From an uncultured archaeon (GTDB lineage Archaea; Iainarchaeota; Iainarchaeia; Iainarchaeales; Iainarchaeaceae): a stretch of 32,000 nt of DNA. Within the stretch, counting starts at the first letter, position 1, and every line of letters begins with the position of its first letter. The stretch spans positions 6,796 through 38,795 of the forward strand of contig CAZNZM010000010.1 in assembly GCA_964577555.1 (NCBI GenBank). Direction: 5' to 3'. Made by a program: the position numbers and the translations under genes. Shown here one piece after another: positions 1 to 32,000 of the stretch. Under the pieces are notes generated by a model, which did not search any database, was not told the origin of the DNA, and worked only from the letters and a program-made list of their open reading frames with translations.

Positions 1-2200
1 TTACATCAATTTGCTCAGCCATTCCGGTGGTTTCAGCATCTCTGCCCTCGTGTTGAGATTTTCTTGGCCTAATAGCCATGACAAAAGCCCTGCTTGTTTC
101 TTCTCGCCTGTCGCCTGTCAAAGCCACGCCAACAGGCAAAGTTTTAATGAAATTCGGGGCTCTGTATTTTCTTGGAATTATCGTAGGAGTTCTTTTGAAA
201 ACAGCTTTTATGTCATCGTCAAATATCAATTTATGAGTAATTATTATGTCTAATTGACTTAGAACTTTTGTATTTATTGCGGAAGGCTGTTGCGTTGCAA
301 AGACAACCGAAAGTCCGGGCCTTCTTCCTTGTTTTACATACTCAATGAGCCCTTGAGTAGCCGCGGTTATTTCATTTCCGCTTGGTATAAGGGTATGTGC
401 TTCATCTATGAATAGCCAAGTCGGGGGGATTTCAAGCTCCAAGAGTTCATTCATGCTTAAAGACTTGAATTTGTTGGCTGCTTCTTTTCTTGTTGATATT
501 TTTCTTGCAGCAAGCAGTCTTCTTGAAAGTATTCCAATAACAAGAGCAGTTACGTTGTCTTCCAAGAATGAAGTATCCAATATTGTTAATTGTCCTTCTC
601 TGGATAGTTCTCCAAGTGCCGTGCCCTTTTCGTGGAAAATACCCCAACTCTTTGCAGCTTCAAATCTGCTTACAATTGCTCTTATTGAATCAGGTTTGTA
701 TCCTTTGTCCTTGCTATTAAGTTCGGAATCTGTTTCAAGGCACTCAATAAGGTCATCCAAAGAATAATTAGCACCTTTTGGCTGGACTTTTACATTTCCT
801 TCTATTTTTTTGTATCCTTTTTCCACTTTTTTCAAAACCTTGTCAAGCAAAAGCCCAGAAACCGAAAACCTATCAACTCCAAAAGTCAAAGCCCAATCTT
901 CGCTTGTAAGCAATGAAGGCTTTATTGAAAATCCAGCGTCATAAGTTGATTTTGGCACTTGCCCTTTCATTCCTTCAGGTATAAAAACTTTGACATTGTT
1001 CAAACCTTTGGCATCCAAACCCCATTCTTTAAGCTTTTCAATCTCTTTTTGGTCTTTATTTGGAAACCTCATAGACCAAAAAACACCGATTGGATCAACT
1101 ACTATAATACCTACATTTTTGTTTTTTTCCGCTAGCTCTTCAGCTATTACACCCAAAACGTATGATTTTCCAGAACCCCTTGCGCCGCAAACAAATACCA
1201 CGTGTGGATTAAGAGAGTCAAGATAAACATCCCAATCTTCAAATTCTTTTTCTTTCACTTTCCCAACATGCAACCCGCCTTCAAATTTATAATTTGCAAA
1301 AACACTGGCTTTTCTGCCAATAAAAACCGCTTTTTTTTCGTTGTCTGAAAGAAAAGAAAGTTTTGTCTCTTCCTGCAAAACTTCTTCAGGTTGTACGTTA
1401 GTCGCGGATTTGTCAGCTTTTTCCAAAATCACTTTTTTTATTTCTTCCTTGCTGGGCGCAACGTATTTTTTTTCCTCGCGAGAATAATGGTCTACATCAA
1501 AATCAAATTCTTCATCATCCCAATCTTCAGGGCTTTTTTCATCTTCGTTTTCATCAAAATCTGGATAATCCTCTTCATCAGCAATTTCATCGTCATTGTC
1601 TTCGATTGTTTCATCTTCTCTAGGCGTTGTTTTGTTTTTTTCTTCTTGCATTTGATTTTTTTTGTGTTGATTGTTTTGTTTCGTTTCGTTTTCTTTTGTT
1701 GTTTTTTCGCTTTTCTTGTCTTTGCTAGGTTCTGCTAATTCTTTTTCAACAATTGTTTTGTAATTGTCTTTTTCCTCTTCTTCTTGTGCTTGGTTTTGTT
1801 GATTTATTGTTTGGTTGTTTTCTTCTTGTGTTTGCTTTTGTTCTTCTGTTTTGTTTTTTTCCGCAGCATGTTCAACTTTTTTTGTATTGTTTGATTCGCT
1901 CTTTTGTTTTTTTTTCTTTTTTTCTTCAACCCATTCTTCCGCACCATATTCCTCCAAATATTCTTCCTCTTCTTCGCTGTCTGAAAAATCCATCCATTCG
2001 CTTTTCATTGTTTTTTCAGCTTCTTTTTCTTCATAGTCTTCTGGCATTATCTCCTTTTCATTATTGTCAATAGCTTGGCGCAAAGATTCAACTTTTGATT
2101 GCTTTTCGTTGTCTTTTAGCATTTCCTCAAAAATATCAACGGTGTTTTTATCGTCCTTTTCAGGTTTGTTTTTATGGTTTTTTTCATATTCTTCGTTCAT
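1..2200 (-). CDS. HerA/FtsK-superfamily (DUF87-type) ATPase, C-terminus cut by the left window edge, with a long low-complexity N-terminal extension
   Basis: Absent from the ORF track because it runs off the edge. I translated the minus strand by hand from the ATG at 2200-2198 and checked triplets from 2200 down to about 1200 for in-frame stops; none found. A complete minus ORF would have been listed if a stop existed further on. Walker A VFVCGARGSGKSYVLG (about 1150-1200), VVDPIGVFW, Walker B WLFIDEAHTLIP (about 395-420), VVFATQQPSAI. The first ~250 codons are E/K/D/N/Q low complexity. Confidence 0.8.
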   Translation of the reverse strand, partial: MNEEYEKNHKNKPEKDDKNTVDIFEEMLKDNEKQSKVESLRQAIDNNEKEIMPEDYEEKEAEKTMKSEWMDFSDSEEEEEYLEEYGAEEWVEEKKKKKQKSESNNTKKVEHAAEKNKTEEQKQTQEENNQTINQQNQAQEEEEKDNYKTIVEKELAEPSKDKKSEKTTKENETKQNNQHKKNQMQEEKNKTTPREDETIEDNDDEIADEEDYPDFDENEDEKSPEDWDDEEFDFDVDHYSREEKKYVAPSKEEIKKVILEKADKSATNVQPEEVLQEETKLSFLSDNEKKAVFIGRKASVFANYKFEGGLHVGKVKEKEFEDWDVYLDSLNPHVVFVCGARGSGKSYVLGVIAEELAEKNKNVGIIVVDPIGVFWSMRFPNKDQKEIEKLKEWGLDAKGLNNVKVFIPEGMKGQVPKSTYDAGFSIKPSLLTSEDWALTFGVDRFSVSGLLLDKVLKKVEKGYKKIEGNVKVQPKGANYSLDDLIECLETDSELNSKDKGYKPDSIRAIVSRFEAAKSWGIFHEKGTALGELSREGQLTILDTSFLEDNVTALVIGILSRRLLAARKISTRKEAANKFKSLSMNELLELEIPPTWLFIDEAHTLIPSGNEITAATQGLIEYVKQGRRPGLSVVFATQQPSAINTKVLSQLDIIITHKLIFDDDIKAVFKRTPTIIPRKYRAPNFIKTLPVGVALTGDRREETSRAFVMAIRPRKSQHEGRDAETTGMAEQIDV

Positions 2201-2333
2201 ATTAAAACCAAATAAATAATATGCATGGATAATAAAATTATTCCTATGCAAAACATCTAAAGAACCATTGTTTTTTTGTATTCTGCTTTTTCAACACAAA
2301 CATTAATTAATAAATCGCATATTTTTTTTCTTC

Positions 2334-3524
2334 ATGGATTTTTCAAAATCCTCTGCTATTGAATTGCATTATAATTTAAAAGGCAAGCTTTCTGTCCAAT
2401 CAAAAATAAAAATAAAATCCAAAGACGAGCTTTCACTTGTCTATACTCCAGGGGTTGCCGAGCCGTGCATTGAAATAGCCAAGGACAAAAAAAAGGTTTT
2501 TGATTATACTATAAAAAGCAACACTGTTGCAGTGGTTACGGATGGAACCGCGGTTCTTGGATTAGGAGACATAGGGCCTGAAGCCTCTATTCCTGTAATG
2601 GAAGGAAAAGCCATGCTTTTCAAGGAATTTGCAGGAATAGATTCTTTTCCAATTGCTTTGGCAACAAAGGATGTGAATGAAATAGTTTCAATCATAAAAG
2701 CAATTTCACCTATTTTTGGAGGCATAAACCTTGAAGATATTTCAGCGCCAAGGTGTTTTGAAATTGAAAAAAAATTGCAAGACATAGGGATTCCAGTAAT
2801 GCATGATGACCAGCATGGGACTGCAGTAGTTGTCCAAGCGGCTCTTTCAAATGCGCTTAAAGTGGTGAAAAAAGACCCTTCTTCAGTAAAAGTTGTTGTA
2901 AGTGGTGCCGGAGCCGCTGGCACAGCAATATGCAAGCAATTGACATGTTCCGGATTTGATACTGCTCTTTGTTCCAGAGTAAAAGAAGTTTTGGTTGTTG
3001 ACAGCAATGGTATAATAAACAAAAACAGGCAGGATTTACCAAGCCACAAAAAAATGTTGGCTGAAATAACTAATCATAATGTTAAAGTAGGAAACCTTGA
3101 AGATGCATTGGTTGATGCTGATGTATTTATAGGTGTAAGCAAAGCCGGGTTGCTTACAAAAGACATGGTCAAATCAATGGCAAAAGACCCAATAATTTTT
3201 GCAATGGCTAATCCAATACCTGAAATAATGCCAAAAGATGCTATTTCTGCAGGAGCAGCCATTGTAGGAACAGGCAGAAGCGACTTTCCAAATCAAATAA
3301 ACAATGTTCTTGGATTTCCAGGAATTTTCAGAGGCGCGCTTGATGCAAAAGCCACAAAAATCACTCCGTCAATGCTGATGGCTGCATCTATTGCTCTTGC
3401 ATCTTCAATTCCAAAACCCTCAAAAGAAAATATTTTGCCAAGTCCTTTGGATAAGTCCATAGTCCCAAAAATCGCGGAAGCAGTAAAAAAACAAGCTATT
3501 GAAGAAAAGGTGACAAGAATCTAA
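2334..3524 (+). CDS. NAD(P)-dependent malic enzyme (short, MaeA/SfcA-like form)
   Basis: 396-aa ORF with LSLVYTPGVAEPC, VAVVTDGTAVLGLGDIGP, PVMEGKAMLFKEFAGID and the Rossmann motif VVSGAGAAGTA, all hallmarks of the malic enzyme family. Confidence 0.9.
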   Translation: MDFSKSSAIELHYNLKGKLSVQSKIKIKSKDELSLVYTPGVAEPCIEIAKDKKKVFDYTIKSNTVAVVTDGTAVLGLGDIGPEASIPVMEGKAMLFKEFAGIDSFPIALATKDVNEIVSIIKAISPIFGGINLEDISAPRCFEIEKKLQDIGIPVMHDDQHGTAVVVQAALSNALKVVKKDPSSVKVVVSGAGAAGTAICKQLTCSGFDTALCSRVKEVLVVDSNGIINKNRQDLPSHKKMLAEITNHNVKVGNLEDALVDADVFIGVSKAGLLTKDMVKSMAKDPIIFAMANPIPEIMPKDAISAGAAIVGTGRSDFPNQINNVLGFPGIFRGALDAKATKITPSMLMAASIALASSIPKPSKENILPSPLDKSIVPKIAEAVKKQAIEEKVTRI

Positions 3525-3572
3525 TTATAAATACTCTAAAATTGATTTCTATTAATAGTTTTAAAATTTTTA

Positions 3573-3646
3573 TGGACTGAGCGGGACTTGCACCCGCCGC
3601 CTTCCGGATGCGAACCGGACGCTCTAGCTGTCTGAGCTATCAGCCC
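3573..3646 (-). tRNA. tRNA-Ala (anticodon CGC)
   Basis: Reverse complement reads GGGCTGA-TA-GCTC...GAGC-G-TCCGG-TTCGCAT-CCGGA-AGGCG-GCGGG-TGCAAGT-CCCGC-TCAGTCC-A. Clean cloverleaf with the G3:U70 alanine identity pair and A73 discriminator. No encoded CCA. Confidence 0.93.
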
Positions 3647-3736
3647 TTAAAAAAACTTTTCAAAATCATTTGGCTTGAGAAACTTATAAATAATTAGTTG
3701 TTTTTATAAAAAAAATCGCTTTTAAAAAACTCTTAT

Positions 3737-3970
3737 TCAAGGGGAACTTTCAATTATTCTTTTTCCCCTCAAATAAACTCCTATTGCAGTTATTATCGAA
3801 CCAAAACTTGTCATGTATAATAAAGTTCCGTTTGTAGAATAACCCGCCAAATGTTGTCTAATTCCTTCAATGAATGCTGATAACCCAAAACCAGCTAGTA
3901 TTACAACCAATAAATATATTGAAACGCTTTTGATTACTTGTGTTTTTATGACTTCAAATTCTTTGCTCAT
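3737..3970 (-). CDS. small hypothetical membrane protein (2 predicted TM helices)
   Basis: 77-aa ORF with two hydrophobic stretches (SVSIYLLVVILAGFGLSAFI; LLYMTSFGSIITAIGVYL). No recognisable family. Confidence 0.5.
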   Translation of the reverse strand: MSKEFEVIKTQVIKSVSIYLLVVILAGFGLSAFIEGIRQHLAGYSTNGTLLYMTSFGSIITAIGVYLRGKRIIESSP

Positions 3971-4046
3971 GTTTCAATTTAATGTTTTATTAATATTTAA
4001 ATCTTTGCAAATTCGTAATGCGAGTTTCTGCGTTTTTTTTGTGGTC

Positions 4047-5846
4047 TTATTCCCATTCTATTGTTGCAGGAGGTTTGTGTGTTACATCTAGCATTATGGC
4101 GCCAACCCCATTTATTTTCATGATTTTTGCAGCTATTTTTTTCAAAGTTTTTTCAGGCAAAGGATAGAACTTTGCAGTCATGGCTTCTTTTGAGCTAACA
4201 GGCCTTAAAACTATTCCTTCACCTTTGCCATTTAAAACAACAGGCAGAAGCACAACCGGAAACTGCCAAATATCATTTGCAATACCAGCTTTTTCTATTT
4301 CATCCATTGCAATAAAATCTGCGTTTTGTAGCTTTTTTACTCTCTTGTTTGAAAGATACGACTTGCAAAGTTTTATTGATTTTATTTTGCTTGGTGCAAC
4401 CAAAAACACAACTCTGTTAACAAAATTGAACGAATTTGTTATTATGGTTGAAACTTCTTCTATTATAGAATAATTCAATGGGCCTGATATTAAAACTGCA
4501 TTTCTATAAGTCCGGTTGTCTCCTTGCACTCCAACAGCTTTAACCGGCAATAATTTTGCCCAATAACCATAAGCTTCAATTTTTTTGTTTATGTTTTCTT
4601 CAGCTTTAATGTCAATTTTTTCATTTCCGCTGCTGCAAAGAATTCTTACAGCCAAACCAGGCCCTGGAAATGGCTGTCTATTAATCAGCTTGTCAGGCAA
4701 ACCCAATAATTTTCCTATTTTGCGAACTTCGTCTTTATAAAGTTGATTTAAAGGCTCAATTACTTTGCCTTCATTTATTAGTTTCATTATGATTGGAGCC
4801 CTGTTGTGGTGTGTTTTTATTTTATTGGAATTTTTTGTTCCGCCGGTTTCTATTGTGTCAGGATAAATTGTTCCTTGGCCTAACAACCAATATTTTTCGT
4901 CCAAATTTATTTTTTTCATTTCTTTAATTGTAATATCTACAAAAAGTTTTCCTATTATTTTTCTTTTTTTTTCAGGATCATAAACTTTCTTTAATGCTGA
5001 AAGAAAAATTTTTCCGGCATCAATAACATGAATTTTTTTAATGCCCAATTTTTCAACTTCTTTTTTTACTATTTTGCTTTCGTTTTTTCTCATAAAGCCG
5101 GTGTCAACGTGCATTGCAAACAAATTTTCCGGGCCTAATGATCTTGCAAGCAATGCAAGAGTGACTGTTGAATCAACCCCGCCACTCAAAAGAAGAAAAA
5201 CTTTTTTGTTTTTAGCCGTTTTTCGTATTTCAATTATTTTTTCTTCCAAATAATTTTCCATTGTCCATGTTGGCTTGCAATTGCATATTTTATAAACAAA
5301 ATTTGAAAGTATTTTAATTCCGTTTTCTGTATGGGTTACTTCTGGATGGAATTGCAATCCATAAATTTTTTTTGATTCGTTGGCAATAGCGGCAAATTCG
5401 CAATCCATTGTTGATGCAATCCCTGTAAAACCGTTCGGGAGAATTGTTACTTTGTCTCCATGGCTCATCCAAACAGTGAAATTGGAAGGCAAATCCTCAA
5501 AAAGCAAGTTATTTCTTGTTGACAATTTTGTCATGCCATACTCTTTTATATTTCCCTGCTCAACTTTTCCGCCAAGTTCGTGGCTTATTAATTGTTGTCC
5601 GTAACACAAACCTAAAATAGGTATCCCCAATTCAAATAATTCCTTGTTGAATTTTGGAGCTTCTTTGTCGTAAACGCTTGCAGGACCGCCGCTGAGAATT
5701 ATTCCAGAGGCTTTTTTTAATTTTTCAGTTGCCGCGGTTGGAAGCAGTATTTCAGAGTAAACATTGAGTTCTCTTATTCTTCTTGCAAGCAAATGCGTGT
5801 ATTGGCTTCCAAAATCAAGCACAATAATTTTTTCTTTGATTTCCAT
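4047..5846 (-). CDS. guaA: GMP synthase (glutamine-hydrolysing), single-chain long form
   Basis: GATase domain IIVLDFGSQYTHLLARRIRE, GLCYGQQL, FHPEV. ATP-pyrophosphatase P-loop LLLSGGVDSTV. C-terminal KPPATIEWE. The track ORF starts at a TTG (5903); the ATG at 5846 (MEIKEKIIVLDFG) is the more plausible start. Confidence 0.93.
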   Translation of the reverse strand: MEIKEKIIVLDFGSQYTHLLARRIRELNVYSEILLPTAATEKLKKASGIILSGGPASVYDKEAPKFNKELFELGIPILGLCYGQQLISHELGGKVEQGNIKEYGMTKLSTRNNLLFEDLPSNFTVWMSHGDKVTILPNGFTGIASTMDCEFAAIANESKKIYGLQFHPEVTHTENGIKILSNFVYKICNCKPTWTMENYLEEKIIEIRKTAKNKKVFLLLSGGVDSTVTLALLARSLGPENLFAMHVDTGFMRKNESKIVKKEVEKLGIKKIHVIDAGKIFLSALKKVYDPEKKRKIIGKLFVDITIKEMKKINLDEKYWLLGQGTIYPDTIETGGTKNSNKIKTHHNRAPIIMKLINEGKVIEPLNQLYKDEVRKIGKLLGLPDKLINRQPFPGPGLAVRILCSSGNEKIDIKAEENINKKIEAYGYWAKLLPVKAVGVQGDNRTYRNAVLISGPLNYSIIEEVSTIITNSFNFVNRVVFLVAPSKIKSIKLCKSYLSNKRVKKLQNADFIAMDEIEKAGIANDIWQFPVVLLPVVLNGKGEGIVLRPVSSKEAMTAKFYPLPEKTLKKIAAKIMKINGVGAIMLDVTHKPPATIEWE

Positions 5847-5925
5847 AAAATCAATTTGTGTTGTAATCAATAAATAACTTTTTATTTGCAATATGATTGG
5901 CAATTTTTAGTTGTAGCTGTCTCTA

Positions 5926-7518
5926 TTATAAATCAAACGGCACTATGCCTTGTTTGACGTATTTCTCTACAATTTCTTGGGTACAATCAGTGTCAGTATT
6001 GTACCAAGAATTAGGATCAAGTTTATATGTGCAAACTCTTGGATCGCATTTTTTGTCATCGTTAATGCAGGTGAGTGCTACTTTGACATTTTGTTGGCAT
6101 TCTTTGACGAATAACGAATGTTGAATTGATAAGCAATACTTGTCATCTTTCATTGCCACTGCATAGCGGTTATAGCATTGTTCAGTGCCACTATATTTCA
6201 ATGATCTCATTTCTTTTCTTTGAACTTTGTCGCAAACTTCTGGGACTTTTGCGTCAAGCGCGATTTTTGCATAACAATCCACGTATGCTGAATCTCTTTG
6301 GATTTTTTCGCATTTTCTTGAATCTTTGGTATCAAATGCAATATCGCTAATGCATTTTTCAAACAGTGATTGGTTTGTCCTGCTTATGCCGATGCACAAA
6401 TCTTCGTTCTTGATTTTTTTGGATGTTTCGAATATGCATTTATCTTTAAGATCTGTGTTTCCATCTATTTTTAAGCATCTTTCAATTGAATTGAAATCGG
6501 AAGCATATGCGTAATAACATTCGTTTCTTATTTTTAATTCATTTATTAATGGACAAGTTGATTCGCCATACAAGTTGGTTGCAATATATTTTATACACGA
6601 ATTTTTTAATTCATATTTCAAGTTATAACACGCTTTTACGTCTCCTCTTTTGGAAGCATACCATGCGCTGCAATAATCAAATGCATTTTCGTCTTTTACT
6701 ATGCTGCAAGAAAAATTTGTGTCTGGAACATTTGATGCGTTTTTGAAGCACTCTGCACTCAAAGCTTTGTCAACAAAGTGGTTACATTTTTCCCCATTAT
6801 TTGCCATGTTTATTTGTTTTAGGCAATCGTCTCTTGCATTTACTCCGACTATTTTATAAGTATCGCTGACTTTAAGGCAAATATCTGGGTCGTTTGTACT
6901 TGCCGCAATTCCTTTATAACATTGGTCTCTGGTTTTAGGCTCAAAAATATTTTTACAAGTATCAAATGTGCCTATTCCGTTGTAGCAATCATCTTTTTTG
7001 GCTACATCTTCTATATATTTACAAATTTTGTTGTTTTTAAGTGACTTTCCCACTGAATTATAACAATCGTCTTTGAGATATGTGTCTATGATTTTTATGC
7101 AGACGTTGTAATCAGCCATTGCAACTCCTGCCTCAAAAAAGCATCTTGACTTGAATTCTTCCGACACCAAAGTGCATGGAAATTCGGATTTGTTGGAAGT
7201 TGCGGTGTTAATAAGGCAAATTTCAGCATCAAGAGGCGGGCCAGCATTGCATTTTTCTATGCTACGAACAACTTCTACAGGCACGCCAGGGTATTTATCC
7301 AAATTTATGTCGATTATTTGCTGTTTTGCATCTTTGTTTTCGTCTTCTTTGGGTTTATTAAAATCTATTTGCTTGTTAGTGTCAATATTTTTATTTTGGT
7401 CAATTTCTTTATTTTTATCCAAATTTGGCGGGTTGTCATGTTGTTTGGTTTTTAAACAGCCAAATAATACAATAGATACGCAAAGTATTGCACAAAAAAT
7501 CAATATTTTTTTCTTCAT
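5926..7518 (-). CDS. secreted/lipid-anchored cysteine-rich tandem-repeat protein (hypothetical)
   Basis: 530-aa ORF. N-terminal signal peptide MKKKILIFCAILCVSIVLFGC with a lipobox-like LFGC, then an N/K/D/Q linker with NK-x-ID repeats. The body carries about 34 Cys (hand count) in recurring [KR]-D-x-C-[YFL] ... C-x-x-I units. TATA-like ATATTTAAATATA on the minus strand about 30-40 nt upstream of the ATG. Confidence 0.75.
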   Translation of the reverse strand: MKKKILIFCAILCVSIVLFGCLKTKQHDNPPNLDKNKEIDQNKNIDTNKQIDFNKPKEDENKDAKQQIIDINLDKYPGVPVEVVRSIEKCNAGPPLDAEICLINTATSNKSEFPCTLVSEEFKSRCFFEAGVAMADYNVCIKIIDTYLKDDCYNSVGKSLKNNKICKYIEDVAKKDDCYNGIGTFDTCKNIFEPKTRDQCYKGIAASTNDPDICLKVSDTYKIVGVNARDDCLKQINMANNGEKCNHFVDKALSAECFKNASNVPDTNFSCSIVKDENAFDYCSAWYASKRGDVKACYNLKYELKNSCIKYIATNLYGESTCPLINELKIRNECYYAYASDFNSIERCLKIDGNTDLKDKCIFETSKKIKNEDLCIGISRTNQSLFEKCISDIAFDTKDSRKCEKIQRDSAYVDCYAKIALDAKVPEVCDKVQRKEMRSLKYSGTEQCYNRYAVAMKDDKYCLSIQHSLFVKECQQNVKVALTCINDDKKCDPRVCTYKLDPNSWYNTDTDCTQEIVEKYVKQGIVPFDL

Positions 7519-7574
7519 AACACTTTTACAAATAAGATTTGTTTTATATTTAAATATTCTTGTATTGGCTGATT

Positions 7575-7882
7575 TGTAGAACTTTTTTTTAGTTTATAAA
7601 TAATCTCCTTTTTAATAATTATTTTTTTTAAGCCTTGTTTTTTTTTGTTTTAGTTGTTTTTTTGCGAGCCGTTTTTTGTCATTTTTTTGAATTCTTTTTT
7701 TTAATTATTTTTTTTGCAAGTCATTTTTTTTCAGTTGTTTTTTTTGTGAGCCGATTTTTTTAAACAATTTTTGTTTGATGTTTTATTTTTTTTGCGAACC
7801 AATTTTTTTGTTGATTGGGTTTTTTTATTTTTAAAATGTATAAATTATTTTTTGTGATTTTGTTTTTTTAGACGTTGTTTTT
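7575..7882 (+). repeat. oligo(T)-punctuated mosaic repeat island A
   Basis: Runs of T6-T10 separated by short words (gcgagcc, gtcat, gaattc, aatta, gcaagtca, cagttg, gtgagcc, gcgaacc). 7665-7749 matches 12633-12722 word for word. Lies between the PAN stop codon and the promoter of the Cys-rich gene. Confidence 0.8.
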
Positions 7883-9061
7883 TTATGCAAACATTCTTTG
7901 CTCCGGTTTTTCTTCCTGCTTTTTTGAAAGTTTTTTTATCGCCTCATCAAACTCTTTCATACTAACAGAATTTTTATTTTTCCGCAAAGCGAACATTCCT
8001 GCTTCCGTGCATATTGCTTTAATGTCTGCCCCAGTATGTCCTTCTGTTATTTCAGCTAGTTTTCTTAAATCAACGTTTTTTTCAATGTTCATTTTTTTTG
8101 TGTATATTTCAAATATTTTTATCCTTGCTTCAAATTGGGGTGGCGATATTTCAATAATTCTGTCAAAACGCCCCGGCCTGAGCAATGCTGGGTCAATCAT
8201 GTCTATTCTGTTTGTTGCGCCTATGATTTTTACTCCTTTGATTTTTTCAAATCCGTCCATTTCAGCCAATAATTGCATTAATGTTCTCTGCACTTCCCTG
8301 TCCCCGTTTGCTGTCATGTATCTGTGCGATGCAACAGAATCAATTTCATCAATAAAGATTATTGACGGCTTTTTTTCTTTTGCAAGGCTGAATAGATCCC
8401 TGACAAGCCTTGAACCTTCTCCTATGTATTTTCTTACCAAATCTGAACCTGAAAGCGAAATGAATACTGAATTGGTTTTGTTGGCGACTGCCTTTGCAAG
8501 CATGGTTTTTCCAGTGCCAGGAATTCCATACAACAATACTCCGTTTGGTGGTTCTATGCCAAGTTTCTCAAATTTTTCCGGTTTTGTCAATGGAAGTATA
8601 ACAGCTTCTTCCAATTCCTGTATCTCCTTTTCAAGTCCGCCAATTTGTTCAAATGTAGTATCAGGTTTTTCAATTATTTCCATTGCATTTACCCGCCAAT
8701 CCCTGCTTTCAGGAAAAACTTGGGTTATACTCAATGTTCTTTGATTCATAGCCACTCTTTTGCCGGGTTCAAGCAAAGGCGCAAGTTCTGAGAGTGCTTT
8801 GACTAAAAAATCCATTCCATTGCTGTTTCTGACAATTACGTATCCGTTTTGCAATACTTCAACTATTGTCCCGACAATAAGTGGCGGGGATTTCAGTTCG
8901 TTCAATTCCCTTCTTGCCCTTTCAAGATCCAATTGCAATTGTGATATTCTTGCATTTGTAACTTGTCGTTCAATGTGTAAATTTCTTAATTCTTCTTCCA
9001 AACTAAAAGCGTAATCGTATTGTTTTATTTCTGGTCTTTTTGTTTCATTTGTGTTAGCCAT
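7883..9061 (-). CDS. pan: proteasome-activating nucleotidase (PAN, Rpt-like AAA+ ATPase)
   Basis: 392 aa. N-terminal coiled coil (LRNLHIERQ...LERARRELNELK), OB segment PPLIVGTIVEVL, Walker A GIPGTGKTMLAKAVA, Walker B IIFIDEIDS, second region of homology GATNRIDMIDPALLRPGRFDR. Confidence 0.93.
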   Translation of the reverse strand: MANTNETKRPEIKQYDYAFSLEEELRNLHIERQVTNARISQLQLDLERARRELNELKSPPLIVGTIVEVLQNGYVIVRNSNGMDFLVKALSELAPLLEPGKRVAMNQRTLSITQVFPESRDWRVNAMEIIEKPDTTFEQIGGLEKEIQELEEAVILPLTKPEKFEKLGIEPPNGVLLYGIPGTGKTMLAKAVANKTNSVFISLSGSDLVRKYIGEGSRLVRDLFSLAKEKKPSIIFIDEIDSVASHRYMTANGDREVQRTLMQLLAEMDGFEKIKGVKIIGATNRIDMIDPALLRPGRFDRIIEISPPQFEARIKIFEIYTKKMNIEKNVDLRKLAEITEGHTGADIKAICTEAGMFALRKNKNSVSMKEFDEAIKKLSKKQEEKPEQRMFA

Positions 9062-9104
9062 GAGGACACTTCTTTTGTGTTTTCAATCTGAACAAGTTTA
9101 AATT

Positions 9105-10613
9105 ATGAATTTAATATTAATAACTAACGGTTTGCATTGGTTTTTAAATGAAACTCTAACCAGTCTTTTAAGCAATAAATGTTTGGCGCGTGATGTTTTA
9201 ATGACGGATTTTTTCGCTTTGCTTTTTGTTTTTCTAATAATTTCTGTGGTTGTTACTTTTGCAATAAAGAAGTTAACTTTGCAAGAAACTTACTATGTAG
9301 CTTCTCTGATTAGAACAACCAAGCCAATAAAGTTTTTTTCAAGAATGGCTAGACATACAAGGTTTTTGGATTTTATTTCAACTGCAGGCCTGATACTTGG
9401 CTTTGGAACTTTTGCGATAGATTATCTTTATGGGTCAAAGCTGAGAGGTTGGAAAAGGTATTTTCTCAATTTGGCTGGCTTTTTAGTGCTTTCAGGGTTG
9501 ATGTTTTTAATAGATTTTTTTGGCGGAAATATTTTTTCAAAAAATGCCATGATGGGAAATGCATATCCTTTATTCATAGCTTCGTTTGGTTTGCTTGGTT
9601 TTGCAGGATTCACCCTTTTTGCACTTTTAATGCAAGCAATTGACATAATAATAAAATATTTTGCAGGTTCAAGAGCGTGTCCGGGTGTTGCTCCTTTGAT
9701 TCCCGGAGTTGAAGTTCCAAACGTGCCAATCACGCCGCCGCTTCATGCCTGGATTTCTTTGATAATAATATTAATAGTGCATGAAGCAATGCATGGCATT
9801 GTAGGAAGCAGACATGGTTTCAGAATAAAATCCACTGGTGTAATACTTTTTGGCTTTCTTCCGATAGGTGCTTTTGTAGAACCTGATGAAAAGGAGCTTG
9901 AAAAAGCCGAGCCAAAAAAATTGTTGCCTTTCTTGGCTGCAGGACCTGCTGCCAATCTAACACTGATGGTTATTGTCGGTTTTTTGGTCTTAGGGCTTGT
10001 TTTAATTTCAAATCCGCTTACTGATTATTTGTATCCTGGCGTGGCAGAAAAGCTTTCCAACGGGGTAAAAGTCGTAAAAGTCAATGATTCCGTGAATTTT
10101 TGTGGTTCGACATATCCTGCGACAGCAAAAGGTTTTTTGTTTGAAGGGGACATCATAAAAAAAATTGATGATGTTGAAATAAAGAGCATTCATTCAATGT
10201 TGTCCGCATTGCAAAAAAACAAGTTTGAAGAAAAAAAATTTGAAGTTGACAGAAATGGTGTTGTTGAAACTTTCAAAATAACTCCAAATTCTTTAGGACA
10301 ATTTGGATTCATGGCAGAGGCAATAAAACCAAAAGACGCTCAATTGCCAGCTGGTTTTTCAACCTATGTTTTTTTGTTTTCGTTTATAGTGGAATTTCTT
10401 TATTGGTTGTTCATTTTGAATTTGCTTGTAGCTGCAATAAACTTTTTGCCAATGAATCCTTTTGACGGAGGCAGAATAGCAGGCGTGATATTTTCACACT
10501 ATGCCACTTTTTTAAGCAAGGATGAAAATGAAAGAAAAAAGAAAGTGCAAAAATATTTGGTTTATATAATATTCTCAATTCTTTTGATTAACGCGTTGCC
10601 ATTGTTTTTCTGA
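9105..10613 (+). CDS. site-2 protease family (M50) membrane metalloprotease with PDZ domain
   Basis: HEAMHG (HExxH) within a hydrophobic helix, PDZ-like GVKVVKVND...GDIIKKIDDVEI, and a second metal/substrate motif NFLPMNPFDGGR. A TATA-like tttaaatta at about 9095-9103 overlaps the first ATG, so the in-frame ATG at 9201 (MTDFFALLF) may be the real start. Confidence 0.85.
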   Translation: MNLILITNGLHWFLNETLTSLLSNKCLARDVLMTDFFALLFVFLIISVVVTFAIKKLTLQETYYVASLIRTTKPIKFFSRMARHTRFLDFISTAGLILGFGTFAIDYLYGSKLRGWKRYFLNLAGFLVLSGLMFLIDFFGGNIFSKNAMMGNAYPLFIASFGLLGFAGFTLFALLMQAIDIIIKYFAGSRACPGVAPLIPGVEVPNVPITPPLHAWISLIIILIVHEAMHGIVGSRHGFRIKSTGVILFGFLPIGAFVEPDEKELEKAEPKKLLPFLAAGPAANLTLMVIVGFLVLGLVLISNPLTDYLYPGVAEKLSNGVKVVKVNDSVNFCGSTYPATAKGFLFEGDIIKKIDDVEIKSIHSMLSALQKNKFEEKKFEVDRNGVVETFKITPNSLGQFGFMAEAIKPKDAQLPAGFSTYVFLFSFIVEFLYWLFILNLLVAAINFLPMNPFDGGRIAGVIFSHYATFLSKDENERKKKVQKYLVYIIFSILLINALPLFF

Positions 10614-10744
10614 CGCTGTTAAATACAATTTTTTTTGGACAAGACATTTTTTTTTATGATTTATGCTTTATCATTTATTTTAAATTAAAAAAATTTATTT
10701 TCAACAGATTTGAAGTCTACATGTTTTTTTTAAATAAAAATTAG

Positions 10745-10764
10745 TGGCGGCTTTTGAGCCGCCA
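10745..10764. terminator. GC-rich hairpin between convergent site-2 protease and ftsZ genes
   Basis: tggcggc-ttttga-gccgcca forms a 7-bp perfect stem, flanked by an A run on + and a T-rich stretch on the minus strand. It sits 11 nt past the ftsZ stop. Confidence 0.5.
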
Positions 10765-10775
10765 AAAAATATTTT

Positions 10776-11837
10776 TTACAAGTAATCCAAGTCAACGTCT
10801 CTTTTTGATGCTTTTGATTTAGCGTCTTTGCTACTCTTTATGTATGGACTGTGTACTCCTGTAAAGATGCAAATTACTTCAATTTTGTTTTCAAATGTTG
10901 AATCAACTCTTGCACCCCAAATTACTGTTGCTCTTGGATCTATTCTTTCAGTAAGCAATTCCCCTATTTGGTTTGCTTCTCCAAGCGTCAACTCGGCTCC
11001 GCCAGTAATGTGTATTAAAGCACCTGTTGCACCGCCAATGTCAACGTCAAGCAAAGTGTTATTGAGTGCATCGTCCACAACTTCATTTACCCTGTCCACG
11101 CCTTTGCTTTCACCAACAGCTATAACTGAAAGACCTTTATTGCTCATGATTGATCTTACATCAGCGTAGTCAAGGTTTATGAGTGATGGTTGTGTTATTG
11201 TTTCGGTGATTCCTCTTACTGTTCTTGCGATTACTTCGTCTGCTACTTTGAATGCGTCTTGTATTGGCAGGTTTGGTACTAATTGGACAAGTCTGTTGTT
11301 GTCAATTACAATGACCGTGTCAGTGACTTGCTTTAGCGCTTCAAGTCCTTCTTCAGCTTTGATCATTCTTGCCCTTTCGAGAGCAAATGGATAAGTGACC
11401 ATTGCAATAACAATTGCTCCTTGCTCTTTTGCAATTTGAGCCACAATAGGAGCAGCGCCAGTTCCTGTTCCGCCACCCATTCCTGAAGAAATAAAAAGCA
11501 TGTCAACTCCTTCAAGGACTTCTTCCAATGCAGCCCTGCTTACTTCAGCAGCCTTTGCACCTATCTCAGGATATCCGCCAGCGCCAAGGCCTCTTGTAAC
11601 AGATTTTCCTATCAGTATTTTGGTTATCTCGTCGTTTATGATTGCCAAGTGTTGTTTATCAGTGTTAATGGCTACAAGTTGCGCTCCTGAAATTCCCATG
11701 CTTGCCAGCCTGTTAACTGCATTACACCCGGCTCCGCCTGCACCAATGACCATTATTTTTGGTGTGCCAAATTCCTCCAATTTATCTTCTTTTTTTTCCG
11801 ACGCCGTTGAAATGGCGCTCTCTACAACTGATTTCAT
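10776..11837 (-). CDS. ftsZ: cell division GTPase FtsZ
   Basis: 353 aa with GAGGAGCNAVNRL and the tubulin signature SSGMGGGTGTGAAPIVA. GGAGGAGAGGTGA ribosome binding site upstream of the ATG. Confidence 0.96.
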   Translation of the reverse strand: MKSVVESAISTASEKKEDKLEEFGTPKIMVIGAGGAGCNAVNRLASMGISGAQLVAINTDKQHLAIINDEITKILIGKSVTRGLGAGGYPEIGAKAAEVSRAALEEVLEGVDMLFISSGMGGGTGTGAAPIVAQIAKEQGAIVIAMVTYPFALERARMIKAEEGLEALKQVTDTVIVIDNNRLVQLVPNLPIQDAFKVADEVIARTVRGITETITQPSLINLDYADVRSIMSNKGLSVIAVGESKGVDRVNEVVDDALNNTLLDVDIGGATGALIHITGGAELTLGEANQIGELLTERIDPRATVIWGARVDSTFENKIEVICIFTGVHSPYIKSSKDAKSKASKRDVDLDYL

Positions 11838-12241
11838 GTGTGGTTCACCTCTCCTCCAAAAGTTTTGTACAATTTTGATTTTTGATAAATGAATCTTTTT
11901 TGCTTTTGAATAAAAAAGCTTAGATTCTTGTATAAATGTTGCTGAACTCCTTTATATGCGTTTTGTTTTTGATATAAGGCACTATTAACGTTATTTTACT
12001 TCACTAAACAAAAAACACACAAAAATTTTATGTATATTATTAATTTTTTGATTAATTCATTAACTCTATACTGATAAAAGCATTAACTCATCTTTGTTTT
12101 TAAAAAAAAGTGTTAAAAAGGCTTATTTTTCTTAATAGGTTGCTTTTTTTTGGTTTTTTGTTAAGTATTTTTTCGTTTTTTGGCTAAGTTTTAGTTCAAT
12201 TTTTATTCTAAATTTGTAAAATTTAAACGCCGAATTTAAAT

Positions 12242-12250
12242 ATTTATAAG
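12242..12250 (+). promoter_or_regulatory. TATA box for the SRP RNA gene
   Basis: atttataag lies about 20-25 nt upstream of the predicted SRP RNA 5' end, the usual archaeal TATA-to-start spacing. Confidence 0.5.
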
Positions 12251-12266
12251 TTTAAATTTAGTATTT

Positions 12267-12545
12267 GTGGGCTAGTTCGGAGAGGTAGCGGCTCTCTGTT
12301 GCCGGCAACCCGCTTCAGCCGGGAACGAAGCCACTGAAGAGGCATTAACCATATATTGATGCCTTGCCAGTACTGTGAACTTCTGCTCTTAAAGACTGGC
12401 TGTTTGGGCCAACCCCGCTAGGCCTGGAAGGGAGCAACGGTAACTCATTCAGTCGGTGCTTTAAGGTAAACGGAAGCGAGGAGAGGTTAAGGGTAAACGT
12501 CTTTATGTGGTTGCTGTCCATTTGGTGGCGCGCCCACACTCTTGC
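12267..12545 (+). ncRNA. signal recognition particle RNA (archaeal 7S/SRP RNA)
   Basis: Contains the universally conserved helix-8 core aaccccgctaGGCCTGGAAGGGAGCAACGGtaac (12411-12444), close to the M. jannaschii and E. coli SRP RNA cores as I recall them. 5' gtgggc (12267-12272) can pair with 3' gcccac (12532-12537) as helix 1. The region is GC-rich in an AT-rich genome. Exact ends are uncertain by about 10 nt. Confidence 0.85.
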
Positions 12546-12589
12546 AAAAATTATAAAAAAAATACATTTCATTTATACATTTCATTTTT

Positions 12590-13261
12590 TTTTACTTGGT
12601 TTTTTTTGTAAGTTTTTTTTGTCTTGTTTTTTCGAGCCGTTTTTTGTCATTTTTTTGAATTCTTTTTTTTTTAATTATTTTTTTTTGCAAGTCATTTTTT
12701 TTTCAGTTGTTTTTTTTTGTGAATTTTTTTTTATTTTGTTTTAATTGTTTTGTTTTTGTTTTGGCTGGTTGTTTTTTTTTGTTTCTTTTTTTTGAGTTGT
12801 TTTTTTTAGATGTTTTTTTTTCGAGCCGTTTTTTGTCATTTTTTTGAATTCTTTTTTTTGCGAGCCAATTTTTTTTGTTTTGTTAGTCAAGTTTTGTTTT
12901 TTTTACGAGTCTTTTTTTGATAATTTTTTTTATTTTTTGATACTTGTTTTTTTTGGTGAGCCACTTTTTTGCCATTTTTCTTTTTTTTGAATTCTTTTTT
13001 TTGCGAGCCAATTTTTTTTGTGAATTTGTTTTTTTTTATTTTGTTTTAATTATTTTTTTGTTTTTTTGAGGTTTGTTTTTTTGTCGGCTATTTTTTTTAT
13101 TTTTTTTGCTTATTTTCAAGTCAATTTATTTTTTTTAATTGTTTTTTTTGGCAAGCCATTTTTCGTTTTTTTGCTTGGCCAAGTTTTTTTGTCTTGTTTT
13201 TGCGAGACAATTTTTTTTGTCATTTTTTTTGAATTTTATTTATTTTTTTATGATTTGAATT
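12590..13261 (+). repeat. oligo(T)-punctuated mosaic repeat island B
   Basis: About 670 bp of T6-T10 runs separated by recurring words. Internal duplications: cgagccgttttttgtcatttttttgaattc at 12633 and 12822; gaattcttttttttgcgagccaattttttttg at 12846 and 12989; gtgaattt...attttgttttaatt at 12719 and 13021. The track lists no minus-strand ORF of 60 aa or more inside it. Confidence 0.8.
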
Positions 13262-13723
13262 TTATTTTTTTCTTCGGTATTGTTTTTTTATTTTTCCAGA
13301 CAATTTGCGTGATTTATTTTGCTTTTTTATGACATTTTTTTCTTTTCTTTTTTTGCTTGTTTTTTTGCCTTTATTTTTTTCACTCTTTCCAACAACCCTG
13401 TTTTTCGGTTTTTTCCACGCTTCAAGCGCAGCATCAATTTTTTTTCTTTGTTCGTTTCTTCTTTTTTCTCTTTCATCAAGCTTTGCGATCAACGAATTAT
13501 ATTTTCTGTGAACTTCTTCGCTGTGTTTTAATGCATTTTTTAAAGAAAGCTCCAAATGCCTTTCTTCCCTCTCTTTATGCAAACCATGAAAAACCCTGTG
13601 TAAAAAACCCAAAGCAACAGAATTATCCGCTTTTGTCTTTCTATATTTGGCTCTTTCTGAATGATGTTTGCTTAAACTTAAATATTTCCTAAATTTAATA
13701 TAATGCTTTTCGTGTTTTTCCAT
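13262..13723 (-). CDS. hypothetical basic coiled-coil protein with Lys-rich C-terminal tail
   Basis: 153-aa ORF, His/Lys/Arg/Glu rich (HKEREERHLELSLKNALKHSEEVHRKYNSLIAKLDEREKRRNEQRKK). The C-terminal 45 aa are mostly K. It lies 29 nt downstream of the 336-aa gene on the same strand. No family recognised. Confidence 0.55.
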   Translation of the reverse strand: MEKHEKHYIKFRKYLSLSKHHSERAKYRKTKADNSVALGFLHRVFHGLHKEREERHLELSLKNALKHSEEVHRKYNSLIAKLDEREKRRNEQRKKIDAALEAWKKPKNRVVGKSEKNKGKKTSKKRKEKNVIKKQNKSRKLSGKIKKQYRRKK

Positions 13724-13752
13724 ATGTGTATAAGCAATACATTTAGTGTTAT

Positions 13753-14763
13753 TTAATTCTTTTCAACTTTGTTTTTAAGGCTTTTTTGCACAGCTTCAAT
13801 TATAAATTTTATGATGGCGGCATAAACCCCTGCAATATTTGCGGCAATAACATTAAAGTAAATTGCAAGAGTGGTTGCCACGCCAAAAGCAACCAGAACA
13901 GAATAAAAATTAGTTATAAGCTCTATTTCTTTTGACGATTTTTTAATAGTGTCATAATTTATTTTTTGTCTGATTTCATTATTGCTTTTACTCAATTCTT
14001 CCGCAATTTTTTTCTTTGTTTCAGGATTGTCAATTGAAGAGGCAGTGGCATCAATCATTGCAACGAAAGCCTTTACATCAGGATCATTTTTTTGTCTTAG
14101 ATTATTGAACTGTTCTGTATTCATTATTCCAACCATCAACATTCTCTGTATGTTTAACGCTTGATCAGCTCCCGCTAAAGCCAAGTCTTTTGAGCCAAGC
14201 ATGTTCGAAGCTGTTTTTTCAACAAGCCCGTCAAATAATTCTTTTGTATATTTTTCATTGTTAGGAAAACCAATCAATGTTAATATTAGAAAAATCCCTA
14301 TTGTAAATACTAAAAATCCTTTTTTTGCTGATTCGGTTCCAGTTCTAAAACCAATTAAGTTTTTTATTTCGGATTTTCTAAAATAACTATAACCACCAGT
14401 AATTGCAATTGCGGGGATGATCAGAAAGGACAAAAAAACGGATTTTAATTCAATTCCAAACAATAATAAGTAAACCAGCCAACCAATAAATGCCCCTAAA
14501 CAGGCGCCTACAAGCACGTCTATTTTGTCTTGGCTGTGGCTTAATCCTGAAACAAGTCCAAACGTGATTGGCATGAAGAAAGTAAATGCAATTATCCAAG
14601 GAGATAAAACTGTTTCAGGCAGTTTTTCCAAAGACTTGAAGCTCAACCAGTCTATTTCCATTACCCCTGAAAAACTCAAAAAAATAGACCATATTATAAT
14701 TGAAAATGAAATTGCTCCAGTAAAGATTAATATTTTTTTAATATCAGCCATGATTTCACTCAA
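13753..14763 (-). CDS. hypothetical polytopic membrane protein
   Basis: 336-aa ORF with about five N-terminal TM helices, a ~110-aa polar helical insert (LGSKDLALAGADQALNIQRML...KKIAEELSKSNNEIRQKI) and a C-terminal TM. TATA-like aaatttaaataaaa on the minus strand about 40 nt upstream. Confidence 0.65.
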   Translation of the reverse strand: MSEIMADIKKILIFTGAISFSIIIWSIFLSFSGVMEIDWLSFKSLEKLPETVLSPWIIAFTFFMPITFGLVSGLSHSQDKIDVLVGACLGAFIGWLVYLLLFGIELKSVFLSFLIIPAIAITGGYSYFRKSEIKNLIGFRTGTESAKKGFLVFTIGIFLILTLIGFPNNEKYTKELFDGLVEKTASNMLGSKDLALAGADQALNIQRMLMVGIMNTEQFNNLRQKNDPDVKAFVAMIDATASSIDNPETKKKIAEELSKSNNEIRQKINYDTIKKSSKEIELITNFYSVLVAFGVATTLAIYFNVIAANIAGVYAAIIKFIIEAVQKSLKNKVEKN

Positions 14764-14882
14764 AACAATGTCTGATATTTTATTTAAATTTTTTACCTTT
14801 AAATTAGGATTCTGGAACCAAGCTTTTTAGAGAGTTTTATAAATCTATGGAAAACCATATTATTAATCATATTTTGATTTGA

Positions 14883-14955
14883 GCCGAGGTAGCTCAGCAG
14901 GTGGAGCGTCCGGCTGTTAACCGGAAGGTCGGTGGTTCAAATCCACCCTTCGGCG
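14883..14955 (+). tRNA. tRNA-Asn (anticodon GTT)
   Basis: GCCGAGG-TA-GCTC-AGCAGGTG-GAGC-G-TCCGG-CTGTTAA-CCGGA-AGGTC-GGTGG-TTCAAAT-CCACC-CTTCGGC-G. Complete cloverleaf, followed directly by cttttttatttg. Confidence 0.93.
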
Positions 14956-15711
14956 CTTTTTTATTTGTTTCTGAATCCAATTTTTTTGTCTTTTGGCTTG
15001 GTTATTCTTGGAGCCTGTTTATTTTATTTTTTTTTTGATTTTTTTGTTTTTTTTGTTTTTTTTGTCAAGTTGTTTTTTTTTATTTTTTTTATTTTGGTTT
15101 TGTTTTTTTTGTGAGCCATTTTTTTTGTGGTTTTTTTTGGTTTTTTTTGTGGGATGATTTTTTTTGTCATTATTTTTTTTTGTTTTTTTTGTGAGCCAAT
15201 TTTGTTTTTTTTTGTTTTTTTTGTCAAGTTGTTTTTTTTTAGACTTTTTTTTTATTTTTTTTTAATTATTTTTTTTAAATTGATTTTGTTTTTTTTTGTT
15301 TTATTTTATCATTTTTTTTGAATTATTTTTTTTCTTGGTTTTTTTGTTTTTTTTGGTATTGCTAGCCATTTTTTTGTCATTATTTTTTGTGAGCCATTTT
15401 TTGTTATTTTTTTTGTGATTTTATTTTTTTTATTTAAATTGTTTTGTCTTTTTTTGTGGCTTGTTTTTTTGATTTTTGTTTTTTTTGGCGAGCCGTTTTT
15501 TTTGTGGGGCAATTTTTTTTGTTATTTTTTTTGTGGACTTGTTTTATTTTTTTGTTTTTGTTGGCTTGTTTTTTTGGAGAATTTTTTTGGCAAGCCGTTT
15601 CGGACTTATTTTTTTTGCTTTGTTTTTTGCTTGTATTTTTTTCAGCATTTTTTTGAATTTGTTTGTTTTTCATTTTTTTGTTTGGCCTTTTTTTATGGTT
15701 ATTTTTTAATT
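14956..15711 (+). repeat. oligo(T)-punctuated mosaic repeat island C
   Basis: About 755 bp of the same architecture. Recurring words include gtgagcca (15111, 15191, 15389), gtcaagttg (15064, 15224), gtcattatttt (15166, 15376), ggcgagccg (15487) and gcaagccg (15590). Bounded by the tRNA-Asn 3' end and the stop codon of the 276-aa gene. Confidence 0.8.
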
Positions 15712-16542
15712 TTATAAGGTGTCAGAATGCAGTTTTTGTTCTTTGGCTGGCTGCTTATCTGCTTGATGACTTTTGTGTTCTTTTATTTTTTTAAGAGTCT
15801 CATAATATGCGCCTATAACGTCTTTGAGTTCCATTCTTCTTTTCAAGCCCAGCCTATGAACTTCTTGAAAATACACTGTTACGAGTCTTATTGCAACTTC
15901 TTCATCGCTTAGGTTCATCCAGTTTTCCTCCATCATTTTTTTACTAATCATACTTTCTAATTTGTTTTTTTCATTATTTTCTGCTTCGTTTGTTTGTTCA
16001 GTTTTTTTTGTTTCAGGTTCACTAATAATTTCTTCCGTGTCTTTTTCTTCTATTTTGATTGGGATTTTTTTTATTATTGTTCTGGTTTTTACTACTGGGA
16101 CTTTTTTTACGATTGTTTTCGTTTTTATAACTGGGACTTTTTTTATTATTGTTCTCACGATTGTTTTTGGTTTAGCTTTCACTTTTTTTATGATTGGCTT
16201 GCCTTTTTTGTATGAAGTCCACAATCTTACTGCTTGTTTGAATGTTTTGCCAGCAATTAATTGCCTTTTCATGAATAAGTTGTACTCTGAAAGTTGCTTC
16301 TTTGATTTTTTCTTTGAAAGCTTTTCCAGATTTTCTTTTAATTTTTCCATTTCTTTTTTAAGAGAAGCCGTTTTTGCAGTAACAGACTTGACTTTTTTTT
16401 CAGCCTTCTTTTTGACAGCAAAAATTGATTTTTTAAGAGCTTTTGCCTTTTTGCTTTCAGATTTAAGGGTTTTTTTAAGTTTTTTTAATTCTTTTCTGAC
16501 TTTTTTTCCAGGGTTTTTTGATTTAGAAACCATTGTTTTCAC
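15712..16542 (-). CDS. hypothetical Lys-rich protein with internal 12-aa tandem repeats
   Basis: 276-aa ORF. Lys-rich coiled-coil N-terminus, a segment LSEYNLFMKRQLIAGKTFKQAVRLWTSYKK, four I[IV]KK[VI]P[VI]xKTxT units, an acidic linker, and a C-terminal helical domain (VAIRLVTVYFQEVHRLGLKRRMELKDVIGAYYETLKK). Minus-strand TATA-like catttaaatac about 40 nt upstream. Confidence 0.65.
   Translation of the reverse strand: MKTMVSKSKNPGKKVRKELKKLKKTLKSESKKAKALKKSIFAVKKKAEKKVKSVTAKTASLKKEMEKLKENLEKLSKKKSKKQLSEYNLFMKRQLIAGKTFKQAVRLWTSYKKGKPIIKKVKAKPKTIVRTIIKKVPVIKTKTIVKKVPVVKTRTIIKKIPIKIEEKDTEEIISEPETKKTEQTNEAENNEKNKLESMISKKMMEENWMNLSDEEVAIRLVTVYFQEVHRLGLKRRMELKDVIGAYYETLKKIKEHKSHQADKQPAKEQKLHSDTL
16051..16197 (-). 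repeat. 36-bp in-frame tandem repeat (about 4 units) inside the 276-aa CDS
   Basis: On the + strand, tttttttattattgttctggtttttactactgggac / tttttttacgattgttttcgtttttataactgggac / tttttttattattgttctcacgattg.... These encode IIKKVPVIKTKT / IVKKVPVVKTRT / IIKKIPIKIEEK. Confidence 0.75.
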
Positions 16543-16611
16543 TTAATAACTATTGTTGGTTAAAGTATTTAAATGTGTTGTAAACCTTGTATTTTTATTT
16601 TTTCTTATTTT

Positions 16612-16917
16612 TTAGACCAAACCTTTGAACATTTTGAAGAATTTTTGTTTGGTGACTTTTAATTCTTTTTGTCCTTTATTGGTTAAGCTGTAAATAATCA
16701 TTTTGCCTTGCATAGTCTCCTTTATAAGCCCAGCTTCATAAAGGCTTTTCAATGCAGGGTATATTGTGCCAGGGCTTGGAAGTGAGCCTTTTCTTTCAGC
16801 AAGTTCTTTTGCAATTTTTTGCCCATGCATTGGTTTTTTGGAAACAATATAAAGAATCAAAAAAGACAACAAGCCTCTCATGTCACAACAACAATTATTT
16901 TTATCTTTGCATTTCAT
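16612..16917 (-). CDS. PadR family transcriptional regulator
   Basis: 101 aa with a typical PadR winged helix: LLSFLILYIVSKKPMHGQKIAKELAERKGSLPSPGTIYPALKSLYEAGLI. An unusual Cys cluster (NNCCCD) sits at the N-terminus. Confidence 0.85.
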   Translation of the reverse strand: MKCKDKNNCCCDMRGLLSFLILYIVSKKPMHGQKIAKELAERKGSLPSPGTIYPALKSLYEAGLIKETMQGKMIIYSLTNKGQKELKVTKQKFFKMFKGLV

Positions 16918-16931
16918 AAAATTATATTGGT

Positions 16932-16981
16932 TATACGATAATATTTTAATAAATTTACATAATTTTAATATCGTATATACG
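16932..16981. promoter_or_regulatory. inverted-repeat candidate operator in the PadR/nitroreductase divergent promoter region
   Basis: tatacgata (16932-16940) and tatcgtata (16969-16977) are perfect reverse complements. cgtatatacg (16972-16981) is itself a 10-bp palindrome. Both lie in the 90-bp gap between the two divergent start codons. Confidence 0.5.
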
Positions 16982-17007
16982 ATTTATTTTTTTGATTGGT
17001 GATTCTC

Positions 17008-17619
17008 ATGGATTTTAAAGAAATAGTGCTGAAAAGATACGCAACAAAAAGTTTTGATGGAAGAATAATTCCTGAAGAAAAATTCAAGGAGTTGGAAGAA
17101 ATCATAAGATATTCGGCTTCTTCATATAACCTTCAACCTTGGAAATTTGTTATTGTCAAGGATAAAGAAACAAAGGAAAAACTTTTGCCTTTTGCCTGGA
17201 ATCAGCCGCAAATAACAACTTGCTCCCACTTAATCGTTATGTGTGCAGATACTGATCTTGAAAGCAAGGTAAAAAAACTTGAAGAAAAACTTGTTGAATC
17301 CGGAGTTCCAAAAGAAAAAATAGACAGCCTTATAGAAATGATCTCAGGTTTTGTAAAAAGCATGTCTAAATCACAAAGGTTGGTTTGGGCTCAAAAACAA
17401 GTTTATATAGCGTTATCAAATGCAATTAATGGTGCAAAAGAGCTTGGCTTTGATTCGTGTCCAATGGAAGGTTTTATTCCCAAGGATTTTGCCAAGATAC
17501 TTAAATTGCCAAAGCACATAGTCCCAACTGTTGTTGTGCCAGTTGGTTATGCAAACGATACGCCAAGGCCGAAAACAAGATTTTCCAGAGACGAAGTTTT
17601 TCAAGATTACAAATCTTAG
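17008..17619 (+). CDS. nitroreductase family NAD(P)H-flavin oxidoreductase
   Basis: RYATKSFDGR near the N-terminus and SASSYNLQPWKFVIV, characteristic of the NfsB/nitroreductase fold. The track ORF starts at a TTG (16996); the ATG at 17008 (MDFKEIVLKRYA) is preferred. Confidence 0.85.
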   Translation: MDFKEIVLKRYATKSFDGRIIPEEKFKELEEIIRYSASSYNLQPWKFVIVKDKETKEKLLPFAWNQPQITTCSHLIVMCADTDLESKVKKLEEKLVESGVPKEKIDSLIEMISGFVKSMSKSQRLVWAQKQVYIALSNAINGAKELGFDSCPMEGFIPKDFAKILKLPKHIVPTVVVPVGYANDTPRPKTRFSRDEVFQDYKS

Positions 17620-17710
17620 TTTTTTTAAATAGGTATTCAACCAGTTTGTTGATAATTTTTAAACGTTCAAAATATTAATTTTCAAAATCAAATAATATTT
17701 TGGGGGTTTT

Positions 17711-18217
17711 TTGGATAGAGATATAGATATAATTTACAATTTATATCGCTGCCTTATACCTGAATTTACCAAGAGTCATGCTTTAATTTATCGCTTGCTT
17801 TGGCGGATTGAACCTTTAAGCGGTGATAAAATTTCAAAGGAAACAGGCATTTGCAGGGCAAAAACTTTTGCAATTCTCAAGCAATTAGTGATTCTCGGTT
17901 TGGTGAAAAAAACAAGTTTCAAGCCGATTGGTTACTTTGCAAGAGACCCTGTAGGTGCCTATTCTTCTTTGCTAAAAAAAGTCTTGCCTAAACTTGAAGC
18001 AGGAAAAACAAAGATCAAAGAACTTGTACAGAATTCTTCCAGCCTTAGCGGAGAAGTTTATTTAATAAAACTTGATGGCGGGCAACAAACAATAATAAGT
18101 AAAGAAACCCGTGAATCTATCACTGATAGAAAAGCTTTGGAAGAAATCAGGGCTGCTATTGATAGAAAAATATTTGGCTCAAACCCGCGCGAAAAGAAAT
18201 GGGTTATTTACAGGTAA
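17711..18217 (+). CDS. TrmB/MarR-like winged-helix transcriptional regulator
   Basis: 168 aa. HALIYRLLWRIEPLSGDKISKETGICRAKTFAILKQLVILGLVKK fits the TrmB-type N-terminal HTH pattern. TTG start preceded by tggggg about 5 nt upstream. Confidence 0.6.
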   Translation: MDRDIDIIYNLYRCLIPEFTKSHALIYRLLWRIEPLSGDKISKETGICRAKTFAILKQLVILGLVKKTSFKPIGYFARDPVGAYSSLLKKVLPKLEAGKTKIKELVQNSSSLSGEVYLIKLDGGQQTIISKETRESITDRKALEEIRAAIDRKIFGSNPREKKWVIYR

Positions 18218-18386
18218 TCTTGATTTTTTTTGTTTAGCCGAGTTTTTTTGAATCATTTTTGTTTCTTCCGCGTGTTTTTTTTACATGTTTTTGTGATTGT
18301 TTTTTTGTAAGTTGTTTTCTTATTTTGTAATTTGCGAGCCAAGTTTTTTGGACACTTATTTTTTTATTAGTTATAATAATTTTTTT
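18218..18386 (+). repeat. oligo(T)-punctuated repeat island D (short)
   Basis: Same vocabulary (tttgcgagccaagttttttgg at about 18341-18361; tgtttagccgagtttttttg) between the convergent stop codons of the TrmB-like and VirB4-like genes. Confidence 0.6.
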
Positions 18387-20087
18387 TCAGCTTGGCTTCG
18401 TATTTACTAAGTTAAGTTCTTTTTCCGAGGCTATTACATTTAATGGAATATGGTCATTCATTGCGATGAGTATTCCTTCTCCTGGTTGGGCATTGAGCAG
18501 AATGTTTTGTTCCGAAGGATTGAGCATAAATTTTTCAGCTATTTGGTCAATTGCCCCGGCTTCTTGGCGTCCGAAAAATTTCCACGCGGTGTTTGAGATT
18601 ATTGTATTTCCTGCATTTGTTGATAAAAGGTCTTGCGCTTCTTGTGTTATAATAATTATTCCCATATTGAATTTTCTTGAAGTTTTTACTAGTTCAAAAA
18701 TGCGATTTGCATGTTCCGCATATTTTAGCAAAGACCATGCTTCGTCAACAACAAGAATTTTTTTTCCTTTTTCAGAGCGCATTTTTCCATGGATATACTC
18801 CATAATGAGAAACATTATTGCTGGTTTAAGCGCTTCGGGCATTTCAGATATGTTAAAACAGACTATTTTTTTATCAGAGAATTGTGCAGTGTGTTTGTCC
18901 ATAAAAGAAAAAGAGCCATTGACAAAAATATTAAGCCTGCTTTCAAGTATTGAAAACGTACGTTTTTCATATTTTGCGGCTTTCTTCAATTCTTTTGATA
19001 TTTCAAAAAATAGATCGCTTATTAAAGGCGGTTGTCTTTTCCAACTTTCAGGGTTATTGTGAAAAATTCCTTTGTCACTATAAATTTTTTGTATGGCTTT
19101 GTCGAGAATTGATTTTTGTTCTTCGTTCAAATTTCCTAAAAGTATTCCGAAAAAATCTATTAATGAAAGAACCTTTTCGCCAAAGTCGATTCCGGCCATA
19201 TCAAAAGGATTTATTGCCTTTCCGCTTTTTGCACTTATTTCAACTACTTCCCCACCATATTTTGAAGTCAGTGCAGAGTATTCGCCTTGCGGATCAATTA
19301 TTATTACTTTGATTCCGATAAATTGGCTTCTTAATATTAAAAGCTTTGCCAATACGCTTTTTCCCCCTCCTGAAGTTCCAAGAATAAGTCCATTATAATT
19401 GGCTAAACTGAATGGGTTTATTATTATGGGAATTTTATTAATCGAGTTTGAGCCGAATAAAATGCCTTCCTCGTCAATATTCAAAAAAGAAGTCGTAAAA
19501 GGAAAGCAGGCAGCCAATGCTGAAGAAGTTATATTTCTGTTGATTTTTAGCAAATCTTTTTGTATTGGAAGGCACGATTTTACAGCTTCATACATTCTCA
19601 TAAACGGTATTTTTGGCACTATCATTATTGAATTCATTTCAGCGCATACTTTTTTTGATGCTATTTCAAGCGATTCCTTGTCATTCGCACGACAATTTAC
19701 ATATAATGACATGTTGAACAGTTTTTCCTCGCCTTTTTGCAGCATTTCCAAAACATTCATTGTATCTGCACGCTGTATTCTAAGAGAAGGGTTTACAATT
19801 CCTTTTATTTCAGCAGCGGCAAGATCCGATTCTTGTTTCACAAGTTCTGCATTCAGGCTTGTAAGAACCGAATCAATTTCCATTGGCGCACAATGAATGC
19901 TTATGTCGAAATTGCCTTCACTTGAAACTATTGTATCAAGCCAGCCTTCTTTTATTTCTCTCGGATAACCTACTGCCATGACCGGTCTGTTAAATTCATT
20001 TCCTAAAACCATCCAACCAGGTTCGTTTTTTAGATATGAATGTGTAAAAAGACTTTTTATGTTCTCCATATAAATCACTGATTGCAT
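18387..20087 (-). CDS. VirB4/TrbE/PrgJ-family type IV secretion (conjugation-like) ATPase, core portion
   Basis: 566 aa. Walker A LGTSGGGKSVLAKLL, IIDPQGEY, Walker B KKILVVDEAWSLL, IIIITQEAQDLL. The upstream segment AVGYPREIKEGWLDTIV...ISIHCAP is typical of the VirB4 middle region. Confidence 0.85.
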   Translation of the reverse strand: MQSVIYMENIKSLFTHSYLKNEPGWMVLGNEFNRPVMAVGYPREIKEGWLDTIVSSEGNFDISIHCAPMEIDSVLTSLNAELVKQESDLAAAEIKGIVNPSLRIQRADTMNVLEMLQKGEEKLFNMSLYVNCRANDKESLEIASKKVCAEMNSIMIVPKIPFMRMYEAVKSCLPIQKDLLKINRNITSSALAACFPFTTSFLNIDEEGILFGSNSINKIPIIINPFSLANYNGLILGTSGGGKSVLAKLLILRSQFIGIKVIIIDPQGEYSALTSKYGGEVVEISAKSGKAINPFDMAGIDFGEKVLSLIDFFGILLGNLNEEQKSILDKAIQKIYSDKGIFHNNPESWKRQPPLISDLFFEISKELKKAAKYEKRTFSILESRLNIFVNGSFSFMDKHTAQFSDKKIVCFNISEMPEALKPAIMFLIMEYIHGKMRSEKGKKILVVDEAWSLLKYAEHANRIFELVKTSRKFNMGIIIITQEAQDLLSTNAGNTIISNTAWKFFGRQEAGAIDQIAEKFMLNPSEQNILLNAQPGEGILIAMNDHIPLNVIASEKELNLVNTKPS

Positions 20088-20095
20088 CCAATTTT

Positions 20096-20938
20096 TTATG
20101 ATTTTAAAGATGAGGAAAGAAAAGTAATTTTTCTCGGCTTTTCGAATTTTGAATTTAAATTGTTTCCGGCAATTGCAAGAAAAAGTTTGGCAATTTCGTT
20201 TTCGTCAAGTCTTTTGGCACTTAAACCGCCTTTTTTGAGTTTTGTGATGCAAAGAGAACTTCTTGCTTCCAGCAAACTTTCATCAAGGCTATTCTCCGTT
20301 GGATTGTCTTCTCCAACCACTATGAAAAAACGCCTATTTCTGACTGAATTTTTCCTATTGTAATTTTCGATAAAATTTCTAAATTCAAAAAAATAATCTG
20401 AGATTTTCTTATTTCCTTGCAAAGATGCGCATTTTGATGTTTTTTCAAGGTATTCAAAAAGCGATAATTCAGTTGTTCTGACAAATATTTGTATTGGAAA
20501 GTCAAGGGAGTTAAGAAAGTCTCTATAAGCAACTATCACTGATTCTTGTTGCTTTTGTGAAAGTATTTTGAAATTTATTGGAAAAACTTCTATAATTGCT
20601 TTTTTTGAACCATCATCCAAAATTAATTTGTTGTCTTCTATTTTTTTTATTCCCGTAAATTTTTCAGATTCTTTGTCAAAAAAACCTGATTCTTTTTTTG
20701 ATAAAACAAATGACAGGAAATTAATGGAGTGTCTTGAAAAATCCAAAAACGCAAATCCGAATCCAGCAAAAGCAAGCAATATGAGCGCAGTTATTTTGAT
20801 TTCAATGCTTAAATTTGTTTTAAGGAAAAAAATCAAGCCTATTAAAATAAAAATGCCTAACCAAAAGCATTGTCTTGCTGAAAGATTGAATATTATTTTT
20901 TCTTCATATTTTAGGTTTTTTGGTATTTCATAAGGCAT
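20096..20938 (-). CDS. PrgI/VirB3-like membrane protein fused to a VirB4 N-terminal-domain-like segment
   Basis: 280 aa. N-terminus MPYEIPKNLKYEEKIIFNLSARQCFWLGIFILIGLIFFL plus a second TM matches the PrgI/VirB3 pattern (polar lead-in, KI-F-L-x-RQ, two TM helices). The C-terminal part (LILDDGSKKAIIEVFPINFKILSQKQQESVIVAYRDFLNSLDFPIQIFV) resembles the start of VirB4. GAGGT ribosome binding site; 8-nt gap to the ATPase gene. Confidence 0.65.
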   Translation of the reverse strand: MPYEIPKNLKYEEKIIFNLSARQCFWLGIFILIGLIFFLKTNLSIEIKITALILLAFAGFGFAFLDFSRHSINFLSFVLSKKESGFFDKESEKFTGIKKIEDNKLILDDGSKKAIIEVFPINFKILSQKQQESVIVAYRDFLNSLDFPIQIFVRTTELSLFEYLEKTSKCASLQGNKKISDYFFEFRNFIENYNRKNSVRNRRFFIVVGEDNPTENSLDESLLEARSSLCITKLKKGGLSAKRLDENEIAKLFLAIAGNNLNSKFEKPRKITFLSSSLKS

Positions 20939-20947
20939 GTTTTAACC

Positions 20948-21964
20948 TCAAAATGTCTGCTTTTTTTGGATGTTTTGTCCAGCAAATTGCTTTGCAAAGC
21001 TTCCGTTGAATATTGGAGCAATAACCAAATTGCTTGCAATTTGAATTACCGGTCTGAAAAACGCAAATGCCATTGCCGCAACATTAAATACTCCTATTGT
21101 GAAAAACGCAAATGCTGGCAAGTATTGTGATGCAGGTGTGTTTCCTAAACCTATAACCACGCCTGTTGCCGCAACGATTATTATTGAATCAAAAAATTGC
21201 AACAAAATGGCTACGCCCAATATTCCAAAAATGGCTTTTCCAAATTGTTTGAGCGGTGGTGTAAAATAACTGAAAATCCCTATTGGAAGTATTGCTGTTC
21301 CAACAAGCAAAATTATTTGCCTGAAAAAAAGTGTGAATCCTGCAAAACCCGCCGCAAAAATTAGAAATATTATTAATAAAGGGTTGCTGTTTTGCATTAC
21401 TGGAAAAATAAGTTTTTCAGGATGATTTCCAAGAACATGAGATGCAGCCAAGGTTCCTATTTCTATTAATATTTTGTATAAATCAAATGATGCAGAAATA
21501 ATAATCATTGATATTATCACTCCTTTGATTAATTCTTTGGCTTCTGCTCTTTTGGCATGGTTTTCAAATGCAATTATAAAAAATAATCCTGCGACAGACA
21601 AATTCATCAAGTAAAACAAGGAAATTAATGCTATTACCGAACTCCAAATGTTTCGCATTGGTTCAATGTCAGGCGGGGAAGCAAGCAACAAATAAAAAAG
21701 TTGAGTAAGAGGGGAACCAAATTCATTTAAAGAATTTTCAAAATAATTTTTGAACAAATCAAAGCCTTGTTGCGGGAGTTTTCCGGTAAAATCCTTGATT
21801 TGGTTGGTTGCACCGCTTATTGCATTTATAACTCCACTTATATCAATATTTATTAAGGGATTTACGATAATTGGGGTTTCATTTTTTGCAGAAAATGCTG
21901 ATTGGGAGTTGAAGAGCAGGCATAAGAAAACAATTGGAAGAAAGAACCAAAAAAATTTATCCAT
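20948..21964 (-). CDS. VirB6/TrbL-like polytopic membrane protein (by topology and context)
   Basis: 338 aa. Signal/anchor MDKFFWFFLPIVFLCLLFNSQSAFSA, a ~60-aa polar loop, then at least six hydrophobic helices. GGGAGGG ribosome binding site; 9-nt gap to the next gene. The assignment rests on topology and operon position, not on motifs. Confidence 0.55.
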   Translation of the reverse strand: MDKFFWFFLPIVFLCLLFNSQSAFSAKNETPIIVNPLINIDISGVINAISGATNQIKDFTGKLPQQGFDLFKNYFENSLNEFGSPLTQLFYLLLASPPDIEPMRNIWSSVIALISLFYLMNLSVAGLFFIIAFENHAKRAEAKELIKGVIISMIIISASFDLYKILIEIGTLAASHVLGNHPEKLIFPVMQNSNPLLIIFLIFAAGFAGFTLFFRQIILLVGTAILPIGIFSYFTPPLKQFGKAIFGILGVAILLQFFDSIIIVAATGVVIGLGNTPASQYLPAFAFFTIGVFNVAAMAFAFFRPVIQIASNLVIAPIFNGSFAKQFAGQNIQKKQTF

Positions 21965-21982
21965 AGCCTGCCCTCCCGGGTT

Positions 21983-22282
21983 TCATGGGGATGTAAGATA
22001 ATTTACAACAAGTGGAGCCACCCAAACCAGTACAAGCCCTACAATAGCGTATGACACCATTGATTTTGCATTTTCCCTTGTTTGAATGTTATTGCCAGAA
22101 AACATGTACATTGCTCCGGCGGCTGTTATCGCTATTACTCCAAGAACCGAAATTATTGCTTTCATCAAATCATAGATTTTTGTTATCGGCTCTTTGATTT
22201 TTTCCATATCACTTGTTGTTTCAGCTAAGCAAAAACCTGAAAGCAATATAGTTGCAATAAGAATTGTTGTAATAGTTTTCAT
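21983..22282 (-). CDS. VirB2/TrbC/CedA1-like pilin candidate
   Basis: 99 aa. Signal peptide MKTITTILIATILLSGFCLA|ETT, then a short amphipathic segment and two hydrophobic helices (AIISVLGVIAITAAGAMYMF and MVSYAIVGLVLVWVAPLVV) joined by the polar loop SGNNIQTRENAKS. This is the canonical conjugative-pilin hairpin. First gene of the operon, with GGAGGTG upstream. Confidence 0.6.
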   Translation of the reverse strand: MKTITTILIATILLSGFCLAETTSDMEKIKEPITKIYDLMKAIISVLGVIAITAAGAMYMFSGNNIQTRENAKSMVSYAIVGLVLVWVAPLVVNYLTSP

Positions 22283-22286
22283 ACAA

Positions 22287-22335
22287 CACCTCCGAAGTTT
22301 GTTTAATTCATCTTCCTTTTGTGTTGTATAAATAC
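22287..22335 (-). promoter_or_regulatory. promoter and ribosome binding site of the VirB-like operon
   Basis: Minus-strand gtatttatac (TATA, + coordinates 22326-22335) about 45-50 nt upstream of the ATG at 22282. GGAGGTG (22287-22293) sits 4 nt upstream of the ATG. Confidence 0.5.
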
Positions 22336-22449
22336 TTTTGGTTTTGCAAGTATAGATTTTTTGGAATTTGAATGAGTAATTTTAACTCGGCAAATCGGAT
22401 TTTTGAAATTTATGTGTTTAGAATTATTGTATAAATCGTGCTGTTTTTT

Positions 22450-22800
22450 TTATCCTATCATTTTTCCATGAAATAAACCTTGTTGTTCGTCATTTTTAAT
22501 TTTTGGGTTTTTTTGTTCGATTTTTTCTTTCAATTTTTGCACAATTTTTTTTCCTTTGGATTCGTTGATTATTGCAACGATTTCGTGTTTTGGTACAGGG
22601 GCGCCGCCGACTGCAACAGGCGAGTAGTCAACCGAAACATAATCGTTTTCCTTGATGTCTTTTGCTATCATTGGATTTACTTTGAATATTATCAGGTTGT
22701 CGTCCCACATTTCTACAAGCGCTTGGCTTGTTTGTTCTGCAAATTTTGAACCTTTTTCTTCCGGGTTAAGTATGTGAATAACTTTTCCTATGTGATACAT
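22450..22800 (-). CDS. hypothetical soluble protein
   Basis: 116-aa ORF with its own minus-strand TATA (tttataa) and AGAGGTG ribosome binding site. No TM helix and no recognisable motif. Lys-rich C-terminus. Confidence 0.6.
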   Translation of the reverse strand: MYHIGKVIHILNPEEKGSKFAEQTSQALVEMWDDNLIIFKVNPMIAKDIKENDYVSVDYSPVAVGGAPVPKHEIVAIINESKGKKIVQKLKEKIEQKNPKIKNDEQQGLFHGKMIG

Positions 22801-22909
22801 TATAACACCTCTTTAACAAAATTGATGGCTTAAGGTTATAAATAGTTTCAAAGAAAATTTTGGTTTTTAATTTTATTGTGCTTTGACAATTGGTGTGGCT
22901 TTTATTATT

Positions 22910-23623
22910 TTATTTTAAAAGTATTGATGCTATAAAAGCAAGGCTGAAAAGTATTGGCTGATGTAACAAGTAAATCAGCATTGAATTTCTGCCGAGTTTT
23001 TGCAATAATTTTGGGATTATTCCATTTGGTTTTTCAATTTCAAACGCAAGTTTGTTGTTTTTGTAAAAAAAGTGCCAAAGAAAAGAGCCTAAAAGCATTA
23101 CTCCTGTCCATGGAAAAACTGGAAAAAAATCAAATGTTGGCTTTGGCTTGGAAAAACCCAGCCAAACAAGCCAGTCAATGTTTATTTGTTTTAAATCAAA
23201 AACAAACGGCAAAGCGATTGTAATAATAGCTCCTGCAAGACTTGTTGTTTTGTTGCCGACAAATGGAATTGAAAGAATTGTTGAAACAGCTATCAAGTGT
23301 ATTATTCCAAAATAAATAAAGTTTTCAGGGAATAGTGCAAACGTAACACCCGATATAAGCAAGGCTATACAAGAAAGTTTTAAGCTTTTTTTTGCAAAAC
23401 TCGCGAAAATGTTTGTATTATTTTTTTGTACTTTCATTGCAAGCGTTGCGCCAGAAATAATTAGAAAAAGGCTTGCGGTTGCTATTTGGAAAGCCCCAAA
23501 AAACCCAGTGTAAAGGTTTTCGTTTATAAACCCAAAAAAGTTTAAGTCCCAAAAGGCATGGAATGTAATCATCATTATAATGGCGATTCCTCGCAAAAAA
23601 TCTATTTCCCAAAGCCTTTTCAT
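22910..23623 (-). CDS. DUF1624 (heparan-alpha-glucosaminide N-acetyltransferase-like) membrane protein
   Basis: 237 aa. The N-terminal RLWEIDFLRGIAIIMMITFH is the characteristic DUF1624 opening motif. Multiple TM helices follow. Confidence 0.75.
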   Translation of the reverse strand: MKRLWEIDFLRGIAIIMMITFHAFWDLNFFGFINENLYTGFFGAFQIATASLFLIISGATLAMKVQKNNTNIFASFAKKSLKLSCIALLISGVTFALFPENFIYFGIIHLIAVSTILSIPFVGNKTTSLAGAIITIALPFVFDLKQINIDWLVWLGFSKPKPTFDFFPVFPWTGVMLLGSFLWHFFYKNNKLAFEIEKPNGIIPKLLQKLGRNSMLIYLLHQPILFSLAFIASILLK

Positions 23624-23716
23624 TCAAAAGATCTTCTTTGAAAAACCTTTTATGTTGTTTTTTCAAAATGTTTTGGTTTTATAAACACTTTTTTATGTTA
23701 ATACATCCAAGTTATT

Positions 23717-24967
23717 ATGAATCTTAAAGGAATAAAACTTGATTCTGATATTGTAAAAGCCATAAAAGAAATCGGTTTTTCTGAATTTACTTTGATTCAA
23801 GAAAAAAGCATTCCTTTGATATTGGAAGGAAAAGATATTATCGGGCAGTCAAGTACTGGTTCTGGCAAAACCGCTGCTTTTGGCTTGCCAATTGTTGAAA
23901 ATGTAAAGCATGGACAAGGCGTTCAAGCTCTTATTCTTACGCCAACTCGCGAGCTTTGTGTGCAAGTTGCAAATGCTATTTCGGTTTTTGCCAAGTATCG
24001 TAAATTAAAAGTAATGGCTGTTTTTGGCGGAGTTTCGATTAATCCACAAAAAGAAGGTTTGAAATCTGCTGAAATTGTTGTTGGCACTCCTGGCAGAATA
24101 CTTGACCATTTGAATTCCAGGTCATTAAAACTTGACAAAGTACGTTTTTTTGTTTTGGATGAAACCGACAGAATGTGCGACATGGGTTTTTTTGACGATG
24201 TTAAAAAAATAATTGATCAAGTTCCAAAGTCCAGGCAAATAATGCTTTTTAGTGCCACAATAACAAAGGATATTCAAAAAATTGTTTCTTTGTATATGCG
24301 CAATCCTGTTACAATACGTGGAGACCAGTTTGTTGATCCTGCTTTGCTTGAACAAGTTTATTATGATGTTGCCTCAAATGAAAAATTTGCTGTGTTGGTT
24401 CATCTTTTAAAAAATAATTCTGCTGGTCTTTCAATGGTTTTTTGTGGAACAAGGAGAATGGCTGATGTTGTGGCTAGAAATCTTAGAAAAAATGGTTTGA
24501 ATGCCATGCCAATACATGGAGGTTTGACGCAAAACAAGAGGCTTCATGCAATTCATTCTTTGAAAAACAAGCACATTGATATATTAGTAGCCACTGATGT
24601 GGCGGCTAGGGGGCTTGATATTGGAGGAGTAAATTTTGTTTATAACTATGATGTGCCAAAAACTTATGAAGAATACATTCATCGAATAGGAAGAACAGCG
24701 CGCGCTGGAAAAAATGGGCTTGCAATAACTCTTCTTTCACCGTTTGACCACATCAATTTTAGGAATATTTTGCGCAATTCTTCGCTTAATATAAAAAATT
24801 TGCCTACTCCTGCCGTTGAGCCAATTAAACTTAAAACTAACAATAATTGGCATGGAAAGTCAAGCCATTCATATCACGGTTTTCATTCAAGTGACAGGCA
24901 TCATAATAATCAACGCCGACACTTGAGGCGAGGCTCTCATTCAAAGAAATATTCAAGGCAACATTAG
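23717..24967 (+). CDS. DEAD-box ATP-dependent RNA helicase (motif II variant DETD)
   Basis: Q motif FSEFTLIQEKSIP, motif I GQSSTGSGKT, Ia PTRELCVQ, II VLDETD, III SAT, VI HRIGRTARAG. His/Arg/Ser-rich C-terminal tail. Confidence 0.92.
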   Translation: MNLKGIKLDSDIVKAIKEIGFSEFTLIQEKSIPLILEGKDIIGQSSTGSGKTAAFGLPIVENVKHGQGVQALILTPTRELCVQVANAISVFAKYRKLKVMAVFGGVSINPQKEGLKSAEIVVGTPGRILDHLNSRSLKLDKVRFFVLDETDRMCDMGFFDDVKKIIDQVPKSRQIMLFSATITKDIQKIVSLYMRNPVTIRGDQFVDPALLEQVYYDVASNEKFAVLVHLLKNNSAGLSMVFCGTRRMADVVARNLRKNGLNAMPIHGGLTQNKRLHAIHSLKNKHIDILVATDVAARGLDIGGVNFVYNYDVPKTYEEYIHRIGRTARAGKNGLAITLLSPFDHINFRNILRNSSLNIKNLPTPAVEPIKLKTNNNWHGKSSHSYHGFHSSDRHHNNQRRHLRRGSHSKKYSRQH

Positions 24968-24997
24968 GCAAATAAAAAATAAATTTTGGCTTGCAAA

Positions 24998-27900
24998 TTA
25001 ACTGCATCCGCTTGTGGCGCCGCAATCTTCGCATACTGTGCAAGCACCATTTCTTTTAACGCGCATTGAACCGCAACTCGCACAAGAGTCTCCAGTATAA
25101 CCCTTGTTGCGCGCCAATTTTGTCTTTATTTCTTCTTCTTTGCCCATCTTGTCCAATTCTTCCATTGTTTTTGGCGTTTCTTTTTTGGCTTCAAGTTCTG
25201 GCGGAACAATTTTCTTTTGTTCTCCTTCAATGTGTTCTTCAATGCCGTTTATTGGTTTTATATGTACAAAGTCAGTTCTGCCAAGATATTCATAACCAAG
25301 CACCCTGAATATATAATCAATGATTGAAGTTGCATTCTTTATTGCTTCATGTCCTTTTACAGGCCCTGATGGTTCAAACCTTGTAAATACAAACGAATCC
25401 ACCAGTTCTTCCAAAGGCACGCCGTATTGCAATGCTTTTGAAACAGCAACTGCAAAGCAATTCATGAGTGCCCTATAACTTGCTCCTTCTTTGTACATAT
25501 CAATAAATATTTCTCCAAGAGTGCCGTCAGGATACTCGCCTGTTTTAATGAATACTTTATGTCCGCCTACCGTGGCTTCTTGGACAAATCCTCGTCTTTT
25601 TGAAGGCAAAGCCCTTTTTTGCAATTTGATTGAAATTTTTTGCTGAACCATTGATGGTCCTATTGTTTCGTCAACATCTTCCTCTTCGCCAAGCCAAGCT
25701 ATTTCATCTTCGCTTGCAATTGTATTTAATGGCTGGGACAATTTGCTGCCATCCCTATACAAAGCGTTTGCTTTCACCATTAATTGCCAAGATTGAAGAT
25801 AAGCGTCTTTTATTTCTTCAATAGTGGTATTGTTAGGCATGTTGATCGTTTTGCTTATTGCGCCGCTGATGAATGGCTGGGCCGCTGCAAGCATTTTTAT
25901 ATGGCCCATCGGATGTATAAATCTCTTGCCATTTTTTCCGCACTTGCTTGCACAGTCAAATACAGGGTAATGTTCTTCTTTGAGATGCGGTGCCCCTTCA
26001 ATAGTCATTGTACCGCAAATGTAATCATTGGCTTTGTCTATTTCTTCTTGGCTAAAACCAAGAGCTTTCAGCATATCAAAATCAGGGTTGTTCAACTGGC
26101 TTTCCGTGAAACCAAGGCTTTTGCAAAATTCTTCACCCAATATCCATTTATTGAATGCAAATTTTAATTCAAAGGCATTTTGAAGGTTTGCCTCTATTGC
26201 AGCAATTTTTTCTTCCGTAAAACCCTTTGCAATAAGGCTTGCTTTGTTTATTGAAGGACAACCTTCTAGAGTACCGGTTCCTTTAACGTATTTTACTATT
26301 TCATCAATTTGTCTTTCAGAATAACCGAGTTTTTTCAAAGCAAGAGGAACAGACTGGTTAACTATTTTAAAATATCCGCCGCCAGCCAACTTTTTGAATT
26401 TCACCATTGCAAAATCCGGTTCTATTCCAGTAGTATCGCAATCCATTAACAAGCCTATTGTGCCTGTTGGAGCTATAACAGTTACTTGTGCATTTCTATA
26501 ACCGTATTTTTCACCCAGTATCAATGCCTTGTCCCAAGCATCTCTTGCAGAACTCAAAAGTTTTTTAGGGCACTTTTCAGGGTTGATGCCCATTGGTTTA
26601 ATAGTCAAGCCTTCATACTCACTTGACTTGGCATTATATGCGGCGCGCCTGTGGTTTCTTATAACCCTAAGCATGTCCTGCTTGTTTGCTTCATATCTTG
26701 GAAATGGGCCAAGAGCTTGCGCCATTTCAGCAGAAGTAGCATAAGCTTCACCACACATTATTGCAGTAATTGCTCCTGCAATGGCTCGGCCTTCATCAGA
26801 ATCATATGGCACGCCAGAAACCATTAGCAATGCTCCCAAATTGGCATATCCCAATCCAAGAGTTCTATAATCATAACTGCGTTGTGCAATCTCCTTTGAT
26901 GGAAATTGAGCCATTAGAACGCTTATTTCAAGCACAATAGTCCAAAGCCTTACCGCATGCCTGAATTCATAAGCCTTAAACTCGCATTTTTCGTCAATAA
27001 AATGCATCAAATTTATGCTTGCAAGGTTGCAAGCAGTATCGTCAAGGAACATGTATTCAGAACACGGGTTGCTTGCGTTTATTCTTCCATCTTTTGGACA
27101 AGTGTGCCATTCATTGATTGTATCATCAAACTGAATTCCAGGATCTGCCGAATGCCAAGCAGCATAAGCTATTTTGTCCCAAAGCTCTCTTGCCTTGACT
27201 GTTTTTGCCACGGCCCCTGTTTTTCTAAATTTCAAATCCCAATTGCCATCATTCAAAACAGCCTCGATAAACGCATTATTTACTCTAACACTATTATTTG
27301 AATTCTGCCCTGACACCGTTCCGTATGCTTCGGAATTATAATTAGTGTCAAAAGTTGCAAAATCAATTGCTTTTTCGCCTTGCTCAGCAAGTTGCAGGAC
27401 TCTGAAAATATAATTTGGAGGAATATTTTCCTTAAGAGCCGCCTTTATTTCGTTTTTAAGCTCCTTATTATTCTTGATATCAGTTGTCTTTCCGTCATGG
27501 GCTGCCTTCATTATTCTGTTTAACCTATAATTACATGTTTTGCTTCCAGCCACCATTGCTGCCACTTTTTGCTCTTCAAGAACTTTCCAAGAAATAAATT
27601 TCTCTATGTCTGGATGGTCGATGTCAAGAATAACCATTTTTGCAGCCCTTCTTGTGGTGCCGCCAGATTTGATCGCTCCTGCAGCTCTGTCAAAAATTTT
27701 CAAAAAAGACATTAAACCAGAACTATAACCCCCACCAGAAAGAGGTTCGCCTTCGCCCCTTATACTTGAAAAATTAGTGCCAGTGCCAGAACCATACTTG
27801 AAAATTCTTGCTTCACGAGTCACCAAATCAAAAATCCCACCCTCATTCACAAGGTCGTCATGCACTGATTGAATAAAACAAGCATGTGGCTGCGGGTGAG

Positions 27901-28486
27901 AATAGGCATCAGAAGACTTTTCAAGCGTTTTAGTATCAGGGTTGACAAAATAATGTCCCTGCGCAGGCCCTGTTATACCATAAGCATGATACAATCCTGT
28001 GTTAAACCATTGAGGGCTATTAGGTGCGGCAAATTGATTAACAAGCATGTACTTTAACTCGTCTTCAAAAGCATTTGCGTCCTCATCACTTGCAAAATAA
28101 TTGTACTTTTCACCCCACCAGCGCCAAGTTTCAGCAAGCCTTGAAATAACCTGTTTAACGCTCCTTTCAGGACCCAATAATTGCTTTCCATCAGGCCCAA
28201 TAATCGGCTTTCCAGACTTGTCGAATTGCGGAACCCCGGCCTTTCTAAAATATTTTTGTGCAATAATATCAGTTGCTATTTGCGACCAAGACTTGGGAAC
28301 TTCAATGTCCTTCATCTCAAAAACAATGCTTCCGTCAGGATTCCTTATAATGGAAGTCCTATACTCGTATTCAATTTCATCAAGCGGATTGGAACCCTTT
28401 TTAGTAAAAACCCTTTTTATTGAAAGCCCTTTAGGATTTTGCTTTTTTTGAACAGCCTCCTGGCTAGGCTTTTTGCTAATAATCAT
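24998..28486 (-). CDS. nrdJ: adenosylcobalamin-dependent (class II) ribonucleotide reductase
   Basis: 1162 aa. [17 protein letters not shown], active-site [52 protein letters not shown]-terminal Cys cluster CASCGS...[13 protein letters not shown], typical of class II enzymes. Confidence 0.92.
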
Positions 28487-28769
28487 TTATTCACCCCGCA
28501 AGAACTGATTTACTCCCTATTTGGTTTATCAGGAATGATACAAAAGCAACTTCATATATAAAAACATTACCTTCTACATATTTGCTGTTAGAAAAATGAA
28601 TTTATATTACTAATTCAATTTACTTATTTTATTGAATTATGTTAATTTTTATTTTATAGTTTGTTTTTTGAACTATTTTTATTTTTGTTGTTTTTTGACA
28701 TTATTTTTTTCACCTGTTATTTTTTTAAATTGATTATTCTAAAAATTAATTTCTGCAGGAGGAATATTT

Positions 28770-29081
28770 ATGAAGGAACTAACCGACAAGGATTTTGACG
28801 ATTTTATAAAGAAAAATAAAACAGTAGTAGTTGATTTTTGGGCCGCATGGTGCGGACCTTGCAGAATTGCTGCCCCAATCTTCGAAGAATTGGCAAAAGA
28901 ATACAAGGGAAAAGCCGAATTTGTTAAAGTAAACGTTGATGAAAATTCAGAAACCGCATCAAAGTACGAAATCATGTCAATACCAACATTCATAATATTC
29001 AAAAATGGCGAAATTGCAGGAGAAATACACGGAGCTTATCCTAAACCACAATTCAAAGAACAGCTTGACGAATACTTATAA
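28770..29081 (+). CDS. trxA: thioredoxin
   Basis: 103 aa with VVDFWAAWCGPCR and IMSIPTFIIFKNGE. GCAGGAGG ribosome binding site. Confidence 0.95.
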   Translation: MKELTDKDFDDFIKKNKTVVVDFWAAWCGPCRIAAPIFEELAKEYKGKAEFVKVNVDENSETASKYEIMSIPTFIIFKNGEIAGEIHGAYPKPQFKEQLDEYL

Positions 29082-29291
29082 AAAATCTTTTGCCAAAAAT
29101 TGGGCATTTTTTGTTTTTTAAAAAAGTGCAAAAATAGGCTTGGTTCAAGCAATCCGGTATTTGGAAAATCAAGCCTATTTGAATCAAAGATTTTTGCTTT
29201 GAACTTTTTATAATAACCTTTTAAATAATAGCCTGACTTTAAATAAATAAAATCAATAATCTTTTCTTTCATGAGAAATACATAAAAATTT

Positions 29292-29443
29292 GCGAGGGTG
29301 GCAGAGTGGTCTAATGCGGCGGCCTGCTAACAATTTTCCTTCTCAAAATCAAATTTCATTTGTTGTATTATTTTTTTTGGAAAGGAAAAAGGCTGCGAGC
29401 CGTTACTCGAAAGGGTGCACGGGTTCGAATCCCGTCCCTCGCG
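29292..29443 (+). tRNA. tRNA-Ser (anticodon GCT) with a 68-nt intron at 37/38 (intron about 29330-29397)
   Basis: Exon 1: GCGAGGG-TG-GCA-GAGTGGTCTAA-TGC-G-GCGGC-CTGCTA. Exon 2: A-GCCGT, variable arm ACTC-GAAA-GGGT, T arm ACGGG-TTCGAAT-CCCGT, acceptor CCCTCGC, discriminator G. T-run follows. The intron boundary is ambiguous by 1 nt (A on both sides). Confidence 0.88.
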
Positions 29444-29465
29444 TGTTTTTCAAAATTCACTCAAA

Positions 29466-29903
29466 TTAATTTTTTGAATAAAGTCCAACCAATTCCCCTT
29501 TGGCAATGATATGCCCTTTCATTGCCTTTTCCAAATCAACTTTTCTGGAAGAATTGCTTATATTAAGCATGCAATCAAGAGCAAAAACCTTGAAAAAATA
29601 CCGGTGAGTGCCTGAAGGCGGACACGGGCCATGCCACTTCTTTTGTCCAGCGCTATTGACACCTTCAACACCCGGCACGGAATTTTCGGCTATTTTGGAT
29701 AAAGGTTTGATATTCCACACAATCCAATGATCCCAAGTTCCCATAGGTGCATCAGGATCATCAACAATCAAGGCAAGAGACTTTGCTTCCACAGGAATAC
29801 CTTCAATTATTATTTCAGGATTGACATCCTCGCCTTTGCAAGTATATTTGTCAGGTATTCTTCCATTATTTGGAAAAACACTTTTGACATGCAACAACTT
29901 CAT
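29466..29903 (-). CDS. PEBP (YbhB/YbcL) family protein
   Basis: DDPDAPMGTWDHW and GPCPPSGTHRYFFKVFALD, the PEBP signatures. The ATG at 29903 is preceded by GAGGTGAGG, so it is preferred over the track start at 29927. Confidence 0.88.
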   Translation of the reverse strand: MKLLHVKSVFPNNGRIPDKYTCKGEDVNPEIIIEGIPVEAKSLALIVDDPDAPMGTWDHWIVWNIKPLSKIAENSVPGVEGVNSAGQKKWHGPCPPSGTHRYFFKVFALDCMLNISNSSRKVDLEKAMKGHIIAKGELVGLYSKN

Positions 29904-29908
29904 AATCC

Positions 29909-30397
29909 TCACCTCAAAAAATGGCATGAAACAAATTTGTGCTTGGCAAGATACTTTTGATGATATTCTTCAGCCTTCCAAAAATCAGACGCAGGAACAA
30001 TTTCAGTAACAATTTTTTGCTTGAACTTCCCTGACTTGTCAAGCTTTTCTTTTGATTTTTCCGCAATTTCTTTCTGTTTTTTGTTATAATAAAAAATAAT
30101 TGACCTGTATTGGCTTCCAATATCAAACCCTTGCCTGTCTTTTGTGGTAGGGTCATGAATACTCCAAAAAATTTCAAGCAACTTTTCATAAGAAACAATT
30201 TTTGGATCGAATTTCAAATTAACTACTTCGGCATGTCCAGTCAAACCAGTACAAACATCTTCATAAGTCGGATTTTTCAATTTGCCTCCCATGAACCCAA
30301 CCGTTGTTTCTTTTACACCAGCCAATTTCATAAAAGAGTCTTCAACACCCCAAAAACAACCAGCTCCAAAAGTCGCTTCTTCAAAATTTTTTCGCAT
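29909..30397 (-). CDS. msrA: peptide methionine-(S)-sulfoxide reductase MsrA
   Basis: ATFGAGCFWGVE catalytic motif, GHAEVV, DPTTKDRQGFDIGSQYRS, EEYHQKYL. The track start at 30451 is a TTG next to the TATA box; the ATG at 30397 (MRKNFEEATFGAGCFWG) is preferred. Confidence 0.92.
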   Translation of the reverse strand: MRKNFEEATFGAGCFWGVEDSFMKLAGVKETTVGFMGGKLKNPTYEDVCTGLTGHAEVVNLKFDPKIVSYEKLLEIFWSIHDPTTKDRQGFDIGSQYRSIIFYYNKKQKEIAEKSKEKLDKSGKFKQKIVTEIVPASDFWKAEEYHQKYLAKHKFVSCHFLR

Positions 30398-30621
30398 AAA
30401 AAGCAAACACCCAAAACAATTAATATTTTTAATTATTAACAACTTGTTCAAAGTATAAATACTTGGCTATAAACAGAAAAACTTATGATACTAAATTTAA
30501 TTCCCTTTAATACAACTTTAATAATGATAAAATATAAAACTAGGTGCTATAAAAAACAATATTTCAAAAAAAAGCAGCAATGCAAAGATTAAAATACTTA
30601 AATTAAGATTTAAATTATGTT

Positions 30622-31218
30622 ATGTTTCGTCGACGTAGAACAAACGTGCCTCGCGATAAAAAAAGACCAGGAACTTTAGGACCAAGAATTAAAAATGTTG
30701 TTTTGGCAGCTTCTGCGGCTGTTGGTTTGGCTGTCGGTTCGTTGCACTTGGCTGAAAAAAAAAGAGATAAAATTGTTTTGACATTGCCGACTTTATATAA
30801 TTTGGCAGTTGAAAATAGATCTCTCAAGCATCTTGAAAACCCAAAACAAAAGCATTATCTGAACAAACTTTTTGAAATAACACAAAAAGTTTTTAACAAA
30901 GAGCAAGTCACATTCGGCGAACTTAGAAGAGTTGTTACAGCCATACAGGAAAATAAAGGGCGTTTGGTGGATTTGCAACACAGGATGAATCAACTTTATC
31001 ATGAATTGGATTTGCTTCAAGGCAAAAAAGGTATTGGCGAAAGATTAAAAACTATCGAAGCTGAACTTGAAAGGCTTGAAAGAATTGAAAAAGCAATTAA
31101 AGATTGGTATGCTTATTTGGAAAGTTTAAGGCGTGAAGGTCGCCTTGATGAGAAGGACATTGAGATTTTGAAAAGAGTAGGTTTATTTATTTCTGACTTG
31201 CCCGAACAACCTAAGTAG
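30622..31218 (+). CDS. hypothetical N-terminally anchored coiled-coil protein
   Basis: 198-aa ORF. Basic N-terminus, one TM (VVLAASAAVGLAVGSLHL), then heptad-like helical sequence (LYHELDLLQGKK...IEAELERLERIEKAIKDWYAYLESLRREG). No family recognised. Confidence 0.6.
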   Translation: MFRRRRTNVPRDKKRPGTLGPRIKNVVLAASAAVGLAVGSLHLAEKKRDKIVLTLPTLYNLAVENRSLKHLENPKQKHYLNKLFEITQKVFNKEQVTFGELRRVVTAIQENKGRLVDLQHRMNQLYHELDLLQGKKGIGERLKTIEAELERLERIEKAIKDWYAYLESLRREGRLDEKDIEILKRVGLFISDLPEQPK

Positions 31219-31432
31219 TCTTTTAAGCAATAATTTCTCATGACACGCAACTATAAATTTCAAAAATTTTGAAAAATAAGCATAATAAAACCCTTTTTGA
31301 AAAAATAACAAAACCCCACTTTTAAAAACAAACATGATTTCTATAATGCCATTACTACACACCCGCTTGCCACAAAGTTTTTTATTATTTCTTTGAAATA
31401 TATTTCTTGCCGCCAATTTTTGGCTAAAGAAT

Positions 31433-31600
31433 GCAGGAGTAGCGAAGCGGTCAAACGCGCCAGACTCAAGTCACATTTTTTCTTTCGTTGCACAAAAGAA
31501 AAAGACGAACCAAAAAATAAAACAACAAAAAAGCAATCATTCAGTGTGTGGGCAATCTGGTGGCTTAGTGCCTTCGGAGGTTCGAATCCTCCCTCCTGCA
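31433..31600 (+). tRNA. tRNA-Leu (anticodon CAA) with an 84-nt intron at 37/38 (intron about 31471-31554)
   Basis: Exon 1: GCAGGAG-TA-GCG-AAGCGGTCAAA-CGC-G-CCAGA-CTCAAG. Exon 2: A-TCTGG, long variable arm (TGGCTTAGTGCCTTC), T arm GGAGG-TTCGAAT-CCTCC, acceptor CTCCTGC, discriminator A. Followed by attttt. Confidence 0.88.
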
Positions 31601-32000
31601 ATTTTTAAAAAATCACTTTTTTTTAAAATAAAAAAATTGGTAATCCAACAATTTACATATCAAGAATCGCGCCTTTTTTTGATGCTGCAAATAAATGCTT
31701 TGCAAAAAAGCCAATTAAAAGACAAAAAAACATATTACTAATATGCCGCCTTATAAAGAAACAATATGCTATTAATAAATGTTAAATATTTTAGAACGAC
31801 AATAAGTATGAAACTCCATCAAAAATAATTTATTGGTGCAAGGAAGTTGATATTTCAGTTAAACATTGAACCAAGCCAACTAATTTTTTTATTATTTTCA
31901 AATATTTTCCTTTTTTTTCAACCTATTTTGCAGTTGTTGTTTGTATATATTGCTATTGCTGTTCCTAATAGTGTGTTGTTGATTGTGTTGTTGGTTATGT

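Follow-up and report, generated by a model that had tools for sequence, protein, structure and literature searches.

Polar oligo(T)-rich repeat islands at the 3´ ends of minus-strand genes in a Diapherotrites-like archaeon

Islands beside four stop codons

The window, a 32,000-nt stretch of the genome of a Diapherotrites-like DPANN archaeon, contains four non-coding islands (I1 to I4), each located next to the stop codon of a minus-strand gene (Table 1). These islands had been described in a sequence-only reading as blocks of T runs separated by short words. Their coordinates were borne out, and their signal lies far above chance. The T-rich strand is the plus strand in 4/4 islands, and a fifth island to the left of the window (L108 1-614, 6.2-6.8 kb away) belongs to the same family and has the same polarity. 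The islands abut the stop codons of PAN (7883), the 153-aa ORF (13262), the 276-aa ORF (15712) and the VirB4-like gene (18387) as claimed, but T-run clusters extend into the Lys-rich 3´ ends of the coding sequences. Three of the four islands face converging plus-strand units (SRP RNA at I2, tRNA-Asn at I3 and TrmB at I4), and I1 faces none. Both RNA genes were confirmed. The proposal that two islands start at RNA-gene 3´ ends holds for tRNA-Asn and I3. I2 does not lie directly at the SRP RNA 3´ end because its first run, at 12585, is 46 nt away, with an A5 and A8 patch in between. This patch provides the first sense-strand double U-tract beyond the 153-aa gene, whose stop codon is 700 nt away.

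Table 1. Coordinates of the islands, their shared module and the adjoining genes in the window.
Feature	Position	Strand	Remarks
Island I1	7575..7882	-	Between PAN stop codon and conserved promoter region of 530-aa gene; A-rich on gene-sense strand
Module common to I1 and I2, I1 copy	7665..7749	-	cgagccg-gtca-gaattc-aatta-gcaagtca-cagttg-gtga
PAN (proteasome-activating nucleotidase)	7883..9061	-	Stop codon adjoins I1
Archaeal SRP RNA	12265..12539	+	Converges on I2
Non-island patch	12540..12584	-	A5 and A8 on plus strand, T8 and T5 on minus strand; kept in relative
Island I2	12585..13261	-	Between SRP RNA gene and 153-aa ORF stop codon
Module common to I1 and I2, I2 copy	12633..12722	-	
153-aa ORF	13262..13723	-	Lys-rich tail of island-like sequence; stop codon adjoins I2
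tRNA-Asn(GTT)	14883..14956	+	Converges on I3; terminator is first T6 of island
Island I3	14957..15711	-	Between tRNA-Asn 3´ end and 276-aa ORF stop codon
276-aa Lys-rich ORF	15712..16542	-	Stop codon adjoins I3
TrmB-like regulator gene	17711..18217	+	Converges on I4; first T8 7 nt past its stop
Island I4	18218..18386	-	Between TrmB-like stop and VirB4-like stop; 169 bp here, 933 bp in relative
VirB4-like ATPase	18387..20087	-	Stop codon adjoins I4

The islands contain 7-47 tracts each, spanning 170-755 bp, with approximately one T6+ tract per 17 bp on the plus strand. Run statistics for 1909 bp of islands were compared with mononucleotide shuffles of the same islands. Runs of T6+ (111 observed versus 54.6 ± 4.8 expected) and of T7-9 (96 versus 25.8 ± 4.3) are in excess, and runs of T4-5 (38 versus 70) and T10+ (3 versus 10.5) are depleted. 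Island runs thus cluster tightly in length around a mode of T8, in contrast to the monotonic decay of T-runs with length in coding sequences. Five clusters of at least seven T6+ runs were identified in the window, one of which is located inside the Lys-rich 276-aa coding sequence. The window has no such A-run clusters, and shuffled windows have no clusters. A mild excess of T over A on the plus strand extends throughout the region. The GYRAGCC word occurs 12 times in the islands, always on the plus strand, compared with 0.01 expected. The proposed vocabulary is small only in part because word length spans 1 to 45 nt and approximately 65% of word tokens are singletons.

A module shared by I1 and I2 differs between its two copies solely in T-run lengths, and the common block is 70 nt after run-collapsing. 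The cgagccg-gtca-gaattc portion of this module is repeated within I2 (12633-12722 and 12822-12851). Tandem Repeats Finder detected higher-order duplications in I3 with periods of 159, 127 and 102 and in the relative with periods of 170, 86 and 83, with matches in the islands of only 59-90%. An assembly artefact was rejected: three samples yielded seven contigs, assembled independently of one another, that align to the window without gaps. These contigs differ by two single bases in total, and the one difference within an island lengthens a T-run.

Turnover and copying of island sequence

The analysis covered approximately 39 kb from a single genome and approximately 26 kb from relatives. In the sister lineage L107, the flanking genes are 86-91% identical in nucleotide sequence (78% for the 153-aa ORF; dS 0.49-0.64). 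Islands are present at 4/4 orthologous sites with identical polarity; they measure 933 bp in L107 versus 169 bp in the window (I4), 440 versus 755 bp and 650 versus 672 bp, and the fourth L107 island is weak. No positional homology was observed between the L107 and window islands, whose alignments do not exceed a unit-shuffled null, whereas identity in ordinary spacers is 64-87%. After run-collapsing, paralogous islands share 37-70 nt versus 11-29 nt for orthologous islands. Several class features survive this full turnover, including the tract mode (T8 and T7), the G after the tract, the GYGAGCC word, the stop-codon position and the polarity. Such persistence could mean selection on these features rather than neutral drift, which would count against the explanation preferred below. 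In more distant Diapherotrites relatives (PAN 69-74% identical), neither islands nor ORFs were found at these sites.

The dominant feature of the islands, A-tracts of 7-9 bp, and the location of two islands directly after very Lys-rich protein genes would suit rigid arrays that exclude histones or serve as putative platforms for the Lys-rich (H1-like) 153-aa and 276-aa proteins. We give such a chromatin or nucleoid role hardly any credence: the tracts lack helical (10.5-bp) phasing, island size is not conserved, and strand polarity is left unexplained by a property of double-stranded DNA.

Strain S is 99.3-99.6% identical to L107 in the flanking coding sequences. Nevertheless, 12/40 aligned tracts (30%) are altered by 1-2 nt, and block insertions of approximately 60 and 95 nt are present. 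The I3-type island of strain S is replaced past a breakpoint approximately 60 nt from tRNA-Asn. At least 235 nt of the VirB4-proximal block recur as a copy in its PAN island (223 matches and 1 mismatch), although the two islands are 11 kb apart. The junction of the copied block is present in three independent assemblies and missing from L372. The original block still lies beside VirB4 in the same population (L376). Of the four readings originally offered, a repeat family is the best supported, given this block copying between islands. The comparisons show islands that change by tract-length slippage, local segmental duplication of approximately 80-170 bp and the duplicative copying, between islands approximately 10 kb apart, of blocks that are 235 bp or longer. 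The simplest cause of the block copying would be ectopic gene conversion or template switching primed by shared tracts and words, and gene conversion is the route that we infer.

A dedicated recombinase or transposase might alternatively move modules as non-autonomous elements, as RAYT does with REP/BIME, and target A/T tracts just 3´ of stop codons. The abrupt junction of a block duplicated between distant islands of near-identical strains is consistent with such an enzyme, as are the mosaic make-up and extragenic 3´ location of the islands. However, no transposon hallmarks (terminal inverted repeats, hairpins or recognisable target-site duplication) were found in the islands and no transposase or RAYT-like gene in approximately 39 kb, and the block boundaries lie in shared tracts or words, as homology-driven copying predicts. 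Enzymatic mobilisation is accordingly improbable.

Coding potential and transcription

The islands had also been considered as decayed Lys-rich coding sequence. In a wider form, they might be slippage-decoded Lys-rich ORFs, or a reservoir for Lys-rich C-terminal tails and small basic peptides. All three sense frames are Lys-rich with recurrent KNGSQKK, KTARKK and KRLAKK words, gene callers predict ORFs of 35-112 aa inside the islands, and a CPR bacterium has a genuine H1-like protein whose gene contains the same DNA word. In addition, the Lys-rich tail of the 153-aa ORF grades into island-type sequence, and its reading frame (NLAHKK versus TWPAKK) and stop codon vary in near-identical strains that are one A in a run apart. 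The islands themselves do not behave as coding sequence. Their unit length modulo 3 is flat (43/40/40), and paralogous copies differ in run length by numbers not divisible by three. The period-3 signal-to-noise is 0.6-2.9 in the islands versus 5-30 in most coding sequences, the exceptions being the short 153-aa and PadR ORFs (1.5-1.8). The base after an island T-run is G in 70% and C in 5% of cases, compared with an even split in coding sequences. No relative has an intact ORF at the sites, and the pseudo-ORFs within the islands have no homologues. Decayed coding is thus not supported, and we consider any version of the Lys-rich coding reading very improbable.

Archaea use T-tracts as terminator signals, and aCPSF1 needs no more than two U4 tracts to bind (PMC8716108). 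The first island tract lies 1 nt past tRNA-Asn, 7 nt past TrmB and 46 nt past SRP RNA. The earlier idea of a redundant terminator array therefore fits the first tracts, which alone can plausibly act as terminators for the converging genes, but not the interior of the arrays: a plus-strand transcript would end within the first tens of nucleotides, so the interior could not be maintained as a terminator. The whole array might still be selected as a one-way barrier or insulator, to ensure that strongly expressed converging RNA genes, and antisense transcripts entering gene 3´ ends, are terminated completely. The dense plus-strand tracts, which have no counterpart on the opposite strand, and the three units that run straight into islands would suit this role, and archaeal termination efficiency rises with more U-tracts, in tests that covered 0-2 tracts in 36 nt (PMC8716108). 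Against this, factor binding needs just two tracts, so interior tracts would never be reached; no plus-strand unit converges on I1; arrays are absent at other convergent pairs (tRNA 29292-29443/153-aa, helicase/RNR and malic enzyme/tRNA-Ala), with RNA-gene/protein-gene spacers of 22-48 nt; and the more distant relatives do without arrays. A selected barrier is quite unlikely.

In the gene-sense direction, the first T5+ run is 217-1028 nt away in island-bearing genes, compared with 1-46 nt in other unit-terminal genes. Being free of oligo(T) terminators in this direction, the islands probably yield unstructured transcripts, A-rich (A/C-rich) and either 3´ or intercistronic; the I3 sense RNA is predicted to be essentially unstructured (-35 kcal/mol over 755 nt, z = -1.35). 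The sequence is compatible with the suggestion of an A-rich 3´ UTR. A functional version would make the islands encoded poly(A)-like 3´ UTRs or intercistronic spacers of minus-strand mRNAs, in which the conserved GGCUCRC word and the A-tracts bind a putative protein or RNA that controls stability, translation or localisation. The double U-tract that both lineages conserve on the distal side of I2 and the retention of GGCUCRC, the C before the A-tract and the tract length despite turnover point in this direction. However, the lack of sense-strand T-runs is what base composition predicts (1 observed versus approximately 0.7 expected), and GGCUCRC could persist merely through the most frequently copied modules. 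A tuned UTR also fits poorly with a length that varies five-fold across orthologous sites and has changed between 99.5%-identical strains, and we regard a functional RNA as unlikely. Islands are present at 5/10 minus-strand unit ends versus 0/6 plus-strand unit ends, and this association with minus-strand 3´ ends is statistically inseparable from an absolute-strand effect.

Related systems and the preferred explanation

Enterobacterial REP/BIME are interspersed extragenic mosaics of few short motifs at unit 3´ ends or between co-directional or convergent genes, not in promoters; they differ among strains and are co-transcribed with the gene upstream. Each REP unit is an imperfect palindrome that folds into a hairpin, and RAYT transposases mobilise the units. 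Like REP/BIME, the islands are mosaic, extragenic, 3´ of genes and strain-variable, but they lack palindromes, no RAYT was seen, and their strand composition is extremely asymmetric. Bacterial contingency loci each consist of one run, placed in a promoter or a 5´ coding region, that turns a gene on or off. As in these loci, tract slippage far outpaces point substitution (30% of tracts at approximately 0.5% flank divergence), and a one-base run change shifts the frame of the 153-aa protein tail, but the islands hold dozens of runs and lie 3´ of genes.

Borg tandem repeats of Methanoperedens are genome-specific, evolve rapidly and vary within populations; their coding strand is A-enriched at the expense of T, approximately half are intergenic or start in gene ends, the unit length is indivisible by three in most intergenic cases, and repeats in ORFs yield disordered tails (PMC9879509). 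The islands resemble these archaeal repeats in genome specificity, fast evolution, variation within populations, coding-strand A-richness, gene-end location and lengths that are not multiples of three. In contrast, they are irregular many-word mosaics dominated by homopolymer tracts of focused length, with blocks common to several loci. In the aCPSF1/FttA oligo(U) terminators, the non-template strand carries T-tracts of at least 4-5 immediately past the 3´ end (PMC8716108; PMC7237163). For SRP RNA, tRNA-Asn and TrmB, the leading tracts of I2, I3 and I4, respectively, match this description. Unlike these terminators, of which 0-2 U4 tracts were tested within 36 nt, whole islands string many tracts over hundreds of base pairs, no unit converges on one of the islands, and the arrays point away from the gene whose stop codon they adjoin.

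We somewhat favour the explanation that the islands are a lineage-specific, polar, hypermutable, non-coding simple-sequence repeat family of 7-9-bp dA:dT tracts and short words, and largely a tolerated by-product. The islands would fill the untranslated DNA that starts at a gene's stop codon and reaches as far as the next terminator in the sense direction or the gene downstream. Because oligo(T) signals are dense on the plus strand, RNA polymerase leaving tRNA-Asn, SRP RNA or TrmB would stop at the first one or two tracts, leaving the remaining array unneeded; these transcription steps are based on the sequence and published archaeal termination rules. Copying itself may keep the polarity uniform, together with selection against islands in the opposite orientation. 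Such an island would stop operon read-through at I1 and I3, or strip converging genes of their terminators.

DPANN genomes are generally compact, so the retention of 0.2-0.9-kb islands at all four sites in two lineages is unexpected for junk DNA. Apart from the first T runs as terminators, self-propagating simple-sequence DNA is more likely than a purpose-built terminator array. Given an expansion-prone sequence with an unneeded interior, most of the island mass would be a tolerated by-product rather than an adaptation.

Composition and position of the islands

The four T-rich islands (I1 to I4) are present exactly where the sequence-only reading had placed them. As it had described, their T-rich strand is + throughout, and they adjoin the stop codons of minus-strand genes for PAN, a 153-aa ORF, a 276-aa ORF and a VirB4-like ATPase. 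The + strand SRP RNA and tRNA-Asn genes were also confirmed. A fifth island, I0, lies left of the window and shares the type and polarity of the others. A T43 homopolymer within I0, at the end of a JGI contig, is either real or an assembly end effect.

Coordinates of the islands and of associated features
Feature	Location	Remarks
I0	L108 1-614	JGI contig; 3′ of a 94-aa minus-strand gene
T43 homopolymer	L108 8-50	in I0
I1	window 7575-7882	adjoins PAN stop (minus strand), 7883
I2	window 12585-13261	adjoins 153-aa ORF stop (minus strand), 13262; faced by SRP RNA (+), 12265-12539
I3	window 14957-15711	adjoins 276-aa ORF stop (minus strand), 15712; faced by tRNA-Asn (+), 14883-14956
I4	window 18218-18386	adjoins VirB4-like stop (minus strand), 18387; faced by TrmB-like gene (+), 17711-18217
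T-run polymorphism	window 12846	edge of T7 run
153-aa ORF	window 13262-13723	
PAN C-terminus	window 7883-7900	
36-nt coding repeat	window 16060-16156	in 276-aa ORF; in R, L107 7885-7980
HerA/DUF87 ATPase	window 1-2200 into L108 5703-8990	1095 aa
Strong + T skew	window 1500-2000	coding
Type IV secretion-like cluster	window 18387-22282	VirB4-like ATPase, PrgI/TraC-like protein, 338-aa ORF, TrbC/VirB2-type pilin
Rfam tRNA match	window 29292-29443	152 nt
Rfam tRNA match	window 31433-31600	168 nt
Weak T-run cluster	L366 17746-17972	GCA_038895675.1 (Ca. Diapherotrites)
H1-like ORF	L077 5400-5648	Candidatus Moraniibacteriota MAG (CPR)
Nine T-run clusters	L313 1672-6123	Ga0307509_10023019, GC 27%

When split at T-runs, the islands resolve into runs of T5-T10, with a mode at T8, separated by words (the segments between runs) of 1-45 nt. 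They contain 7-47 T6+ tracts over 169-755 bp, or one T6+ tract per ~17 bp of + strand, and the gene-sense strand is 66% A and 13% T. Compared with mononucleotide shuffles of the islands themselves, T7-9 runs are enriched (96 observed, 25.8 +/- 4.3 expected), whereas T4-5 runs (38 against 70) and T10+ runs (3 against 10.5) are depleted. Run length is thus focused beyond mere T-richness; in the CDSs, T-run lengths decay monotonically. Five clusters with seven or more T6+ runs occur in the window, whose A-runs form no equivalent cluster; shuffled windows contain none. The base following a T-run is G in ~70% and C in ~5% of cases in both lineages compared below, in contrast to an even split in CDSs. 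The small word vocabulary proposed earlier stands in part: GYRAGCC recurs 12 times, always on the + strand, against 0.01 expected, but about 65% (two thirds) of all word tokens occur once only. Tandem Repeats Finder detected local duplications of 80-170 bp. Ungapped repeat finding was uninformative on these low-complexity sequences, for which T-run tokenising and run-collapsing worked.

The T-run clusters also reach into the Lys-rich 3′ ends of CDSs. The strong T skew near the left end of the window is coding and contains no island; it corresponds to the N-terminal acidic/Lys-rich low-complexity region of a HerA/DUF87 ATPase. The region further encodes PAN, an M50 protease, FtsZ, SRP RNA, PadR-like and TrmB-like regulators, a nitroreductase, a VirB4/TrbC/PrgI-like cluster and ribonucleotide reductase, and the nearest named PAN homologues belong to Candidatus Diapherotrites (DPANN). 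The type IV secretion-like cluster of this DPANN archaeon is kept in the sister lineage. The C-terminus of PAN usually bears a hydrophobic-Tyr-X motif; here it reads ...EQRMFA in both lineages, and the penultimate residue is not Tyr. Two Rfam tRNA matches were unreported by ARAGORN, and these tRNAs presumably contain introns.

Termination, transcription and polarity

Archaeal terminators consist of U4+ tracts; efficient aCPSF1 binding needs at least two tracts, additional U-tracts raise termination efficiency, and published aCPSF1 reporters carry 0-2 tracts in 36 nt (PMC8716108). Such terminators have non-template-strand tracts of at least 4-5 nt directly downstream of a unit and in its sense, and the first tracts of I2, I3 and I4 lie in such positions. 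The first T-tract follows tRNA-Asn by 1 nt, TrmB by 7 nt and SRP RNA by 46 nt; the view that islands start right at RNA 3′ ends therefore holds for tRNA-Asn but not for SRP RNA. Judged by position, these first tracts would serve as terminators of the three genes. Polymerase would then never reach the island interior, and I1 has no + strand unit upstream, so that the suggestion of redundant terminator arrays shielding the minus-strand genes would apply near tRNA-Asn, TrmB and SRP RNA but does not extend to whole islands. Oligo(U)/aCPSF1 terminators comprise one to a few tracts within tens of nucleotides, whereas the islands are not compact. The tracts are also antisense to the genes whose stop codons adjoin.

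Unit-terminal genes without an island have a sense T5+ run 1-46 nt past their 3′ end. Downstream of PAN, the 153-aa gene, the 276-aa gene and VirB4, no sense T5+ run occurs for 384, 700, 1028 and 217 nt, respectively, an absence that base composition alone leads one to expect. The 153-aa gene has its first sense signal, a T8/T5 pair, at the distal margin of I2; the pair is kept in the sister lineage R and in S, a strain close to R. The islands would thus fill the interval from a stop codon to the following sense terminator or gene. They are probably transcribed in the sense direction, and I1 and I3 may be intercistronic.

Polarity relative to the adjoining gene is the same in the five islands of the window genome and in all R and S islands, all of which lie on the same absolute strand of one syntenic region. 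Islands occur at 5 of 10 minus-strand unit ends versus 0 of 6 plus-strand ends, numbers too few for significance. A mild region-wide excess of T over A on the + strand is seen at fourfold sites and in ordinary spacers. Gene strand and replication strand cannot be separated as the cause of polarity within a region of ~39 kb.

Reproducibility and turnover among relatives and strains

Seven independently assembled contigs, which come from two JGI samples and one Logan run, show no gap against the window, including its ~1.9 kb of island sequence. They differ from it by two single bases only, and the one difference within an island is a T-run lengthened by one. In this sole island polymorphism within the window lineage, g-aattc at the edge of a T7 run becomes t-aattc in a JGI contig. 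The concern that the islands are homopolymer or assembly artefacts is not borne out, since independent assemblies reproduce them, and the gap-free match across contigs from three samples rejects homopolymer sequencing error. Many contigs end within islands, as expected for assemblers that meet shared repeats.

R (L107/L372) is fully syntenic with the window. Nucleotide identity is 86-91% for its flanking genes (78% for the 153-aa ORF), with dS of 0.49-0.64. Islands occupy all four orthologous sites in R with the polarity of the window and the GYGAGCC word, and their tract mode is T7. Island sizes diverge (933 versus 169, 440 versus 755 and 650 versus 672 bp in R and the window, respectively), and the PAN island of R is much weaker. 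Orthologous islands align with one another no better than their unit-shuffled counterparts do (0.43/0.43, 0.65/0.65, 0.51/0.50 and 0.18/0.18); ordinary spacers are 64-87% identical between the window and R. After run-collapsing, islands of one genome share 37-70 nt, and orthologous islands 11-29 nt.

Copying between loci is visible at the strain level. The flanking CDSs of S (L373-L378) are 99.3-99.6% identical to those of R, and its I2-type island is collinear with that of R, with 12 of 40 aligned tracts altered by 1-2 nt, four words substituted, one new T8 run, and blocks of ~60 and ~95 nt inserted. The I3-type island of S is replaced past a breakpoint ~60 nt from tRNA-Asn. In the PAN island of S, an abrupt divergence 85 nt after the stop is followed by a copy of the VirB4-stop block located 11 kb away (223 matches and 1 mismatch, with altered run lengths and a single deletion of 23 nt). 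A 31-mer spanning this junction is present in three independent assemblies and missing from R, where the PAN and VirB4 islands have no exact common stretch longer than 12 nt; a mis-join is therefore unlikely. The block also persists beside VirB4 in the S population (L376), which makes the event duplicative. Its right junction falls past the contig ends.

More distant Diapherotrites relatives (PAN 69-74% identical, GC 31-47%) have neither islands nor ORFs at the island positions, and in them the next gene follows PAN directly. The possibility that relatives carry an intact conserved ORF in place of the islands thus found no support. One Ca. Diapherotrites genome has a weak one-strand cluster of nine T6+ runs in 227 bp, with the words agccg+T6 and ggcttgg. 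It sits in the divergent promoter region that precedes a gene orthologous to the window's 336-aa gene (33% identity), and it may be a diluted relative of the islands.

The sequence-only reading had also proposed decayed Lys-rich coding sequence. Combined word and run lengths are spread evenly modulo 3 (43/40/40), stop codons occur in every frame, and run-length differences between paralogous island copies are not multiples of three. The period-3 signal-to-noise ratio is 0.6-2.9 in islands versus 5-30 in most CDSs, although two short ORFs, the 153-aa ORF and PadR, reach only 1.5-1.8. Pseudo-ORFs of the islands, concatenated and used as a protein query, found no match. The proposal is not supported for the islands. 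The Lys-rich 276-aa ORF shows a genuine coding repeat, with 2.7 in-frame copies of a 36-nt unit that encodes TIIKKVPVIKTK-like sequence and is kept in R; unlike this period-36 repeat, the islands do not preserve a frame.

The boundary between gene and island is fluid at the 153-aa ORF, for which a single further homologue cluster exists among 5.8 billion proteins. The end of its Lys-rich tail is non-homologous between the window genome and R, and the R tail carries TTGGCCCAC, one nucleotide off the island word. In the S population, one run is either A7 or A8, and this single base changes the frame: one DNA reads NLARKK or TWPAKK. The S tail frames use different stops and yield proteins of 142, 146 and 150 aa; a Lys-rich tail results from every frame.

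Relation to described repeats and interpretation

Across genome contigs (pattern TTTTTTGYGAGCCN{1,3}TTTTTT) and metagenome contigs (T7-N(1-14)-T6-N(0-2)-GAGCCR), the matches listed were single chance matches without further islands, and both patterns were too loose. In a viral collection, the word pattern gave 16 single chance matches, two highly specific module patterns gave none, and with a word-free pattern (T7G x3) the regular tandem repeats found in AT-rich giant-virus bins dominated the matches. Many AT-rich viral and giant-virus contigs from IMG/VR (L126-L244; for example L151, L226 and L143) carry regular repeats of a short word plus T7-T8, a generic type of low complexity unlike the irregular island mosaic. 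A CPR genome encodes an 82-aa Lys/Arg-rich histone H1-like ORF (KKVARKKTTRKK...), the DNA of which has the GCGAGCC word between T-runs, as in the islands. Nine T-run clusters spread over 7 kb or less on a metagenome contig (L313) share a longer unit, atgcctttatggg-T9-gc-T7-ctttgtg-..., and are an interspersed repeat unrelated to the islands. On the right, all contigs end near window position 32000; ~39 kb was examined.

Several element types were rejected. No island matches an Rfam family; the tracts lack the 10.5-bp helical phasing of curved DNA; the regular repeat/spacer structure of CRISPR-like arrays is absent; and bacterial-type promoters or terminators are not enriched. The I3 sense RNA is predicted to have an MFE of -35 kcal/mol over 755 nt (z = -1.35), and I3 contains no inverted-repeat pair; the other islands offer only trivial A-run/T-run pairings.

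The closest described phenomena are Borg tandem repeats, REP/BIME mosaics and archaeal oligo-U terminators. Borg elements carry A-biased, rapidly evolving tandem repeats (PMC9879509), and the islands resemble these in coding-strand A enrichment, fast locus-specific evolution and within-population variation. Borg-type repeats, however, are perfect head-to-tail arrays of at least three copies with units of at least 50 nt, and their sequence is virtually locus-unique, whereas Tandem Repeats Finder rows for the islands have 59-90% matches and many overlapping periods, and islands have blocks in common, one of 70 nt after run-collapsing and one of at least 235 nt. The sole row with 100% matches is two 13-nt copies outside the islands.

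REP/BIME elements are extragenic mosaics of enterobacteria. The islands resemble them as mosaics of a limited motif set at extragenic 3′ ends, absent from divergent promoter regions, but do not have the imperfect palindrome with stem-loop that forms the REP unit. No RAYT (IS200/IS605-like) transposase was found among the proteins of the ~39 kb examined. The idea of a non-autonomous repeat family gains from the copying between islands but lacks defined ends: MITEs and other non-autonomous transposons have terminal inverted repeats and target-site duplications at such ends, whereas the islands have no terminal inverted repeats and their common blocks terminate in shared tracts or words. Because at least one defining feature of Borg repeats, REP/BIME and oligo-U terminators is missing, the islands are a variant and a member of no one family. 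The claim that they fit no described class is thus right in that no single family matches, but they are not categorically new.

On the evidence, the islands are best read as a simple-sequence repeat family that is lineage-specific, polar and hypermutable. Such islands would occupy 3′ untranslated space and spread by slippage, segmental duplication and ectopic copying; a terminator role would be confined to their first tracts, and they would probably be sense-transcribed as A-rich RNA. Tract length, the G after the tract, the core word, the stop-codon position and polarity outlast complete sequence turnover. This persistence of class-level features, the chief point left unexplained, means that functional readings retain some weight, namely a regulatory RNA rich in A, a one-way barrier or a store of Lys-rich tails. 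A further reading, which we consider improbable, is an undescribed class of archaeal cis-element: encoded poly(A)-like, structure-free RNA modules with a conserved GGCUCRC word, attached to selected mRNAs right after the stop codon, passed by copying from one 3′ end to another, and recognised by the decay machinery or an RNA-binding factor. It would act one-way for RNA polymerase at the DNA level, with frame-independent Lys-rich tails, as in the 153-aa protein, as a side effect.

In practical terms, the islands break short-read assemblies and draw spurious gene calls. If the repeat-family reading is true, they would be a clean natural example, in a tiny and otherwise compact DPANN genome, of the speed at which simple-sequence DNA can arise, spread between loci and be filtered by transcriptional polarity. 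The rates are directly readable from strains, with 30% of tracts altered and blocks copied at ~0.5% flank divergence. If the functional readings are true, the islands would give archaea their first example either of 3′ modules that encode a poly(A)-like sequence or of a one-way barrier dedicated to transcription, and would offer a handle on mRNA 3′-end biology in an uncultivated lineage.

Follow-up and report, generated by a model that had tools for sequence, protein, structure and literature searches.

Two gene spacers of one genome contain nearly the same string of short words separated by T runs, which raises the question of whether the strings are related by descent or merely alike in composition, and of whether the shared string has a function of its own. 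The spacers lie in a stretch of 32,000 nt, referred to here as the window (C10:6796-38795), from a genome of 979 kb in 15 contigs (G000; 34% GC, 95.5% complete). The presence of an Archaea_SRP RNA and of intron-bearing tRNAs (Rfam, tRNA scans) indicates that the genome is archaeal. The shared string, or module, is part of longer oligo-T arrays, three of which (A, B and C) are found among the following features.

5926..7518, minus strand: gene for a 530-aa Cys-rich surface protein, with no Pfam match, its start just left of array A
7520..7882, plus strand: array A, oligo-T, from the start of the 530-aa gene to the PAN stop (T-run cluster C10:14378-14732)
7665..7749, plus strand: copy A of the module, 85 nt, with runs T6, T7, T8, T8, T8, T8 (regular expression and alignment)
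7883..9061, minus strand: PAN, proteasome-activating AAA ATPase (Pfam AAA and Prot_ATP_ID_OB_C)
9105-10613, plus strand: M50 protease gene (Pfam)
10776-11837, minus strand: FtsZ gene (Pfam)
12265..12539, plus strand, T-sense: archaeal SRP RNA gene (Rfam RF01857, 130.9 bits), directly upstream of array B
12540..13261, plus strand: array B, oligo-T, from the SRP RNA 3' end to the stop of the 153-aa Lys-rich protein gene
12633..12722, plus strand: copy B of the module, 90 nt, with runs T6, T7, T10, T9, T9, T9 and words identical to those of copy A
12822..12851, plus strand: partial third copy, the first 30 nt of the module (CGAGCCG T6 GTCA T7 GAATTC)
13262..13723, minus strand: gene for a 153-aa Lys-rich protein, with no Pfam match, its stop adjoining array B
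13753-14763, minus strand: gene with no Pfam match
14883..14956, plus strand, T-sense: tRNA-Asn(GTT), directly upstream of array C
14957..15711, plus strand: array C, another member of this oligo-T family, starting immediately 3' of tRNA-Asn and reaching the stop of a Lys-rich gene
15712-16542, minus strand: gene for a Lys-rich protein of 273-276 aa with an internal 12-aa repeat region, its stop adjoining array C

A TTTAAATATA box sits between array A and the ATG of the 530-aa protein gene (5926-7518, minus strand). The PAN stop adjoins array A, and PAN has no run of T5 or longer downstream in its own sense. The SRP RNA and tRNAs were the only stable RNAs matched by Rfam here; intron-containing tRNA genes for Ser and Ala at window positions 29292-29443 and 31433-31600 (ARAGORN, intron option) were found by Rfam and missed by the default tRNA scan. 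Genes neighbouring arrays end in Lys-rich tails, and the Lys-rich 5' coding part of the gene at 15712-16542 (window 16354-16519) was itself detected as a T-run cluster. The Lys-rich gene ends beside arrays raised the idea that arrays may be seeded from A-rich gene ends.

The module and its copies

The sequence-only reading had described copies A and B as identical in words and word order and different only in T-run length, with the first third of the module recurring at 12822-12851, and regular-expression searches and MAFFT alignment reproduced this description exactly. Copy A consists of CGAGCCG T6 GTCA T7 GAATTC T8 AATTA T8 GCAAGTCA T8 CAGTTG T8 GTGA (regular-expression check). Copy B lies 4,968 nt away in direct orientation, and the exact pairwise alignment contained 0 substitutions in 40 non-T letters, the seven words following each other in identical order. 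Four of the six T runs differed in length (+2, +1, +1 and +1), which gives the net gain of 5 nt previously reported. The homology ended abruptly at both ends of the module. The identity of the third copy extended through the following T8 to position 12859.

Chance resemblance between T-rich sequences, the objection that the same reading had raised against itself, was excluded. In a BLAST search within the genome, copies A and B matched with 88% identity (gaps counted; E 3e-34), and the next best match had 78%. With T runs collapsed they shared 46 letters, while in 20 trials with the word order randomised over every array in the genome the maximum was 20-28 shared letters and never reached 30 or more; the real genome contained approximately 49-51 exact matches of at least 30 letters. 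A match so far above the shuffle null indicates true homology rather than low-complexity resemblance. The A/B pair ranked about tenth among the exact run-collapsed matches and belongs to a set of 181 homologous module pairs. This, together with its identical words and its position beyond the shuffle null, supports the earlier view of a recent or homogenised copy. The A/B block is an ordinary copy event in a fast-evolving, strand-locked oligo-T repeat family and shows no sign of a specific message or function of its own.

Other identities for the repeated sequence were tried and rejected. Protein coding was examined by permuting T-run lengths in 74 arrays. The longest A-sense open reading frame averaged 71.5 codons against 71.5 under the null, and the T-sense average was 79.2 against 81.8 codons; 5 of the 74 arrays reached P ≤ 0.05, which is about chance. 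The absence of a conserved reading frame, argued before from the A/B run differences of +2, +1, +1 and +1 nt, was thereby upheld for the arrays at large. A structured RNA was rejected because both strands of both copies folded worse than shuffles (z +0.8 to +2.1), and the fold analysis found no inverted arms in the module. Phased A-tract curved DNA was rejected on low spectral power at 10-11 nt, the peak being at 14-16 nt. A discrete mobile element or MITE was rejected because block boundaries differed in every pair and terminal inverted repeats were absent.

Turnover of the oligo-T array family

Runs of T or A of at least 6 formed 184 clusters, which gave 160 arrays after merging. Together they cover 47 kb (58 kb when margins of 30 nt are included), equal to 5-6% of the genome. 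The assembly has at least 12 contig ends that fall within arrays (C1, C2, C4, C6, C7, C10, C12 and C14), indicating that arrays break the assembly and that their share of the genome is an underestimate. It is unusual that 5-6% of a 1-Mb archaeal genome is taken up by oligo-T arrays which point one way and disrupt assembly from short reads.

The arrays lie between genes and are mosaics of a small number of module types that recur at many loci. The most frequent run within them was T8 (1,022 runs, compared with 859 of T7, 343 of T9 and 53 of T10), and runs were spaced at 13-17 nt. The words between runs were 1-10 nt long, mostly began with G, and came from a small vocabulary: GTCA, GAATTC/A, GTTG, GCAAGCCA and a GYGAGCC core. 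Their syntax was loose, running from core to GTCA to GAATTC with no fixed unit length; core-to-core distances ranged broadly from 20 to 200 nt, and TRF gave numerous overlapping periods between 9 and 159 nt. The core occurred in a single orientation relative to the T runs in 169 of 170 cases inside arrays. GAGCC was unpolarised outside arrays (463 vs 473), and a KOPS- or Chi-like genome-wide polar word was rejected on that count.

Blocks were shared across all contigs, as shown by the 181 seeded homologous module pairs. Inter-array pairs on the same contig made up 25.6% of the total against 14.0% expected, so that copying is biased towards nearby arrays, as for A and B. Within the 181 blocks, 592 of the 1,164 paired T runs (51%) differed in length and 328 of the 7,009 non-T sites (4.7%) were substituted, which makes a change of length per run about 10 times more frequent among paralogous copies than a substitution per base of the words. 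Length differences in exact matches were mostly small (78 of ±1, 20 of ±2 and 7 larger). Only 20 of 81 T runs had changed in the nine longest blocks, which are the youngest, indicating that run changes accumulate with age. Mean run length also varied between arrays, from 6.8 to 8.45 (permutation P < 0.0005).

To examine run lengths beyond this assembly, contigs encoding exactly the same neighbouring proteins were compared from JGI 3300043177, 3300043267 and 3300037501 and from Logan SRR12686701. These are consensus assemblies rather than reads, and they provided 56,135 aligned bases, of which 11.2% were in arrays. T-run length differed from the consensus of these four other samples at 0 of 358 array runs and at 0 of 764 A/T runs of at least 6. 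The run lengths of arrays A, B and C were identical in all four assemblies, so the lengths are not assembly noise. The length polymorphism within or between populations that is typical of phase-variable homopolymers was found at none of the 358 array runs, on consensus sequences. Judged from the consensus of four samples without polymorphism, length change is therefore slow on the population time scale. The sequence-only reading had T-run length evolving by slippage; its fast length change is borne out among paralogues (592 of 1,164 runs), with slippage as the putative mechanism, whereas 0 of 358 island runs were polymorphic across the four samples. Together, the rate of run change among paralogues and the fixed population consensus could be used to date array turnover.

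The sole differences across the assemblies were four observations at three sites, all of them in arrays and each a G-to-T change as read on the T-rich strand. The probability that all three variant sites would land in arrays, which are 11% of the aligned sequence, was about 0.001.

7689, plus strand: G/T variant in copy A, T7-G-AATTC becoming T8-AATTC, in samples 3300043177 and 3300043267
12846, plus strand: G-to-T variant in the third copy, homologous to 7689, in sample 3300037501
C1:147389: G-to-T variant in an array, in one sample

Positions 7689 and 12846 are the equivalent module position in two paralogous copies. Their recurrence points to either a hot spot at which a run absorbs its neighbouring base or exchange between copies. 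The Logan contigs break exactly at this position. In one JGI contig (L021; Ga0484935_008317 of 3300043267), sequence from left of copy B is joined to sequence from right of copy A, the junction being 38 nt over which the module is identical. A second junction in this contig, at 46 nt common to the two FtsZ paralogues (window 11168-11213 and G000:C2:84162-84340), leads to the other FtsZ gene, on C2. Recombination between A and B in vivo was rejected as an explanation of this contig, since two such junctions in one contig mark it as an assembly chimera rather than a product of recombination in the cell. It is a documented example of arrays causing chimeric contigs in public metagenome assemblies. 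A metagenome search with a gapped module pattern returned at least 120 loci, and the 120 listed were all chance matches with non-T gaps.

In related genomes the pattern of three T7 runs was much less frequent. It occurred 944 times in G000, 93 and 43 times in two genomes of the same genus and 51 times in a single genome from another family; none of the other 27 genomes searched had more than 17. In one congener (G002) the skew was equally extreme, and the arrays were again co-oriented and shared blocks among themselves, but their words were different (GGTCGTG, GTTGTTGTGC). The spacer after PAN contained no array in G001, G002, G003 or G005. A one-strand oligo-T scaffold recurs in G001 and G002, while words and sites turn over. 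The sequence-only reading had taken the words and their order, rather than a protein, as the preserved feature. They are identical in A and B, but this over-reads the identity, which is better taken as recency because G001 and G002, of the same genus, build similar arrays from other words. Literature searches found no account of such arrays in DPANN archaea.

Strand polarity, placement and rival explanations

Arrays were co-oriented over whole contigs in 158 of 160 cases. Gene strands were mixed on the contigs of uniform array polarity, which are 50-150 kb long.

C2: T on the plus strand in each of 35 arrays
C3: T in each of 25 arrays
C4: A in each of 37 arrays
C1: A as far as 147,957 and T from 150,274 onwards
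C1:128,978-129,105 and C12:11,296-11,501: the two counter-polar arrays, short, genuine and composed of the usual words

Base skew was measured at third codon positions and averaged over plus- and minus-strand genes, which removes coding effects. On C2, C3, C4 and C1:150-171 kb the absolute GC3 skew was about 0.4-0.6 and the TA3 skew about 0.34-0.7, and the T-run strand was the G+T-rich strand. On C1:1-149 kb and C5-C8 the third-position skew was approximately 0, and the TA skew of non-array spacers was 0.08. Arrays on these low-skew contigs were still co-oriented 38:1, including 15 arrays in convergent spacers. Co-orientation in the absence of neutral skew indicates that base composition alone does not set array orientation, and that mutation bias alone does not explain polarity. 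Third-position skew was intermediate on C9-C11 (0.1-0.3), with gradients along C2, C3, C9 and C11. Two such skew regimes are not predicted by a simple two-replichore model.

The only polarity switch (L046) was at C1:147,957-150,274, where arrays change from A to T and skew changes from approximately 0 to +0.7 within 2.3 kb. This interval contains a gene for an XerA-like tyrosine recombinase, a 420-nt spacer and a PRC-domain gene. The switch lies in unique sequence and was spanned with identical sequence by three other assemblies. No switch was found at either Orc1/Cdc6 gene (C1:61 kb and C4:16 kb), and an origin at the polarity switch was rejected because neither gene is located there. Twelve of 14 contigs had their T runs on the plus strand, and G002 (42:1) and G021 (4:47) were also lopsided, which is odd if contig orientation is arbitrary.

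The placement of arrays depended on the orientation of the flanking genes. When the T strand was read from left to right, the right-hand gene was on the A strand for 73% of arrays, so that the array followed its stop, and a T-sense gene lay upstream of only 45%. The proportion of spacers occupied by an array was as follows.

Convergent: 34% in high-skew and 22% in low-skew contigs
A-sense co-directional: 24% in high-skew and 8% in low-skew contigs
Divergent: 19% in high-skew and 7% in low-skew contigs
T-sense co-directional: 9% in high-skew and 5% in low-skew contigs

The difference between T-sense and A-sense co-directional spacers was significant (Fisher P = 0.002 for high-skew contigs alone, 0.012 with both classes pooled). 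It is the distribution expected of elements that terminate T-sense transcripts and are hence excluded from T-sense operons. This bias was not reproduced in 77 kb of G002, a small sample. Of the A-sense genes followed by an array (n = 89, including those with stops at window positions 7883, 13262 and 15712), only 10-14% had a T5 or longer run downstream in their own sense, compared with 67-74% of T-sense genes without arrays and, in high-skew contigs, 25% of A-sense genes without arrays. With approximately 90 A-strand genes that have an array downstream and no recognisable terminator, the way in which transcription ends becomes a testable question for genomes of extreme strand bias. On low-skew contigs 64% of the genes were A-sense. 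Four of the 22 T-sense tRNAs and four of the 25 in A sense had an array after them, showing no preference, and the idea of terminators dedicated to stable-RNA genes was not supported by these 47 tRNAs.

The genome encodes aCPSF1 (TIGR03675 match at C1:78217-80097, 843 bits against a cut-off of 580). In Methanococcus maripaludis the minimal aCPSF1 site is two U4 tracts within 18 nt, and more tracts terminate more strongly (PMC8716108). A T-sense transcript of the arrays, with T6-T10 runs at 13-17 nt, would contain at least two U4 tracts within 18 nt.

The explanation that best fits these data, with a probability of roughly 0.6, is that the module arose by recent duplication or conversion within a genome-wide, lineage-specific, non-coding, modular oligo-T satellite that is terminator-like in its T sense. 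Arrays would grow and reshuffle by copying blocks from one to another, preferentially between neighbours. After copying, T-run lengths would drift by ±1-2 nt, presumably through slippage, and a T run would take in the bases next to it (G to T); change of either kind is probably much faster than substitution in the words. Duplication and gene conversion would account for the copies equally well, and slippage may have occurred during copying or after it. In the T sense every array presents a dense stack of U7-U9 tracts, the termination signal of archaeal RNA polymerase and aCPSF1/FttA, and the A sense is without that signal; selection would then tolerate arrays where T-sense read-through is not needed. 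T-sense termination is, on sequence grounds, the most likely effect of the arrays. Arrays that start directly after the T-sense SRP RNA and tRNA-Asn genes count for this, while counting against it are the low share of arrays with a T-sense gene upstream (45%), the 73% of arrays that follow an A-sense stop, the scarcity of own-sense T5 or longer runs after those A-sense genes (10-14%), the tRNAs without preference, the absence of the bias in G002, and array lengths of 300-900 bp that far exceed what termination needs.

It is possible, though we consider it unlikely, that the arrays are pure filler, neutral junk produced by extreme strand-specific mutation bias, slippage and unequal exchange, and one-way simply because the strand is T-rich. 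The skew on C2, C3, C4 and C1:150-171 kb, where the T-run strand is always G+T-rich, would be expected in that case, and so would the same skew with arrays in G002, words that are not conserved in the genus and the lack of an array downstream of PAN in relatives. This account does not explain the 38:1 co-orientation in low-skew regions with its 15 convergent-spacer arrays, nor a distribution of run lengths that peaks at T8 without decay and does not change between regions of high and low skew, nor the dependence of spacer occupancy on gene orientation. Uniform polarity over 50-150-kb contigs of mixed gene strands, held without base skew, would also suit an element linked to replication, which marks or serves fork direction, with T runs as primase start sites on the lagging-strand template or as stops for head-on transcription; the module would then be a copy of one of its units. 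The single clean switch beside the XerA-like gene, confirmed in three other assemblies, points the same way, and, with 64% of genes A-sense in low-skew contigs, T-sense transcription would meet the fork head-on if most genes are transcribed along with it. We regard this as improbable, since polarity does not switch at either Orc1/Cdc6 gene and since skew differs so sharply across the only switch (approximately 0 vs 0.7), unlike the simple two-replichore picture. A related proposal, tentative and in our view rather unlikely, is that the arrays are chromosome-scale polar elements, oriented by a factor other than base composition, most simply by fork direction, which might act as one-way transcription gates or as a 3'-end device (for example through stable rA:dT hybrids) serving the A-strand half of the genes, whose U-tract terminators would have been lost. 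If that were true, the shared module would belong to a working system kept uniform by active homogenisation.

Stiff poly(dA:dT) tracts that exclude histones from gene spacers could be imagined in a genome that has an archaeal histone gene, and T-run spacing of 13-17 nt, out of helical phase, would give straight, stiff DNA. Rigidity is independent of strand and cannot explain the strict polarity or the polar GYGAGCC core, which makes a role as packaging spacer very improbable. We give hardly any credence to an origin as A-strand genes for Lys-rich proteins obscured by frameshifts or homopolymer errors, as a mobile element or as an assembly error. Some arrays do contain Lys-rich open reading frames of up to 160 codons, and neighbouring genes end in Lys-rich tails; however, permutation did not alter reading-frame lengths (P ≤ 0.05 in 5 of 74 arrays), T-run lengths were reproduced in four other assemblies, and the boundaries of shared blocks differed from pair to pair, with terminal inverted repeats absent.

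Comparison with known systems

REP/BIME and BOX-type elements are mosaic intergenic repeats of bacteria. The arrays, probably a satellite of the kind proposed above, resemble them in being intergenic, in having a small module vocabulary in varying order, and in having blocks common to several loci. They differ in strict polarity, in a homopolymer scaffold, in an archaeal host and in the lack of palindromic hairpin units, the module folding worse than shuffles on both strands.

In reduced AT-rich genomes of endosymbionts, poly(A) tracts are hot spots of homopolymer indels. Homopolymer and simple-sequence indel hot spots were described in Blochmannia vafer, in which relocation of the origin was linked to shifted strand-specific pressures (PMC3268670). 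The small AT-rich genome and a change of repeat length that outpaces substitution are features in common, whereas the arrays are long and non-coding, share words, are capped at approximately T9-T10 and show no length polymorphism in four samples.

Archaeal U-tract terminators, as studied in M. maripaludis, are recognised by RNA polymerase and aCPSF1/FttA (PMC8716108, PMC7515710). T-sense arrays are similar in giving many tracts of U4 or longer within 18 nt, in a genome that has aCPSF1. Known terminators consist of one to three short tracts after a gene, while the arrays extend over 300-900 bp with 20-50 runs of T7-T9, mostly follow genes of the opposite sense, and form a repeat family with shared modules.

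Compared with minisatellites or satellites that evolve by unequal exchange and conversion, the arrays have no fixed unit length, are dispersed over approximately 160 gene spacers and are co-oriented across the chromosome. They are like them in local duplication, in exchange between arrays, in having no coding capacity or RNA structure, and in fast turnover between species.

Follow-up and report, generated by a model that had tools for sequence, protein, structure and literature searches.

A four-gene conjugation-type T4SS operon, probably a functional minimal apparatus, in the chromosome of a DPANN archaeon

Introduction

The T4SS of the Patescibacteria combines VirB4, TrsD, PrgI, VirB6 and VirB2-like components, is chromosomally encoded, mostly without a relaxase, and is essential for epibiotic growth (PMC12102498, PMC12857230). 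In archaea, the Ced system of the Sulfolobales and the Ted system of the Thermoproteales are domesticated chromosomal derivatives of T4SSs (van Wolferen 2016; Beltran 2023, PMC9905601), whose components lack recognisable sequence similarity even between the two systems (PMC9905601). VirB4-based DNA transfer is further represented by Sulfolobus pNOB8/pING, Thermococcus pT33-3 and the thaumarchaeal ICEs; these conjugative plasmids and ICEs carry genes for VirD4-like coupling ATPases and had no recognisable pilin (PMC9905601, PMC12857230).

Here we describe a module of four genes in a 32-kb stretch of DNA (the window) from an uncultured archaeon of the Iainarchaeota, a DPANN lineage. The reading that we prefer, at a probability of roughly 70%, is that these genes encode a functional, chromosomally resident, minimal conjugation-type T4SS derived from the monoderm MPF-FATA lineage.

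Comparison with described systems

The nearest described counterpart of the module is the patescibacterial T4SS (PMC12102498). The two have an identical domain inventory (Quinonero-Coronel et al. 2025, PMC12102498; Wang et al. 2023, PMC10633639), share the affinity of their VirB4 with MPF-FATA, are usually chromosomal and mostly without a relaxase, and occur in ultra-small organisms with reduced genomes. They differ in that the host of the window copy is an archaeon and in that its PrgI and TrsD-like parts are fused; in Woese-, Pace- and Nanoarchaeota these parts are fused on to VirB4 as well, whereas no VirB3-VirB4 fusion has been found in Patescibacteria. The window has one pilin gene in place of the patescibacterial cluster of pilin paralogues, and no VirB1-, VirB8- or VirD4-like genes were seen beside the DPANN module. 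In further contrast to Patescibacteria, a nuclease-like domain lies at the C-terminus of most DPANN VirB4s, and about 30% of the DPANN loci are linked to an integrase.

The best matches of the window VirB4 are to MPF-FATA systems (PrgH-PrgI-PrgJ of pCF10, CTn2/CD1110 and CDS13-17 of the Mycoplasma ICE), which PrgI matches as well, and its identity to VirB4 of Firmicutes and Actinobacteria plasmids is 27-31%. An Enterococcus plasmid locus of this type has the same gene order of polytopic protein, PrgI and VirB4, and Mycoplasma ICEs, like the DPANN module, are without VirB1 and VirB8. Unlike the monoderm systems, however, the DPANN module lacks a coupling protein, a relaxase, a peptidoglycan hydrolase and a VirB8-like gene, has a VirB2-type pilin, which is normally absent from Gram-positive systems, and has a split VirB4.

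With Ced and Ted the module shares a pilin, a VirB6-like channel protein that contains a pilin-like segment, and a VirB4-like ATPase, all without a relaxase. It adds a VirB3/TrsD-like component that is not listed in published accounts of either system, it has no link to Ups pili, HerA/Rad50 or ParA, and its DPANN relatives often lie on integrase-bearing elements. The archaeal conjugative plasmids and ICEs, compared here by description, resemble the module in lacking a recognisable relaxase, and their integrated lifestyle is shared by its integrase-linked relatives, but the window copy differs from them in having a clear VirB2 pilin and neither VirD4 nor an integrase.

Organization of the operon

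The module consists of a VirB2/TrbC-type pilin, a VirB6-like protein, a PrgI/VirB3-VirB4N anchor and a VirB4 ATPase. The four genes are co-oriented on the minus strand and, judging by intergenic gaps of only 18, 9 and 8 nt, appear to form a single operon. The promoter and leader, as read from the sequence (22287..22337, minus strand), comprise an A-rich stretch, a TTTATA box (22332-22327) and a Shine-Dalgarno-like GGAGGTG (22293-22287) ahead of the pilin ATG at 22282; similar sites precede the second (GGGAGGG) and third (GAGGT) genes. The initial annotation had described this arrangement, with one TATA box and GGAGGTG, and the reading frames matched it exactly; the sequence motifs that it gave for the promoter and the ATPase were all located. 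Its assignment of the four proteins to VirB2, VirB6, VirB3 and VirB4 also holds, for VirB6 on indirect evidence and for the others by family matches that exceed their thresholds and are far from what chance would give.

The pilin precursor (21983..22282, minus strand; 99 aa) matches Pfam T4SS_pilin (6.6e-13, 49 bits against a cut-off of 26.6) and TrbC (3.2e-10). Hydropathy predicts a signal peptide of approximately residues 1-21 (...FCLA/ET) followed by a hydrophobic hairpin of two transmembrane (TM) helices. Pilin identity ranges from 27 to 70% over 15 DPANN loci, and dN/dS is 0.089.

The second gene (20948..21964, minus strand; dN/dS 0.088) encodes a polytopic membrane protein of 338 aa, for which hydropathy gives a hydrophobic N-terminal segment and some 6-7 TM helices. 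The N-terminal segment would be a signal or anchor, and the roughly 90 aa between it and the helices would be extracellular. Searches of Pfam, NCBIfam and PDB returned no direct match for it, and its AlphaFold model is unusable (pLDDT 47.7). Its likeness to VirB6/TrbL is instead suggested by two indirect lines of evidence. BLASTP aligns it with its positional equivalents in loci L002 and L005 (5e-43 and 6e-41), both of which carry a precomputed Pfam TrbL_3 label, although this label did not reappear in a repeat Pfam search. In addition, its first two TM helices (residues 101-156) are pilin-like, and hhalign matches the pilin profile to the VirB6-like family with a probability of 95% (E=2e-8). 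Pilin-likeness inside a channel protein has been reported for CedA1/CedA and VirB2/VirB6 (PMC9905601).

Convergent with the operon lies a gene for a TrmB-like winged-helix protein of 168 aa (17711..18217, plus strand; Pfam TrmB 2.5e-6; dN/dS 0.076). Full-length orthologues with 34-35% identity are found downstream of the module in the unrelated contexts of L002 and L005, and another with 46% identity in the syntenic locus L024. Matches occur in 18 of the 82 loci, nearly all of Iainarchaeota type, and in such loci the protein is likely to be a regulator and fifth conserved component.

A split VirB3-VirB4 and its missing domain

The third and fourth proteins, by their alignments, are one VirB3-VirB4 in two pieces. 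The third (20096..20938, minus strand; 280 aa; dN/dS 0.111) has two N-terminal TM segments by hydropathy, with a PrgI/VirB3-like anchor at residues 5-88 (Pfam PrgI 4.4e-12) and a TrsD/TraC-like VirB4 N-terminal domain at about 100-255. The latter matches positions 27-164 of the CD1110 VirB4 model of NCBIfam (E=0.0022) and TrsD (0.013), and the orthologue in L001 has a precomputed PF26593 TraC-like label. With hhalign, the protein matches Enterococcus PrgI (88.6% probability) and residues 34-80 of Enterococcus VirB4 (E=8e-4). The fourth (18387..20087, minus strand; 566 aa; dN/dS 0.054) supplies the middle and C-terminal P-loop domains, with Walker A GTSGGGKS (237-244), Walker B VVDEAW, and IIDPQGEY. 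A naturally fused homologue of 980 aa, P0116, aligns in order with both, its residues 1-230 with the anchor protein (E=7e-34) and 259-802 with the ATPase.

By its family matches, the ATPase belongs with the MPF-FATA VirB4s of monoderm bacteria: CD1110 is matched over model positions 204-751 of 752 (4.8e-84, 283 bits), followed by Mbov_0397 (5.7e-78, 263 bits), TraC-F (3.3e-44) and VirB4_CagE (1e-34), and in PDB the Thermoanaerobacter VirB4 4AG5 (1.2e-27) stands well ahead of TrwK (1.1e-5). Since none of the NCBIfam equivalog cut-offs is reached, it would represent a separate deep clade.

The 566-aa protein stops at the linker beyond which most relatives have some 190 aa more, forming a nuclease-like domain. 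This PD-(D/E)xK-like domain is present in about 90% of the VirB4s of the family, has invariant E, H, D, E and E residues, and is modelled by AlphaFold with a pLDDT of 94; its fold matches are weak (PDB E >= 7.6e-3, TM 0.3-0.4) and mostly to proteins of the restriction-endonuclease fold. No trace of it was found in the window or in L001. Its place in the window is taken by a spacer of oligo-A/oligo-T repeats (18218..18386) that separates VirB4 from the convergent TrmB-like gene. L001 has a corresponding spacer of about 930 nt with a similar type of repeat, whereas in the syntenic L024 the VirB4 has the domain and 19 nt lie between its end and the TrmB gene.

What the apparatus may move

The gene order of the module is kept in at least 80 loci from MAGs of Iainarchaeota, Woese-, Pace- and Nanoarchaeota. 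Several features of these loci bear on the foremost alternative, which is that the operon makes a pilus for adhesion or contact, or a translocator of protein or other non-DNA substrates, with which the cell attaches to a host or exploits it. Because the window VirB4 is without the nuclease-like domain, its substrate could differ from that of its relatives. No relaxase, coupling protein or integrase lies nearby, and many relatives insert a surface protein of 470-490 aa with weak Ig-like (Big_1/Invasin-like) matches between the pilin and VirB6-like genes. There is also precedent in the literature: import of unspecified macromolecules has been proposed for Patescibacteria, in which the ComEC route of DNA uptake is dispensable (PMC12102498, PMC12857230), and VirB4-linked effector secretion has been suggested for nanohaloarchaea (PMC10266531). 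However, the family as a whole appears to be tied to DNA, as it travels with integrases, methylases (including an orphan DPPY methylase), RM, GmrSD and Fic genes and the nuclease-like VirB4 extension; the closest characterised relatives in sequence are conjugation ATPases; and no effector-like or toxin gene is conserved beside the module. We therefore consider a non-DNA substrate rather unlikely.

Chromosomal residence and mobility

Under the second alternative, the operon belongs to an integrated conjugative or mobilisable element that is still active and has its integrase, att sites and DNA-processing genes beyond the window edges. The family gives this idea some substance: 12 of 40 to 15 of 48 related loci (~30%) encode a co-oriented tyrosine recombinase 0.2-4 kb upstream, and in six of these integrase loci a tRNA gene sits beside the integrase or at the distal end of the module. 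RM and defence genes are often found close by as cargo, and seven MAGs hold two copies. In the window, by contrast, the site that the integrase occupies in relatives (within 4 kb upstream of the pilin) holds a conserved 116-aa ORF, HGSNAT and DEAD. Housekeeping genes extend to 4-8 kb or more on both sides, with RNR, the DEAD helicase and HGSNAT on one flank and nitroreductase, tRNA-Asn, SRP RNA, FtsZ, M50 and PAN on the other. The same surroundings are kept in relatives with 54-58% VirB4 identity: L024 has the order DEAD, module, TrmB, unk336, FtsZ (83% identity), M50, PAN; L026 has RNR (80%), HGSNAT, DEAD, module; and in L022 the module adjoins GMP synthase and HGSNAT. The four module genes are intact in two genomes with dN/dS of 0.05-0.11 at a dS of ~0.6, equal to that of the flanks, where RNR, DEAD, FtsZ, HGSNAT and M50 have dN/dS of 0.02-0.12. 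The window, which covers 32 kb of a 38.8-kb contig, encodes neither an integrase nor a relaxase nor a protein of VirD4/TrwB type, although a coupling protein, relaxase analogue or integrase could be encoded elsewhere in the genome. It shows no GC anomaly, and no direct repeat of more than 14 nt flanks the module. An active element is thus improbable, and residence of the module in the chromosome of this lineage is supported both by selection like that on its flanks and by the shared flanks themselves.

The initial annotation had proposed as much, pointing to core neighbours (RNR, DEAD helicase, FtsZ) and to the lack of mobility genes and att-like repeats, all of which was borne out. Its view of a chromosomal apparatus rather than a conjugative element stands for the window's lineage; a history free of mobile elements would be untrue of the family, because in other DPANN genomes the module is often associated with integrases, tRNA genes and RM systems. 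Its gene survey was right that the window has no VirD4 but overlooked a HerA-like P-loop ATPase (1-2251, minus strand), which is cut off by the left window edge and is not VirD4-like. This gene is 16 kb from the module, and no HerA-like ATPase recurs near the module in other loci. As for the rest of the window, its SRP RNA and PAN ATPase are archaeal, and two long tRNA matches that ARAGORN did not detect probably contain introns.

A third alternative, that the operon is what is left of a conjugative element, non-functional and in decay, draws on what has been lost relative to other loci (the nuclease-like domain, the upstream integrase, a methylase or small regulator, and a DUF4145-like downstream gene) and on the repeat DNA that replaces the domain. 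It is very improbable given the purifying selection on four intact reading frames, the intact catalytic motifs, the promoter and Shine-Dalgarno sites, and a truncation that falls exactly at an inter-domain linker, and given that the domain is likewise missing from six further complete VirB4 genes of the census.

Finally, true membership in the Ced or Ted families, which the three-part chromosomal design without relaxase, the cleavable pilin signal peptide (as in TedC) and the mirroring of CedA1/CedA in the VirB6-like protein (PMC9905601) might suggest, is highly improbable, as the ATPase scores only 57 bits against CedB (1e-15; cut-off 700) and 44.5 bits against CedD, far below CD1110, the pilin directly matches bacterial T4SS_pilin/TrbC, a PrgI/VirB3 plus TrsD-like component is present, and Rad50, HerA and ParA genes are not co-located as they are in Ted loci; the earlier label "Ced/Ted-like" is apt as a functional analogy alone.

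A model for the apparatus

For the preferred reading, a functional resident T4SS, solved bacterial T4SSs suggest how the parts might work together. After Sec-dependent export and cleavage of its precursor, the pilin would be kept in store in the single membrane as a two-TM hairpin. A VirB4 hexamer, tethered to the membrane via the VirB3-VirB4N protein, would dock on the VirB6-like platform, and ATP hydrolysis would then power the extraction and polymerisation of pilins, giving a pilus or conduit of conjugative type that crosses the S-layer to reach a partner cell. That such a pilus or channel is built is argued from homology, and the TrmB-like protein probably regulates the operon. Candidate roles are the exchange or uptake of DNA, as in Ced and Ted, or of macromolecules of another kind that a host or partner cell would supply, a role already proposed for the matching system of Patescibacteria; we assume a host-dependent lifestyle from the DPANN affiliation of the archaeon.

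The missing integrase, the missing nuclease-like domain and the fixed locus in this lineage together imply that the cell has probably domesticated the machine for its own use. The module had been thought essentially uncharacterised in the lineage, and our literature search likewise found no prior description of it in DPANN. Overall, the window presents a minimal four-gene T4SS that has become fixed in a DPANN chromosome, a system apparently undescribed for archaea of this group.

An Operon of Four Genes in an Archaeal Setting

Four ORFs follow one another on the minus strand of the window, encoding a VirB2/TrbC-type pilin of 99 aa (22282..21983), a VirB6-like polytopic protein of 338 aa (21964..20948), a VirB3-VirB4N protein of 280 aa (20938..20096), and a VirB4 ATPase of 566 aa (20087..18387), with intergenic gaps of 18, 9, and 8 nt. 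The positions and spacing in the initial annotation were exact, and its single TATA box and GGAGGTG can be read in the sequence ahead of the pilin ATG, as TTTATA at 22332-22327 and GGAGGTG at 22293-22287; GGGAGGG precedes the second gene and GAGGT the third. The DNA is archaeal: it carries an archaeal SRP RNA (12265-12539) and the gene for a PAN proteasome ATPase. Rfam also gives two long tRNA matches, of 152 nt (29292-29443) and 168 nt (31433-31600), that ARAGORN leaves uncalled and that are probably intron-containing archaeal tRNAs. The GC content of the module, 0.30-0.35, is the same as that of its flanks.

Facing the operon on the plus strand is the convergent gene for a 168-aa TrmB-like winged-helix protein (17711-18217). 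Orthologues of full length are encoded downstream of the module both in the syntenic locus L024 (46% identity) and where the context is unrelated (34-35%); of 82 loci, 18 gave a match, and nearly all of these are of Iainarchaeota type. This protein is probably the regulator of the module and its fifth component. A 116-aa ORF upstream of the operon (22450-22800) was rejected as a module part, being conserved only in the window and in L001, the window's close relative. Elsewhere in the window, a minus-strand gene (5926-7518) encodes a protein of 530 aa that has a lipobox-like signal (…LFGC) at its N-terminus and contains many repeats of a Cys-containing motif (…DxCY/…KDDCY…); it has no match in a Pfam scan and is probably a Cys-rich surface protein.

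Pilin and VirB6-Like Protein

The 99-aa protein exceeds the curated Pfam cut-offs for both T4SS_pilin (6.6e-13) and TrbC/VirB2 (3.2e-10), and its hydropathy profile shows a signal peptide followed by a two-TM hairpin. One public annotation source names it "RsiW-degrading membrane proteinase PrsW (M82 family)" and calls the 280-aa protein hypothetical; the remaining components are labeled hypothetical or DUF87. Because such labels hide the system, it is missed by keyword searches, and the present analysis corrects the public annotation of the pilin as well as that of the other components.

The second protein required a more indirect route. It has no direct match in Pfam, NCBIfam, or PDB; a profile search of its family against PDB sequences returned nothing relevant, hhalign of the family against one Enterococcus TrbL-like protein was negative, and an AlphaFold2 model built from a 16-sequence alignment was too poor for a fold search (pLDDT 47.7). 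It is homologous (5e-43, 6e-41) to positional equivalents in other loci that bear TrbL_3 labels, and it has an extracellular N-terminal segment followed by about 6-7 TM segments. Residues 101-156 are homologous to the pilin itself (hhalign 95%, E=2e-8), and pilin-channel homology has been reported by Beltran et al. for CedA1/CedA and VirB2/VirB6 (PMC9905601). Its gene lies just ahead of PrgI and VirB4, and a similar order occurs on an Enterococcus plasmid, where a weakly TrbL-like polytopic protein is encoded two genes upstream of PrgI. Since homologues, TM layout, pilin-like segment, and gene position agree, we regard the 338-aa protein as VirB6-like with moderate confidence. The TrbL_3 (PF19590) and TraC-like (PF26593) assignments used here are precomputed labels only, which a local Pfam scan did not reproduce even for the labeled proteins. 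Of these first-sight calls, VirB2 stands on Pfam evidence, and VirB6 is supported with moderate confidence by homologues, TM count, gene position, and the pilin-like segment rather than by a direct family match.

The Split VirB3-VirB4 Pair and Its Class Affinity

Residues 5-88 of the 280-aa protein match Pfam PrgI/VirB3 at 4.4e-12 (46.8 bits, cut-off 27), and hhalign pairs this part with Enterococcus PrgI at 88.6% probability. The remainder resembles the beginning of a VirB4: residues 116-254 align to positions 27-164 of CD1110, an NCBIfam VirB4 model of the monoderm-bacterial MPF-FATA class (E=0.0022). A TrsD match is weak (0.013), and the TrsD-like assignment draws on such weak direct matches, on in-order alignment with the naturally fused 980-aa homologue P0116, and on a precomputed TraC-like label. 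The 566-aa protein, a VirB4-family ATPase with Walker A/B motifs, covers positions 204-751 of the 752-position CD1110 model (4.8e-84, 283 bits). Since the two proteins map in order onto P0116 (residues 1-230 and 259-802), together they correspond to a split VirB3-VirB4. Most VirB4 homologues begin at the start point of the 566-aa protein, so the split is normal for the window's clade; the fused form is typical of Woese-, Pace-, and Nanoarchaeota-type loci. A gene for a VirB3/PrgI-like small membrane protein therefore adjoins virB4 in the window, and the VirB3 and VirB4 identities first read from the sequence are borne out by the PrgI and CD1110 matches.

Class affinity was judged by NCBIfam model scores as a proxy for a phylogeny with CedB, TedB, and Patescibacteria VirB4. 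Besides CD1110, the ATPase matches Mbov_0397, the other MPF-FATA model, at 5.7e-78, and it scores 151 bits against TraC-F, 120 against VirB4_CagE, 54 against TrbE, and 52 against TcpF. The best solved relative is 4AG5, the Thermoanaerobacter VirB4 C-terminal domain (1.2e-27), with TrwK at 1.1e-5, and the nearest plasmid genes are VirB4 of Firmicutes and Actinobacteria at 27-31% identity. With NCBIfam and PDB scores standing in for a tree, the ATPase thus appears closest to MPF-FATA representatives; it reaches no equivalog cut-off, which argues for a distinct clade.

A Widespread DPANN Family

Among the candidates scored, 589 relatives of the 566-aa ATPase were found at E<=1e-10, and nearly all of the named ones are DPANN. 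A scan of species-representative genomes with the single VirB4 sequence gave no match, whereas an alignment-based scan yielded 484 confirmed stretches. Statements about the family rest on the best 80 of these, which come from Iainarchaeota, Woese-, Pace-, and Nanoarchaeota MAGs plus a few that are apparently mis-binned; named close VirB4 homologues are likewise all archaeal, save a few apparently mis-binned. In every locus with enough sequence, custom HMMs recovered the same order, namely pilin, an optional protein of 470-490 aa, VirB6-like protein, VirB3-VirB4N, and VirB4. No coupling-protein or relaxase-like family recurs near the module in the 80 related loci.

Several peripheral observations accompany this census. 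A secreted protein of 420-560 aa is encoded between the pilin and VirB6-like genes of L007 (6454-7926), L008 (6814-8232), and about 20 other loci; it carries a precomputed DUF8186 label in L007 only and weak Big_1/Invasin Ig-like matches in a local scan, is absent from the window, and may be an adhesin or pilus-tip protein. DPANN-type module contigs are also filed under Peregrinibacteria, Bdellovibrionales, and Methanosarcinales MAGs (L016, L050, L072, L080, L082, L084, L086), which is probably mis-binning or possibly reflects DPANN contigs co-binned with hosts.

A Nuclease-Like Extension of VirB4 and Its Loss

A C-terminal domain of about 190 aa is present on 69 of 76 complete VirB4 genes, a census that includes the window and L001. 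Its alignment has invariant E47, H51, D78, E98, and E100, and its AlphaFold model reaches a pLDDT of 94.4. Fold matches are weak, and among those with a name the majority have the restriction-endonuclease fold (VC1899, BamHI, MspJI, OkrAI, VRR-NUC, Mrr, Vsr, Can2/Cdn1, and Avs4), making a PD-(D/E)xK nuclease-like domain the probable assignment for the modeled fold. Such a fusion of VirB4 with a nuclease could supply the DNA-processing activity that is missing from archaeal conjugation. In the window and in L001, VirB4 breaks off precisely at the linker between the domains and retains no trace of the C-terminal one; in the window a spacer of oligo-A/T repeats sits where it would be.

In relatives, the VirB4 C-terminus comprises a small winged-helix-like unit together with the PD-(D/E)xK-like domain (residues 560-747 of P0002, a VirB4 relative; 11642-12280 in locus L002). 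Spacers of the oligo-A/T kind recur as intergenic arrays of T8-9 tracts every ~14-16 nt (12570-13380, 14960-15700, and 18218-18386 in the window; 11684-12616 in L001), with short G/C-containing words between the tracts (GAGCC, GCGAGCC, TTGCCAAG...) and GC dropping to 0.24-0.29. Each comes after a plus-strand gene (SRP RNA, tRNA-Asn, TrmB-like), and the arrays might act as terminators. The array past VirB4 measures 169 nt in the window and ~930 nt in L001, so such arrays alter rapidly in length.

Likely Mobile Relatives and a Resident Copy

Part of the family travels in the company of mobility genes. Where enough flank is available, 12 of 40 to 15 of 48 loci have a tyrosine recombinase on the same strand, 0.2-4 kb upstream of the gene for the pilin; five integrase-bearing loci have a tRNA gene directly beside the integrase, and in L043 integrase, module, and a closing tRNA gene together make up a compact unit of 8 kb. 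Neighbors in relatives include orphan DPPY methyltransferases and type I RM, GmrSD, MmeI-like, and Fic genes, and seven MAGs contain two module copies. A search of the available flanks of six loci with integrase and tRNA revealed no duplicated tRNA fragment that would mark att repeats, so that mobility of the integrase-linked DPANN copies, L043, L060, and L069 among them, is likely rather than proven.

Two genes divergent from the pilin gene were seen in these surroundings. One, for an orphan DNA methyltransferase (~215 aa, DPPY motif, Pfam N6_N4_Mtase 5e-36), is located 240-690 nt upstream in Woese-, Pace-, and Nanoarchaeota-type loci (L050, L058, L069, L075, L085, L088, and others); such an arrangement is typical of mobile elements that shield their DNA from restriction. 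The other, 260-630 nt upstream, encodes a conserved 85-101-aa protein (...GKGTRDYHYLINVPRLYVG...NNHQLVVIDLDD) in L002 (6583-6876), L003 (7029-7295), L018, L019, L020, L021, and L043, that is, in five integrase-linked Iainarchaeota-type loci plus L018 and L019, where an integrase was undetected. It has no match in a Pfam scan and may be an element regulator.

The possibility that the window holds an ordinary integrated conjugative element finds its precedent in these likely mobile forms, and it accords poorly with the window itself. Within the 32 kb there is no integrase, none of the relaxase and coupling protein (VirD4/TcpA) that a conjugative system requires, and no direct repeat longer than 14 nt flanking the module. 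One candidate for the missing coupling protein was a HerA-like P-loop ATPase, 750 aa or longer, on the minus strand (1-2251, continuing past the left window edge), which had been overlooked in the initial annotation. It has DUF87 (7.9e-17) and HerA_C matches, a Walker A motif GARGSGKS, and an unusual acidic/lysine-rich low-complexity N-terminus of about 300 aa; any partner genes would be located beyond the window. The candidate was rejected: it has no VirD4 or TrwB family match and no TM segments, and in the related loci a distant homologue occurs near the module just once.

The flanks of the window's module are those of a chromosomal locus. L024 keeps the order DEAD, module, TrmB, unk336, FtsZ (83% identity), M50, PAN; L026 keeps RNR (80%), HGSNAT, DEAD, module; and in L022 the module adjoins GMP synthase and HGSNAT, at VirB4 identities to the window of 54-58%. 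Between the window and L001, at dS ~0.6, the four module genes show dN/dS of 0.05-0.11 and the same dS as the RNR, DEAD, FtsZ, and M50 genes on their flanks. A rough NJ tree places the syntenic copies on deep, long branches and the integrase-linked Iainarchaeota-type copies in a short-branch cluster, and one MAG, ERP125453_co1_517, carries both kinds (L022 and L017). Shared flanks at this divergence, purifying selection, matched dS, and the lack of mobility genes mark the window's copy as resident, and vertical inheritance of the module as a chromosomal locus in this clade is supported, in agreement with the initial proposal of a chromosomal apparatus with no VirD4, relaxase, or integrase in its 32 kb. 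The family as a whole also contains likely mobile forms.

Comparison with Known Systems

The operon was initially likened to the archaeal Ced and Ted DNA importers, a label that should be replaced. The ATPase scores 57.4 bits against the NCBIfam CedB model (cut-off 700), as opposed to 283 for CD1110, and CedD gives 44.5 bits (cut-off 600), so that, judged on sequence, the module is not a member of Ced. As for Ted, described in Thermoproteales only (PMC9905601), the often associated ParA and Rad50 are absent from the window, and the sole HerA-like gene is 16 kb from the module and unlinked in other loci. The likeness to Ced is in logic only, and that to Ted probably so too.

A closer counterpart is the T4SS of Patescibacteria, which consists of VirB4, TrsD, PrgI, VirB6, and a VirB2-like pilin. 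It is MPF-FATA-derived and chromosomal, mostly has no relaxase, and is required for epibiotic growth (PMC12102498, PMC12857230). The parts list is the same, and all five domain types are co-located in the window. The DPANN module differs in its archaeal host, its PrgI-TrsD(-VirB4) fusions, its nuclease-like extension, its integrase linkage in ~30% of loci, and its single pilin gene. The archaeal section of a T4SS review of December 2025, as far as the part consulted goes, names only Sulfolobus plasmids and pT33-3 (PMC12857230), and the nearest mention in the literature concerns giant proteins of nanohaloarchaea that include a VirB4-like domain (PMC10266531). Our literature search found no description of a four-gene T4SS module in DPANN, in line with the initial view of it as uncharacterised in this lineage; it is apparently undescribed for DPANN.

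Proposed Mechanism and Significance

By analogy with solved bacterial T4SS, the pilin would leave through Sec and be cleaved, then form a pool in the membrane. A VirB4 hexamer, anchored through the VirB3-VirB4N protein, would dock on the VirB6-like platform, and ATP-driven extraction of pilin could then build a conjugative-type pilus or a conduit to a partner cell. The genes found around the module across the family, together with the nuclease-like extension of VirB4, suggest that the ancestral substrate was DNA. In the window's lineage the nuclease-like domain has been lost and the locus has become fixed, which suggests that this copy has been domesticated for the exchange or uptake of DNA or other host-derived macromolecules.

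Ultra-small prokaryotes that depend on hosts make up two great radiations, the DPANN archaea and the Patescibacteria. A tentative joint reading, to which we assign a probability of roughly 0.3 with all its parts taken together, is that both rely on one minimal machine, VirB2/VirB6/VirB3-TrsD/VirB4, as their core conduit between cells, and that they gained it either through transfer between the domains or by domesticating monoderm conjugation in parallel. The self-mobile DPANN form would be integrase-linked, with a VirB4-fused PD-(D/E)xK nuclease standing in for the missing archaeal relaxase; the domesticated form, as in the window, would be chromosomally fixed and nuclease-less, and used to acquire DNA, nucleotides, or other macromolecules from the host.

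What emerges is a concrete gene set that is both compact and widespread. Nature provides contrasts within the family, between mobile and domesticated loci, nuclease-bearing and nuclease-less VirB4, and split and fused VirB3-VirB4, which could show how conjugation machines become domesticated and what takes the place of the relaxase when archaea conjugate. Two questions about DPANN archaea give the set its interest, namely where they obtain building blocks that they are unable to make and by what routes genes pass between them; the four genes are a testable candidate for a conduit between DPANN cells and their hosts.
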